NCBI GenBank assembly: GCA_044892525.1
Contig: CM097886.1
Span: forward strand, 90,892,001 to 90,956,000
Direction: 5' to 3'
DNA: 64,000 bases
From: Schmidtea polychroa
Lineage: Eukaryota
Below, in pieces: positions 1-64,000 of this stretch (position 1 is the first letter of the stretch; the number at the start of each line of letters is the position of its first letter). The position numbers and the translations under genes are program-made. The notes beneath the pieces are model-generated. The model saw only the letters and a program-made list of their open reading frames with translations. It was not told where the DNA came from and did no database searches.

Positions 1-10
1 TAAAATCAGA

Positions 11-319
11 ATGATTTACCGCCACTCGGGCCAAGATTTCGAAAATGAGAGAAGATTTGAAAGTCAAACAGAAAACGGTAGAAAGAGATGGAGTGATTTC
101 GTTGACGAGATTACCACAAAATCAAAGAGCTTTTCCATTCACATCAATGAACATTTCCATATCCCAATTTATGTCAATGTAAAATGTTGCAGAGCCTTCA
201 ACAGCAGTATTGGCCAATTGCCATCATTGAAATTGAAAAATATTTATAACAGTGCAATAAAAAGTTGGATAATTAAATACGAAAAAATAATGGAAAATGT
301 TATGTGTGATTTTGATTGA
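11..319 (+). CDS. Probable terminal exon of a host gene of unknown function; paralog of 12625-13032
   Basis: The C-terminal ~65 aa align by eye with the ORF at 12625-13032 (FSIHINEHFHIPIYVNV..LPSLKL..W..KYEKIMENVMCDF vs LSMHDNENLKIPVYLNV..LPTLKL..W..KYGKMQENLLCNF). A CAG acceptor-like site lies just upstream. Confidence 0.55.
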   Translation: MIYRHSGQDFENERRFESQTENGRKRWSDFVDEITTKSKSFSIHINEHFHIPIYVNVKCCRAFNSSIGQLPSLKLKNIYNSAIKSWIIKYEKIMENVMCDFD

Positions 320-1097
320 TAAAGGCATGAAATATTGTTTTATATTTACCTTTATCAAATTTTCAAGAGTAAGATGAGCATGATTATGAAGCTATTTTTA
401 CAAAAAAAAGTTAAAAATTTTTTTAGCAATATTTATTTGAATATTTTTTGCTATTGTATTTATTTTACTTTTTAATATAATAAAGTTAAAAAATTAATTC
501 TCTCTTTTTAATATACTATAAGAAGATAATATGAACGTCACACTTTTTGTGATTGTGTTGGGTTGGGCTCGATAAAACAATAGACATAAGGGCTAATCAG
601 TAAATAATAGTTATTGTTATAAATAAACAATTACTATAAATAGAAATTAGGAATATATAAATACCATAAATAGATAAAAAAATTACTATAAATATAAATA
701 TTATATTATTTGTATAAATTAATTACTATATATAAACTATAAACTAAATATAGTAGTTGATAAAATAATATATATATATATATATGTTACAATTGTGAAA
801 GTAATTAAATAGAATTAGCATTCATTTTCCAGTTTTAAATAGATTTAAATAATATAATAAAAGTTGATAATAAAATTATAAATAAAAATAATAAATTAAA
901 TATATTTAAGAATGATTGAAAAGTAACATATAAAATATTTATTGAATGCTTGTGTACAAATATTCACTATTAAATTATTAACTCATGCTTGCGAAAATAT
1001 CATCAAAGCTAAAAAACAGAGATTGTTTAAATAAAAATATAGTTTTGTTTTTAAAATATTATGAATGTAATTAAATCAAGAAATCAAACATCTAATA

Positions 1098-1131
1098 TGG
1101 CGACCACGCCAGGACTCGAACCTGAAATCTT
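1098..1131 (-). tRNA. 3' half of a tRNA-Arg-like sequence ending in CCA (fragment/pseudogene or over-long PBS)
   Basis: Minus strand reads AAGATTTCAGGTTCGAGTCCTGGCGTGGTCGCCA: variable loop, T-arm with TTCGAGT loop, acceptor 3' strand and CCA. It resembles metazoan tRNA-Arg 3' halves. No anticodon or D arm upstream. Confidence 0.75.
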
Positions 1132-2426
1132 CCTTTGCCATTCTTGTTCTGGATTTTCTGTCATTATTGCCAAAAGAGAGATTTTTTTAAATATTTTTTG
1201 ATGAATCATCAGCTGGAGAACAAAACAAATTGGGCTGTTAGATAAAGTTATTCAATATTTATTTAAAATATTCCAAAAACTCAACATGCAATTGTAATAC
1301 TATTTATAGTACTTTCAATTACATAATTTACAAATGGGCATTATTAGTTTATGCGATATCATTGATGGAGATTACATGTATACATAATTCACTTAATTGT
1401 ACACAAACATTCATGCATCATTCATGAAACATCGGATTCATATTGACCAAGTTATATAATTAGTTTATGGTAAGTTATTATTATATCATCTTACACGAAC
1501 TTGAAAAAGGTTTTAAATAGAACAAATCCCTCGATTGTAGGAAATCGGTTTCAGAATATTAAGAAAACTTTGTAAGGATAAGGCAATATCTTTCTTAAAT
1601 ATGCATGTATATTGCAACGTCCTCCTCATATTCTGTGTTTTTGTGGTTATGAAAATTAATGTAAGAGTGATTGAGAATTGCGTACAAAGCAATAAAAATA
1701 TAAAAATACAAAAAGGTAAAATTTTTATCAATAATTATATTTATCAACATTATATTAAATTATCTGTATTTAAAATTTATATCAATTTATTTATAATTAA
1801 AATATTATTTAGACAGTAAAAAATAAAGTTTGTTTAAATAAAGCAGAAAACAAATGTTACAGAAAAGCTCCAGATAAATAAAATTAAATGAAAGAGACTA
1901 AAATCTTTGTCCTTTATGATCTTTCATAAAATTCGATTTACAATATCCAACTACCAACTTTCAATTATCTTTCTTCAGTCCAATCATTTGCAGAATCAAG
2001 ACAACCCGTCCTGTATACCGTTTCCAATCTGATCAGTGGAGAACTGATGATTATTATAAGTTCCCTCTCTGAAAACTGTTATAATAAATTAAATTAAAAT
2101 TAAAAAAATATTTAAAAATTTGAAGATTCAATTTATAACATATTTTGAACCTGTCAGCTTAAATTTAATTATTTTATTATATTCATAATTTTTTGCTTCC
2201 AGTATAAAGATAATTTAATTTGAAAATGATTGAAGAAGATAAAGCCCTATAAAAGGAGTGAAAAACATAGTTGAAATGCTTTAACAGTCGAAGTAAGGAA
2301 GTAAAAGACCAAAATTACAAAACCTACATCCACAAAGGTTTTTCGTAGGCTACATGAGATTTGTTCAGCCTAAGGCGGTTACTTATAGGGTTTGTTATAT
2401 TATAGTTTTTGATTATTTGATTTGTG

Positions 2427-3119
2427 TGTGGTACGAATTTGTTATGTTTGGACGCTGTTGTTTGATGGGAAATTTGAAGAGCCCGAAAGAGTCTCCGTTA
2501 AAACTTGTGGCGGGACAATCGGGGTGCGTGCTGTGTACTAATAAAGTAATTACAGATAAAATAAAAATAATAATGAACAATAATATTTAGTGAAATAGAA
2601 CTTTTATTCAAATACAAATTTTAAAACCTTGAGTTCGGAGGTAGACTGTAATCTTGTTAGCTTTTACGGCCTTTGAGTTTTCTTTTTTAATATTAAGCAG
2701 CCTTCAGTTTATTTATGATCGGTTTATTTATTTTCCGTCTCTAGAGCTATCTTTTGATATTCTACTGTCTTCAAATTCTTTGTGTTACCTTCGAATTTTC
2801 TTTTTTAAAATTAAGCAGCCTTCAGTTTATTTATTATCAGTTTATTTATTTTCCGGCTCTAGAGCTATCTTTTGATATTCTACTGTCTTCAATTTCTTTA
2901 TGTCCTTTCTTTTAATAAAATTTCGAACAATGATTTCTTTTCTTTAATCTTCCTTTTAGAATTATTTTGATATATTATTTGTCCGTAGTTTTTTATTGAT
3001 TTTTTTTAAATTTTCAATTTACTATAGCGATAATTCACTATAGTAAATTATCGCTATATAGTTTCTTTTTGAAAATCTGGATTTCCCAGATGGTGACAAT
3101 TTATATTTTAGTATTCACA
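2427..3119. mobile_element. Possible solo LTR or repeat containing an internal ~100-bp tandem duplication
   Basis: Begins TGTGGTAC and ends GTATTCACA. The block taagcagccttcagtttattta...ctagagctatcttttgatattctactgtcttcaa occurs twice (~2694 and ~2813). Confidence 0.35.
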
Positions 3120-4559
3120 ATTCCTAATTGTGAACACTAAAATACAAGTAAAAATAACTATACATTACAGGGTTCAATTGCAGAGTTTTCAGCATATTTT
3201 ATCCTTAACTAATCTTTGCAATGGATTTTTGAACGCGTTGTGTAGTATTCAACATTCTGTTTCGTATAAGAATGGTAATGATTCGTGTGCTTTCCCCAGT
3301 GTTCTTGATAATAACTAGTTTTGTTTTTTGATGAGATCATTAAGTAGTACTCTGAATGTTCTAAGTGTTTCCCTTATGTACGTTGCGTAAAGTCTTGGGA
3401 AAGTGATTTGATATACAATGTTTTTCGAAATGCAAAAACATTTAATATAGGAGCGACTTAGACAATCTTAATGAAATGGGTATGATGTTGAGGATTTTCG
3501 AGATTTTCGAAGTTATGATTTGAAAGGCACAGTGGTGGTGTATTCATTTAAAAAGTATATCTCTATCCATTTTTTAAAAGACGTATTTTAAAGTTTTTAA
3601 GTGTTTCTTTGTTTTTTGGTATGTCAGAAAAGTTATTTATTGATATTTTCTAATAATAATAGTTACAACAATTGGTTCCATCTATAGATTTATTATTATT
3701 AACACAAAGTGATCACTCTTTAACAAGGCTGCGCACAATAATATTGTTAAAATATTGCAATATATTTTTATTACAATACAATTTTGCAATATATTTTTAT
3801 TACAATACAATATATTGCAATATATTTTTATTTCAATACAATATATTGCAATATATTTTAATTACAATACAATATATTGTATATATCAAGTAATGATTTG
3901 GTTGATTCGATTTTAATGTTCCATACACAAACATATAATTGAACATTTCTCAAGCTGACAGCTTTCGCCAAATTATTAAATTAGACTTTAAATTAATTAC
4001 TAACCATGATAATTTTAATTTTTGAAACAACATATTAAAACTAAAGTATTTTATATTAAAAATAGTTTATTTTCATTATTACTGATGATAAAAATTTTAA
4101 ACATAATTTCTTATAAATTAATTTCCAATAAAAATATTTCATAAAACTTAAGTGAAAATATTTCAATTAATAGGTACTTAATTGAAAAAATATGTGTTTA
4201 TTTTATAAAAAAGATTTATAAGACAGACCTGATAGAGATTGTTAATGTATGATCTGATTCTATAGTATGATCTCATTAACTTATTGAATTGTTAACTTGT
4301 TGTTGTTAGAAATTTGTTGAAACCAACAGAGTCACTTGTAAAAAAGTGATATTATATGCTTGTTTGTATAATATATAATATAAAAGCAAATAACAATAAC
4401 AAAATCAAATTGCTTAATTAACACAAATTGAAAAATTACTTACAATGTTTCAAATTTAGTTCATAAGCATAATATATGACAAAAGTTCAGAATAGATAAG
4501 GGGTATAAAATAATCTCTAATTTCTCTAGCGATTATAAACTACACGGTTTTCTTTTAAG

Positions 4560-4896
4560 GTTTCTTGGTAATTGGTATGTGATCTGGCGGAGTTCTGATT
4601 TGGTGGTGCCCCATCCATCTACTGGTGTGGTCAGTATGACGACATAGTTACTATGGTCAATATGTTAAATCATCAGCACATGTGGTCAGTTAGCAACCAG
4701 TGACTACAATAGTGAGACCGTAGTTATCATAGGTGTGTGGTCAGTATGAAAGTTATGAAACCATGATCATGAATCATCAGTATGTGTGGTCAGTTAGCAA
4801 CCAGTGTAGTGCATGTCGGCACGTGTTATGGCGTAATGTACACGTACAGTGTTGGTTATTATGTAATAATATTATGTAACAGCAGTACCCCTCCCT
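4560..4896 (-). mobile_element. Probable LTR remnant with PPT nested inside the hAT (left boundary uncertain)
   Basis: On the minus strand a purine tract AGGGAGGGG (4888-4896) is followed shortly by TGTTACA. Internal diverged duplication of gtgtggtcagt...tagcaaccagtg units. Confidence 0.35.
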
Positions 4897-5099
4897 ATTG
4901 TGTATCTGACGGGCTCACATCTTATAACTCACATTCACCCTTATTATTCCATAAATGCTGTAAAAAATAGATATTTTCGGGGATTAATAAATTTTATTTG
5001 TTAGTTAATTACTTAATAATAAAACTCACATTTTATTGAACTAATTCCAAATTTTTATTAATAAATATCTAAAAATCCTGTAAAAAGTAAATATAAATA

Positions 5100-6280
5100 A
5101 TTTATAATAAAAAATGTTGATAGAAAGTAATATTTAAGAGCTTGAATAATGATCTCATATCTATATGGATCAAAATCCAAGCCTTATAGTTTAATTTACA
5201 TAAAAAAATTACTTGAAAGTCATTTCTAAAATGACTAAAATAGTTAAACTTATAAATAAACAATTTCATCACAAATGGTAAGGCATTTATAATTGATTGT
5301 ACACAACCTACATGGGCGTCCGCAAAGAGAGGCACATCTTCATTCCTTGTCTCTGGTTTTCATTAGTTTATTTATCTTTTCGTGGCTCCAACTTGTACCA
5401 CATCTCTATAAGTTCTTTCCCAGTTGTAGGTCGTATTGATCTCACAGTGTTTACTTGTTCAATAACCTTGTTAACTTTTTCTATCTTCTTTTTAGTTTCT
5501 TTAATCTGTTCCGCCGTTTTCAGATCTTTCATTTCGATTTCTTTTCTGATTTCTTTATCTTTTATGCAATATTGAGCGTGAAAATCAGCATTAAAGCTTG
5601 TCTCATCAAATAACGGTGCAAAGGCCAAAAGGTGCATAACTGGAGCATCTTCTCTTTCTTTTCCTGTGAAGACAATAAAAATACCAATGAAGTGTGTAGA
5701 ATTTTCAGACCATCCGTCAAATACTAGTGCATAACAAGGTGCTTCTTTAGCTTGGAGAGAAATCTTTTTTTCTACTTTGTCTGCTACCTTAGACATATAC
5801 TTTTTTAGTGTTTTGTCGGAAATAGATTCAAGATTTGTATTTGCACGAGTAAACTCTTTTTCACAAAAAATGAGTTCATGTTCATCCATTATGATCCATT
5901 CCATCCATTTGTAAATGTTTTTTTATCTAGTATCAAGCATGTACTCTAGAGTAATCTGTCGTCATGCAAGAGAAGGAACAATTTCTCGAGATTCGTTACT
6001 ATTTTAAATATCTTGGGAGTCAACTTCGGCACTAGTACTTTTACTTAAGTGGTACATATCAAGATAATTTTTGTGTTTCTGTTTGATATGGCTTATTAAG
6101 TTAGAGTAACCAAGTTTTATGTTCTGCTTACGAACATTTCCATGAATTGGTTACCGGATCTATAGGTGCTATGCCAAAATAAAGTTGGCATATTAATTTA
6201 GTTTCTGGAATTACAAAACGATTAGGGCATACACGTGAATTAAGCATGACGGCAACTTGATGAAATTTAAATAAATTGAT
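5100..6280 (-). pseudogene. hAT transposase remnant
   Basis: ORF 5368-5904 contains CYALVFDGWSENSTHFIGIF (first catalytic Asp region of hAT transposases). An upstream fragment GYSNLISHIKQKH is BED-finger-like. Stops and frameshifts are present. Confidence 0.75.
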
Positions 6281-7124
6281 TTTATTATTAATTTACTTTA
6301 AGTAATAATGTTCTGATATAAAAAGATACTATCAAGTGGTTAACTGTCTCAATATATGAAGACCAGCAGTGTTCAAACATATGTTTAGCTTATGAGTGAG
6401 GCAGTACTAGAATTTTCGATAAAGTAAGTGCTACTATCGAATTGACACTGCACAAATGTATGTGGGTATCTATAATAATACTGCAAAATTACCTTTTGAT
6501 TAGATTAAAAGTACAAAATTGGTTTGCAGTGAGAATTCGTTTTTCACCGTTTAGATCACTGGACCGTTCTGATATTTTATTCTTTGCACAAACGCGTCTG
6601 CAGGTAACTATTTGATAACAAATATATTTTAGAATAATTCGTAATAATTATTTATTATTTCAAATAATTTAAAAGTAATTAGTTCTATTAATTTAATACT
6701 CTCAAATGCAATTTAACTTATAAAAGAATTATCATTAGACTATAATATAACATAATAGTAAGCAATACAATACAAAAGATTGTTATTGTGGCCCAATACA
6801 ATACAAAATATTGTAATTGTGGCCCCTTACAATACAATATATGTTATTGTGGCCCAATACAATACAATATATTGTTATTGAGGTCTAATACAATACAATA
6901 TATTGTTATTGTAGCCCAATACAATACAATATATTGTTATTATAGCGCAATACAATACAATATATTGTTATTGCTCAGATAAGCAATATATTGTATTGTT
7001 AACAATATATTGCAATATATTGTCAGTACAATATATTGTTGCGCAGCCTTGCTCTTAAATAGTAATGTATATTGCGTTATAACTAACACATTGTATTGAA
7101 TTACGCAATATACTCTGAACTGCT

Positions 7125-10100
7125 TCACATTTGGTCCTTGGCCTCTAATGTAATATCATTACTCTCCCCTTCATAAGATTGATGCCATCTCTTTAACCAT
7201 TCGATTCGTCGATGCCGCGTCGTATCTGTATATTGCAATTCAACTTGATGATCTGAAAGAAATCTAAGAATTTTATATGGACCATCATATTGAATATCAT
7301 TTTTGTTTCTTCTATGTGGTTCTCGTCTTACTAGTACCTCCACCCCCACTTCAAAATGTCGTTTAATTCTTTTGCCTTTTTCGAATTTCCTCATCTTTTG
7401 CTCAGCTTGCTTGTTATTCTTTTGTGCTTCTTCCGAAATATCGTATACTTGATATTTGAGTCTAGAATTAGCGTGTAACTTTATTTTCCGCCCATATACT
7501 ATCTCAAATGGTGAATATTTTGTAGAACTTTAATAAGTTGCATTTATACTGAATTCAATTCGAGGCAACAGTTCGTGCCACTGTTTTTCAGCACAGCCCC
7601 CTTTCACCGTCGTCACAGGTAAATCTCTCATTGTTCTGATAGGTCTTTCCACTAAGACATTCTACTGATGTTGATATGGCGAGGCGAATTCTTGCTTTAT
7701 TCCAAGTTGTTCTAATTTTTTCTTAAAATATTTGCTTTCAAAATTTCGCCCTCTGTCTGTCAATATACTTTGAGGTTTACCATAGTTGTAAATCCAATTG
7801 TTCATTAGCGTCTTCAAAATAGTTTTTTCATCTTGGTTTGCTGTAGCCGTTAGACTTACTAATTTGCTAAACCTCTCAATAATAACGATAACATACATTT
7901 TGTCGGTTGAAGTTTTCTCCATGAAAGCAACATCCATCACAATCTGTTCTAGAAATTCAGAACTTTCGTGTGTAATTAAAATTTCCTTTGTCTTCCCTTG
8001 ATCTATTTTCCTTCTTGCACATGTGACACATTGTTTTACTATCTCTTTAACGGTTTCTTGCATTTTCGGCCCGAAAAAATTCCCTTCCAAATAATGAAAG
8101 AGTTTCTTAATTCCAACGTGACATAAATCTTCATGTATTTTAATCACTAATTTAGATTGATAGCTTTTTGGGATTATCACTAGATCTATTTTGTCTGATT
8201 CCAATACAAGCATATCATCCGATATCTTTAACCGATCTTTATATCTGAATAAAAAACTATTTAGAAACGATTTCTTCCGAACATCTATCTGATTTTTAAG
8301 AATTTGCATCACTTCCTGGAACAATTTATCTTCTGTTCTTCCATAATTTCTAATATTGTCTGTGTTTTTTTGTATCAAATTTATATATCTTACTCTTGAT
8401 CTTTCTTGTTTATGTTGTACATGTGCTGTCTGACACTGTGCACATAAACTACCCTCGATCCTTGATAATCCGTCTGCGTTTGCATGTTCTTCGCCTTTCC
8501 GGTATTTCAATTGGAAATCGTATTCCGATAGATTAGCCATCCATGTCTGAAATTGTGGACTTATTGCTGTTTTATTCTTGTTCATAAATACTAAAGCTTT
8601 GTGATCTGTTCGAGCCACGAATTCTTTCCCATATAAATACTGTCTAAAATATAAAACATATTCATGCAATGCCAATAACTCTTTCCTTGTTACGCAGTAT
8701 CCCTTTTCATGGGCCGTCAGATTTCTTGAACAGTATGCGATAACTATTTCTGAACGGTCTTCTTTTATTTGACTCAACACTGCTCCAATAGCTTCAAAAC
8801 TGGCATCAGTATCCAAAATAAATTTGCGGTCAAGAATAGGTGCTTGTGTTAAGGCTTCTTTAAGTTGTCTAAAACTGTTTTCACAATTTTCTGACTATTC
8901 GATTGCTTTATCACAACTTGACGCTGCTGCATGTAGGGGTGCTGCTATTTTAGCATAATCTTTGACAAATCGTCTATAGTAATTTGTCAAACCTAGAAAT
9001 GATCGAAATTGTTTAGCACACTGTGGTTTCGTCGCTTCTGTAATTGACTTGATCTTCTCTGAATTTGTCTGTATTCCATCTTCACTGACGATGTGACCAA
9101 AGACTTTTAATTTGGTTTTGTAAATTTTGCACTTCTCCGAATTTATTCTTAGTCCTGTTTTTTTTTATTCTTTTGAAAACTTCTCGCAATCGCTCATCAT
9201 TTACAGACTGGTCATTGCCATATACCAGAATATCGTCTAAATAAACAATTGCTCCATTAAAAAATATACCCTCTAACATCGTGTGCATTAATCGCTGAAA
9301 TGTTGCTGGAACCGTTGATAATCCAAATGGAAGTCGATTGAAACAAAATTGACCTTCTTTGGAACTAAAAGCCATTTTTCTTGTGCTTCTTCTGCTAATG
9401 CGACCTGATAGTATGCTTGTCCAAGATCTAAAGAAGAAAAGAATTTAGATCTTGATTGGTTATCGAGTAATTGGGATATGTTGGGCATAGGGAAAGATTA
9501 TCTTTCTGTCATCTTATTCAACTCTCGATAATCTACGCACATTCTTATTGAGCCGTCTTTCTTTCCTACTACAGCGTCTTATAACTCCAGTTTTTGTTAA
9601 CTCTTTTATCACATCGTCAATTTTCTGTTCTAGATACATCGGTTGTCGTCTTGGAAATTGCATTGTTGGATTCCCAGATGTATTAATTTCGTGCTCTACG
9701 ATTCTTGTGAATCCTAAATCAAATCTGGCTGCCATAAATATTGACCCGAATTCATCTAATAATTTGTTAATTGTTGGCAATTCATTTCTTCCCAATTACT
9801 TTTTTGCTTTTTGTCTTCTCTCGTCATCAGTATAATTGCTAATCTTTGTCTCGGATTCGATATTGTTAATTTCCATCAACTGAACTCCAAATGCTTTCAA
9901 AGTATCTATCCCACCAATAAAACCTGGAAATATATTTTTAATAACCATTATTTTGATGGTCCTCATCTTATTGTGCCAATAAACATTTACTTCTGTACAT
10001 CTCTGTGGTTTTTGAGTTCCTGGAAAAACTCCACATATTTTGATTTCACTGCTGCTTAAACGTGGACTGCCAATTTTATTCCATGTTTCCTCATTCATCT

Positions 10101-10278
10101 CTGTAATTGAAGCTCCAGAATCCCACAACATCTCAATCTCAACATCATTTATCATCATCTTGCTCCAATCTCTTCCATCTGATGTCGCATACCTCATTCC
10201 CTCTTTTCTGTCATTCCGATTTTCTTCCTTTACAACCCCATTGACGAAATGTACGCAATAGAGTTCCTCATGTTTTTT
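7125..10278 (-). pseudogene. pol: gypsy-1 pol (protease, RT, RNase H, integrase), frameshifted
   Basis: LWDSGAS protease, YLDD RT, DTDASFEAIGAVLSQ RNase H, HEDLCHVG..CVTC integrase zinc finger, ILTDRGRNFES core. Split over ORFs 9796-10197, 9514-9795, 9288-9488, 9082-9375, 7662-8816 and 7125-7394. Confidence 0.93.
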
Positions 10279-10375
10279 TCAGTTTCCACATCATAAATAG
10301 CATAATCATTAATTGATTCTCTTGTTTCTGCATCACCCGAGTAATTTCTTCCGTTTTCTTCGTCATGCACACAAG

Positions 10376-11395
10376 CTATATTTTCTTGTTCTCATAGTTC
10401 TGTTGTTCTTTCTTTCTTAATAAATAACAATCACCGAAATTATGCCCTCCAATACCACATATCAAACATTTATCTTTTAGTGGACATTCATATCTTCTGT
10501 GCCCATAATCTTCACAGCAAAAACATTGGCCTGACTGTAATTCGCCGTTTCTTGGATCAGGAAGGCCTCTAAATCGATTGTATAATCTCTTGGCAATGTG
10601 TTTAAGCGAAACCGTTGGTGTTCTTCTCTGAACATTTCGTTCGAATGTATGATTCATTTCGTTATTTCTGTTATACGAATTATCTGGTAAATTCTCTCTT
10701 CTGTAATTTCCTTGGCTTCTTAATACATTGGTGTTACTTACATTTGTTTCTCTTGTAAACGTTTCTGAATTTCTTCTCCTTGTTGCTTCCGCGTAACTAC
10801 TCTTCTTTATTACCAGGATTTCTTCCGTCTTTTCTTTTGATTCCACTTTTTCGTAAATTTTGGCCAGTTCTTCTGCTGTCATCGATGGTTTCATTGTTAG
10901 AGCATCCTTTAATCTTCTGTCTCTGACGCGTCCAGTTATAATTTCACTACCCTCATTCCTGAATTAATAACTTCACTCACTAATTTTAATACCCTGATTT
11001 TGAAGGTTGCATCTCTCATTTTCCTCTTGTCATATTGCAGCCAGTTCTTTAATCTTGTCTATTATAGTCAATTTAATTGTAAAGGTTTCGGAAAACCATT
11101 CTTTAGCTGCTTTATCTGCTGTGAAATATTTCCACAAAGTAGCCGATTCATCGCGAAGGAGAAAATCGAATGCTTCTGTCCTCTTCAAATGATTCCTAGC
11201 GATCCAATCATTAATTGCCTGTATCCATTTTTCAGCTTCCTTGGTACATCTGCCGCCGTATCTTCTAATTTCCATATCCAAGAGTTTTTGTGGACGTTTC
11301 GGTAGCGCGTCTCTTGCAGACTTTTTCCCTTTTCCTCGAGTCGTCATTTTGTGAGCATTTTGGGCGTGGTCGCCAGTTTCAACAATTGGTTCCAT
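10376..11395 (-). pseudogene. gag: gypsy-1 gag with two CCHC zinc knuckles, disrupted
   Basis: ORFs 11030-11395 and 10376-10894. CFCCEDYGHRRYEC and CLICGIGGHNFGDC knuckles. Homologous to gag at 58116-59231. Confidence 0.9.
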
Positions 11396-11554
11396 CTAAA
11401 GGTTTATTATTATTAACACAGAGTGATCACTCTTAAATAGTAATGTATATTGCGTAATAACTAATACATTGTATTGAATTACGCAATATACTCTGAACTG
11501 CTTCATATTTGGTCCTTGGCCTCTAATGTAATATCATTACTATAATAATAATAA

Positions 11555-12216
11555 TGTTGGGGTTAGTGCAAAAACCCAAAAAATTCATATATAAAAGTAA
11601 AGCATAACAAATAATGGTAAAATCAATAAAAGTGCAAAATTAATTAAAACTTACTAAAAATCAAAAATCAATATTGAACGGGCGTATCGGGTATGGTTGA
11701 ACGCCAATGGAAATTTAATAAGGTGTTCACAAGGAAAAGGTAATGCGAAAAAAAACAAATTAATTAAAATTAAATAATCAATAATGGAAAGCCCGAGTCA
11801 ATGGGAAACCCGAGCGCTGAAGGAAACCGATGCGCAGTGAAACCCGAGCAATAAGATAAGAGAGGGAATATTTTGAGCCCTAATCAAGGGTAAAACAGAT
11901 TAAAACAATCAAAAAACCCTCAAATATTGACTTAAGATAACCAGAAAAATAATTAAGTGCAATTCGATAGATAATTGGCCTCAATAGCCAGTATAAAAAG
12001 AGAGCTTAAAAATGAGCAAGCCGCCAGTCGGTCGAAGAAAGAAAAAGAGAAGAGAGAAGCGCAGAAACCAGGAGATCAGAGAAATGTGCAAATAGTGACA
12101 AAGTGTATTTGTGATAATGATTGAATAAAATTATTCTGCGTTGGGTTTGATTTATTTGGTTGAATAAGAACACGAGGAGTCAGACAGAGAACCGACTTTC
12201 AAATAAAAACTCAATA
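11555..12216 (+). mobile_element. Probable solo LTR inserted in the same (TAA)n tract
   Basis: Starts TGTTGGGGTT and ends AAAACTCAATA (imperfect inverted termini). TATA-like gtataaaaag near 11990 and AATAAA near 12125. Flanked by ataat repeats. Confidence 0.5.
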
Positions 12217-12624
12217 ATAATAATAATTTTAGCATGTCAGAGGAGAAATATACATGCCTGATGTTACACCAAATGGAAAGAAGTAAAAGGATTTTAATAA
12301 TAAATTATAAAAAGGATTTTTGCTCGAAACAATGCCACCTGGCTCCAAAACAGAACGAGACCTAATATATAATTTTTATAAATTAATTATTATTAATTAA
12401 TGATTCCAAATGCCTAATTTATTCGTCCAAAATCATAATTAGTAAATAGTAAATTATCACGCTTCCACTATCAGATGACAGATTTTCATGTATAAATATC
12501 TTTGGTAAAATCGCAATTTATTTGTTTACCTCGACACTTAAGCATGATGTTAGAGCTTTTATTATTTGTAAGATTATAATTATAATTATAATTATTAATT
12601 TTATTTTAATGAAACACGATGTAG

Positions 12625-13032
12625 ATGTATTTCTCTCAATCTACGCCATCAACATCAAACAAAATTGAACGTTTTGAGAATCTAAATAAACTGAGAGACA
12701 TTCGCAATATGATATTTATTCTTCACAGTCATTCCAATGGGAAAAATATCGGAAAATTGAGAAGGAATTACAACAGAAAAAATAGTTGCAATAGAGATTG
12801 TTTGTACTTATTTAGCGTTCCAATGAAAGAACTCTCGATGCATGACAATGAAAACCTAAAAATTCCAGTTTATTTAAACGTCCAGAAATGTTCTCATAAA
12901 TCGGGTCATGCTCAACTCGAAAAGTTACCGACTTTGAAATTATCTTCATCCTTAAATGTTATTACCCAAACTTGGTCTTTTAAGTATGGAAAGATGCAAG
13001 AAAACCTTTTGTGTAATTTTTATTTTATATAA
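12625..13032 (+). CDS. Probable terminal exon of a host gene; paralog of 11-319
   Basis: Preceded by TAG acceptor at 12622-12624 after an AT-rich intron-like tract. C-terminal homology to ORF 11-319. Confidence 0.55.
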   Translation: MYFSQSTPSTSNKIERFENLNKLRDIRNMIFILHSHSNGKNIGKLRRNYNRKNSCNRDCLYLFSVPMKELSMHDNENLKIPVYLNVQKCSHKSGHAQLEKLPTLKLSSSLNVITQTWSFKYGKMQENLLCNFYFI

Positions 13033-13641
13033 ATGCAGAAAATACACTATTTAAAAAGACTTTTTTAGAATTTTAAAGTAAATATTCCACGTTATGTCTC
13101 AAATATATTCTTCACAATCTTCAATCTGAGGACAAATGTCTTCGACATGCCTCGGATTTGTGACCTATTTCATTCAGATAAATACTTTAGATCATCTCAC
13201 CTTCTAGTCTGGCTTAGTTTGATTTCTTTTTTTCTTTTCTGAATATGACACTTTTCAGACTAAACTTATTTGCTTTTTTCATATTGGGTTAAATCAGGCA
13301 TGAGCAACTTGTTTTTGTTAGGGGCCAGTTCAGTCTTTGAAAATGTTTCGGGGGCCGGATGTATTTAATACGAATTTATTAATGTATATTCCAATAATAT
13401 ATCTTTTTAATAGCAAAGATCATTTAAATTTACATGATTAGGCATATATTATATATTATATACTATATACTAGTTGTTATTGGAAGGCAAAATATAAAAA
13501 CTATGAAAATACCCAAATTTAACTTTAATAATCCCATATTTATAGTTTATTTACTCGCACAAACTCTGGATTGTTCGAATTTATATTTTTTATGCTTCTC
13601 AAGTTTGCATATACTACTCAAATATACCCAACATATCAATA

Positions 13642-14005
13642 TCAATCTTGTTCTGGTTTTGGTCTGTGTGACATTTGACACTTCTTATCACGACATAAAT
13701 CTGAAATATTTGCCTTGATAGTTGCTGTTGCTACTCGTAATTCGTTTGACAAGTTATCATCAGTGAGCCGACATCTGTTTTTGCACTTTGTTTGTTTCAT
13801 CTTAGAAAAGAATTGTTCACAGATGTAAGTGCTGGGGAAAAGTGAGACCATTTTCAGCGCATGATATCGGATTGATGGAAACGCTTTCTGAGAAATGTAG
13901 AGTTTTTAGAATTGAATCAAAGAGACGTCACGAAACTTTCTTTTCAGATCGCCATTACACTGCAATTCAATGAGCTCCATTTGCATTGATTCTGGTGCTG
14001 TCTGT
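13642..14005 (-). pseudogene. C-terminal remnant of a SPIN/GTF2IRD2-like hAT transposase
   Basis: TAPESMQMELIELQC...SLFPSTYICEQFFSKMK...RLTDDNL, the dimerisation-domain region. One in-frame stop; the N-terminal three quarters are absent. Confidence 0.88.
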
Positions 14006-14040
14006 TTATTATTTATTATGCAATAATTACAATCTTTAAA

Positions 14041-14211
14041 TGTAGTCTGCAGTGAGCATGCAGCTACATCAATAATAATAATACTAATATTTTTATTCTA
14101 TACATATACTCTCTTTATAATATTATTTTAATAATTTAATATGTTTAGTTAGCATGCAACTAAAGACTCTTATTATATAAATATGTAGGTTACAGTGAGC
14201 ATGTAACTACA
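14041..14211 (+). repeat. Cluster of stem-loop motifs (loop core CAGTGAGCATG) upstream of PolB
   Basis: Copies at 14041-14068 and 14184-14211, plus a shortened copy at 14144-14164. The full copies are followed by (AAT)n. Confidence 0.8.
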
Positions 14212-14484
14212 GAAACAATAATAATAATAATAATAATAATAAAATCCCTATTATAGTTTACAAGACTTTATTAATATTTTACAATTATTAATATTTATTT
14301 CATTTTTATATTGTATTTAAATGAAACATATATCAATAATTGTAAAAGAACTAAATGATAAAAGAAATATAAATGATATATTAATTTCATGATTAATAAT
14401 AATTGATAAATATAATTAACAGGCAAATTTTATCTACATTACTGCCAGGCTTCAACTGGTCACTCAAATTTATGTCACAAAGGG

Positions 14485-17400
14485 ATGAAAAAATATTATG
14501 GTCGTAAATTTTATGGCATCAAGTACTATATATGCCCAATATGCGAGACTTCCCATAGCATTAAATATTTAGAGTTTTACAGTATACATAAATCCCATTT
14601 AAATCAGTTCTCTTTAAATAAAAAGGATTTATTTAACAAACTACGAAATACTGCAAAACCTATAATTAAAACTAATGTAAATAATACAAAACCTGTAAAT
14701 AATATTACAAAACATGTAAATAATATTACAAAACCTGTAATTAAAACTAATACAAAACATGTAAATAATATTACAAAACCTCTAATTAATAATGTTATTA
14801 ATGTAAATAATAATTTAAAAAGACCTGCTGTTAGTATTGGGTCTGATGCTCCCTCTAAAATTAATAAATTAGAACAAATAACTGTGGTTAATAATATTCA
14901 AGTAGGCGGTTCAGTCGATATTGACGATGAACCTGAAATCGAAATTGATTTTAAGGGGGTTCGAAAGAATCTAAGATTTAATGTAGAAAAGGATAACATC
15001 GTTCAAATAACCATAACCGATAAAATCGTTAATAAGTTAAAACATGAAATAAACAGAATGGGGTCGGTGAAAATACAATTCTCTGTATTGATTCAATTTG
15101 AAAAAGATGGTGAAATTAAAGATAATTTCTTCTCGAATAGGGCAGAGGCTTTTTCAGATAGTTTTCTAAGTGAGGGGGTTCACAAATTAAATAATAAAAT
15201 AGAAAAATTCACATATTTGGGTAGTGGATGGCGGGTTGTTAAAATCAAAGAAATAGATTTTATATTAACAAAATTTACACATATGAATAGGCTAGCTGGA
15301 CTTAGTTACATCCCCACCCCATCAGCTTTAAAATCTAAAAATGCAATAGTAAACGTTAAAAACACCGATGATATATGCTTTATATATAGTATTTTAGCAC
15401 TTTTAAAACGTAATATTATACATAGACATAGGAACCGTGTTAGTTCCTATGAAAATTATCTCAACGAGTTAAATTTTGACCCCATTTCCGACTGTCCAAT
15501 GAAACTATGTGATATTCCTAAATTCGAGATGAAAAATAAGGATTTAAATTTAGCAATAAATGTTTTAACTTATAGAACGACCCCTGCTAAGCCTTTTGAA
15601 AATATAGTTGACGATAATTATATTCCACATCATCCTCAATTAGATATTATTCACCGATCTAAGGTTATATGTGGTGAACCCATATATTTACTTTTATTGG
15701 AAGACGGAGATAATTTCCATTATACCGCCGTTTTCAATTTGCAAAAATTAATGAACTCGCACCGTAGTAGCTCTTGTAGTGTTCAAATTTGTGTAAACTC
15801 GTGTCCCCATTGTCTTAACGGATTTCGACTTAAAAATGCATTTGATATTCACGTTGCCTTATGCATTAAAAACCAGATAGGTACTACTTTATATACCCTA
15901 CCTAAAGATAAAAATTTAATTTTTCAAAATTATGCGAAAACCATAACCCCGCCATTCGTGATATATGCAGACTTTGAATCAATTTTACCGGGGGATATAA
16001 TACACCATCAAAAGCATTTGCCAATAACAGCAGGTTTATTATTAATAAATAATTATAATAACTCTAAATTTTATTATGAGTTTGTTGGGGATGATTGCAT
16101 CTTATCTTTCTTGCGTAAGGTGGAGGAAATTGCTATGACAATTGTCCTGCCATATTACGAAATTAATGGGAAAAAGCCCATGCAAACCTTGTCTTTCGCT
16201 GAAGAGCGGGCCTTTCGTGATTCCAGAACCTGCTACCTTTGTAAAAAATTCATTAGAAATAGAGTTAGGGATCATTGTCACTTTTCGGGTAAATATCTTG
16301 GTGCTGCCTGTAGGAAATGTAATGTTTCTCGACGAATTCAGAAACAGTTACCTGTGGTTTTTCATAATTTGAGGGGGTATGATCTTCATCATATTTTGAA
16401 GTATGGTTTGAATAATTTTCCTTCTTGGGAATTAAATATTATTCCGACCACTACTGAGAAATTCATCTCTCTTATCGCGTACATTAACAAATTGTCTGTT
16501 CGTTTTATTGACAGCATGCAGTTTGTTAATTCATCTTTAGCAAAAGCGGTTAAGACTCTTTCCGATCTGCCTTTAACTTCTTCTGTTTTCGATGGCGCAA
16601 TTGTTCGAGCCAAAGGTATCTTTCCTTATGACTTTGCCACATCTCTTGAGGTTCTGGAATCGACTCTTGAATTGCCACCTATTTGGGATTCTGTGTCTAA
16701 TGATGAATATGCATTAGCTCAAGTTATTTGGACTCAGCAAAACTGCAATAACATGTTAGATTACATGTTAACTTACCTTAAATTAGACGTGTTTCTCCTC
16801 GCAGACTATTTCCAACAATTCCGTGCAAAGGCCATTGCTTATAATGGTCTTGAGCCTCTTAATTTCTATGGCATTCCCGGTATGTCATGGGCCTCTGCGC
16901 TTATGACATTAACGGAACCCATTGAACTTTTGCAGGACATGGAAATGTTTAATTTCTATGAAGGAGGGATACGGGGTGGGTTAACATTTGTTAACAAACA
17001 TTATGTTGCAAGTTCTGAAGACACAGAACTCTTGTATATTGATATTAATAACTTGTATGGTTGGGCCTTAAGCCAAAATCTGCCTTATGCTGACTTTGTT
17101 TGGGTGTATGATGATCTTGATTCTGTCTTGAATGAATGTATGAATGCTGATATCGATAACCTTCCATATGGTTATACTATGGAGGTAGATATCGATATAC
17201 CTGATTGTTTGCATGACTTTCTGAATGATTTTCCTCTTGCTCCGGAAAAGATGTGCCCGCCAAATTCTAAAGTTGAGAAGCTGATGCTCACGCATTGGCC
17301 GAAGAAGAACCATGTTCTTCATTGGCGACTTCTCAAGTTGTATATAGAATTGGGGGCTATTATTAAAAATGTACATAGAGCAATCAAATTTAAGCATGCA

Positions 17401-18465
17401 CCCATTTTTAAATCGTACATAGACAAAAACACTAATTTGAGAGCCAATTCTACATGTGAGCTGCACAGAGATCTATACAAATTATTTAATAATAGTCTGT
17501 ATGGGAAATCCGTAGAAAACCTTAAAAAACGGATGAATTTGAGGTTATGCAATTCAGCTGAAAAGATGATTGTATATGCTTCAAAGCCGACTTTCAAGAA
17601 ATCTATCAAAATTGATGATGACTTGATTGCTGCACATCTCAATAAGGATTCTATATGTTTAGACAGGCCTAGTTACATTGGCCAAACGGTGCTAGACCTG
17701 TCTAAACTGAGGATGTACCAGTTACAGTATAAAGAATTGGCTAAATATAGAAATGAATTTAAATGTGAGATAAATATCGTTGCCGGCGATACTGACTCCT
17801 TTTTTCTTGAGGTTAGGCACTGTAAGCTTGACACTCTTTTGCCGGCAATGATTCGTGACAATCTTTTAGACACTTCCAACTATGACCCTGCACATCCCTT
17901 ATACTCTAGAGACCTTGATTCGGTGATAGGTAAATTTAAAGATGAAAGTAAAGGTCTAGGGTATAAGGAATGGGTTTTCTTAAGACCCAAGTGCTATAGT
18001 TTATTAGGGGCTAAAGATCATTTAAAAGCAAAAGGAGTCAGGTTAATAGGTACAGAAATTAGGCACGATTCATATTTAGAATGCTACAATAACGACGTAG
18101 TATTTTCTGTGCCACAAAGTAAGATAGGGACGCGGAACCATCAATTGTACACATTTAAAAACAATAAAATCGCGTTGACAAACAACGACGACAAGCGGTT
18201 TTGGGTGGGGAAAAATTTCAGTCTCGCATTTGGTCATTATTTAGCACTAGATGATATAAATGATGATCAAATATTTGAAGAAGTTGGGCCACTATTCGGA
18301 GGATTAAGTCCAGATTTTGTTTCTGGTGATGAGGAAGTGGGTCCACTTTTCAATGGTTTAAGTCCAGATTTCGATTCTGGTGATGATCCTAATGATGAAA
18401 TTGATATTGACGATGTACAATTGAGTGACGAAATTGATATTGATGATGTACAATTGAGTGATTAA
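14485..18465 (+). CDS. Polinton/Maverick (adintovirus-type) protein-primed family B DNA polymerase, intact
   Basis: 1326-aa uninterrupted ORF. Exo motifs YADFES, FHNLRGYD and YLKLDV. Endonuclease VII-like insert RDHCHFSGKYLGAAC. Pol motifs YIDINNLYG, YKLFNNSLYGK and GDTDS. Confidence 0.96.
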   Translation: MKKYYGRKFYGIKYYICPICETSHSIKYLEFYSIHKSHLNQFSLNKKDLFNKLRNTAKPIIKTNVNNTKPVNNITKHVNNITKPVIKTNTKHVNNITKPLINNVINVNNNLKRPAVSIGSDAPSKINKLEQITVVNNIQVGGSVDIDDEPEIEIDFKGVRKNLRFNVEKDNIVQITITDKIVNKLKHEINRMGSVKIQFSVLIQFEKDGEIKDNFFSNRAEAFSDSFLSEGVHKLNNKIEKFTYLGSGWRVVKIKEIDFILTKFTHMNRLAGLSYIPTPSALKSKNAIVNVKNTDDICFIYSILALLKRNIIHRHRNRVSSYENYLNELNFDPISDCPMKLCDIPKFEMKNKDLNLAINVLTYRTTPAKPFENIVDDNYIPHHPQLDIIHRSKVICGEPIYLLLLEDGDNFHYTAVFNLQKLMNSHRSSSCSVQICVNSCPHCLNGFRLKNAFDIHVALCIKNQIGTTLYTLPKDKNLIFQNYAKTITPPFVIYADFESILPGDIIHHQKHLPITAGLLLINNYNNSKFYYEFVGDDCILSFLRKVEEIAMTIVLPYYEINGKKPMQTLSFAEERAFRDSRTCYLCKKFIRNRVRDHCHFSGKYLGAACRKCNVSRRIQKQLPVVFHNLRGYDLHHILKYGLNNFPSWELNIIPTTTEKFISLIAYINKLSVRFIDSMQFVNSSLAKAVKTLSDLPLTSSVFDGAIVRAKGIFPYDFATSLEVLESTLELPPIWDSVSNDEYALAQVIWTQQNCNNMLDYMLTYLKLDVFLLADYFQQFRAKAIAYNGLEPLNFYGIPGMSWASALMTLTEPIELLQDMEMFNFYEGGIRGGLTFVNKHYVASSEDTELLYIDINNLYGWALSQNLPYADFVWVYDDLDSVLNECMNADIDNLPYGYTMEVDIDIPDCLHDFLNDFPLAPEKMCPPNSKVEKLMLTHWPKKNHVLHWRLLKLYIELGAIIKNVHRAIKFKHAPIFKSYIDKNTNLRANSTCELHRDLYKLFNNSLYGKSVENLKKRMNLRLCNSAEKMIVYASKPTFKKSIKIDDDLIAAHLNKDSICLDRPSYIGQTVLDLSKLRMYQLQYKELAKYRNEFKCEINIVAGDTDSFFLEVRHCKLDTLLPAMIRDNLLDTSNYDPAHPLYSRDLDSVIGKFKDESKGLGYKEWVFLRPKCYSLLGAKDHLKAKGVRLIGTEIRHDSYLECYNNDVVFSVPQSKIGTRNHQLYTFKNNKIALTNNDDKRFWVGKNFSLAFGHYLALDDINDDQIFEEVGPLFGGLSPDFVSGDEEVGPLFNGLSPDFDSGDDPNDEIDIDDVQLSDEIDIDDVQLSD

Positions 18466-18771
18466 GCGATTTTAATATCTTTTTTCTGTGATAAATTAAT
18501 ATAACTTTATAAAAACATTGATTTGTGTTGATTTTTATTAATGAAATGTTTTCGTATTTTTTTTCTATGGATAAAAATCATTATATTGTGTAATATTATT
18601 AAACATTCCTTAAGTGTTTAAACATAGAAAGTATATTAAAATTTTTTTATTATTGAAAACTAGTAATGTTGTCACTATGGATTAGGACTTTGTTTTGAGC
18701 CATTAAAAGAATTTAAATTTTTATAAAGTTTTATTATTTTTATTTAATTTGATAATACTGTTCATATTTAC

Positions 18772-18799
18772 TTTAGTTTGCAGTGAGCATGTAACTAAA
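18772..18799 (+). repeat. Third full copy of the CAGTGAGCATG stem-loop, downstream of PolB
   Basis: tttagtttgca-gtgagca-tgtaactaaa, followed by an A-run and (AAT)n. Confidence 0.8.
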
Positions 18800-18816
18800 T
18801 ATCGTTGAAAAAAAAA

Positions 18817-18941
18817 TAATAATAATAATAATAATAATAAAGTTTAATGGGTTGTGTGTGTGTAGTACCCTTGCGAGCAATACCCATAGGGGGACAGAAT
18901 ATCTTGTCGGATAGATTATATAAAATAATAATAATTATAAT

Positions 18942-19010
<69 letters not shown>
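18817..19010. repeat. (TAA)n microsatellites
   Basis: Directly visible. Further tracts at ~14216-14240, ~39867-39903 and ~40375-40446. Confidence 0.95.
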
Positions 19011-19014
<4 letters not shown>

Positions 19015-19049
19015 TAAATTAATATGTAATCGATAATTAAAACAAAGAT

Positions 19050-19992
19050 TATTAGTTCTAAAAATATTAGGCATCATTCTAAAATTAAGAGGCATCATTC
19101 TAAAAATATGACGTAATAGTTCTAAAAATATGAGGCATCGTTCTAAAAATAAGAGGCACCATTCTAAAAATATTAGACATCGATTACGTAATAGTTCTAA
19201 AAATATTAGGCATCATTCTAAAAATATTAGGCACCATTCTAAAAATATTAGACATCGATTACGTAATAGTTCTAAAAATATTAGACACCATTCTAAAAAT
19301 ATTTGGCATCGTTCTAAAAATATTACGTAATCATTTTGAAAATATTACGTAATTATTCTAAAAATATTAGGCATCGTTGGGTGAGTCATTGGGTGAGTCA
19401 TTCTCTTTGTTAATATTAATGATGATGATACCTTCAATAGCTCATTCGAAAGGTCTTGGACTGAGCTTTAAGATGAGGTATCGTCCAATAAATTCGGATA
19501 ATGGGAACATTAATTTTTGGGATGAAAAAAAGTAGGTCACCGCTGGACCAATTAATAATATTTTGAATAATAATAATAATTTAACGTTGAAAAGATGGTG
19601 GTCATCAATTGTTAATAACATTAAAACTATTAAAGATATATAAAATACCTATAGCTCATTCGAAAGGTCTTGGACCGAGCTTTAAGATGAGGTATCGTTC
19701 AATAAATTCAGATGATAGAAACATTACTTTTGGGAAGAAAAAAAGTAGGTCACCGCTGGACCAATTAATTTAAAAAAAATTACGTAATAGTTCTAAAAAT
19801 ATTAGGCATCGTTCTAAAAATATTAGGCATTGATTACGTAATAGTTCTAAAAATATGTGGCATCGTTCTAAAAAAAAATTTCCGGGGGGGGGGGTATATG
19901 TGGTCTGGCGGTGACATGGTCTGGCGGTGACATGGTCTGGCGGTGACATGGTCTGGCGGTGACATGGTCTGGCGGTGACATATCATACTACT
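19050..19992. repeat. Polinton terminal region: ~20-bp minisatellite, ~130-bp direct repeats, G run, 5 x 16-bp repeats, ACTACT terminus
   Basis: ttctaaaaatattaggcatc-type units (19050-19375 and 19790-19870). Duplicated block at ~19437 and ~19651. (TGGTCTGGCGGTGACA)x5 at 19901-19980. Ends ATACTACT at 19992, the reverse complement of AGTAGT, a typical Polinton terminus. Confidence 0.8.
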
Positions 19993-20409
19993 CACCAACG
20001 AACTTGGGATCATCTTCAGCCCTGCACAATTATACGCTCTACATGAAAGTTGGAAGTTTCCTTAATAGAATATAACTAAATACTTCACAGTGAGGTGTAA
20101 ATGTGGAGAGGTGACCGGAAGTTTACTGCTGCACCACCACGCTTATATTAAATGCGTATTTGTACTAATGGTGTAGCTCTAACGTCAACTGCATACATTC
20201 CTGAAAGCTTATCAAGGGCCTGGTTATATGGTGTGGATCAATGAACACTGGGGGCCGGTCAAAAGAGGCTCGCGGGCCGGATCCGGTCCGCGGGCCGTAT
20301 GTTGCTCATGCCTGGGTTAAATGCACATATTTTTCATTGGCAGTGCCGAATCACACCAATATACACCATCTATAATGGAGCATTTTCTAGCTTCGGTAAT
20401 GGTCTTTAA

Positions 20410-20644
20410 CACTCTCAGTGCCACAGAAAAACAGGCTTTTTTAACATGTTATTGCCAGACATATTCACCTGACAAGTTTATTTTAAAAAAGTCTCTGTCA
20501 GACAAATCGACCTGATACAGGTATGTTAAACGAAATTTAATAACTTTATTATAGGAATTAAGAAGGTGACAGAAAAATATTATGGTTGTGGTGCGAGCGG
20601 CAAAGCACTGTCAGTCAAAAATGACTGACATGGCACTGAGAGTG
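20410..20644. mobile_element. piggyBac-type MITE
   Basis: TIR CACTCTCAGTGCCA at both ends. TTAA TSD (20406-20409, 20645-20648). Confidence 0.88.
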
Positions 20645-22240
20645 TTAAGAACCAGCAGAATAATTAATAACTTTAAACAAATTTTATTTTTCATTTTTGA
20701 TTAATTTAATCATTTCAGAAGATTTGAAAAACGTTAAAACTTTCTTTTATAATATTATCACGACTTCAGATGCTCAAATTAAGTTCATGTTCTCTTTTTT
20801 ATATAAATTAAGTTTTACTATTTTTTTATGAGGATAAAAAAGGGAATGTACAGGGATTCTGAGAAGAGAGAAGGATAGATTTATATGTAATCAATGATGC
20901 GGAACGTGATAGTCTTGGTTCGGAGGTGACTTGGAGCAAACAGGCAGGGTAAACATTAAAGAGCACTATATCATATACGCCATTTGTCACACTTTTCATG
21001 TCCAAAACTTTGATAAACAGCTATATTGTGTGAACTTTATGGTATACTTTTTTAAAATTCAAATATTTTGTATGTGTCAATAAATTTTCAAAATATTTTT
21101 TATTAATCATCTTAAAACATTATTCTCTATAAGATTGTTTAATTTTCATTGATGAGGGTGCCAAGGCTGATATTCGTTTTGTCATACGGTCAGCAATATC
21201 AGGATACATTAACAAACCAATTATAAATAATATTTATTTTTTACTTCAATTACCGTTTGTATAGTTTAATTCCAATGATAATTCTCTAATTATTTTTATT
21301 AGAATGTACTATAAAGAAAAAAATAATTTTCCGTTGTTGATTTAGCCTCACAATTTAAACAAAATAAAAGTCTGTTGCATTAGCGTTAAATGTAAAATTA
21401 TAACGTATCTAATGTATCAAAATATTAGAGATTATTTATCCTGTTTTAATTATAATATAAACGTACTATTAAACGTACTATTATAAACTTCAATAAAAAG
21501 AACGCATGTTCGGCATTCTGATACTAACCTAGATATTTTCATTGAGCAAACAAAATAAAATTTGATAAATAAAACGATTTTTTATTTAAAAACGTTTAAA
21601 TCAAGAAATAAATTTTAGTGATTAATTTAAAATGTAATTAAATTTATAGAATGAAAAATTTTTTTTTTTAAATTTTTTTTCCACAATTTTGGTCCATTTA
21701 ACAGAAATAAATTTTATTGAAATTTAATAGTTTGATTCCGTTTTTATATGTATTCTACCAAATATGGGGCTGGACAGATTATCCAGCAGTCTAACTAAAC
21801 GGCTTCTATTGTATAACAATTTTTTAATGTAAAATATATTTTCTAACCTTCAAATATTAAAACAATTTGATTTTTAACTAACTCTATTTATTAACTTTAA
21901 TATTAAATTGATGTGATAAATTCAATGTTACAAAATAGGGACACCCTAAAATCTTCTCATCTTAACTCGACTAAAAAGTTTACTTCCCAAACATTTCTTA
22001 CAGCTCATAATCTTTAAATAAACATTTGACCTAAAAAGTTACATTAAAACAAAATTCCAATTAATCATGTCGACATAAGTTGGGAAAGAGAATAAATATA
22101 AAACAAATCATTGAACAAAGTCACTAATCATTTTACCCTATTGCAAATAACAATGTCAAAATAATATTTACTCAAATCAAACCCTGATAAATTAATCTTA
22201 CTTTTTGCGCTATTAAAAATAAACTCCAAACGACAAAAAA

Positions 22241-23350
22241 ATGGGATATTTTACATCGAGAAAGTTAAATTATTCATACAACGACTCCCCTTATGACATG
22301 TTATATTTGTGTGATCCCAATACTGAGAATATGGATATAAATTGTGCGATTAGTGAAATCCTAGGATTTGCATCGGGATATATTTTCCCATTCATTGGTT
22401 TCATTGGTGTCGTAAGCAATATTTATATTTCTTATATTTTTCTTTTAAGGTACCCCAAACGAACAAGACAGACGATTTTGTTATCATATTTGGCGTTATC
22501 TGACTTTTTGAACATTGTAGCATTCGGTTGGTTATGGATATTTCCTGCGAAAGGGTTACCGTTTATAACCAATGGAAACATTTACTTTTTTATTATAAAT
22601 CAATCAAGCGTCTCCTGTACAATTTTTCGAACTTTTTACTTTTATACATCAACGGTCACATTTGCTATTTTTCTTTTAGTTTGTCTCGACAGATGTTTCG
22701 CCATTTATTTTCCACTGAAATCGTTGCAAATCACAAACAAAATGGTATTCCTAACATGCTCGACCGTATTTCTTTTTTGTCTTCCTCTAACGGTTTTGTA
22801 TACGGGCTTCATTCGAACAATTTACGAACATCCGTATTTTTTCTGTACGATTGGAAATAAAAATAAAAGCCTGAATATGTTTTTGAATTTGTATCGGGTT
22901 TTGATCGTACATTCAGGAATTCTTTTCATTGTTGGAATAATCTTATCAAATCTTCTGTTGATCTTAAAATTGGTTCTTTTATCTAAAAAAAGTCTACTGC
23001 TGATTAAAACAAAATCCAATAATATTCAAAGGGAAATTCGTTCAACGATCACCATTCTAATTTTATCGCTCATTTTTCTCAGCGGATCCTTACCAAATAC
23101 TTGTCTTTTTATCATCATGAAATCATTACAAAATGACAGAAAGAAAAATCAGAACTATTTGCAATTTCTTTACTCTCTAACTGATATGAGCCTACAACTG
23201 CAGATTTGGATTGAGTCGTTCAATTTTCTGGTTTACGTTTTCAGAATGAAAAACTTCAGAGCATTGGTCTTTTCAAATTCCCCTAAAAACCTTTCTATAA
23301 CATCAACGGTAAAAAATAAAATCACTTTTCAATTATCAAATGTAAAATGA
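22241..23350 (+). CDS. Intronless class A (rhodopsin-family) GPCR, peptide-receptor/orphan type
   Basis: Seven hydrophobic segments. TM1 GVVSN, TM2 LALSD, TM3 CLDRCFAIYFP, TM6 SLP, TM7 NFLVY followed by FR. Confidence 0.9.
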   Translation: MGYFTSRKLNYSYNDSPYDMLYLCDPNTENMDINCAISEILGFASGYIFPFIGFIGVVSNIYISYIFLLRYPKRTRQTILLSYLALSDFLNIVAFGWLWIFPAKGLPFITNGNIYFFIINQSSVSCTIFRTFYFYTSTVTFAIFLLVCLDRCFAIYFPLKSLQITNKMVFLTCSTVFLFCLPLTVLYTGFIRTIYEHPYFFCTIGNKNKSLNMFLNLYRVLIVHSGILFIVGIILSNLLLILKLVLLSKKSLLLIKTKSNNIQREIRSTITILILSLIFLSGSLPNTCLFIIMKSLQNDRKKNQNYLQFLYSLTDMSLQLQIWIESFNFLVYVFRMKNFRALVFSNSPKNLSITSTVKNKITFQLSNVK

Positions 23351-24427
23351 AATATTTTCATGTTAGCATTTTAATTGTATCATATGACTTTATAAAATAA
23401 AAAATAAATGATTGGAATTATTTCACTTGAATGAATGTTATCGGTTAACCTACGCTGATGATACACCATTTGCATATTGAATCTGATATATGGAGATAAT
23501 TTGTACGACATTTTTGTAGTTTTATACTGACATTACACTAACATGTAAATAACTTAAAAGTGTTTGCAATTTTGTTTGGGTAGAATTAGATCCGTAATTA
23601 TTAGTTCAGCGAATCTGACTGTATGCCACTAACAAGTGTGTGTATGTGTGTGCCTGCATCAGGTACCGTAAACATTTTTTGAATATAATAGAATGAATTT
23701 AGAAATGGTGACAACACTGATTTCGGAGAAAATGGGGTAGATAAATTAATTATTGGTAACCATCTTCGACAAAATGATATGGTTGAATAGATACGCGGAT
23801 TAAGAATAAATTAACCAAAATAAACAAAGTTAAACGACAGACAATTTGTATAAATATTGAAGATCATTTCATGTGATCGCAGATGAAGTAAGTATGATAA
23901 TTATCATACAAATAATTATACAAATTGTCTATCCTTGAAATTTGTTTATTTTGATTATAATCCAAGATACTATCATCAAAATATAGATATTCCACGAACT
24001 ATCTTTCATCATTGAAATGATTATTTAGTGTCTGAAAGTCTAGAACTGAAAATGTTCATAGAAAATTTTACAAAACTCTCGAAACAATAGATCCAGAGTA
24101 GTTTTTGCAATATCCTTGAAGTTGTTCCACAACCAATCTAAAGAAAGAACTGTTCATTATGATTATTTAACTACCATATAATAATGTATGACTCGGCTAT
24201 AAAACATTACATAAAACATCCTTCTAACTGACTACAACTTATTCTTATTTCAGAAAATATTAATTTAACAAGAAATTGTATCATTTGGAAAAATGTCGCA
24301 AAAGCCTTTCTTGACATCATGAAATAACATGTCCAAATCAAAAGATCAGTGAAAACAATTTGAAAAGTTGGCTGAAGCTAATGACAGTTATTTAAAAAAA
24401 TAAAACTTTCGTTGATTAAAATAAATA

Positions 24428-24750
24428 CAGTCTACCCTGTCAATAATAGACTCTGTCAATAGTGGACATTTATTGTATTTTTTTTAATTTTAAACCACTT
24501 TTACCTGTTAACATGACCTGTTAATAATGGACACCTTTAATATTTCAATAGTGGACATTAAAATTTATATGAATAAAATTTAATTTTCCTTTTTAATATT
24601 GTTTATATTCATTAATTTTTAAAATTTAACCATATTTATAATGAATCAAGAATTTGAAAATAAGAAACATCAAATGAAAAAAAGAAAAAGATTAACTATT
24701 CAACAAAAAAGAGATCTTATAGATTATGTAGAATCACATCCAGGTAAAAT
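24428..24750 (+). mobile_element. 5' fragment of a pogo/Tigger-like element
   Basis: TA followed by TIR-like CAGTCTACCCTGTCAATAA, with repeated aatagtggaca boxes. ATG at 24641 gives MKKRKRLTIQQKRDLIDYVESHPG, a CENP-B/psq-type HTH start. Confidence 0.7.
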
Positions 24751-27539
24751 GCAGAGACTCTTCACATTTTGAACTTCCATTAAGAAGTATAAACTTGATA
24801 ATGTTTCAACAAGATTCAATAAAGAATAATCAAGAAAGAAATAAGACCAAAAAGGTCAGGACCAAATTCAAAACAATTTATTAAAAAATGATCCAAAAAA
24901 CATTAAACTGATTTACAAGTTTGAGAATGTTCTTGATGAAAATAAAAAGAATAGAACCCCAAGCATATTAAATTATGTTTCAGGAGATAATATTAAATAA
25001 AGGTAGAAAATTTACGTATATATATAATATAATATTTTTAAATATTTCTATGACCTTATTTAAAATTTTTGCCCGAACAGGCCAATATACCCAAATATCG
25101 GATTTAATATTTTTAATTGACGGCATTTTTCTACTGTATCCTTTTATACATTACACATTATTATATATTTTATTATAACATATAGAAATCCGGCAAGGGA
25201 TTTTGTTTTAATTGCAACAATTTTTACAATAAATGTCTTTATATTTCACGGATGAAACTATCAAATGTTATATTGTTGTTGAATGATATAACGAGTGGCA
25301 CGATGGGGAAGTTAATTTTTAAACGTCATCCACCTGGATCACAACTCGTCGGAGTGATTATTTCCATAAATTTGGCATTAGAATTTCATCGAGAAGGATT
25401 TTTGATCATTCGACTAGTTTGAGGGAGTAAATTGCATGCGACACTCGCTGAAACTCATTTACAATGTCTAGATGTACAGGAACCTGGATCAATTACCCTT
25501 TCGATTGAGTGGTCACATAGAATTGATATATTGGTTATAACACTAAAGAAAAATAACAAAATTTACTCTGTGAATTGGACTCTTACCTCCGTAAGTCTCT
25601 CGCATTCGTAGATGGTCGATTGTTTGCCATTTTGGTTTGGATTAAAATGCCCGTTTTGACTTGACTACCTCTTATATCGGTGAGATGTGATTCTTGTGCT
25701 GGGACTTTTCTACACCATACACTTGCGCACCAATTTTTGGAAAATTTCTCTCTATGAAATATCTGCGATCAATGTGCGGATTTATGAGCATGTGCTTATA
25801 TGCGTACGCGAGCTTCTCTAGTGTGATGCAGGTCTGGTTAGCGACGTGGCTTTGAATCATTTCTGGCATTCGAGGTGAGTCTATCGATTGGAGTTGATGG
25901 TGCATGTGCTATTCACTCCCCTGTCATGTCATTCCGATTGTCATCGTGGCATTTTCTCCATTCGGTTCTGGAGTGCGTGTTGTGTGTGTCATGGTGTGCA
26001 TTTCATTTTTTATCGCATTCCAATTAGAGAAGACTAATTCAGATGGCTTCATTTCTCATAAACATTTAGAATTCGGAAAGATTTTCGGTCGATTTACATC
26101 AAAGTTATCTCTTTGTAGCTCCATCCTGGACGCTGATTTTGTATTAAATCGTCGAGTCTCTGCCTGAACTTCTTCGTTATATTTATCGCGTTGATGGTGC
26201 AAATGTAGTCGAACCATTGGTTATTATTCGGCATCTGGTAGTGGTAAGAGTAGATCACATGTGGGAATTGAAATTCGATTCCCTAAGTTCGCATTCGCAT
26301 CATCAATCGACAACCAATCATGGATCAAACCAAGTTCAAGGATACTTCGGACGAATAGTAGACAATGTAGTTTACACCTACCTATGTGAGAAAATAATTA
26401 CAAGATTACCAGAGAAACCTGTAATACCAAGGAACAAGCGTGCAAACGAACTCGAAATAATTCACAAAGAAAAGCAAGTTATGTGCAAGCGGTCACGAGA
26501 ATAATAAACCCAGAAGGTTTTCAACCAAATTTATTTAATTGCAGTAACGCACAAGGACCAATGTTCAAAAGAGAAGACGAAAATTGGTTTCAAGCAAAAC
26601 AATTACACCAATGCCAAATAAATTCGGATTGACAAAATTAACAACCGAAATCAAATTCAAACCAGTGAACGTATCTCAAAATGGATTATATACGATAAAA
26701 GACCTCAAATCACCAAGAGCGCACATGTTATTTCCAGCAAGGAGACAAGCAATTTTTTTGAATATATTGATAATATCAGGAGGAATCATTCATGGAGAAA
26801 TTTCGAATTATAAACTACTGCTAACATCAGAACATTTTCTGCATGCAACAGCCAACATGATGAAAGCAATGTGGGACGATTCTTGATATTCGGTCAGATG
26901 ATGGCAGAGTTACTAGGAATAATACAAATACAAATAGTCAGAGTAATAATAACACGAATGCTACAGTGTTTCGACATTTATTGACGAGAAAGGAAAGTAA
27001 ATTGGAAACTATCAATTGGATTCCTACCATTTTTATACAAAAGAATGGTGTTACATGGACACTGAAGATATTCACAAAATAAAAGACTACTGAGAATACT
27101 AGAAAAAATGAAAGGAACCGACGAGGAAGTCGAAAGAAAATTCAAAGAGATAATGAAATCAGAAGCAGAAAGAGCCCAAGAAAAAGTGGGAAAGCCAAGA
27201 GACTGGAAAAGATGGATAACAAGTCAGGCGTAATGAGGACAGCGATGACGATAACGACTAGGGCATCCAAAATCGGACAGGTTTTTCATTTCCGGGATTC
27301 CTATATTAATATCGATATTGAACTTCTACAATTAAAAAGTTTTAAAATCAATGTTTCACTGAAAAAATCCTCAGATATGACTAAACAAAAATTAAAATGT
27401 AAATTAACGAAACTTTTCTTTCTTCAAAAAAATTTGGCAAAAGTTAAGATTTAGTACATTTATTTAGTTATTTAATTATTTTTCTTTTGATGCTCTTTCT
27501 GGAAGTGGGCCCACAGAAAACATAGGACATTTAATTTAT

Positions 27540-29340
27540 GATCACTGGTGGAAAATGTCCTTTCAGATTCGGCACTGATGGTTTTAAGGTTTTCAAATAT
27601 TTGTAGGCCTCACGAAGATACGATCTGTTTTCAACAGCTTTCAATGCATCATTCGAACTATTACCCGATTTTGATATGGACTTATTTTTCATGTCATTGC
27701 AAATGGCCATGTCAAGTTTTTCCTTCAACGACAAGCTAGCAGAACAATCTACTGAATCACTGTCAGATGATTACTAACTCTTGCTCTCTTGTAGCTTTGT
27801 TAAGTCGCTCATACAGTTCAATCACATCATTGGCAATCGCTGATTTGCTGTGTTAAAGAAAATCTAGAACATTGTCCACAATTTCATATCGCTGATGACC
27901 TCTGTTGAGGTAATGCAGTAAACTAGAAAACATTGTCCTTCGTTCGTTGGATACGCGTCACCAAAGATGCTTTCAAACAGACACCCGAATCTGATGTTCC
28001 CAAGTTGTTAATCATTAACATTATGACCGTGTCGGCTGACAAAAGAGTCACATCTTTTTGGCACAACGCTTCTATGGCCAGTTGCATCGGTTTCAGACAC
28101 GCGGCAACCGATGAAATAGTGTCAAACTCTAAATCATTGATCTTAATTTTTGAGTCAAACTCAATATCAATCAGTGATTTTCTGATTCAATTTTTTAACT
28201 TCAAGAAGCGCTCAGGCATTGCATGCAGACTGTTCCATCGTGTTTTCGTGTCCAGGACTATTGGGATAGGTTTGCCAAATTCATCAGTTGTATACTTTCC
28301 CAGCGTTTCGTCGTTTTATGTTGAAGAACGACGAAATAACTTGACAATGATGCATACTTTTGCAATTAACGGGTTCAAATCTTCAACTAGCTCAATTTCG
28401 TCGTCCTTGTCAGCAAAAGTGACTTCAAAACCACCAAAATCGTCCATATCATCATCGGTGTAATTCTCACTATGAGTAATTTCAATGTCACTTCATCCCT
28501 GCGACGGCAACGGTGTTGTCTTTATACGACTGTTTGTACAAGACGTCAATTATATCTAAGTGAATGCCTTGAACAATGCCAAGTTGTTGATCGCATATGC
28601 TCAGTCATCCCACTTTCCGCATAACTGATGTGATGCACACAATGTCCCGGTGGTAATTCAGATCAAACTTCTGAAGCACTTGTTGCATGATCTCAATGCA
28701 CTTCTATGCAGAAAAAGACCCCATAACTCTGACCAGTCAAAGATTCCAAATTTCTTTCTGGGTGAGCACTTCCGCGTTTAAGTAACTACAATTTCTAATC
28801 GAAGGCCATTCGTCAAACGTTAAGCTGAATCGAATTCCTTGAACCGGAGAAGGGTCAGCTGAGATTTCACCATCTTTTGAAGGGCGTTTCCATAATCCAC
28901 CACCATATTTCGAATTGTCGTTGGTGATTTTGGAACTTCAAACCCGTGAGCCTCGAGACACATTCTCAATTCCGAAGAAGTTATGAACAAGCTGAAGGAC
29001 AGTCCATCCAGGGCAACGAGTCTGGACAAAACCACAGGTAAAGTGTCATCTCGCTGATTTTTTTAAACATTCGGTGGTTGCTGTTTTCGTTTTCTTGAGT
29101 GGCTGTACGACCGCTGATGTCGATGGTTCCGAGTCTGTAGCAATTTCTTTTCAGCAAAACAATGTTGTGATTTGTTTTCAGATGCTTATGAAGACCAGTG
29201 GTACTGCCACCAGTTGATTTTAGTACTTTTCTACATTTTTTGCTCTTGACCTGTTGGATTTCTCCAATAAAAACTTTTACATCGACTCTGCCGTTGTAAA
29301 TACCTGGGATCATTTTATTGATCATTGCTAGGGTCGCCAT
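27540..29340 (-). pseudogene. Decayed hAT (hobo/Ac-like) transposase; element ends not resolved
   Basis: BED-finger-like KCRKVLKSTGGSTTGLHKHLKTNH, SLTFDEW, DTKTRWNSL and TISAESERTFS fragments across frameshifts. Confidence 0.85.
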
Positions 29341-30530
29341 GTTAATAAATTAGTCTTATTGCTTAAAGATATATTCAAATACAAACTGATTGAGTAATAA
29401 TTGGTATTATTAAAACAATTGATTTAAATGGCGAATCAATTAATTTAATAATAATGATGATTATGCGTGCCAGCATTTATACTTATTATAATTTTACTAT
29501 ATAATAGTATTTGATACTTATAATACAATATATATTTTATTTATAAATAAGTTATTTAAATATCCCTTTAAATTATATAAAATGGTGCTGGAAATTGTAT
29601 ATTATCCCTGTTTTTGGTTTACCTGTATTGCAACCAGTAACAAGTAAATTATGCTAAGACAGACTAAATTGATCTGTCTCAAGATCTGCTTAATAAGAAT
29701 AACTGTTGAGGAATTGGATGAAATTTCTTGTTATAATTTCAAAATAATATTTTAAAATAATTTTTATAAAATGAAATAACTAAAGAAGCAATACCAGGAT
29801 TCAGTCTGATCTGATCTTGGCCGTGAGGCGGAAAGATGTTGGTGTGGCCAACCGGCAAAAAAAATTAACTATTTCTCCAACTGGTTTTCTCACTCGTGTA
29901 TTCCAGAAAGCAGACGAGTGGGAGGCAACCTAAATAAAACATATCATAAGGTGTACATAATAGAAACTTGACATCGGAGAAAGGTTAATTCTGAAAGACC
30001 AAGGGATAAAAAAAATTGAGGAGAAAGCGACGAAAAGAAGACCGAATGATGACGATTATCCAGCGGAAAGTGGACGAAGAAGGAGAGCGACCGATCCCGA
30101 AAATTTATAAAACTTTAATAAAATTTTGTTTTATATTTATTCAAAGATTTAGTTAGGTAAAAACCACAGCGAATAAGATTAAGGAAATAGTAAATATTGA
30201 AAATAATATATAAAATCAATAAAAAGAAGTATTATCACTTGGAAGTAAATTAAAATCAAATTGATTGTAGAATAAATAAAACAAAAGTTCATTTAAACAA
30301 ATATTATTACAGTCTCGTGTTTCAAATCTTCAAATTTCTCATGTTTTAAATAAAGTTCCTGATACAGAAATCTGAGATAACAATCAAGGACAAAGAGTTA
30401 GGACTAAGCCCGTGACTCCAGAACCTCGTCAGGACATTGTATTAATGTCATTTTAATATTATTTTTCTATATATTTTATTCATTTTGCTTGTTATCCATT
30501 TCGTTTGGGCGCATAATTTGCTCACGTCGA

Positions 30531-31471
30531 CAGAGCCGTAACAAGGCATTATTGCGCCTTAAGCGGTTCATATATCGGAGTTCCCAACACATAAATTCAT
30601 ATATATCCTCATTAGAAACTTACTCTATTGTAATCTTACAAAATTTTCTCTGCAACAAAATAAATTTTGCGTAAATAGTGAATTGTGACTAAAATGCGTC
30701 CGTAAATAAACCCTATTTTTAGTGTGCAAGTTCATTGATGTAGTAAACTAATTCGAATTATTTTAATTCTAATTAATTTGATTCCTAATTTTTGTCGATT
30801 TTAATAGCGATTTTGGCAAATTAATTTTTTTGATTTTCTAAATTTTAAATTTGCCACCATGATGGATATGGGCATTTCCAGAATATACCATACTATTTTG
30901 TAATAGTTTAGTATATTATTTTTATTTTATGCGTTTTTTGTTAATTCTTTTTTATAATTTTGTTATTTTAAAACGTAGTTTTTAGTTTTTGCTTATTTTA
31001 TTGGATTGTTTGGCGAACCTGATGGATTTTGCCGTTTTGATGGGTTGTTCTGCGTTTTTATTTGTTTTCTATTATAATTTGATTTTTAAATTATTTTTCT
31101 ATCCTAATTTTATGGAAATTTCTCTGATTTTTGTTCTTATTTTGCATTATCGCCTTAATTCGAATTTGTTTATTGTTGTTATGTGTTCCGGTTGTGTGAG
31201 TAAGTTTCATGCAATACTTCTTATGTTTGATTTTTCTTTTAATTTGGGTATTTTACTGTCTGCTATTTTTTTTTACTTTGTGTTTATTATCTTTTATTTT
31301 GAGTACACTTAATGCTGGGTATGCGTGTTATGTGCCTCTGCATTCCTTCGCAATCCTAACTTGGGGTCTAAAAATCAGTTTTTGCCCAAAAGTAGTCTGT
31401 TTTGAATTTGTGTGTTGGGAACCCAGATATATGAACCGCTTAAGGCGCAATAATGCCTTGTTACGGCCCTG
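30531..31471. mobile_element. hAT-type MITE with ~70-bp TIRs and inverted 91-bp flanks
   Basis: Termini CAG(A/G)GCCGTAACAAGGCATTATTGCG. The same terminus recurs, ending at ~40911, with an unrelated flank. Flanks 30440-30530 and 31472-31562 are reverse complements of each other. Confidence 0.75.
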
Positions 31472-33449
31472 CCAATGTGAGCAAATTATGCGCCCAAACG
31501 AAATTGATAACAAGCGAAATGAATAAAATATATAGAAAAATAATATTAAAATGACATTAATATATATATATATATATATACTGTTGATATGTTTTTTCCC
31601 TTTGCAATAGGAACGTAAGATTGACCGAGATCTTCGTTGTTATCATTTTGATAATTCAAGTCAATAAAATGATTCACAACCCGGAGTGGTGGTCAACTAC
31701 GTTGTGTACACAGCGTTGGGTAACCGCTTGAAAATACTTCGTGGTGACCAACTTAGTTAACGAAAATATGATTGGTGCTAAACTTAACCTAACTAATTTA
31801 TCTGCTGATACAACGGGGTTTTGATTCGGCTGTGGCTGTGGCTCCGCAATAACATTAGGGTTTGACGTACCGTGTTGAGTCGGCTGGGAAACTGAACAAC
31901 TTGAGTAATTAAAATACTCATAGAGCAAGTTACTAATGTTGGGTCGCCTAGGGGTGTGTCATTTTGAATGTGCTAGGGGTGCTGAGAGATACTGAGCGAC
32001 TCCTTCCTAAATGACCACATGATTATTGTACTTTAGACCATCTGTATACCCATGGCGATGACCATGTTGGTGATATATACAATGGTTGGAAATTCATGAG
32101 GTGATCTCTATTACTAAAACTACTCCTCATGATATTTTCATCTTCGGGTTCTAGATTGACGATAGAAGGTCTTACGTCGCTTAGTCCCCTAACAGATCTA
32201 CGGTTAGCTTTGTTAACTCTATTCTATTCAAGATACGATAAAGAATACATAAATTTATATTAAGGAGACAGATTAAAAATAACAAAACACTCGATATTGT
32301 GTCAACCATCAAAAACAAATCAATCGAAACAAATGTACGCCAGCCATATCATGTCAGTTCAGATTCGTCATGCGACCAGTTATCCCAATGTTTATTTATG
32401 ACACATTGAAGTGGTCAGGGGCGACCGTGTCCAAGAATCAGTATTCCCGACTTCCTTAAGTAACTCTGTCAATTCAAACTCAGGGTGATCTAGCTCCATC
32501 CATGGAGTACCCGAGGCTGGGACGACAGTGTAGACGGAATATTTAGACGTATCCAGGGCAGACATGAGTTCAACAACCATATTAGTGTTTTTGTGTAGAT
32601 TAATAGAGCTTCGGCCTCAGCTTGTTTTTCTTTTCGTCGTTTCGTGCGCTCGGCTCGAGTGAGCGAATAACGCTTTGGTTTCGTTGTTAGTACGGTTGAT
32701 GTTGCTGCCTTTTCGGGGGGTGCGATTTTGGCAAGAGCCAGGCTTGTCCCCATGTAGACAATATAGGGGGTCGAACGAGAAAATGAACTCTTGCTGTGAT
32801 TGGTGCAGATTGTCTGCTTGCGGGAGTTGGAAAACTAGGATTGATGTTGACTGGGTAAAACGCTGGTTTTGTCTATGATGGGCAGTTCCACAATACGCTT
32901 TACTAATTCCGAATCGGAATAAATTCGGTGCAGGGCTTGAGACTGCTCACGAATGAGCACGGACTGCAATCCTGTTTTCTTCTAGCAGGCTATCCCTGTA
33001 ATGTTCCAATGGAAGGAATTTCTTTGTCGACTCTTTCATCTGGCTAGGGGCGAACCAGGCCCTGTACAGGTAATCTATCCGTTTCTTGGGGAGCCCGATC
33101 TCGGATTGGAGAGTTTTATTGGCGGTGTTCTTGTCCGCATAAGAGAAACATGGTTTCAAGATAGTTCTTGGTACGACTGTGGCAGGCATAGTTCTATAAA
33201 AATATAAGAGAACAGTTATAGCTAATGTCCATCGAGTTTTCAGATGATAAACGCTCATAAAAATTTTAGCAACATGGTCGTTGAAAATTAAGATGTGAGA
33301 AGAAAATTTCCCCCATTGTTATCCAGTTAACCTATTCCGACACTTTAATCCAAATCATTAAAATCAATAATATAGAATGAAATTTCATACCTCCTTATCA
33401 GGTTAAACTAATTTAAAAAGTTAATTCGGTCCATGACATTATCAGTGAG

Positions 33450-34201
33450 GGGATCCGGATAAAACACCGAAACAAAAAACTCGAAATTAAAACTTCGAAA
33501 ACAAAAACACCGAAAAATATAATTTCGAAATGCAAAAACATCGAAAAATAAAATATCGAAAACATAAACATCGAAAGCATTTTTATTATTTAAAAAAAAA
33601 ATTGTATGTAATTGATGTAACAATTTTAACATTTGTTGACTTTTAAAACTATTAGGCCGCTTGAAGTTCTAAATTATGGGCTAAACCTCTTAAATAATCT
33701 AAAGTGTTTCGAGTTCCATATGACTCTACTATTTCTTTTTTCTACTACTTTCTTTTATTTCAGAATAAAGCTCTTTAGCTTTAATAACGGCAACTTTTGG
33801 AACATGATTATGTTCTCCTATTTCTTTTTCCACTTGATTATCAACAGTGTGGCATCTTCCTTTGCACTTAAATGTCAAATATTCCACACATTTCCAATAA
33901 GTTTTTTCGTTATGTTGCCTATCTTTTTGATAAAGAAAACTATTATATAAAAGTTGATTAACACCTTTTTGACTTTTAATAAATTTAATCTCCATTTTTA
34001 TAATTGGAATCAATATTTAGCTAATTTAATAATTTAATTATGAAGAAATGAAAGGAAACGGAAACAATTTAAAGGGACTTTTTATTAATTTTTCGATATT
34101 TTGTTTTCGATATTTTTGTTTTCGAAATTTTTTCTATTCGATATTTTATTTTCGGTGTTTTTGTTTTAGTTTTTTTAATTTTGGTATTTTGTCCGGGATT
34201 C
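33450..34201 (-). mobile_element. Non-autonomous MULE carrying a FLYWCH zinc-finger fragment
   Basis: Long imperfect TIRs with internal cgaaa repeats. 9-bp TSD ATC(A/G)GTGAG. ORF 33729-34013 (LLYNSFLY...TYWKC...CKGRCHT...HNH). Confidence 0.85.
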
Positions 34202-34609
34202 ATCGGTGAGAAAGAAGATTTTTTTGGGAATTATTAATTATCTGATAATTGTCGACTTCCTTCTACATGATAACCAAAATTGTGATCGTTAGTAAATTCA
34301 GTAACTGAGAAAAAGTTAGTTTTCACTGGTACACCTAAATCCGAAATGTAAAAGTTTCTATAATCTGAAAAAATCGATAAAATTATACTATAGCAACACA
34401 CAAACTTACATGTGTGCAAAAATTTAATGTTCCGAAAGTTGAAAGTTTTATTATAAGAATTGAGAAAGTGACAGAAAAATGATTTTATATACAAACACAG
34501 CACACATAATATAAAATACACGCAAATTTAATATAGCTTTTTTTATTCCGAAAGTAGAAAGTAATTAACATACTGTTAACATATCATTAATTTAAAATTA
34601 TTAAAATTC

Positions 34610-35016
34610 ATGGCTGAAAAAAATTTGGATTTTGAATCTGACAACTCAACTTTAAGTTTACGAGAAAACGACGACAAAACATCGTAAGATCTATTTATAA
34701 AATATTTTTGAAGTTAATATTTCTTTAGAGTTTCAGATATTTCTTTGGAAACACTTCCATTTTGCGAAGTTGAAGATCTGACAATGTAAGAATTTTTTTA
34801 TTTAATTACAAATAATTAAAATATTTTACAGCCTATCAGATATTTCTAGTCAAACGCCTTTGTGTGAAGATATTCAACAAGTTCCATCGACATATTTGGA
34901 ATTGAAGAAAAAAATTCAAAAATCGTAAATTTTAATAACTTATTTTAAAAAAATAATATTTTCATAGAATTTCAGAAAATGACAAAATCCGTCTACATCG
35001 TCAAAGAGGCTATTGA
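34610..35016 (+). CDS. Small 4-exon host gene (~90 aa), not in the ORF track
   Basis: Exons 34610-34683, 34729-34785, 34832-34924 and 34968-35016. Three GT-AG phase-2 introns of 45, 46 and 43 nt splice to an open frame MAEKNLDFESDN...HRQRGY*. Confidence 0.65.
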
Positions 35017-35462
35017 AACCGACCAAGGTGATGTGACAATTATCTTTTTGTTGTACCACCAGGAAACTCTCCAATGGTTTCAATTATGTTGTGAAAACAA
35101 TTCTAAATGCATACAAAACATGTTTTCCAATACTTCACTTCCTAAATTAAATTCACAAACTTCAATAGGTAAAATTTGACCAAAATTCGATTAGCATATA
35201 TGAAAAGGTCAAAAAAGTTTGATTATTAATTCCCTATTCCGCAGCGCGCATCGTGATTACATTCAATATCCAGGTATACTTAATATGGCAGTACAAAGAA
35301 TTAAGATAAAAAAGTCGAGGGTCATTTTTAAAAACAATTGGTAAAGAATTTACACACAAATGTGAGTTTAAGGTACGATTTCGAGAATATAAGTGCAAAC
35401 TGAAATGATACTGGTATCAAGTTAGTAACTTCCGTTTTAAGTTTAAACAACCTCGGGAGATG

Positions 35463-35505
35463 GAGAGCGAGAGCGAGCGAGAGAGAGAGAGAGCGCGAGA
35501 GAGAG
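35463..35505. promoter_or_regulatory. GA-rich (GAGA-like) tract upstream of the RTK
   Basis: gagagcgagagcgagcgagagagag..., ending ~120 bp 5' of the ATG. A regulatory role is inference only. Confidence 0.3.
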
Positions 35506-35625
35506 AAAATCTGAAACACAACTTGTAAATGTTAACTTACACTCACAGTTTATGCACAGTTTGTCACATGAGATTGTGTAAATCACATCTGTGACATTTG
35601 AAAATTTAATGTTGCAATTGTTCAA

Positions 35626-38600
35626 ATGAATTTCTTATTGTTATTTATATTGATTTTGCACCTTGATTGCCATCTCTCCGACATCATTGACAAGGAAATT
35701 ATTGTGGATTTTAATGAAACAAATATCGAAATCGATTTAAACAAACCCTCGGGAAAATTATTGTTTGTTTGCATGACAAACTGTAAATTGGTCATTTCAA
35801 AGGGGAATTATTTTCAACCGAAAATATCTGTCAAAGAAAACAATTTCACAGTCACAATTGATCAAGAAAAGCTGGAATTTAACGCCGAATTGAGTTTTTG
35901 TATGAATGACACTTTGACATCGTCTTTTGTTGACTATGTCGATCTTCCCAGTTGTTGTCCGTGTTGTTCATGGTATTTCCAAGTGAAATGCGAAAGGTTC
36001 TCCCGTAAAATCCATCAGTGTTCGAAAATCATTATTTACTTTGATACAATTATTTCGTACCTTCAATTTATTGTGGTTTATGATAAAGTCAACCATTTGT
36101 TACCATGCAAAATGCCTCGATCCGGAATGAAGGAAGGTTTAAAAATTTATAACGAAGAAAAGGATGAAACGTATTTCAATTCCGATGGGTATTTGTTAGA
36201 GAATTCACATTACTATCCATCGGGTGGACTTTGTTTTAACACCTCGGTCTTTGAGGAGGATATCACGGTAAGATGCAATTATTACAATAAATCAAAAGAC
36301 GTTATGCTAAGTATCAAAAAGATAAATTTTATCAGTATGGAAATCACTAGTTCTATGTTTTTTATTCATGATTTCGAGAATACAACCAATCGCCATTTGT
36401 TTCGAAATAATACCAATTTGAAGTTGTTAAATAATAATTTGGTAAAAATTGGTTGCAGCGGAAAGGTTGCCGGAGAAACCTACTTCTCGATGATATGTAT
36501 GAAGTTCAACAAATTGGACCAAGTTCTGGTAGAGGATTACGATTGTGAAAAGACTTCGAAATTCGTAAAGAACTTGATTATTATTACGAAAAATTTGAAA
36601 AGCCTTACCCGATTTATTTGCTCTATTGATAATCCATCAAGAACAGATTTAAAGACAATTGGTTTTACTGTTGAAATAGTGAACGAAGAAAGTCTGGAAA
36701 TTGCAAATGTTCAAGAGTTGGATAAAAAAACGTTTAAAGTGTTTGAACACCAACCTTTTCGATTAAATGTTTCCTATAATTCAGTTCCAACCAATGCCAA
36801 CAATCAGTGTAAATTGATTGACATGAAGAAAAATCAATCTAGTCTCTGTGAAATCCATTATGTGGGGTTTTGCACCTGTCAAGTGGATTTTGAAGTTTTA
36901 TATGTCAACAAGATCAAGTCTCAATATTCTATTATCATTTCAAATGAGAAGTTTCAAAAATCTGTGACGATTTATCTGCAACCAATTTACATAAACATAC
37001 CGAATGTTTCTGGATTGACTTCGAAAGCTGAAAACTATAAAACCCTAACTTGTGAAGTTCAATCTTCAACTCTGTCAAATGTTCTTTGGTTGTTGGTTTT
37101 CAATGGTTACAATAAATATTACTTGAATCAAAGTAAAATAGAAATAGATATTCCTCTGAATGATTCAATTGAATCTATATGTGCAAAATGTGAGATTACC
37201 AATGAACTCGGACCAATGACCTCGAAAATGATCTGTAAAAATATCACTGATATTGACTTTTCTGACGATGAAAGCTTTTTACAAATCTTCCTCATAAATG
37301 CTACGATTTGGAATTCCAAACTCAATGCAACAGAAAAATTTGAATATTTATCCTTCAAACAAAAAACAATATCGGTATTAAATGATCGACCAATAGAAAT
37401 CTTATGCGCTGGGAAAATTCGAAACCGACCAATGAAAATTCGATTCAATAATTCGATTCTAAATCAAACGATTTCCGAAACGAAATACACAATAAGAAGC
37501 TCAATAAAATTACGAATTGAATCAAATAAAACAAAAGATTTTTCTGGAACTTATATTTGCGAACAAAAGGATTTAATTGGAAATTTAGTTTTAAAATCAT
37601 TTTTAACTATCAAAATCCTTGAAGGAATTATTCCACAAATTTACCAACATAAATCGGAATGGAATTACATTCCTGGACAGAATATTCATCTTTTGTTTCA
37701 AATTATCAGTTTCCCCCCGGCGAAAGTCGAATATTTTCAATTATTAACCAATGATAAAAAAGAGTTATCACTTCGAAACCGTTCCGATATTAAATCTTAC
37801 AAATTTATCAATTTCACTCACAGCACCTTTAGTATAAAGTTTATCAATATTGGTCAGAATGATTCCGGGGAATACGTTCTAAAGTTTTCCAATATTATCG
37901 GTACAAATAGCACGAAATTTTCTTTACTTATAATCTCAAAAGGCAGTTCGGCCATTTATTATACGATATCTGTAGCTTGTATCATACTTATAATTATCTT
38001 AATATTACTCATACGGTTTTGTCAAAGATCTGGCTATGCGGTTCCAATAATTCAAATTCAAAATAGCATGTATAAAAGTTTTGAATGCGACTCAATCCAA
38101 CTGTTGACCCATTTATGGCCGGATCCTATAGATAGGAAAAGATGGACAATTAGTCCAATTAGAGTAAAAATAAACACCGAAATAGGCAAAGGAAACTATG
38201 GAAGGATCTTCAAAGGTATCTTAACTGACCTAAATTCAACATCACAACAATCTGTTGCGATTAAACAGCCGATTTTATCAAAGCAAACAAATAAAGGCAA
38301 ACAAATACACTTTTGCCAAATAAGTCTCGACTGTTTCATGAATGAAATAAAAATCCTTTCGAAATTAACTGAATGTCCAAACATTATCAAAATGATTGGA
38401 TGTGCAGCATTTGAAAACGGTGTTGAAAATTATGACACAACCAAAGAGGCTACGACTTTGTTGATTCTTGAATATTACACTAACCGATCACTGAATGAGT
38501 TTTTGTTGGCCCATTCTGTCGAGTGCTCTCCGTACATGAAATCGAGAACATTTCCCCAACAAACCGGTTTCAATGGCATAAAACTCGAAAAAGAATTGAC

Positions 38601-39330
38601 TGTATTGGATTTGAAAAAGATCGCCATGGGTATTGCTAACGGTCTGGAATATTTGTGTGATTTCAACATAATCCATCGAGATTTGGCAACGAGAAATATT
38701 TTACTCGATGAAAATAAAGTGCCGAAAATCTGTGATTTCGGTTTGGCCATTGAATTAGAAACCGATAACTTTATGTCAATGACATATCAAATCATTACTT
38801 ACAACAAGGCTTTGCCTTTTAAAATATTGGCTCCAGAGGTCCTGGAATCCAAATCGTTCTGTTTGAAATCCGACATTTGGAGCTTCGGGTTATTATTGTG
38901 GCAAATGTTTAACTTAGAACAAGAAACTCTATTTCCTGATTTTGAAAATCCAATTGACTTATTAAAGTATATCCGAAGTCGATTATTTGACAACGAATTG
39001 AGAGATCTTTTATCCACTCCCAGATGTGCAGATTCGTCAATTTGGGATATTATCAAAATGTGTTGGGCTTTCCACCCAGTAAATAGACCCTCGGCGTCGT
39101 TATTGAAAACCAAGTTAATAGAAATCATTAGCAAAAGTCCAATTGAAAAGATAGATGTTAATAGTTTCTATCATTCTAACATCCAAGGTACTACAAGTCG
39201 CGATTCAATAGGAAGCAGTAAATATCTATCATCAAGAACAAGCATTGTTACTCTCAATTCCCCCCCTGTCATACCAAACACAAAACTATTACATCAGAAT
39301 CCATATTTCTTTGACGAGTCACCCATGTAA
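35626..39330 (+). CDS. Receptor tyrosine kinase with Ig-like ectodomain (FGFR/PVR/RET-like superclass), intronless
   Basis: Signal peptide. Ig motifs DFSGTYIC and NDSGEY. TM YTISVACIILIIILILLI. Kinase motifs GKGNYG, VAIK, short kinase insert, HRDLATRN, DFGLA and SDIWSFG. Confidence 0.95.
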   Translation: MNFLLLFILILHLDCHLSDIIDKEIIVDFNETNIEIDLNKPSGKLLFVCMTNCKLVISKGNYFQPKISVKENNFTVTIDQEKLEFNAELSFCMNDTLTSSFVDYVDLPSCCPCCSWYFQVKCERFSRKIHQCSKIIIYFDTIISYLQFIVVYDKVNHLLPCKMPRSGMKEGLKIYNEEKDETYFNSDGYLLENSHYYPSGGLCFNTSVFEEDITVRCNYYNKSKDVMLSIKKINFISMEITSSMFFIHDFENTTNRHLFRNNTNLKLLNNNLVKIGCSGKVAGETYFSMICMKFNKLDQVLVEDYDCEKTSKFVKNLIIITKNLKSLTRFICSIDNPSRTDLKTIGFTVEIVNEESLEIANVQELDKKTFKVFEHQPFRLNVSYNSVPTNANNQCKLIDMKKNQSSLCEIHYVGFCTCQVDFEVLYVNKIKSQYSIIISNEKFQKSVTIYLQPIYINIPNVSGLTSKAENYKTLTCEVQSSTLSNVLWLLVFNGYNKYYLNQSKIEIDIPLNDSIESICAKCEITNELGPMTSKMICKNITDIDFSDDESFLQIFLINATIWNSKLNATEKFEYLSFKQKTISVLNDRPIEILCAGKIRNRPMKIRFNNSILNQTISETKYTIRSSIKLRIESNKTKDFSGTYICEQKDLIGNLVLKSFLTIKILEGIIPQIYQHKSEWNYIPGQNIHLLFQIISFPPAKVEYFQLLTNDKKELSLRNRSDIKSYKFINFTHSTFSIKFINIGQNDSGEYVLKFSNIIGTNSTKFSLLIISKGSSAIYYTISVACIILIIILILLIRFCQRSGYAVPIIQIQNSMYKSFECDSIQLLTHLWPDPIDRKRWTISPIRVKINTEIGKGNYGRIFKGILTDLNSTSQQSVAIKQPILSKQTNKGKQIHFCQISLDCFMNEIKILSKLTECPNIIKMIGCAAFENGVENYDTTKEATTLLILEYYTNRSLNEFLLAHSVECSPYMKSRTFPQQTGFNGIKLEKELTVLDLKKIAMGIANGLEYLCDFNIIHRDLATRNILLDENKVPKICDFGLAIELETDNFMSMTYQIITYNKALPFKILAPEVLESKSFCLKSDIWSFGLLLWQMFNLEQETLFPDFENPIDLLKYIRSRLFDNELRDLLSTPRCADSSIWDIIKMCWAFHPVNRPSASLLKTKLIEIISKSPIEKIDVNSFYHSNIQGTTSRDSIGSSKYLSSRTSIVTLNSPPVIPNTKLLHQNPYFFDESPM

Positions 39331-40376
39331 AAAAAAACAATTTAAAATATATGAAATGTATTATTTGTTTTAATGAATATTTTTGTATGTTATTTCAGAT
39401 TTTGTTAAATAAAATTCAATTTTGTAAAGTTTTATTTATTTATTTAGCTTAATAGGGAATATAAAGTTCTTTGTACGTATTTACACGGATATCTGAATGA
39501 TATATATGACTTGCTGTGATCACGCTCCATGTGCAAAATTTACCGTGGAATTTATGATAACCTTGAAAAGTCGATTAATATAAAATGATGATGAAAATCT
39601 GAATTATTTGTCGGATTTATTTATTTTATCACCAAATCATCATCATGTCAAAAATAAAGCATTTCGCTATTAATTGGCTTGTTTTAATAATAAAAATCAT
39701 ATCCGGTCTTTTAGCATTACACAGATTGTGGATCTGCTTCGGTAAAAGCTGACAATTAATATGAAAGCAATTCATTTTTGACACAAATAAATAAATAGTT
39801 AATTATAGACAAACATATTATAATTGTAAACAAATTTCTTTTTTTATCATTAGTAGTTTTGGATTAATAATAATAATAATAATAAAAATAATAATAATAA
39901 TAATTAAAAGATAATAATTTAAAATAAAATAGAAAAGTAGATCAAATATAATTTTTAAAGATTATCAGGATTTAAAAATCAAAATAGAAACATTTATTTA
40001 AATATATTTAAATTGCGTATATAAATAATTATTGGAAACTATATTTTATAAATATTAAGATATTATTTATTAAAATAGTTTCTATGAGCTAATTATAGAA
40101 GCTAAAAAATTTAAAAAATTTTTCTTAATGAGTCGTTTTGAATTTTAAAGGATATTTAATTTTAAAAAAATTTTTAATTTTAAATTCTTCAGAAAAAAAA
40201 ATTATTATTATTATTATTTATTATTAGAAGAAACTAAACTCCATGAAATTGACAAGGGCTATCTTATAGTCAAATTTTTTCATTTGTATTATAATATTTG
40301 TATTATAATACAAATATATTAAATATATTATTCGCAGCTAGAGGCTTAAATTATCATTTAATTGTTTAAAATAATG

Positions 40377-40448
<72 letters not shown>

Positions 40449-40539
40449 TAAATTCGAGTAAAATTCAAAAGTTAAACTAAAACATTTCCCCTGAAATCAA
40501 TAGTTTTAATAAAAATGAAAGAAATTGCAAAAAAAATTG

Positions 40540-40912
40540 CGAAAAATTGCAAAAGTAAAATTGGGATGTAACATTTTTTTAATGTTACCAAAAATTAAAA
40601 AAATATAAATAAAAAATATTTTCAAATGTATGCACGAAAAAAATGACACCCTAGCTAGCATTCTTCAACATAACTGGTTAGACTGGTCCATTGGCGTGCC
40701 TTCGTAGGTGTGTATTTTGTAAAATGTGAGTCCTCAAAATGGGTTCTTGTCATTTTTCCACTTAGCAACAGAATTTTAAGAGTATTACTACCTATTATAA
40801 TAATCTTAACATGAACATTATAATTATTATATTAGGCTGTTTTGAATTCGTGAGTTTGGGGCGCCAGATATATTAACCACCAAGGACGCAATAATGCCTT
40901 GTTACGGCCCTG
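40540..40912. mobile_element. hAT MITE fragment (one terminus)
   Basis: Ends CCTTGTTACGGCCCTG. Its interior is the reverse complement of ~43740-43950. Confidence 0.65.
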
Positions 40913-41415
40913 GTTGAAACTCACGGTGGGTAGCCGTTTTTTTCTTAGAAAATATAACAAAGTCATTCACTCATTCTAGACTAATTTTTTGCAAGTTTCA
41001 ATAATCTTAAAAGTCCAATATTTCTCATTGCGGCTCTCTAAAAAACCACAGATCTTTTAGTGAACCTTTTTTAGTGAACATTTACAAAATATAAAAATAA
41101 ATTATCAAAAATATTGAAACTTTATAAGATGCCAAAGACGCACTAAAACATATTTGTAATTATTTTTTTATTATAAGTGTACGTATAATCTCAATAATTC
41201 TTTGCAAATCACCACTGGTCCGAGGATTGGCGATTGGGAAACATTGCCGCCATAATAGTCAAATTCCCATTTTAAATATGCGACTAAATTTTCCCAAATC
41301 TTTACAGAAAATTTTGACCAGGCTTACATACTTATTTAATTAAAGTCTAAATATTGTTTTTAAAAGGGTTAATATTAAAATTTTAATTATACATTATTTA
41401 TTCAATTGCTTAGAT

Positions 41416-41925
41416 CAGTGTTTCCCAAAGTGGGTCGCGTGGGGAAAATTTTCAAAAAAAATTAATATAATTATATTTTCACATATTTATTAAAACTAAA
41501 AATAAAATTAAATAATTTCTTAATCATAATTTTGTAGTGATTAATATTTCGAAAAAATCAAAGACAATTTTAATTTTCAAATACAACCGANNNNNNNNNN
41601 NNNNNNNNNNNNNNNNNNNNNNNNNNNNNNNNNNNNNNNNNNNNNNNNNNNNNNNNNNNNNNNNNNNNNNNNNNNNNNNNNNNNNNNNNNNNNNNNNNNN
41701 NNNNNNNNNNNNNNNNNNNNNNNNNNNNNNNNNNNNNNNNNNNNNNNNNNNNNNNNNNNNNNNNNNTCTCTTTATATTTTCAAAAGTGAGATAAAATAAA
41801 ACAAAACTGTTTTAAAAATGTGCAATTGCAAAACAAACATACAATATTAAAAACTAAGATTTATTTAATATTTGGGGTAATGAAAAAGATTTTTGAGGCA
41901 CAAAAAAATAGTTTGGGAAACACTG
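41416..41925. mobile_element. hAT (Charlie/SPIN-like) MITE spanning an assembly gap
   Basis: TIR CAGTGTTTCCCAAA. Perfect 8-bp TSD GCTTAGAT. N-gap at 41591-41765. Confidence 0.85.
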
Positions 41926-42499
41926 GCTTAGATTAATAAAATCAAATTTTGTTTTAATAAGTTTCAGAATAAATTACAAAATAACAAATAAATTTCATTT
42001 ATTTTTTATTGAAAATAAATTTTTTTTTCTCTAAAAAAGATAGAATGATTTCGACTTCTTTTTTAATAAATATCCTAAAATTGGTTATTAAATAAATTTT
42101 ATTCAAAATAAAACAACTTGTTTTAATAAATTGAAATAGTGGACTAAAATTGACAAAGTATAATTATAAACATAAATACACACAGAATAAATTCGACTTT
42201 TTTTTCCCAAAAAAAAGAATTCATTCAACAAATAATAAATTAATCTATCGGTTTAACGGAATACGGAAACTTGGAAGCCGGAGGAAAATTCTGTTTCGAA
42301 TTGAATATCGAACCAACGCAACAAATACGGGCTCTGGTTGAAATGTTCCAACAAAAATGAATATTTTATTCTCTGTATTATTAAAAAAAATCTACTTTAA
42401 CTTACAATAATGAAGACCCCCCTCCCAAAAGTTTACAGTTCAATAATTATCAATAAGATTTGATAAGTCGAAATTAATTAATTCCGACAGGCAACTCCA

Positions 42500-43030
42500 T
42501 TATTGGAAATTCGAGTTTTTCCGACATTCAGGAAAATTGTCATCTTTCGATTTGGTTTTATTTCTTGTTTTATCAGTCAGAATTTTGCATAACCTTTTTG
42601 TCGATGACAATTTCGACGGCCGATTGAATTTGTTTTTCTGGCCGATATTTTTTAAATAACTACACAACATAGATTTACTCTTTCGAATTGTGTCAGAATT
42701 TCGGAAAATATTCAAACCGGTTTGGGGTTTTGTTTTATCGAATGGTTCCATTGTCGATAATAATTTATTAGTTGGATCAAAAGGATCTCTTGGCAGCTTA
42801 GACTGCAAGTTATGTCCATAAAAACTTTCTAGGTTAAATGATTTGTTTTTATGCCTTCTATGAGGTAGTAGGTGGATTATGTTGTTCAGGCCACGAAACG
42901 TCATTTCGGGAAGTCTAAACATCACATTTTTCAGGTGAGGTTTTTGTTGAATTTGATACCATTTTGTAATATTAGAATCTGGGGTAAATTGTTTTATTTG
43001 GAATTTCTCGGGTTGTTGAATGTATCTATA
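42500..43030 (-). CDS. Probable terminal exon of a host gene, unknown function
   Basis: ~175 open codons in AT-rich DNA, preceded by a T-rich tract and TAG acceptor. No recognisable domain. Confidence 0.45.
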   Translation of the reverse strand, partial: YRYIQQPEKFQIKQFTPDSNITKWYQIQQKPHLKNVMFRLPEMTFRGLNNIIHLLPHRRHKNKSFNLESFYGHNLQSKLPRDPFDPTNKLLSTMEPFDKTKPQTGLNIFRNSDTIRKSKSMLCSYLKNIGQKNKFNRPSKLSSTKRLCKILTDKTRNKTKSKDDNFPECRKNSNFQ

Positions 43031-43739
43031 TAATAAAAACAAAATTTAAATCGAGCACTAAACGACAAAAGATTAAGAAAATTGAAAGATTTCAGTTAAG
43101 GCAATCGCGACTACATGCATTTAATAACATTGAAAATCCTACAGATTTTATAAGAAAAAAAGTGCCTAATAGTTTTTATAACATTTAAATTCTCTTATTC
43201 CATAATAACTAAAGCAAATGTAAAATATTTTTAAATCGAAATTCAAAAATAATTTAATTGAATTGCTAATTAATGGTTATTTAAACAAACATTCTAATTT
43301 GAGAATTTTTATTCGATGGCAATAATTTCAAACATAGAAAACAAATTTCAATATTCCTAAATTGTTATTTTGAAAATAATATTTTTCCGTTGTCTTTTCA
43401 TTATCACTTTAAAATCTCTTTATTTGTAAAGTTATTAAATTTTACCAAGTATTAAATATTAAAATTCTCAATTCCCACGGTCCTTACATATAATTTTTAT
43501 TGAAATTATGAACATCACATAATTATTGTCATTTTATTTTTAATGAGAACTCTGGGGTATTTCGACTTCGTTTACTAAAGGACCTATATCAAGTTCAATG
43601 TTTGTAGTTGATAATCGCCGTCATGGACACCCGGACTTTGATTTAAAGAATGTCATTGTTGAAAAGTGATTCCATGAAGATATAAGATCCCAAACTAAAT
43701 AAACTCGTTTAGAGTCCAAATTCCATCAATTTTATATTC

Positions 43740-44018
43740 TGTTCCTAATTGAAAAAATGACAAGAATCCATTTTGTGGGCTAACATTTTACAAAATACAC
43801 ACCTATAAATGCATGCAAATGGACCAGTCCAACCAATAATGTTAAAGATAGGCTAGCTAGGGTGTCGTTTTTTTTGAGCATGCAAATGATAATTTTTTTT
43901 ATTTGTTTTTTTATTTTTTGGTAACATTAAAAAAATGTTACATCCAAATTTTGCACCCCTTTCAGATCTACGCCATGTGCGACTACACAGCTTGCACCTC
44001 CCTTGTTACAGCTTTACT
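43740..44018. mobile_element. hAT MITE fragment, inverted relative to 40540-40912
   Basis: ~200-250 bp of reverse-complement similarity. Ends CCCTTGTTACAGCTTTACTG, a degenerate terminus. Confidence 0.6.
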
Positions 44019-45064
44019 GATTTATAAGCAATGTATTATTAAACCCAATGTCAAATTCACTTGAAAAGGCAGTGCCGAAAATTTTTGAATATAAAAAACA
44101 TCGATATAGTCTTTATATCAATATCTTTATTGATTTATAGTCTTTAAGCTCTTTTTAATAAATTATTTCGTAAGATTTATCTTCAATTTTTAATAAATTT
44201 AACATTAGTTTTTTTTAATAAAACATTAATCACTAATAAAATTAATCACTAATTAATGCATTTGAAAATGTTGAAATAAATGTTATATCGAAATAATTCC
44301 AAATAACTTCATAAAATTTCATAAAAATCTTTAAAAACCTTGAAATTTAATTATAAATAATTTATAATCAAAAATGTTGATAAAAAGTAATAGTTAAGAG
44401 CTTGAATAATGATCTCATATCTATATGGATCAAAATTCAAGTCTTAAAATTACTTTAAATAAAAAAAATGGCTAAAATAGTTAAATTTAAATTTACACAC
44501 CAACCTATATTATAGATGCGTTTCTTCACTAAAAATGGGTGTATCACATTCGATAATGCAAAATGAAGGGGTCTTCGGGGGAAAGGAATCAACTTCAAAA
44601 GGAATCAATACTTCATTACGTAGCAAAAATACATGTTTATAAAACATATTTAAAAATATTTAAATAAGTAAAAGTAAGACATAATATCAGAATCAATATC
44701 AATGTGACAATGATATAACAGATTTCATAATAATAATATAATAACGGATGGCTATTAAGAGTGCTCTAATAAATGTTTTTCGTGTTCTAATATTACCTGT
44801 GCTCCTAAATAAATAAAAGTGAGCTATAAAATATATTAAAAAATTAATTTAGGATTATGATTAATAATTTTAAGATTCCATTTAATTTATTTAAGCTTTC
44901 TATTATCTATTTTAGTATCTCATCTAATTAAAATTATAGCTCATTTTAAACAACAGCCGTATTAAAATAATTATGTGATTTTTTAAATCCTTTTAAAGAA
45001 CAACCTAGAATTTTTAGTTTCCAAAATAAATATATTTTAAAGCACAACTAATATTACCCCAATA

Positions 45065-48000
45065 CAGGGGCGCTCCAAGCGGGCGTGCAACGCGTGCGTG
45101 GCACGCAGGCGGCCGTTTGAAAGGCGGCAAATTAAAAAAATGCATTTGCAAAAACAACAATTTCATTTTGTAAAATTCATTTTTTCATTTTGTAAAATAA
45201 AAAAAAAGTTTCGACTATTTTGTTATTGAACGCACACAGTTTGTGTAGTATCATTGAACGCACTCCATTAATTTTTATATATCTGTCTTGGCTTGTCATT
45301 GACAAATACTATTACACTAAATAACTTTGACAAGTTGTCAAAGTCATTTAGTGTTTTAATTTTGGATTCAAAACAACATTAATATTTCCAGTTTTTAAAT
45401 TTATAAAAATCAATAAGATTTTTATTTTAAAAAAAAATAGAGATATATAATATTAAATTAGAAAGCAGGATTGTATTATAGAATTTGGTAAGTATAATGC
45501 AACTTTTTCTATATTTTTTGTTAAACATAAGTGTTATGATGTATGTTAGATATTTATTATTTGTATTATTTGCACCATTAAATATGACCGGAAGAAAAAC
45601 AAAACGTTTATCTGGCGCACAATACAAAAAGCAGCGTTTAAATAAACTGAAATCAATGCAGAGTTTGAAGAATTCGCTTTCAAAATATTTTGAAAATACA
45701 CCAACAGCGTCGTCAAGCACACCTATAGAAATAGAAAATAATGTTACCATATCTGTTGACGATAATAAAAGTTCTAGCGATAGCGATGAGAATGAATATG
45801 AAATTTTTACAGAAATTCGGTCTGAAAATTCATCTGTTGGAAATTCATCTGACGAAAATCGTGAAGCAAATATAATATTGGACGATCCAGGTATGTGGGC
45901 AAATAATATATCAAGTATTACCGCACGTAACCTTGTTGAAAGAGGACCGATTCAAATAAAAAATTTCGAATTTCCATTGTCAAGTGGGCGTAAATTTTCA
46001 AAAAAGTATTATTTAAGACAATTGCCGAACGGAGAAGAAACACAACGCGAATGGCTTGTGTATTCAATTACTAAAAATTCTGTGTATTGTTTTTGCTGTA
46101 GGATATTTGATTTCAGTGATAAAAGCAGTCTATCCGATTCATCTGGTTTTTCTGATTGGCAACATTTATCGTTAACTTTGTCTCGACATGAAAAAAGTCA
46201 GTTTCATAATAAAAATATAAAAAAATGGATATTGTTAAATAAATCATTAAAAAATAATACTACAGTTGATAGTGCGAACCAAAGACTATTACAAGCCGAA
46301 CAAAAGTATTGGTATGAAGTAATTCAACGAATAATATCTATTATTCAATATCTTTCTAGGCAATGCCTTGCCATAAGGGGAAAGTCAAATCAATTATATG
46401 CAAATAACAATGGAAACTTTTTGAAAGCAGTAGAAATGGTTGCCAGATTTGACCCTATTATGCAAGAGCATGTACAACGGATTGAAAAGTCTCGAAACAA
46501 TTTGAAATATATGCCTCATTATTTGGGGGATAAAATACAAAACGAAATTATCAATATTATTAGCACAAGTATTAAAAACGCTATATTAGATTTAATTAGA
46601 AAAGCAAAATATTTTTCAATTATATTAGATTGCACACTAGATGTTAGTCATACTGAGCAATTAACTATTGTAATAAGAATTGTGAATTTGGAATCAAAAA
46701 AAATTGAAATACGTGAACATTTTTTGTGTTTCTATCAAATAACAAATACTACCGGCGAGGGGTTAACCGAATTTGTTTCAAAAGAACTTTCAAATCTAAA
46801 TTTAAATATTCATAATATGCGTGGACAGGGATATGACAATGGTGCCAATATTCGAGGAAAGCATAATGGCTTACAAAAAAGAATTTTAAATATCAACCCG
46901 CGAGCACTTTTTGTACCATGTTCTGCTCATAGCTTAAATTTAGTTGTTAATGATGCGGCACATATTTCACATGAAACAGTAACATTTTTTGATTTAGTAC
47001 AAGAAATATATGTAGATTTTTCGGCGTCAACTAAAAGATGGGCGATAATAGTAAAATATTTACCGAATTTAAAATTAAAACCCCTGAGCGATACAAGGTG
47101 GTCAAGTAGAATTGATGCCATACAACCACTAAGGTATCATACTGAACAAATTTATAAATCTCTTCTTGAAATATCAAATGATCAATTGATTGACTTTAAA
47201 ACCAGACATGTGGCAAATTCTCTTTCACTAAAAATATCAAGTTATCGTTATTTATGTTCCATTGTTATTTGGCATGAAATTTTGATGAAAATTAATGTTG
47301 TTAGTCAAATATTACAGAACCCAAACACCGATATCAATAGAAGCGTTACCGCGTTAGATGATTTAATAGAGTTTTTTAAAAATTGTCGTAATGATAATGG
47401 ATTTGAAAAAATGCTTACATCAGCTAGTGAATTAGCCGAAAAATTACACGTAGAACCTAAATTTCCAGAAGTTTCAAGTTTAAGAATAAGAAGAAAAACA
47501 ACAAATTTTGATTATGAAGGCAAGGATGAACCAATATTAGATCCAAAAACAAATTTTAAAATTAACTTTTATTTCTGCATTATCGACCAAGCATTAGTAT
47601 CAATTACAACAAGATTCGAAGCGTTAAAATTGTATAATGATATATTTGGATTTATGTATAATATTAAAGATATAACAGAAGAAATACTTTTGAAAAGCTG
47701 CAAAGATTTACATTTGAAATTAACTGACGAACAAAGAAATGAGTCCGATATTAATGGAATTGATTTATTCGAAGAGATAAAAACTATAAAGGTATTTTTA
47801 AAAGAAGAAGATATTAAACCTCAATCTATATTATTATATATTTTACAAAATGATCTTCAGGCAACATTCCCAAATATATTTATTGTGACCAGAATTCTAT
47901 TAACATTACCAATCTCAGTTGCAACAGGTGAAAGATCGTTTTCAAAATTGAAGATAATTAAAAATTATTTACGATCAACTATGCTCCAGGAACGTTTAAG

Positions 48001-48375
48001 TAATATATCAATAATTTCAATAGAACATGAAATCCTAGATAATTTAGATATGCATGACTTAATTTCACAATTTGCTTTGAACAAGGCAAGAAAAGTCTCT
48101 TTTGTATGAGTAGTAAACTATTAATTTCATAAACTTTCTATTGTTTGTGTGTACTAAACTATAACTTTCCTAAACTTATCTGTTTTGTGATTAATAAACT
48201 ATAATTTTCATAAACTATTGCATGTGATATGTGTGTTCTTCCGTAGTTAGTTTAATTTTTACTTTAATTAAATGTTATTTTTATTTTGGATTATAGAAAC
48301 TTTTTTGCAGCAAGGATGAAGAGCGGCGGGAAATTATTTTGAACTCAAGCGGCCTAACAGCTCGGCGCGCCCCTG
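45065..48375 (+). mobile_element. Full-length, apparently autonomous hAT (Tip100/ZMYM1-like group)
   Basis: TIR CAGGGGCGC(T/G)CC(A/G)AG. 8-bp TSD CCCCAATA/CCCCTATA (one mismatch). Single intact transposase. Confidence 0.93.
45584..48109 (+). CDS. hAT transposase, intact (841 aa from the ATG at 45584)
   Basis: TTF-type zinc finger REWLVYS..YCFCCRIF. FSIILDCTLD, GYDNGA, CSAHSLNL, TRWSSR and TGERSFSKLK motifs. Confidence 0.93.
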   Translation: MTGRKTKRLSGAQYKKQRLNKLKSMQSLKNSLSKYFENTPTASSSTPIEIENNVTISVDDNKSSSDSDENEYEIFTEIRSENSSVGNSSDENREANIILDDPGMWANNISSITARNLVERGPIQIKNFEFPLSSGRKFSKKYYLRQLPNGEETQREWLVYSITKNSVYCFCCRIFDFSDKSSLSDSSGFSDWQHLSLTLSRHEKSQFHNKNIKKWILLNKSLKNNTTVDSANQRLLQAEQKYWYEVIQRIISIIQYLSRQCLAIRGKSNQLYANNNGNFLKAVEMVARFDPIMQEHVQRIEKSRNNLKYMPHYLGDKIQNEIINIISTSIKNAILDLIRKAKYFSIILDCTLDVSHTEQLTIVIRIVNLESKKIEIREHFLCFYQITNTTGEGLTEFVSKELSNLNLNIHNMRGQGYDNGANIRGKHNGLQKRILNINPRALFVPCSAHSLNLVVNDAAHISHETVTFFDLVQEIYVDFSASTKRWAIIVKYLPNLKLKPLSDTRWSSRIDAIQPLRYHTEQIYKSLLEISNDQLIDFKTRHVANSLSLKISSYRYLCSIVIWHEILMKINVVSQILQNPNTDINRSVTALDDLIEFFKNCRNDNGFEKMLTSASELAEKLHVEPKFPEVSSLRIRRKTTNFDYEGKDEPILDPKTNFKINFYFCIIDQALVSITTRFEALKLYNDIFGFMYNIKDITEEILLKSCKDLHLKLTDEQRNESDINGIDLFEEIKTIKVFLKEEDIKPQSILLYILQNDLQATFPNIFIVTRILLTLPISVATGERSFSKLKIIKNYLRSTMLQERLSNISIISIEHEILDNLDMHDLISQFALNKARKVSFV

Positions 48376-48824
48376 CCCCTATAATTACTATTTAATTATT
48401 ATGTCATTATGACTTCAACACTTAGAAATACATAAGAAAAATTATTTTTTGAGATAGTCATTGTGATAATATAACTAAGTTAATTTATTTACGTGATTAA
48501 GTTAATTAATTAATATTATTAATTCAATAGATAACCGTTTAATTAAAGATTGTAAGAATACATATTGTTAATTGATGATGTTTACTGAATTACTTATAAT
48601 TTATTACTACATTATTTATCCATTACTACACATTGAAAAAATATTCTCAAGAAATTTTGACTGGATAATATCACCAAAAAGAGAATTTTCGAATTAATAA
48701 AATTTAGAATATTTAGAACTTAATTATGGAAGCTATAAATACAAATTATAAAAAAAGAAAATATCAAAAGAAAACAAATCAAAGGAGACCAAAAGAATAA
48801 ATTATGTTAATTTAATTAATCATA

Positions 48825-49471
48825 CAATACACCCTATCCTATTTTTACACGGTAGATATGTTCCACGAACCACCGTGTAAAAAAGACACAGTAGTCAAAA
48901 AAATGAGATAGGTTCCACAAATAAAAACTACAAAATTTAACAATTAAAAAATCAAAATCAAGTTTTGTAGTTTAGTTGTACATATTTTATTAATCTAATA
49001 TACATATATTATATAGCTATTAAATTTTTAATACAGATTTAAAAAAAAATCCAGTCTTAGAAAAAAATTTAAAAAATCACATTTGTATACACGAAAATAA
49101 AAATGGTATTTAATGATAATTATTTTCATTCGGAATCGGTTTCAGGTAGTAGCCGTATTCTCTTTTTCTGCGTTGGCTTAAAATCTGTTAGTGCTAAGAG
49201 ATGTATTCAACTCGTAAATAATTCACCTCAAATTAAAAAACTATAAAAGTAAATAAAAAATGAAAACTTATTATTTTTGTTAACATACCATGGCTGACCT
49301 ATGTACATTTTAACTAAATCACAAAATATTTCATAAAGATTTTTGTGAATCTTTTTTTAAAAGAAAAATTTTTGTCCTTGTAAAAAAATCAAATCATGTA
49401 AAAACAGGATTGTTTATATTTCTTCAACCGTGTTATTTCAAAATCGTGTAAAAACAGGATTGGGTGTATTT
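48825..49471. mobile_element. Tc1/mariner-pogo type MITE
   Basis: ~27-bp imperfect TIR AATACACCC(T/A)ATCCT(A/G)TTTTTACACG, with TA at the left junction. Confidence 0.7.
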
Positions 49472-49763
49472 ACAAATGATTGATTTAATAAATTAAAATA
49501 ACACTTGAAAAAAATTGCCGGAAATTTATGTTAATTATGAACAAATTGATTTATAGTCAAAAAAGGTCAATGAAATTTTAAGGGAACAAAAAAGCAAATA
49601 AAAGGTAAGCAGGAAAATAAATAATTTTGTTTTAATTTAATTTCAAATTCTGAAAAAATTTTCCATTGAATCTAAAAATATTAATTCTTAAATTTTTAAA
49701 AGTTTTCTTTTATCTTTCTTTCAGATTATATGTTTTTAGATCGAAAGTAACATTGATCCATAG

Positions 49764-50091
49764 CAGGCGTGCTCAACTTAAATAAGACTAGGAGCTACTT
49801 TTAACTTCTTAACGAATAACGATTGACTTTACCTTTTGAGATTACGTTTATAATACAGTTTCTTCATTTCATGAAAAGTCTAATGTAATAAAATGACATT
49901 TTCAACTTTTAAAAGATAATATTTATTTTAAATTTTATATAAACTATTTTTTTTAAATTTAAATTGATTGTTTTTAGTAACTTTTATAAAACTTTAATGG
50001 GAGGAATACTTTTTTTATTAATAAGTAATATCGAATCAAATTCCTCTTGCGATCGACCAGTCGATCTCCATTAACTGGTTGATCACTCCTG
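49764..50091. mobile_element. hAT MITE
   Basis: TIR CAGG(C/A)GTG(C/A)TCAAC. 8-bp TSD ATCCATAG/ATCTATAG. Confidence 0.78.
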
Positions 50092-50180
50092 ATCTATAGT
50101 CTGAAAGAATAAAGATAAATGAAATTGTAAATAACAGATAAAAGAGGAAAGAGTTAGCAAATTATAATGATAAAGCTTTT

Positions 50181-51155
50181 TTATAAAATATTAAAAATGA
50201 AAAACAGTACTGACCTGTCCGAGTGGTTTCCAGTGCACATATCGACATAATGATCCAATTTTTTCATCGAATGCTTGAAGCATTTTATCACAATCGGAGC
50301 TTTCGAGTGCGATTTAATGCGAACAAGATTATTCGATTTCCGATTGCGAGTCAGTGCAAGCTGGGGAATGAATTCAGAATTGATGGAATCGGAATTATTC
50401 TCGTCGTAATTCACGTCAGTAAGTCTGTATCCTTTCCTTGTACAGGAGACCGAATTTTCTAAATTCGAATTAATTGAAATTGTAAAATTAAAATCATCCT
50501 TGAAGTTGGTGGAATTTTCGGTAACTGTTGATGGGGAAATGTTTATTTCGCAAACATTATTGTTGATATTGGAATTGGTTTTTGCCATGTTATATTCATC
50601 TATAAACGCCTCGTTTTCTTGCAAAATGGCGTCGAGTTTGATTTTATTAACACAATCTCGCACATTCGGATTGAGATTCGCCGAGATCCGATCGCTTGGA
50701 AATTTCGGATCAATGTTATATGTTAAAATTCTTTGGTGGGGTATTTTTGGATGCTTTATTATTGGTTTGTGTTTTTTGGGGAAATTATTCTGAGGAATTT
50801 CATAATTATTGTAGTTGAAATAATGAAATTGGCAGGCACCATAATTTGTATCTAAATAATCGGCTTCGTTTGAATTGTTGCCTGATGAATAGTGTTGATA
50901 GTCATCAATTCGGTCATTTTTTGTTTTAATTTTCACGAAATTGGTGTTAAATGTGACGGATTTGTTTTCGTTTTTCACTTTTTCAGGAGATTTTATTTCT
51001 TCTATGAAGCTCGTTTCGTGATCTACTTCAACAATTTGATTGGGATTCAATTTTTTATGTGGTTCTATTTTGGTATCTAGGCTAATAGACTGGACATATT
51101 CCATGATCTCTTCGCGATTTAAATAAGTTTCACTAGATTCTTGGTTATAGGTCAC
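50181..51155 (-). CDS. Large exon of a probable host gene (N/S/E-rich, likely disordered)
   Basis: 324 open codons. A CAG|GTCAGT donor near 50215 suggests the last ~12 codons are intronic. No domain recognised. Confidence 0.55.
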   Translation of the reverse strand: MTYNQESSETYLNREEIMEYVQSISLDTKIEPHKKLNPNQIVEVDHETSFIEEIKSPEKVKNENKSVTFNTNFVKIKTKNDRIDDYQHYSSGNNSNEADYLDTNYGACQFHYFNYNNYEIPQNNFPKKHKPIIKHPKIPHQRILTYNIDPKFPSDRISANLNPNVRDCVNKIKLDAILQENEAFIDEYNMAKTNSNINNNVCEINISPSTVTENSTNFKDDFNFTISINSNLENSVSCTRKGYRLTDVNYDENNSDSINSEFIPQLALTRNRKSNNLVRIKSHSKAPIVIKCFKHSMKKLDHYVDMCTGNHSDRSVLFFIFNIL

Positions 51156-52984
51156 AGATGTATTCAGATACTTTCTTTTACACGCTATTTGATTTCTTGA
51201 AAGAGTCTTTGGAGGTGGAATTTTGTTTCGGTTAATTCGTTTAGAGAATATTTCTTGATAGAATATTTTATTAGGTTTTGCTTCACCATAGTAGATTGAT
51301 TTCTGAATATTTTAGGTAAACATTATATTAGATTTATATCGTGAAAATGTATTTTGTATTTTTAGATGAGTACATAATTATGGATATATTGCAAATGGGC
51401 AGTCGCATTTTTGAGGTTGCAGTAAGGACCTACTTTAAAAATTTCAAGGAAAATATAGGCTTGAGCTTTCATGCACGACCCACTTCGGTTAACACTTATT
51501 CAAGAAGTACTTTCAATAACCATTATGACTCTGAAAATAGTATGTTTTTGTTAGGGTTGGGTCTGCGGTCGATGGGGGCTTCCCCAGGTGTAAAATAATA
51601 ATAGCACAATAATTGTATTATAATAAATACCATAAATAGAACATATCTATACTAAGTAATTAAATACTGACTAAAATAAGTAATAATTATAAATAGTAAT
51701 AAATAAAGAATAGGTCACTCCCACTTTTATAAATCTAATAATTGAACTAAAAATATATTATTATAATTAAAATTAAAAACCATTATTTAAATAATCCTTT
51801 CTTTTTCCAAAAAAATCAATCATCAAATTCAACATAAAAAGAATCAAAATCAAATATGTCAGAAATTCAAGAAACAGAAACATTCGTCTTATTAGCAATG
51901 ATCTTTCTGATGATGGTCAAGATCTTCAACTATAACCATACAATCTCCAGATCAAGTGTTCGTGCTTTCGTCGGGATATTGACTATTGGAGAAGATATGA
52001 CAATTATTTACTGTAATGTTAATTTGAATAAATTCTTTTTTCGAATTAATTATGTCTCTACAGTCACTGTCGATAATTTTCGAGATATCAGAAAGCTTTT
52101 GCAGAATATTTGAGTATCTATACCGAACCTGAAGTAATAAAGTTGTATCGTTACATTACCAATTAAAAGCAAATCGTATCACAAAAGCCATCTTGCGGAA
52201 ACAGAAACTGGTCATCATATATTTGATAGACCACGTTGTAACAGTTTGAGCAGGACTTCATATATTAGCAAAAGTTTTCTAATGAAACTGTATTGCGCGA
52301 ATTTTTTTCAGAGCATTAAATAGAAGACTAGGTCATATAGGATAACATTACTGCCAATTATTCCGAACAGGAGTTTTTGTCATTTTTTTAAAAATCATGC
52401 AAAATTCCCGAATAATTGGCTCACTCAAAATAACCCTAAAATCCTTCTAATAAGTCTAATCTGATATAATACTATTTAATATTAAATACATTTTTAAACA
52501 AAAGATATTTTTATATATATAAAATAATTTTTTATAATTAATAACAGAAAAAATTAATTATTAATCGATATTTTCTTGTGAAATATTTGTTTCGTATTTT
52601 TGAATGTGTGATCATTGAACAAATTATAAAATAATTATTTTTGAACATATTTTTATTAATTATAGAATTCAGATCCAATTCAATATTTATTATTTTCAAG
52701 TCCGTAAGGATATTTTTCATCAAATCAAAACATCGACAATGAACTAATGTTAAAATTTAATAAATGGTTATATATTTCACATTAACACTTTATAGTGCTA
52801 ACTTGGTCAATTTAAAATGGACAATGATCAAAGAGTAATATTTAATTGAGCATTAATTATATTAAAAAGAGCATTTATTTTTTTTAAATGAGAATGCAGT
52901 TTTATTGACCAAGATGAAAACACACGTTTTTTAAATTCTATTTTAATCAAAAAATTTGATCATATTAAAACAAATTTAATTATG

Positions 52985-54170
52985 CAATTACATCTCCGCG
53001 TGATTTACATCTTCGTTCTCGATAAAATCGATTTCGAAATCATCAAGATATCGAGGTCTTCTGGTCCTGCCTCTACTTTCATCTCGGCGCAGTGAGTTGA
53101 GTTTAGGATTGTCTACGTCTGTTAATCCTTCATCGTCGTTGTTCTCCACTGACGCTTCGTTGACAGCCGGTCGTATGTAGGAATAGTGGCGCGGAATCCT
53201 GTTGATGTCGAAGTTGGTCGATGAATTTACCTTCGTTATAATCCCCTCACCCCATATCGATATGCACTTCGTGTTTGGTGGTTTAACGTAAACTACATCG
53301 CCAACTTGGAACGACGTGTTCTGTGTCTTCTCTTATGTATAACGAGCACCAACTCCTTTCCACCAATACGAAAACACGGATGAAGGCGGCGGCATTCCGC
53401 ACTTGTCATTGGGTGCTAGGTTATACCAATATACCATTTCCAATATTCTCTTGTTGGACCTTGCTGCCATGCGTTTAATTTTACGATGGTTTCGTTCTAT
53501 TATGGCATAAAAATTATGCCGTTAACTGTTGGCCGATAAGCACATCGAAACTCACATTTCACAACCCATTTGCGACACAGCACTCTCATTTGTGTCGACT
53601 GAAATGATGTCACATTATCATCAGGGGAACCTCGTTCTCTAAAGATCTGTTCAAGGTTCCGTGTAATGGTCTCCGCGTCTTCACCTCTTATTTCTGTCAC
53701 ATAGCGAAACGACCCGGTCCACACTCAATCATAGATAAATAAAGCTTACTTAGATAGTGTGTAACATCAATAGTCAGTCTCTTCCACATCTCTTTAACGA
53801 TTAACTCTCCGTGCTCCCATTTTACAGGCGCCGGATCGATAGATTGACATTCTGAACATTCACCAATAATAGCCTTTACATCCTCAAATGTAACGTTTGG
53901 GCAAAGTTGCTTTGCAAAATACAACGACTTCTTGGCCCAAAAATGGTGCTGTCTATGACTTTCTCGTAACACTTCGCTCACAACAGAAACGGTGCTTGCA
54001 GTTGGTTCGACACATGATTTAATCAATGTCAGCCATTTATTACTGACTCTTGTGAGTGCATTTTATTTTGTGAGTGTTTTTATCTGTTACTACAACTAAG
54101 CTGCTTCTTCCCCAGCTGCTGGCTAAGTTAATTCCCTTTATCACAGCGCCTAACTCTGCAAGGTTTATAT
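52985..54170 (-). pseudogene. Decayed gypsy-type integrase fragment from a different family
   Basis: HH...CSECQSIDPAP..W...LTIDVTHY...IECGP, RGSPDD and AYRPTVNG fragments. PPT-like GCGGAGA followed by TGT near 52990. Confidence 0.8.
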
Positions 54171-54906
54171 GAGAGTAGGTAGTTAGTAGCCCCTGGAAAA
54201 ATTACCCCGGGGGGGGGGTAAATTGTTCCAACTTTTGATTACACAATTGTTCTAACTTACTTTTCTTGCTTTCAGGGATTTTCAGTACAAAATTTTTTTT
54301 TTCAAACTATAGAGGGTCTTCAATAAAAAAGCATGTAAATTAGGGTCTCGGGATATTTTCAATACAAAAAGGCGGTCTTCAATAAAAAAGCATGGTAAAT
54401 TTTAGAATTAAAGTAAATTATGGGCTCAGATTTTTGAACTAAAGTAAATTAAGATCCAAATTAGTAAATTAAGGTCCAAATTTTTAACTTAAAGTAAAAT
54501 AAGGTCCAAATTTTTAAATTAAAGTAAAGTATGATCCAAAAAAATTAAATTAAACTAAATTAAGGTTCTAAAAAATTAAATTAAAGTTAATTATGGTTCA
54601 AATTTTAAAATTAAGTAATCAATAATTTTAAGTTAAATAAGTAAATTATAGTAATAATTTTTAAATAATTAAAGTAAGATTTGAAAATTTATTAACAAAA
54701 AGTTGGAATAATAGTTGGTGATTAAGAATTGAAATTTTTTAATGAAAATTTTTATGAGTTAAATCCATCTTTAAATTTGCAGCAAAAATCTTGAAACTAA
54801 CAATATATATTTAATCAAAGAATTTCTAAATAACAAGTTTTAATTAATTCACAAAAACCGCCAATTCCAAATTATTTAAACAAACAGATATCTAACTCTC
54901 CCCTTC

Positions 54907-57900
54907 TTAAGAATTTTTCCACTTCTTCAGCCACTCGATTCTTCTTTCTTTCGTTCCTTCTTGTGAATGTAGTTCGACTCGATGAGGTGATAGAAATCTG
55001 GCGATTTTATATGGGCCATCGTATTGCATACCATCCTTGTGCCTGTTCTGCGGCTCTTTACGTACGAGTACCTCCTCACCCACCTCGAAAACACGAGTGC
55101 CCCTCTTTTTCGTATCCATAGCTCTCATAGTGTCTGCGGCTTTACTCGAATTAAATCTCGCCTCTTCGATTCTTTCGCTTCTTGATATTTCGGCTTGTTT
55201 CAGGTTAGAGTGTAGGTTAACACTCCGTCCATAAATTATCTCAAAAAAAATATCTCTCTTCACATCCGCCTGCCAATGTTGCTGTAATAAGATCTCTAAT
55301 CGTTCGTATGGCTCTTTCGGCTAAACCATTTGATTGGTGCTGGTAAGGTGAGCTGAATTCCTGTTTGATTCCAAGCTTCTGTAGTTTCTGTCTTAGGAAA
55401 TTCCCTTCGAAATTTTGGCCTCTATCTGTTAAAATGCTCTTCGGTTTTCCAAATCGATAGATCCAACTATTAAGTATTGTTTTGAAAATGGTCCCTTCGT
55501 CTTGCTTTGTGATTGCAGTTAAAGAAATCAGTTTGCTAAAACGGTCCACCATTACTACCATATATTTTTTCATGGCATTTATTTCCATGTAAGCCACATC
55601 TATAACAATCTGTTCTAGGAATAAATGTTTCCTTGGTTCTTGTCTGATCGATCTTTCTCTTAGCGCAGATCTCGCAACATCGTAAACAGAGTTGGATTGT
55701 TTCTTGCATTTTCGGCCAATAAAATATCTTTTCCATGTAATGAAATAATTTCTTAACTCCAATGTGACATAGTTCTTCATGTAGTGTTGTTGTTAACAGG
55801 CCTGCAAATGTTTCTGGGACTAACATTAAGATATTTTTGTTCTTTTCTACTGTTATTAATCCTCCATCAATTCGTGTATTTTTTACGTTAAGAGGAAAAC
55901 AATTCTTTTTCTCCCGTGTACATCCATTTTCCAATATCTCTCGCAGCTCTCGAAACCGAATGTCCTTTTGTTGTTGTTTCCATACTTTTTCCATAGCTTC
56001 TGTTCTTTGGATAGTATATATATATCTAATCTTTGATTTTCCTTCTTTAGCTTCTTCATGTCTTGTTTGACACTGGGTGCAAACCATACTTTTTAATCTT
56101 GATAGTCCATCTGCATTCGAGTGTTCTTCGCCTTTCCGATATTTTAGTTCAAAATCATATTCCGACAGGTTAGCTAACCATGTTTGGAACTGCGGACTGA
56201 TTGGCGGTTTTGTAGTGTTCATGAAAACCAATGCCTTGTGGTCGGTGCGAATTATGAATTTTTTCCCGTACAGATATTCTCTAAAATGCATGACGTATTC
56301 ATGTACGGCGCGCAGTTCTTTCCTGGTTACACAGTATCCCTTTTCATGTGATGACATATGTCTCGAGCCATAAGCTATGACAGATTCTTCTCCATCTTCT
56401 GTAATTTGACTCAAAACTGCACCAATGGCTCCGAAACTAGCGTCTGTGTCTAAGATAAAAGTCCTATCTTCTCTTGGAAAATCAAGGATAGGTGCTTCGC
56501 ACAACCGTCTCTTCAGAGTTTGGAAGCTCTCATTGCATTCTTTAGTCCAATTTATATCTTTATCGCATCCAGATGTTGCAGCGTATAATGGTTCGGCGAT
56601 TTTGGCATAGTCTTTGATGAATCTTCTATAGTAGTTCGTTAATCCGAGAAACGATCTCAATTGTTTTGAACATTTTGGTACTTCTGCTTTCTCGATCTCT
56701 TCCACTTTCTTCCTGTTTGTCTGGATACCCTTCTCGTTAATTGTGTGACCAAGGAAACACAATTCTATTTTATTGAATTTGCATTTTTCTGGATTTATCT
56801 TCAGTCCTGCCACTTGAATTCTTCTGAATATTTCCCTTAATAGCTCATCGTGGTCTTTTTGACTTTTACCATATACCAAGATATCATCCAGATAAACTAC
56901 TACTTCCTTGAATAGCATTCCTTCTAGCACTGTGTACATCAGTCTCTGGAATGTCGCAGGGGCTGTTGCTAAGCCAAATGGTAGTCTATTGAAGCAAAAT
57001 TGTCCTTCACTTGTACTGAATGCAGTCATCTCTTGAATTTCTGGAGCTAACTCCACTTGATAATACGCCTGACCTAAATCGATTGACGAAAATATTTTTG
57101 CATTCGCGAGACAGTCTAGTAAGAATTTGGTGTTAGGCATAGGAAATGACTCTTTTTCTGTTATGGAATTTAATCCACGATAATCTACACACATCCTGAT
57201 AGATCCATCTTTCTTCCCTACTATCACTAACGGGGCATTCCAAGGACTCTTGCAACATCGAATAACAATTGCTTTCATTAACTCTTTTATCAGTTCTTCA
57301 ATCCTTTTCTCCGTGTGCATTGGTTGACGTCGAGGATGTTGCATTATTGGGCCTCCTGTTATCCGCATCTCATGTCAAACTAAGTTTGTAAATCCCAGAT
57401 CGAATTTCGATGCCATAAAAATTCCGCCGAATTCCTTGATCATTCCTTCAATATCTTTATTATTCTCACCTGCCATCGCCACTAGTGCTTTATTTATTCT
57501 TTCTTCATCAGTGTAAAATTTGTTTATCAATGACGTTTCGATATTTTTGATTTTCACTAACTTTACTCCAAACTCTTTCATTGTATCAATGCCCCTATGA
57601 ATTCGGGTTTGATCTCTTTTACCACTACTACTGTGATCATTTTGGTCTTCTGATTCCATGTGGCCGATATAGTCATGTATCCCATTGCTTCTTCACCTCC
57701 AGTTGAAAAAACTCCGCACAATAATATCATACTACGTTTAAGTTCTGGTTTGCCTACTTTCTCCCACAAATTCTTGCTCATGACTGTTACTGATGCTCCA
57801 GAATCCCATAACATCTCTGTTTCGGCATTATTCAACATTATTTTACTCCAATTTCTTCCATCTTTCGTCTGGTACATCTCTTCTTCTGCCTCGTCTCTTC

Positions 57901-57979
57901 GTCCTTCATTTCCTATTTCACAATTTATTGTCTTGACTCCACCGACGAAATGAAACCCATGGAGTCGCTGTTGTTTTTT
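54907..57979 (-). pseudogene. pol: gypsy-2 pol (PR-RT-RH-IN) with several lesions
   Basis: LWDSGAS, YLDD, DTDASFGAIGAVLSQ, HEELCHIG..CEIC and ILTDRGQNFE motifs across ORFs 57578-57877, 57375-57659, 55536-57368, 55241-55780 and 54907-55263. Confidence 0.94.
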
Positions 57980-58115
57980 CCATCTTCTCTGAATATAGTA
58001 TATTTCTCAGGGACATTGTATCTATCTTCCATATTGATGTGATCCATTCTGAAATCCTGGCTGTTCTCGGTGTAATCTCTTGTTTCAGATTTTGAATCTT
58101 CTTCTTCTATGCACG

Positions 58116-59231
58116 CTATTCTTTTATATCGGTGTGAACATCTTTCCGTAACGAAAAACAATCTCGGAACCCGTGTCCTTCCTTGCCACATATCAGGCAT
58201 TTATTTCCCAGTGGACACTCATACCTTCTATGGCCCTTTTCGCCACAGCAAAAACAATCACCTACCGTTAATTTTGGGACCGATGCTTGTGGTAGTCCCT
58301 TACTTTCGTTGTATAGCCTCCTTGCAATATTCTTCATGGATATTGTTGGCAGCTTCCTTTCTGAGCTATTCGGGATTCTCGTATTTCTCAAGAATTGTTC
58401 TCTTGGAGATTGTTCTCGACGACCATGGTTATTTCCTTAGTATTGTATTGGTCCGCGTATAGGATGTTCGTCTCTTCTTGATCTGTGGTGACTAAATTGG
58501 TCTTCTGATAGTCTTCTTTGTGATGATGTAGGCATGGGATCTTGGGTATTCTTTTGAATTCTCATCTTCCCTCCCTCAGTCACGCTAGCGTATGTTCTTT
58601 GATCGATTGCTTTAATAAATTCTGCTTTATGGTTTCCATTTTTGTTACTTTCAAATATTTTCGCCAATGATCTCGTTTCTTCAATTTTTGTTTCTGGTTT
58701 CGTCAATAGTATCTCTCTCAGTCTCGCATCGCGTGCTTTATTTGCGATGAGATCTTGAACAATATCTTCTTCTGATCGTCCTGAATTTATAACTTCAGCT
58801 AAAGCTTTCCTTAGCCGTATCTCAAAAGCAGCAAACCTTTCATCATCTTCCTGTTCCATAGCTGCCAATTCTCTGATTATGTCAGTTATTGATTTTGTAA
58901 TTGTGAACGTATTTAAGAACCACGCTTTGGCTTTTACATCTGTTGTTTCTGTTTCTCTAACGTTTCCCCACAATGTCTTTGCTTCTGCCACAAATAACAC
59001 ATCGAAAGTGCTTGTCAATCGCTGTCCATTTGTCAGCAACCATTCTTCTATATCCCTGATCCATTCTTCGGCTTCTTTTAAACCTCGTCCATCATATCGT
59101 CTGATGTTCAGTGTGAGCAAGTCTTGGCATGATTTCGGTAGGCATTCCATTAGCGATTTTGTCGATTTCGAAATGGCATTGATATTTTGATTTTCGGCGT
59201 GGTCGCCAGTTAAATCCATCTTTAGATCCAT
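58116..59231 (-). pseudogene. gag: gypsy-2 gag with two CCHC knuckles and one premature TAA
   Basis: ORFs 58437-59231 and 58116-58391 are in the same frame. The TAA aligns with a CAA (QGN) in gypsy-1. Confidence 0.9.
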
Positions 59232-59671
59232 CTTTAAATTTGCAGCAAAAATCTTGAAACTAACAATATATATTTAATCAAAGAATTTCTAAATAACAAG
59301 TTTTAATTAATTCACAAAAACCGCCAATTCCAAATTATTTAAACAAACAGATATCTAACTTTATGAAATAATTTTTTAAGATACATTTTAATGAAAATTT
59401 TTATGAAATAATTTTCAAAGTCAACTTTTAANNNNNNNNNNNNNNNNNNNNNNNNNNNNNNNNNNNNNNNNNNNNNNNNNNNNNNNNNNNNNNNNNNNNN
59501 NNNNNNNNNNNNNNNNNNNNNNNNNNNNNNNNNNNNNNNNNNNNNNNNNNNNNNNNNNNNNNNNNNNNNNNNNNNNNNNNNNNNNNNNNNCATAAAAATT
59601 AACTAGACACATAACTAAACACATAAAACTTTACCAAACACATAAAAAGAACAAAAGTAAAGATATAAAAT

Positions 59672-60019
59672 TTATTCATCCAATATTTGCTTGTAATAAG
59701 CTCTTCTTAATTTTGCCAGTAAAATATGAATAATTTCTTTCATCTTATATTCTTGGCAGCATCTACACCTAAACGGACATGGTAATTTCATTGGATCCGT
59801 ACATACTTCACAATCATCTATGCATTCAAATCTTGATTCTTGGACAGATTCGTAATGTCTTCGTATAATTTCTTCTATATTGATCCCCGTTAATTGCTTG
59901 ATTCTATAAGCTAATAATTCTGGAGCGCAATGCGAAAGTCTATTCTTTATATTCGGGAACAATTCTTCCATCTTTGTTAATATTGTTTGGAATATATATG
60001 CTTGCTTATCGTCATCCAT
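59672..60019 (-). CDS. Polinton-associated small Cys-rich protein, unknown function
   Basis: 115-aa ORF with CIDDCEVC...CPFRCRCC, transcribed divergently from the ATPase. Confidence 0.5.
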   Translation of the reverse strand: MDDDKQAYIFQTILTKMEELFPNIKNRLSHCAPELLAYRIKQLTGINIEEIIRRHYESVQESRFECIDDCEVCTDPMKLPCPFRCRCCQEYKMKEIIHILLAKLRRAYYKQILDE

Positions 60020-60224
60020 TTTTGAATTTAAAGTTTTTGTAGATATTCAGTTAATTTAAACACAATTAATTAAATTAATGGATTTGTAAATCTTGAATCT
60101 GATATTTGAGATCACCTTCTTGTAATGGTTTCTTACATCCCATTATCCTACATTTCCCGCTCTTGAAGAATAAAATTGGATATTTTCCACTTCTGTCCAC
60201 AACATGTTAAATAATTTAATTAAA

Positions 60225-60848
60225 ATGGATTTAAGAAATGACGTGGTATATCAAATTGTAGGACCTAGTGGGAGCGGGAAAACTTTATTTGTATGTAATT
60301 TATTATAATCAAACATGTTTAAATCTAAATTTAATAAAATATATTGGCATTGAGGTGCAGATGAAGAACATGGATTGACTCAAAACAGTTTCTGTAAATT
60401 AAAAATGACAATAATTAAAGGATTTGATAAAAATTGGTCATCTAGATTACGCCAAGGTGATGTTATTATTATCGATGATCTGTACCAGGAAGCAAATAAA
60501 GAAAAAGATTTTAATAATTTATTTACAAAAATCAGTAGACATTGCGGAGTTACAGTTATTTTCATTACACAAAATCTTTTTCATCAAGGTGGAAGTCATA
60601 GAACACGTAATTTAAATGTCCAATATTTAATTATTTTCAAAAATCCTAGAGATCAAACAATAATAGATTTTCTTGCAAGACAAGCTTATCCAAATAATAG
60701 AAAATTTTTGATTGATTCATTCCAAGATGCGACAAAAATTCCTCATGGATATTTATTTTTTGATTTTACACAACAATGTCCAGATGATATGCGTATTAGA
60801 ACTGATATTTTTAATATAAACGGTGTTACGATTTATAAACAAAACTAA
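60225..60848 (+). pseudogene. Polinton A32-like packaging ATPase with two premature stops
   Basis: Walker A GPSGSGKT, Walker B VIIIDDL, FTKISRH and TQNLF motifs. In-frame TAA and TGA precede ORF 60375. Confidence 0.9.
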
Positions 60849-61013
60849 AAACTAAATAAAATTAATCATGTCATTTAAAAAAGTAGTTGTTAAAAATCTT
60901 CCAAGTGTTTCAAAAAAAATTACCAAGAAAACAAAACGTACAAAAAATAAGAAACAAATCAAGAAGTGGATCAAATTATAAACAATCCGTCGCGTTAATT
61001 AATAATAATAATA

Positions 61014-61340
61014 ATGAAATTTGAACGGAGTTTACCATATTTTAATGCTTTAATAAAGGCACCAAATTCGAAACGAATATCGATTTTACAGTCTTTTCCA
61101 TCATTTTTTATTGATGATTTGCTTGAAGTTATTATAAATGTTGTCCGTGGTAATGTAAATATAACTAAAGCTAAAAGATTAGTATTGCAAAGACATAAAT
61201 GATCACTTTTATCTCTAATTGATACAAAAAATCGTCGTCTAATGAGAAAGATAATATATAAACAAAAAGGAGGGTTCTTGGGTGCATTAATTCCTATAGT
61301 CTTATCTGCAATTAGTGCAGTCTCATTAGTAAGTTCTTAA
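61014..61340 (+). pseudogene. Polinton small core-like protein with a QKGG|FLGAL motif
   Basis: Reading through one TGA gives ...KIIYKQKGGFLGALIPIVL. The GG motif resembles adenoviral-type protease sites (inference). Confidence 0.6.
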
Positions 61341-61409
61341 TGGGTATCAAGAGTTCATTACCAAATAAAAATATTGTAGATTTTAATATTTTGACAACTT
61401 GTTGTAATA

Positions 61410-62518
61410 ATGAAGGAAACGTATCACAAAACAAAAATGAAAAAAGTCATAAAGGTTAAAACAAACCCAAAAGAGAAAAAGTTAAAAACAATATGGACAA
61501 ACCCAAAAGATCCAGATGGTTTTGGTGGCGTAGAAAAATTAACAAAACGAGTGAATAATTCAAAGAAAGAAACTCAGAAATGGTTATCTAATCAATTAGC
61601 ATATAGTTTAAATAAACCAATGTTGAAACGTTTTCCAACAAGACCATACAAAACAATTGGAAACAATGATGTATGGCAAATGGATTTGATGGAAATGATA
61701 CCTTATTCAAAAATTAACAAGGGGTACAAATATATTCTGACTTGTATAGATGTTTTAATAGATATGCTCATGCTGTTCCTAAAAAAACTAAATCTGCAAA
61801 TGAAATGGCTGATGCGATAAAAGAAATGTTTGCAGATGGCAAACCTATTAATTTAAAAACCGATTTAGGTAATTAAATTTAATTAATTAATTTTTAAATA
61901 TTTTATTTAGGTAAAGAATTTTATAACAGCAAAGTTAAAGAGGTTATCAAAGGAATAAACCACTACTCAGTATTTTCTCAGTTCAAAGCTGCTCATGTAG
62001 AATGATTTAATCGAACTTTAAGAGAAAGATTGAAAAATTATTTTGTATATCAAGGTAAAAAACTTGGAAAAATGTTTTGCAAAAAATTATTTTCAGTTAA
62101 AATCATTCGCCGCATAGAGGATTAAAAGGACAAACACCTGTTGATTTTACTAAAAAACAAACAAAGATAGAAAAAATCAATAAACCAAAATACAAGGTTG
62201 GTGATCATGTAAGAATTAGTAAAATCAATTCGTCACCATTCATCAAAAACTTTGATAATAATTGGAGTGATGAAGTATATCAAATTTTGAAAATCGATAC
62301 AAAGCAGAATCCTGTCATGTATGTGATAGTTGATCATGAAAACAAACCAATCACAGGTAAATTCTACGAACAAGAACTCCAAGTTATTCCTGCTCCTACA
62401 ATATTTAGAATTCAAAAGATTTTAAAAACCAAGAGATGGTAAATATAGACAATATTATGTTAAATAGCACGGATATGAAACTCCAACTTGGATATCCGAA
62501 AATCAATTGGTTAAATAA
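61410..62518 (+). pseudogene. Polinton retroviral-like integrase with C-terminal chromodomain-like region and one 42-nt intron
   Basis: VWQMDLMEM, YKYILTCIDV, TDLG|KEFYN (after removing 61869-61910), FNRTL, and IFRIQKIL...YVK..GY. Frameshifts and stops are present. Confidence 0.88.
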
Positions 62519-62523
62519 ATATT

Positions 62524-63403
62524 ATGAAAGATTTTTATATTATTTTACCTTCTAATAGTTTTCTTCTTATTTTCCCTGATAATGAAGCTAGTAAATTTAA
62601 TGTCGAATTTCCAAATCCTTTTTACTTGGATGGTGAATGGGAAGTAGCTCTCATGGTTTTTACATTTGTGTATAATACTTTTCCTTATTAAAGTAATTTA
62701 TTGATACAATATGAAAAAGTAAAGATGGATGAAGAAATTAAATATTTTAGAATAAATAATTCAAATCGAACCGTTGAAGTAATAAATCCTACAAATACTC
62801 CTGAAGTTGACTTGTTCATTGAAAGATATGATAATTTGGTTGTTGTTTGTCCACATGTTCATTTAAAATAACGTTTCCAGATTTTGAACATGCTATTAAA
62901 TTTGGATTAAATCAGTATCGGCTATTAGTGATAGTGATCATTTTCGAATTAAATTAAAATTCAATTAAATTAAAATTTCGAATTAAATTAAAGGAAAAAT
63001 CGTTAAAATTGTAATGGACGATGATGTCAGTAAAGTTCAATTTAGTAAATTTTTAGCTAATAGTTTAGGATTATTAGAAGAAGTATATACTGACAAACTT
63101 ATTATTGGTTTTAAAGAACCTGAAATACTACAACCCAATCAACAATTGATGATCTATACAAATATTATCGAACCAATTATTGTTAGTGATATATTGGTTC
63201 CTCTATTGAAATGTATTTGGGTTGAAAAACATAAAAAAGATGATTTTGTACAAATAATTGAAAAGAATCCAATGTACTTGCTGGTATCGTCTTCATATAT
63301 AAACAATATAGAAATCAATATACGAGATGATAGTGGAAAATACATATTTGGAAAAGAAGATAAAACATATTTGACATTACATTTTCGTAAATTAAATGAG
63401 TAA
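62524..63403 (+). pseudogene. Polinton minor capsid (penton) protein, decayed
   Basis: N-terminus FYIILPSNS...FPDNEASKF.V.FPNPFYLDGEWEVAL and C-terminus INIRDDSG...TYLTLHFRK, both typical of Polinton pentons. Confidence 0.8.
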
Positions 63404-63802
63404 TCCTGATATAATACATTTTTATAGTAATAACCAATCGGGTGGTGATTTACCATATTTTGTTGGTAAACAATATGGAACCGGTGGTTGAAAACAATAG
63501 GTAGATTTGCACTCCCAATTCTTAGACGAATTGGAAATTTTGGTATGAAAACAGCTAATGACGTTATAAATAACAATTCAAATATCTTGCCTGCTTTAAA
63601 AGCAAATGCAATTTCTGAAATTAAAGATTCATTACCTGCTGTGATGCAACATTTACCTGAAATAATTAATAAAGTATCCGATGTATTTAAAAATGATAAA
63701 GAACAAAAAAAACAAAAAGGCGGAACACTTAAACGACGAAAAATTATGAACAATCATATAACCAAAAGAATGAAAGGATATGGTACCATCTTTGAAAAAT
63801 GA
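63396..63802 (+). pseudogene. Polinton amphipathic (cupiennin-like) core protein, frameshifted at its start
   Basis: QYGTG-[G]W-LKTIGRFALPILRRIG amphipathic segment after a G-x-G site. Lies between penton and MCP. Confidence 0.55.
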
Positions 63803-64000
63803 TTAGCGCTAAATCAGAATTATGTCTTTAAGGCATGTTCGATCTTCAATGTGTTGCTCTTGTCTTCCGCGCTCAAATGCTGATATATTGCAAAAACGGG
63901 TCCATCTAGATATAAAGGAATTATTGATTCCAACTCCACGATTTTTTGAATTTTTGCCACTAACTTCACTTTCTGAATCCACTGTTAAATGTCATATTCT
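63799..64000 (+). pseudogene. Probable start of the Polinton major capsid protein, decayed
   Basis: MISAKSELCL resembles the KSELxLF start of Polinton MCPs, and the gene position fits. Broken by stops and cut by the window end. Confidence 0.5.

Follow-up and report, generated by a model that had tools for sequence, protein, structure and literature searches.

A hAT transposon whose interior appears largely replaced by a Polinton fragment with an intact DNA polymerase gene

Teratorn is a multicopy element that retains a functional transposase along with an entire viral genome. It is a composite DNA transposon, in which a piggyBac-like transposon is fused with a herpesvirus (PMC10175614). Casposons are prokaryotic TIR-bounded elements that pair a family B polymerase with their own integrase, Cas1 (PMC4046053). 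Polintons and adintoviruses, which measure 15–20 kb, share an Alpha-type PolB that combines an OTU-like N-domain with pfam03175 (PMC8097293, PMC8502044, PMC10748475), and the Maverick end motif is 5'-(AGT)2//(ACT)2-3' (PMC8097293).

The locus described here is a hAT unit of 7,020 bp at positions 13295–20314 of the window, i.e., of the whole 64-kb stretch of DNA that was analysed. Its TIRs enclose, from left to right, a transposase stub, an intact PolB gene and 1.5 kb of repeat-rich DNA. We consider it probable (roughly 60%) that ~6 kb from one end of a Polinton/Maverick (adintovirus-like) element took the place of most of the hAT interior, and that this happened when a Polinton inserted into the hAT 5' arm, after which one internal deletion left a non-autonomous chimera. 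The locus looks like an ordinary young scar of a transposon nested in a transposon and then trimmed by deletion, and not like a new kind of mobile element. The evidence favours this mundane alternative.

The two 14-bp TIRs of the hAT shell, at 13295–13308 (plus strand, on the 3' side of the transposase) and 20301–20314 (minus strand, on the 5' side), are perfect reverse complements of each other. They are the only two perfect copies of this 14-mer in the window, where 0.2 matches with at most two mismatches are expected by chance, and the closest relative (L001) terminates in the same 14-mer with one mismatch. Directly outside the TIRs are the two identical copies of an 8-bp target-site duplication (TSD), at 13287–13294 and 20315–20322. 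Both the short TIRs and the 8-bp TSD are in line with membership of the hAT superfamily. Together with the TIRs, 322 bp of subterminal hAT DNA is kept at one end and 716 bp at the other. The left arm (13295–14010, minus strand) comprises the TIR, the transposase stub and, between them, ~335 nt of non-coding DNA on the 3' side. It is delimited by its homology with L001, which amounts to 75% nucleotide identity across the stub with an equal distance from stop codon to TIR, and by its GC content (0.32 vs. 0.20 past 14010). The right arm (19993–20314, minus strand, GC 0.47) is the non-coding DNA at the 5' end of the transposase, and over its outer ~40 nt it shows 81% identity with full-length relatives (L002–L004) in their 5' subterminal region. 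A scan of the JGI metagenomes with the left-end pattern gave 0 matches.

The window contains two runs of N, neither of them less than 21 kb from the unit. Since the assembly thus has gaps, and since AT-rich low-complexity DNA surrounds the left breakpoint, repeats might have been misjoined such that hAT and Polinton pieces from separate loci were stitched together. However, the distance to the nearest N argues against this explanation, which would also need two independent misjoins that restored matched TIRs and identical 8-bp flanks 7 kb apart. We therefore regard an assembly artefact as very improbable.

The transposase is represented by a C-terminal stub (~20%) at 13642–14010 on the minus strand, which includes the stop codon and belongs to a broken gene of the FAM200/ZBED5/GTF2IRD2 type. 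It can be read in a single frame with one in-frame stop and no frameshift. A phmmer search (1334 hits, best E = 7e-25) matched it with the C-terminal ~115–120 residues of proteins that are ~600 aa long. The matched proteins carry zf-C2H2_12/Spin-doc, DUF4371 and Dimer_Tnp_hAT (PF05699), and FAM200-ZBED5/GTF2IRD2-like families are on record for full-length relatives. The hAT dimerisation region is recognised through these homologues, while the stub pieces by themselves stay below the Pfam thresholds. Full-length hAT relatives are ~2.9 kb long and have a transposase of ~600 aa, of which the N-terminal ~485 residues are gone here. The unit has no complete transposase with a catalytic core; it is non-autonomous because only residues ~487–606 remain, with one stop among them. 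A cognate transposase for this hAT was not found elsewhere in the window either: the other hAT ORF in the window shows ~33% identity over a short stretch only, and it is not accompanied by a copy of this TIR.

The interior contains an uninterrupted ORF of 1326 aa (14485–18465, plus strand), which encodes a protein-primed family B polymerase (pPolB; PF03175, E = 6e-28). All motifs (Exo I–III, Pol A–C and KxY) were found, and 192 of the 198 highly conserved columns are kept, which is within the relatives' own range. The exonuclease and polymerase core (residues 486–1250; 15940–18234, plus strand), delimited by PF03175, the motifs and the AF2 model (pLDDT 93.2), has phi29 polymerase as its best PDB match (E = 2.6e-21, TM 0.72). 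Between Exo I and Exo II it contains an Endonuclease VII-like (His-Me finger) insert (16219–16326, plus strand). PF02945 scores 20–21 bits over this insert, which is under the cut-off, and precomputed annotations of many relatives list this family as well.

The core is preceded by a conserved N-terminal domain (residues 150–485; 14932–15939, plus strand), which contains a C2HC finger and an invariant pair of Cys and His residues. Its AF2 model (pLDDT 90.9) gave the PolBs of an adintovirus and a MELD virus as best BFVD matches (E = 4.7e-18 and 1.5e-11). This is the N-domain of the adintovirus/bidnavirus type of PolB, which has been termed OTU-like (PMC8502044). The OTU label rests on that study; the domain itself showed no significant fold match in the PDB and no match in Pfam. 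Both ends of the protein have window-specific additions with in-frame tandem repeats on the plus strand: 21-nt repeats, i.e., 7-aa repeats, in the N-terminal stretch (14680–14791), and 54-nt and 33-nt repeats in the acidic C-terminal tail (18276–18461). In all, the Pfam family, the full set of motifs, the phi29-like fold and the N-domain matches mark the protein as a Polinton-type pPolB, and it is a full-length, typical member of the adintovirus/Polinton "Alpha" clade.

The non-coding DNA on either side of PolB probably stems from the same element as the gene. Upstream lies AT-rich non-coding DNA (14011–14484, plus strand; distinguished by its repeats and GC content), which contains a motif of ~50–64 nt twice, together with (AAT)n, at 14027–14089 and 14170–14242. 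Downstream, the repeat-rich Polinton terminal region (18466–19992, plus strand) contains a further copy of this motif at 18774–18837 plus (AAT/ATA)n, 21-nt arrays at 19056–19370 and 19773–19874, and a direct repeat of ~129 nt (19428–19556 and 19645–19769). Because the 474 bp upstream and the downstream DNA share the repeat motif, both flanks of PolB can be assigned to one element. The left breakpoint between hAT and Polinton falls in the zone 14011–14039, as the hAT homology stops at 14000–14010 and the motif common to the DNA downstream of PolB starts at 14027–14040.

At the right junction, five perfect copies of a 16-nt unit (19901–19981, plus strand) adjoin the putative terminus, where (ACT)2 at 19987–19992 (plus strand) equals the published 3' end motif of Mavericks. 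ACTACT occurs 14 times on the plus strand of the window; this occurrence starts 6 bp past the perfect array, and the GC content steps from 0.27 to 0.47 at 19992. The placement of the right junction rests on the 6-nt motif and on composition, which support 19992 as the likely true Polinton terminus. The single Polinton end present thus carries the (ACT)2 motif. A second Polinton TIR was not found, since no inverted counterpart of the terminal 1.5 kb exists anywhere in the window. The original prediction had described a perfect hAT TIR pair with a perfect TSD around nothing but the C-terminal stub of a transposase, an intact 1326-aa pPolB with all exonuclease and polymerase motifs, and one Polinton end (ACTACT at 19992) with no matching left end. 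Our results bear out the TIRs, the TSD, the stub, the polymerase and the missing left end, and support the Polinton end, which we derive from the published motif, the 16-bp array and the GC step.

How could these parts have come together? We infer the following order of events and the mechanism of deletion. A hAT of the FAM200/ZBED5/GTF2IRD2-like clade would have been present, either here or at a donor locus. A Polinton would then have been inserted by its own integrase into the non-coding 5' arm of this hAT, 322 bp from its end, which would yield an exact junction with the viral terminus at 19992/19993. Finally, one deletion, with one end within the Polinton shortly before PolB and the other at transposase codon ~485, would have taken the rest of the Polinton and ~1.8 kb of hAT. 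Abortive gap repair after hAT excision, or any end-joining event, could have produced it. The homology with L001 runs from the TIR to 14000–14010 and then ends, while L001 itself continues as hAT coding sequence. Moreover, a junction at (ACT)2, after terminal tandem repeats and with a step in GC content, is predicted by integrase-mediated insertion and not by random capture.

An alternative explanation might be that the Polinton was never integrated in the hAT. Repair of a broken or excised hAT may have switched template to a Polinton copy, either integrated or a free linear genome, and returned to the other end of the hAT after copying ~6 kb, much as in Pack-TIRs. In animals, hAT elements are the commonest carriers of captured DNA (208 of 370 Pack-TIRs), and most Pack-TIRs result from gap filling, exist as single copies and have internal breakpoints (PMC8277862). 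The left breakpoint at 14011–14039 is indeed internal to both hAT and Polinton, and copying from a free linear genome would run off at the terminus, which would also explain 19992. However, captured pieces have a median length of 224 bp (PMC8277862) vs. ~6 kb here, parental copies usually lie within 15 kb while the window has no other PolB or Polinton DNA, and an integrated template would not be expected to give a junction precisely on the viral end motif. Hence, we consider capture unlikely, and insertion of a Polinton followed by deletion remains our preferred reading.

Other Polinton parts were absent from the unit and its surroundings. No rve integrase was found within 13295–20314, and the rve-type integrases in the window all adjoin RT/RNase H of LTR retrotransposons. 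Among ORFs of at least 75 aa, neither the unit nor the window contained a capsid gene, packaging ATPase or protease, although Pfam covers capsids poorly. Without the transposase core and without an integrase the chimera is unable to move itself, and replication in the manner of Polintons is impossible because it has a single, internal terminus and no second end. The chimera is therefore probably passive now, and a cognate hAT transposase could at most move it in trans.

Such movement in trans is central to a different explanation, in which the locus belongs to a family of hAT-mobilised composites with several copies, whose polymerase is under selection, either for the element itself or for other Polintons. 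Both hAT ends keep their TIR, their subterminal DNA and a perfect TSD, PolB is intact with its conserved residues retained at the relatives' level, and the stop codon lies in the stub and not in PolB. In contrast, the hAT arms, the two junctions and PolB each occur only once within the 64 kb, the window offers no cognate transposase, and it is not evident what a solitary polymerase with a single internal terminus would act on. Furthermore, in known composites (Teratorn, PMC10175614; casposons, PMC4046053) the recombinase is still functional, and an intact PolB can be explained without selection (see below). It thus seems improbable that this is a composite family, and we are equally doubtful that an invertebrate genome harbours a trans-moved, hAT-bounded family by which an intact Polinton polymerase gene is spread and maintained under selection. 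The nesting-plus-deletion reading is built from one locus, and neither the intermediate before the deletion, nor the parental Polinton, nor an intact member of this hAT family was encountered. We agree with the original prediction that one locus is not enough to tell a single deletion event from a composite mobilised by hAT.

The original prediction contrasted the intact PolB with another, heavily decayed Polinton in the window, which would fit either recency or selection. This contrast, and with it the argument towards selection, falls away: 120 diverse PolB queries revealed no second PolB remnant in the window, and its 81 further ORFs contained no Polinton hallmark families. Youth is enough to explain the intact gene. 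As a neutral-decay bound, an unconstrained ORF of 3978 nt is expected to stay open only below ~0.5–1.9% divergence, and hence a young fragment needs no selection to have an intact PolB. We consider youth the probable cause, and the perfect 16-nt terminal repeats and the perfect TIRs and TSD are also compatible with it. If the stub and the ten-fold longer PolB had decayed equally, the probability that the single stop fell in the stub would be ~8%, which points weakly to a difference in age or constraint. Co-option of the polymerase as a host gene, with the hAT shell incidental, would likewise be consistent with the open reading frame and with a GC3 of 0.30, near the 0.34 of host genes. Yet, PolB is still joined to viral terminal repeats, the protein collections contain no relative of more than 64% identity that might be an ortholog, and its intactness is explained by youth. 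Co-option is therefore hardly credible.

If our preferred reading is true, the locus offers a clean, young textbook case of a chimeric non-autonomous transposon that arose by nesting and deletion, and in its AT-rich invertebrate host a hAT family and a Polinton with an Alpha PolB were both active recently. Its importance would be greater only if further loci showed identical junctions, as a cut-and-paste transposon would then be ferrying a viral polymerase gene. A composite family, if real, would use cut-and-paste transposition to carry a gene for viral replication, and defective Polintons might draw on the polymerase it provides.

The chimera resembles Ds-like non-autonomous hAT deletion derivatives with nested insertions, which likewise keep TIRs, subterminal DNA and the 8-bp TSD, have lost most of their transposase and contain other DNA in their interior. 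What differs here is the filler: instead of short or hAT-internal DNA, it is ~6 kb taken from a virus-like element and includes an entire 4-kb gene. Animal Pack-TIRs (PMC8277862) likewise consist of a hAT-type TIR element around foreign DNA, and our unit, too, is probably single-copy. However, Pack-TIRs carry non-TE host sequence and have a parental copy, whereas the cargo here is itself mobile and ~27 times the median size, has no parental copy nearby or elsewhere in the window, and has one breakpoint exactly on a viral terminus. With Polintons and adintoviruses (PMC8097293, PMC8502044, PMC10748475) the fragment shares the Alpha-type PolB, its position adjoining one end, terminal DNA rich in repeats and (ACT)2 as end motif, but it is only ~6 kb long and lacks integrase, capsid gene, ATPase, protease and second TIR; of the two junctions that would carry the 6-bp Polinton TSD, only one survives. 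The analogy with Teratorn and casposons that was originally drawn holds only loosely. Similar to Teratorn, a cut-and-paste transposon and virus-like DNA are united within one TIR-bounded unit; unlike Teratorn, with its working transposase and (near-)complete viral genome in multiple copies, the transposase is truncated to a stub and accompanied by a single viral gene and one viral end. Similar to casposons (PMC4046053), a family B polymerase sits in a TIR-bounded element, which in this case comes without any recombinase.

Our results indicate that the chimera at 13295-20314 is real and has well-defined limits. It is built from known parts, and nesting of a Polinton in a hAT transposon followed by deletion is its best explanation, at a probability of roughly 0.6. 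The 14-mer at 13295-13308 is the perfect reverse complement of 20301-20314. These are the sole two perfect copies in the 64 kb, whereas shuffled sequences gave a chance expectation of 0.2 matches with two mismatches allowed. Identical 8-bp sequences abut both ends (13287-13294 and 20315-20322). A matched 14-bp pair with an identical 8-bp flank is far beyond chance, and the perfect hAT TIR pair and perfect 8-bp TSD of the original prediction are both present.

The closest relative, found on a metagenome contig of 1.1 kb (L001), is a hAT rather than a virus. It shares 75% DNA identity with the window across the transposase stub. Since L001 closes ~325 nt past its stop codon with the 14-mer of 13295-13308, differing at one base, position 13295 is independently fixed as a true hAT end. 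The bases just outside this end are also alike (6 nt; L001 1031-1036 and window 13289-13294), and this similarity may reflect a target-site preference of the hAT family. A scan of JGI metagenomes with the hAT left-end pattern gave no matches. At the other end, the outer part of the right arm (19993-20314) matches a 5' subterminal GC-rich motif of three full-length relatives (L002-L004). Hence, this 322-bp arm is 5' non-coding hAT DNA.

As predicted, only a C-terminal stub of the transposase is left. At 13642-14010 on the minus strand, it keeps one reading frame throughout, interrupted once by a stop codon and free of frameshifts. None of its pieces reached the Pfam threshold. A search of 1.84 billion representative proteins with the longest segment without a stop (87 aa) gave 1334 matches at E<=1e-3, the best with 69% identity (E=7e-25), and the alignments ended at the C-termini of the matches. 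The long matches (~600 aa) have the Spin-doc zinc finger, DUF4371 and Dimer_Tnp_hAT above cut-off, and FAM200-ZBED5 RNase-like and FAM200-GTF2IRD2-like families are also on record for full-length relatives. In tblastn with 150 relatives, homology was limited to their residues ~487-606 and ended at window ~14010, which means that ~80% of the transposase is absent. Upstream of the equivalent of window 14000, L001 remains hAT coding sequence but the window does not, placing the left breakpoint at ~14010. The gene of L002-L004 is 606 aa long, and the length of these elements is estimated at ~2.9 kb and that of their 5' arm at ~700 nt, which are rough values because their 5' TIR is imperfect and their 8-bp flanks there are mismatched. 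By comparison with these relatives, about 1.8 kb of hAT is missing from the unit. The window contains another uninterrupted hAT transposase ORF (874 aa; 45485-48109, plus strand) with DUF4371 and Dimer_Tnp_hAT, but from another family, and its surroundings revealed no clear TIRs. It is unlikely to encode the cognate transposase, given ~33% identity over 36 aa and no matching TIR.

On the right side of the insert, the PolB ORF (14485-18465, plus strand) is followed by 1.5 kb of non-coding repeats, including 21-nt arrays and a ~129-nt direct repeat. A 16-nt unit is repeated in five perfect copies at 19901-19981, and six bases past this array an ACTACT ends at 19992. The commonest end motif of Mavericks is 5'-(AGT)2//(ACT)2-3', with a 6-bp duplication (Barreat and Katzourakis, PMC8097293). 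The hexamer occurs 14 times on the plus strand of the window, and the chance of one ending within that 12-bp slot is ~0.3%. GC content steps from 0.27 to 0.47 at 19992, and from 0.32 to 0.20 at 14010. From the ACTACT, the repeats and the GC step, we infer that the proposed Polinton end is a terminus. Upstream of PolB, at 14027-14089 and 14170-14242, and again downstream at 18774-18837, there is a motif of ~50-64 nt followed by (AAT)n. This shared motif indicates that 14027-14484 and 18466-19992 belong to the same element, and its upstream copy, together with the end of hAT homology, brackets the left breakpoint at 14011-14039. The motif may serve the Polinton as a recurring intergenic or regulatory unit. 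Nowhere in the window was the Polinton terminal region found in an inverted copy, in agreement with the reported lack of a matching left end. Likewise, no integrase, capsid gene, ATPase or protease was found within the unit. A bidnavirus-like genome of ~6 kb or a PolB-only linear element was rejected, because neither parvovirus-type genes nor an inverted copy of the right end at the left boundary is present.

The chimera probably formed in two events. A Polinton would have integrated into the 5' arm of a hAT, and one internal deletion would have taken out the rest of the Polinton along with ~80% of the transposase gene, counted from its start. This is the simplest account that covers both a junction exactly at a viral terminus and an arbitrary breakpoint on the other side. 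Ds-like hAT derivatives classically arise when gap repair aborts after excision. The deletion could have taken this route, or it could be any end-joining deletion. The main rival is template-switch capture of the Pack-TIR kind, in which run-off copying of a free linear genome would mimic a terminus-exact junction. We consider this less likely, since the cargo is 6 kb here versus a median of 224 bp (PMC8277862), no parental copy lies nearby, and the junction falls exactly on the viral terminus. The unit is regarded as passive, because it encodes no recombinase and its single viral terminus is internal. Judging from the sequence, enough of both hAT ends is kept to make movement in trans by a hAT transposase conceivable. 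Unless these junctions recur at other loci, the interest of the chimera is modest.

The original prediction also mentioned another, heavily decayed Polinton in the window, but tblastn, Pfam and long inverted repeats gave no sign of it. Only the ORF at 14485-18465 was detected in the window by tblastn with 121 PolB queries, and among ~100 other window ORFs, Pfam searches turned up retroelement domains, zf-BED, FLYWCH and, below threshold, a viral fusion protein, but nothing else. The FLYWCH zinc finger (E=4e-16) is in one of 81 window ORFs. The sub-threshold match is to PF24664, a viral fusion glycoprotein family (22.9 bits vs. a cut-off of 27), at 26548-26883 on the plus strand, in a GC-richer stretch (~25.9-34.5 kb) crowded with short ORFs; another decayed element may reside here. 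A 3.4-kb element at 40557-43952 has ~220-nt imperfect TIRs around an N run (41591-41766), and a 1.1-kb foldback at 30440-31562 has 160-nt arms (94%) related in sequence to this element. Both lack the Maverick end motif.

The window is AT-rich (GC ~30%) animal DNA. Besides the second hAT ORF, it includes a single-exon receptor tyrosine kinase with Ig domains (1234 aa; 35626-39330, plus strand), neighboured in gene order by a single-exon rhodopsin-type GPCR (22241-23350, plus strand). Two remnants of Ty3/Gypsy-type LTR retrotransposons with protease, RT, RNase H and integrase domains lie on the minus strand (~5300-11400 and ~53700-59300), one with an open 610-aa pol ORF at 55536-57368. The nearest protein to the kinase half of the receptor is an unnamed Logan protein (56% identity), its best named matches are flatworm kinases (27-42% identity), and a search detected no relatives of the extracellular half. 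An exact look-up of six window proteins in the protein collection found none of them. The lineage carrying the window seems poorly sampled.

The PolB ORF is the longest stop-free stretch of the window, where the median is 8 codons. It carries the complete set of Exo I, II, III, Pol A, B, C and KxY motifs, and is the intact pPolB that was predicted. Its intactness had been read as either recency or selection. A stop would be created by 4.7% of single-base substitutions, and without constraint a frame this long would remain open at >=5% probability only to ~0.3-1.9% divergence, as computed with and without an indel term. Within this bound recency fits and selection is not required. PolB keeps 192 of the 198 columns that are >=95% conserved among 30 relatives, which themselves range from 94.6 to 100%. 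No mismatch is seen in the TIR pair, the 8-bp duplication or the 16-nt array, as expected of youth, and the evidence fits a young fragment. One stop in the short stub versus none in the long PolB ORF has a probability of ~8% under equal rates, a weak asymmetry that an older hAT explains equally well.

A Pfam scan of the full-length PolB ORF missed PF03175, which was recovered by scanning the C-terminal 826 aa (98 bits; cut-off 25.8). The AlphaFold model of residues 486-1250 (pLDDT 93.2) best matched phi29 polymerase (E=2.6e-21, target TM 0.72), with other family B polymerases trailing by eleven orders of magnitude. PDB sequence searches with the protein and a 55-sequence profile gave no matches. 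The closest relative in the protein collection has 64% identity over the core, and residues ~50-150 and 1250-1326 are in-frame repeats specific to the window. Residues 150-485 form a conserved domain (pLDDT 90.9) with an invariant Cys/His pair and a C2HC finger. Its fold had no significant neighbour in the PDB, but viral models matched it, those of adintovirus (E=4.7e-18), MELD-virus (1.5e-11) and bidnavirus-like PolBs (2e-8). According to Starrett et al. (PMC8502044), an OTU-like N-domain together with pfam03175 defines the 'Alpha' PolB of adintoviruses and Polintons. The ORF fits this definition, although the OTU assignment itself was not reproduced in our analysis. In this PolB clade, Exo I and Exo II are separated by a zinc-finger insert resembling Endonuclease VII (His-Me/HNH-type), which in the window lies at 16219-16326 (residues ~579-614). 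PF02945 is sub-threshold here and on record for many relatives. An HNH insert has been described as a synapomorphy of nematode and oomycete pPolB2 (PMC10748475). By contrast, the window ORF is a pfam03175-type PolB.
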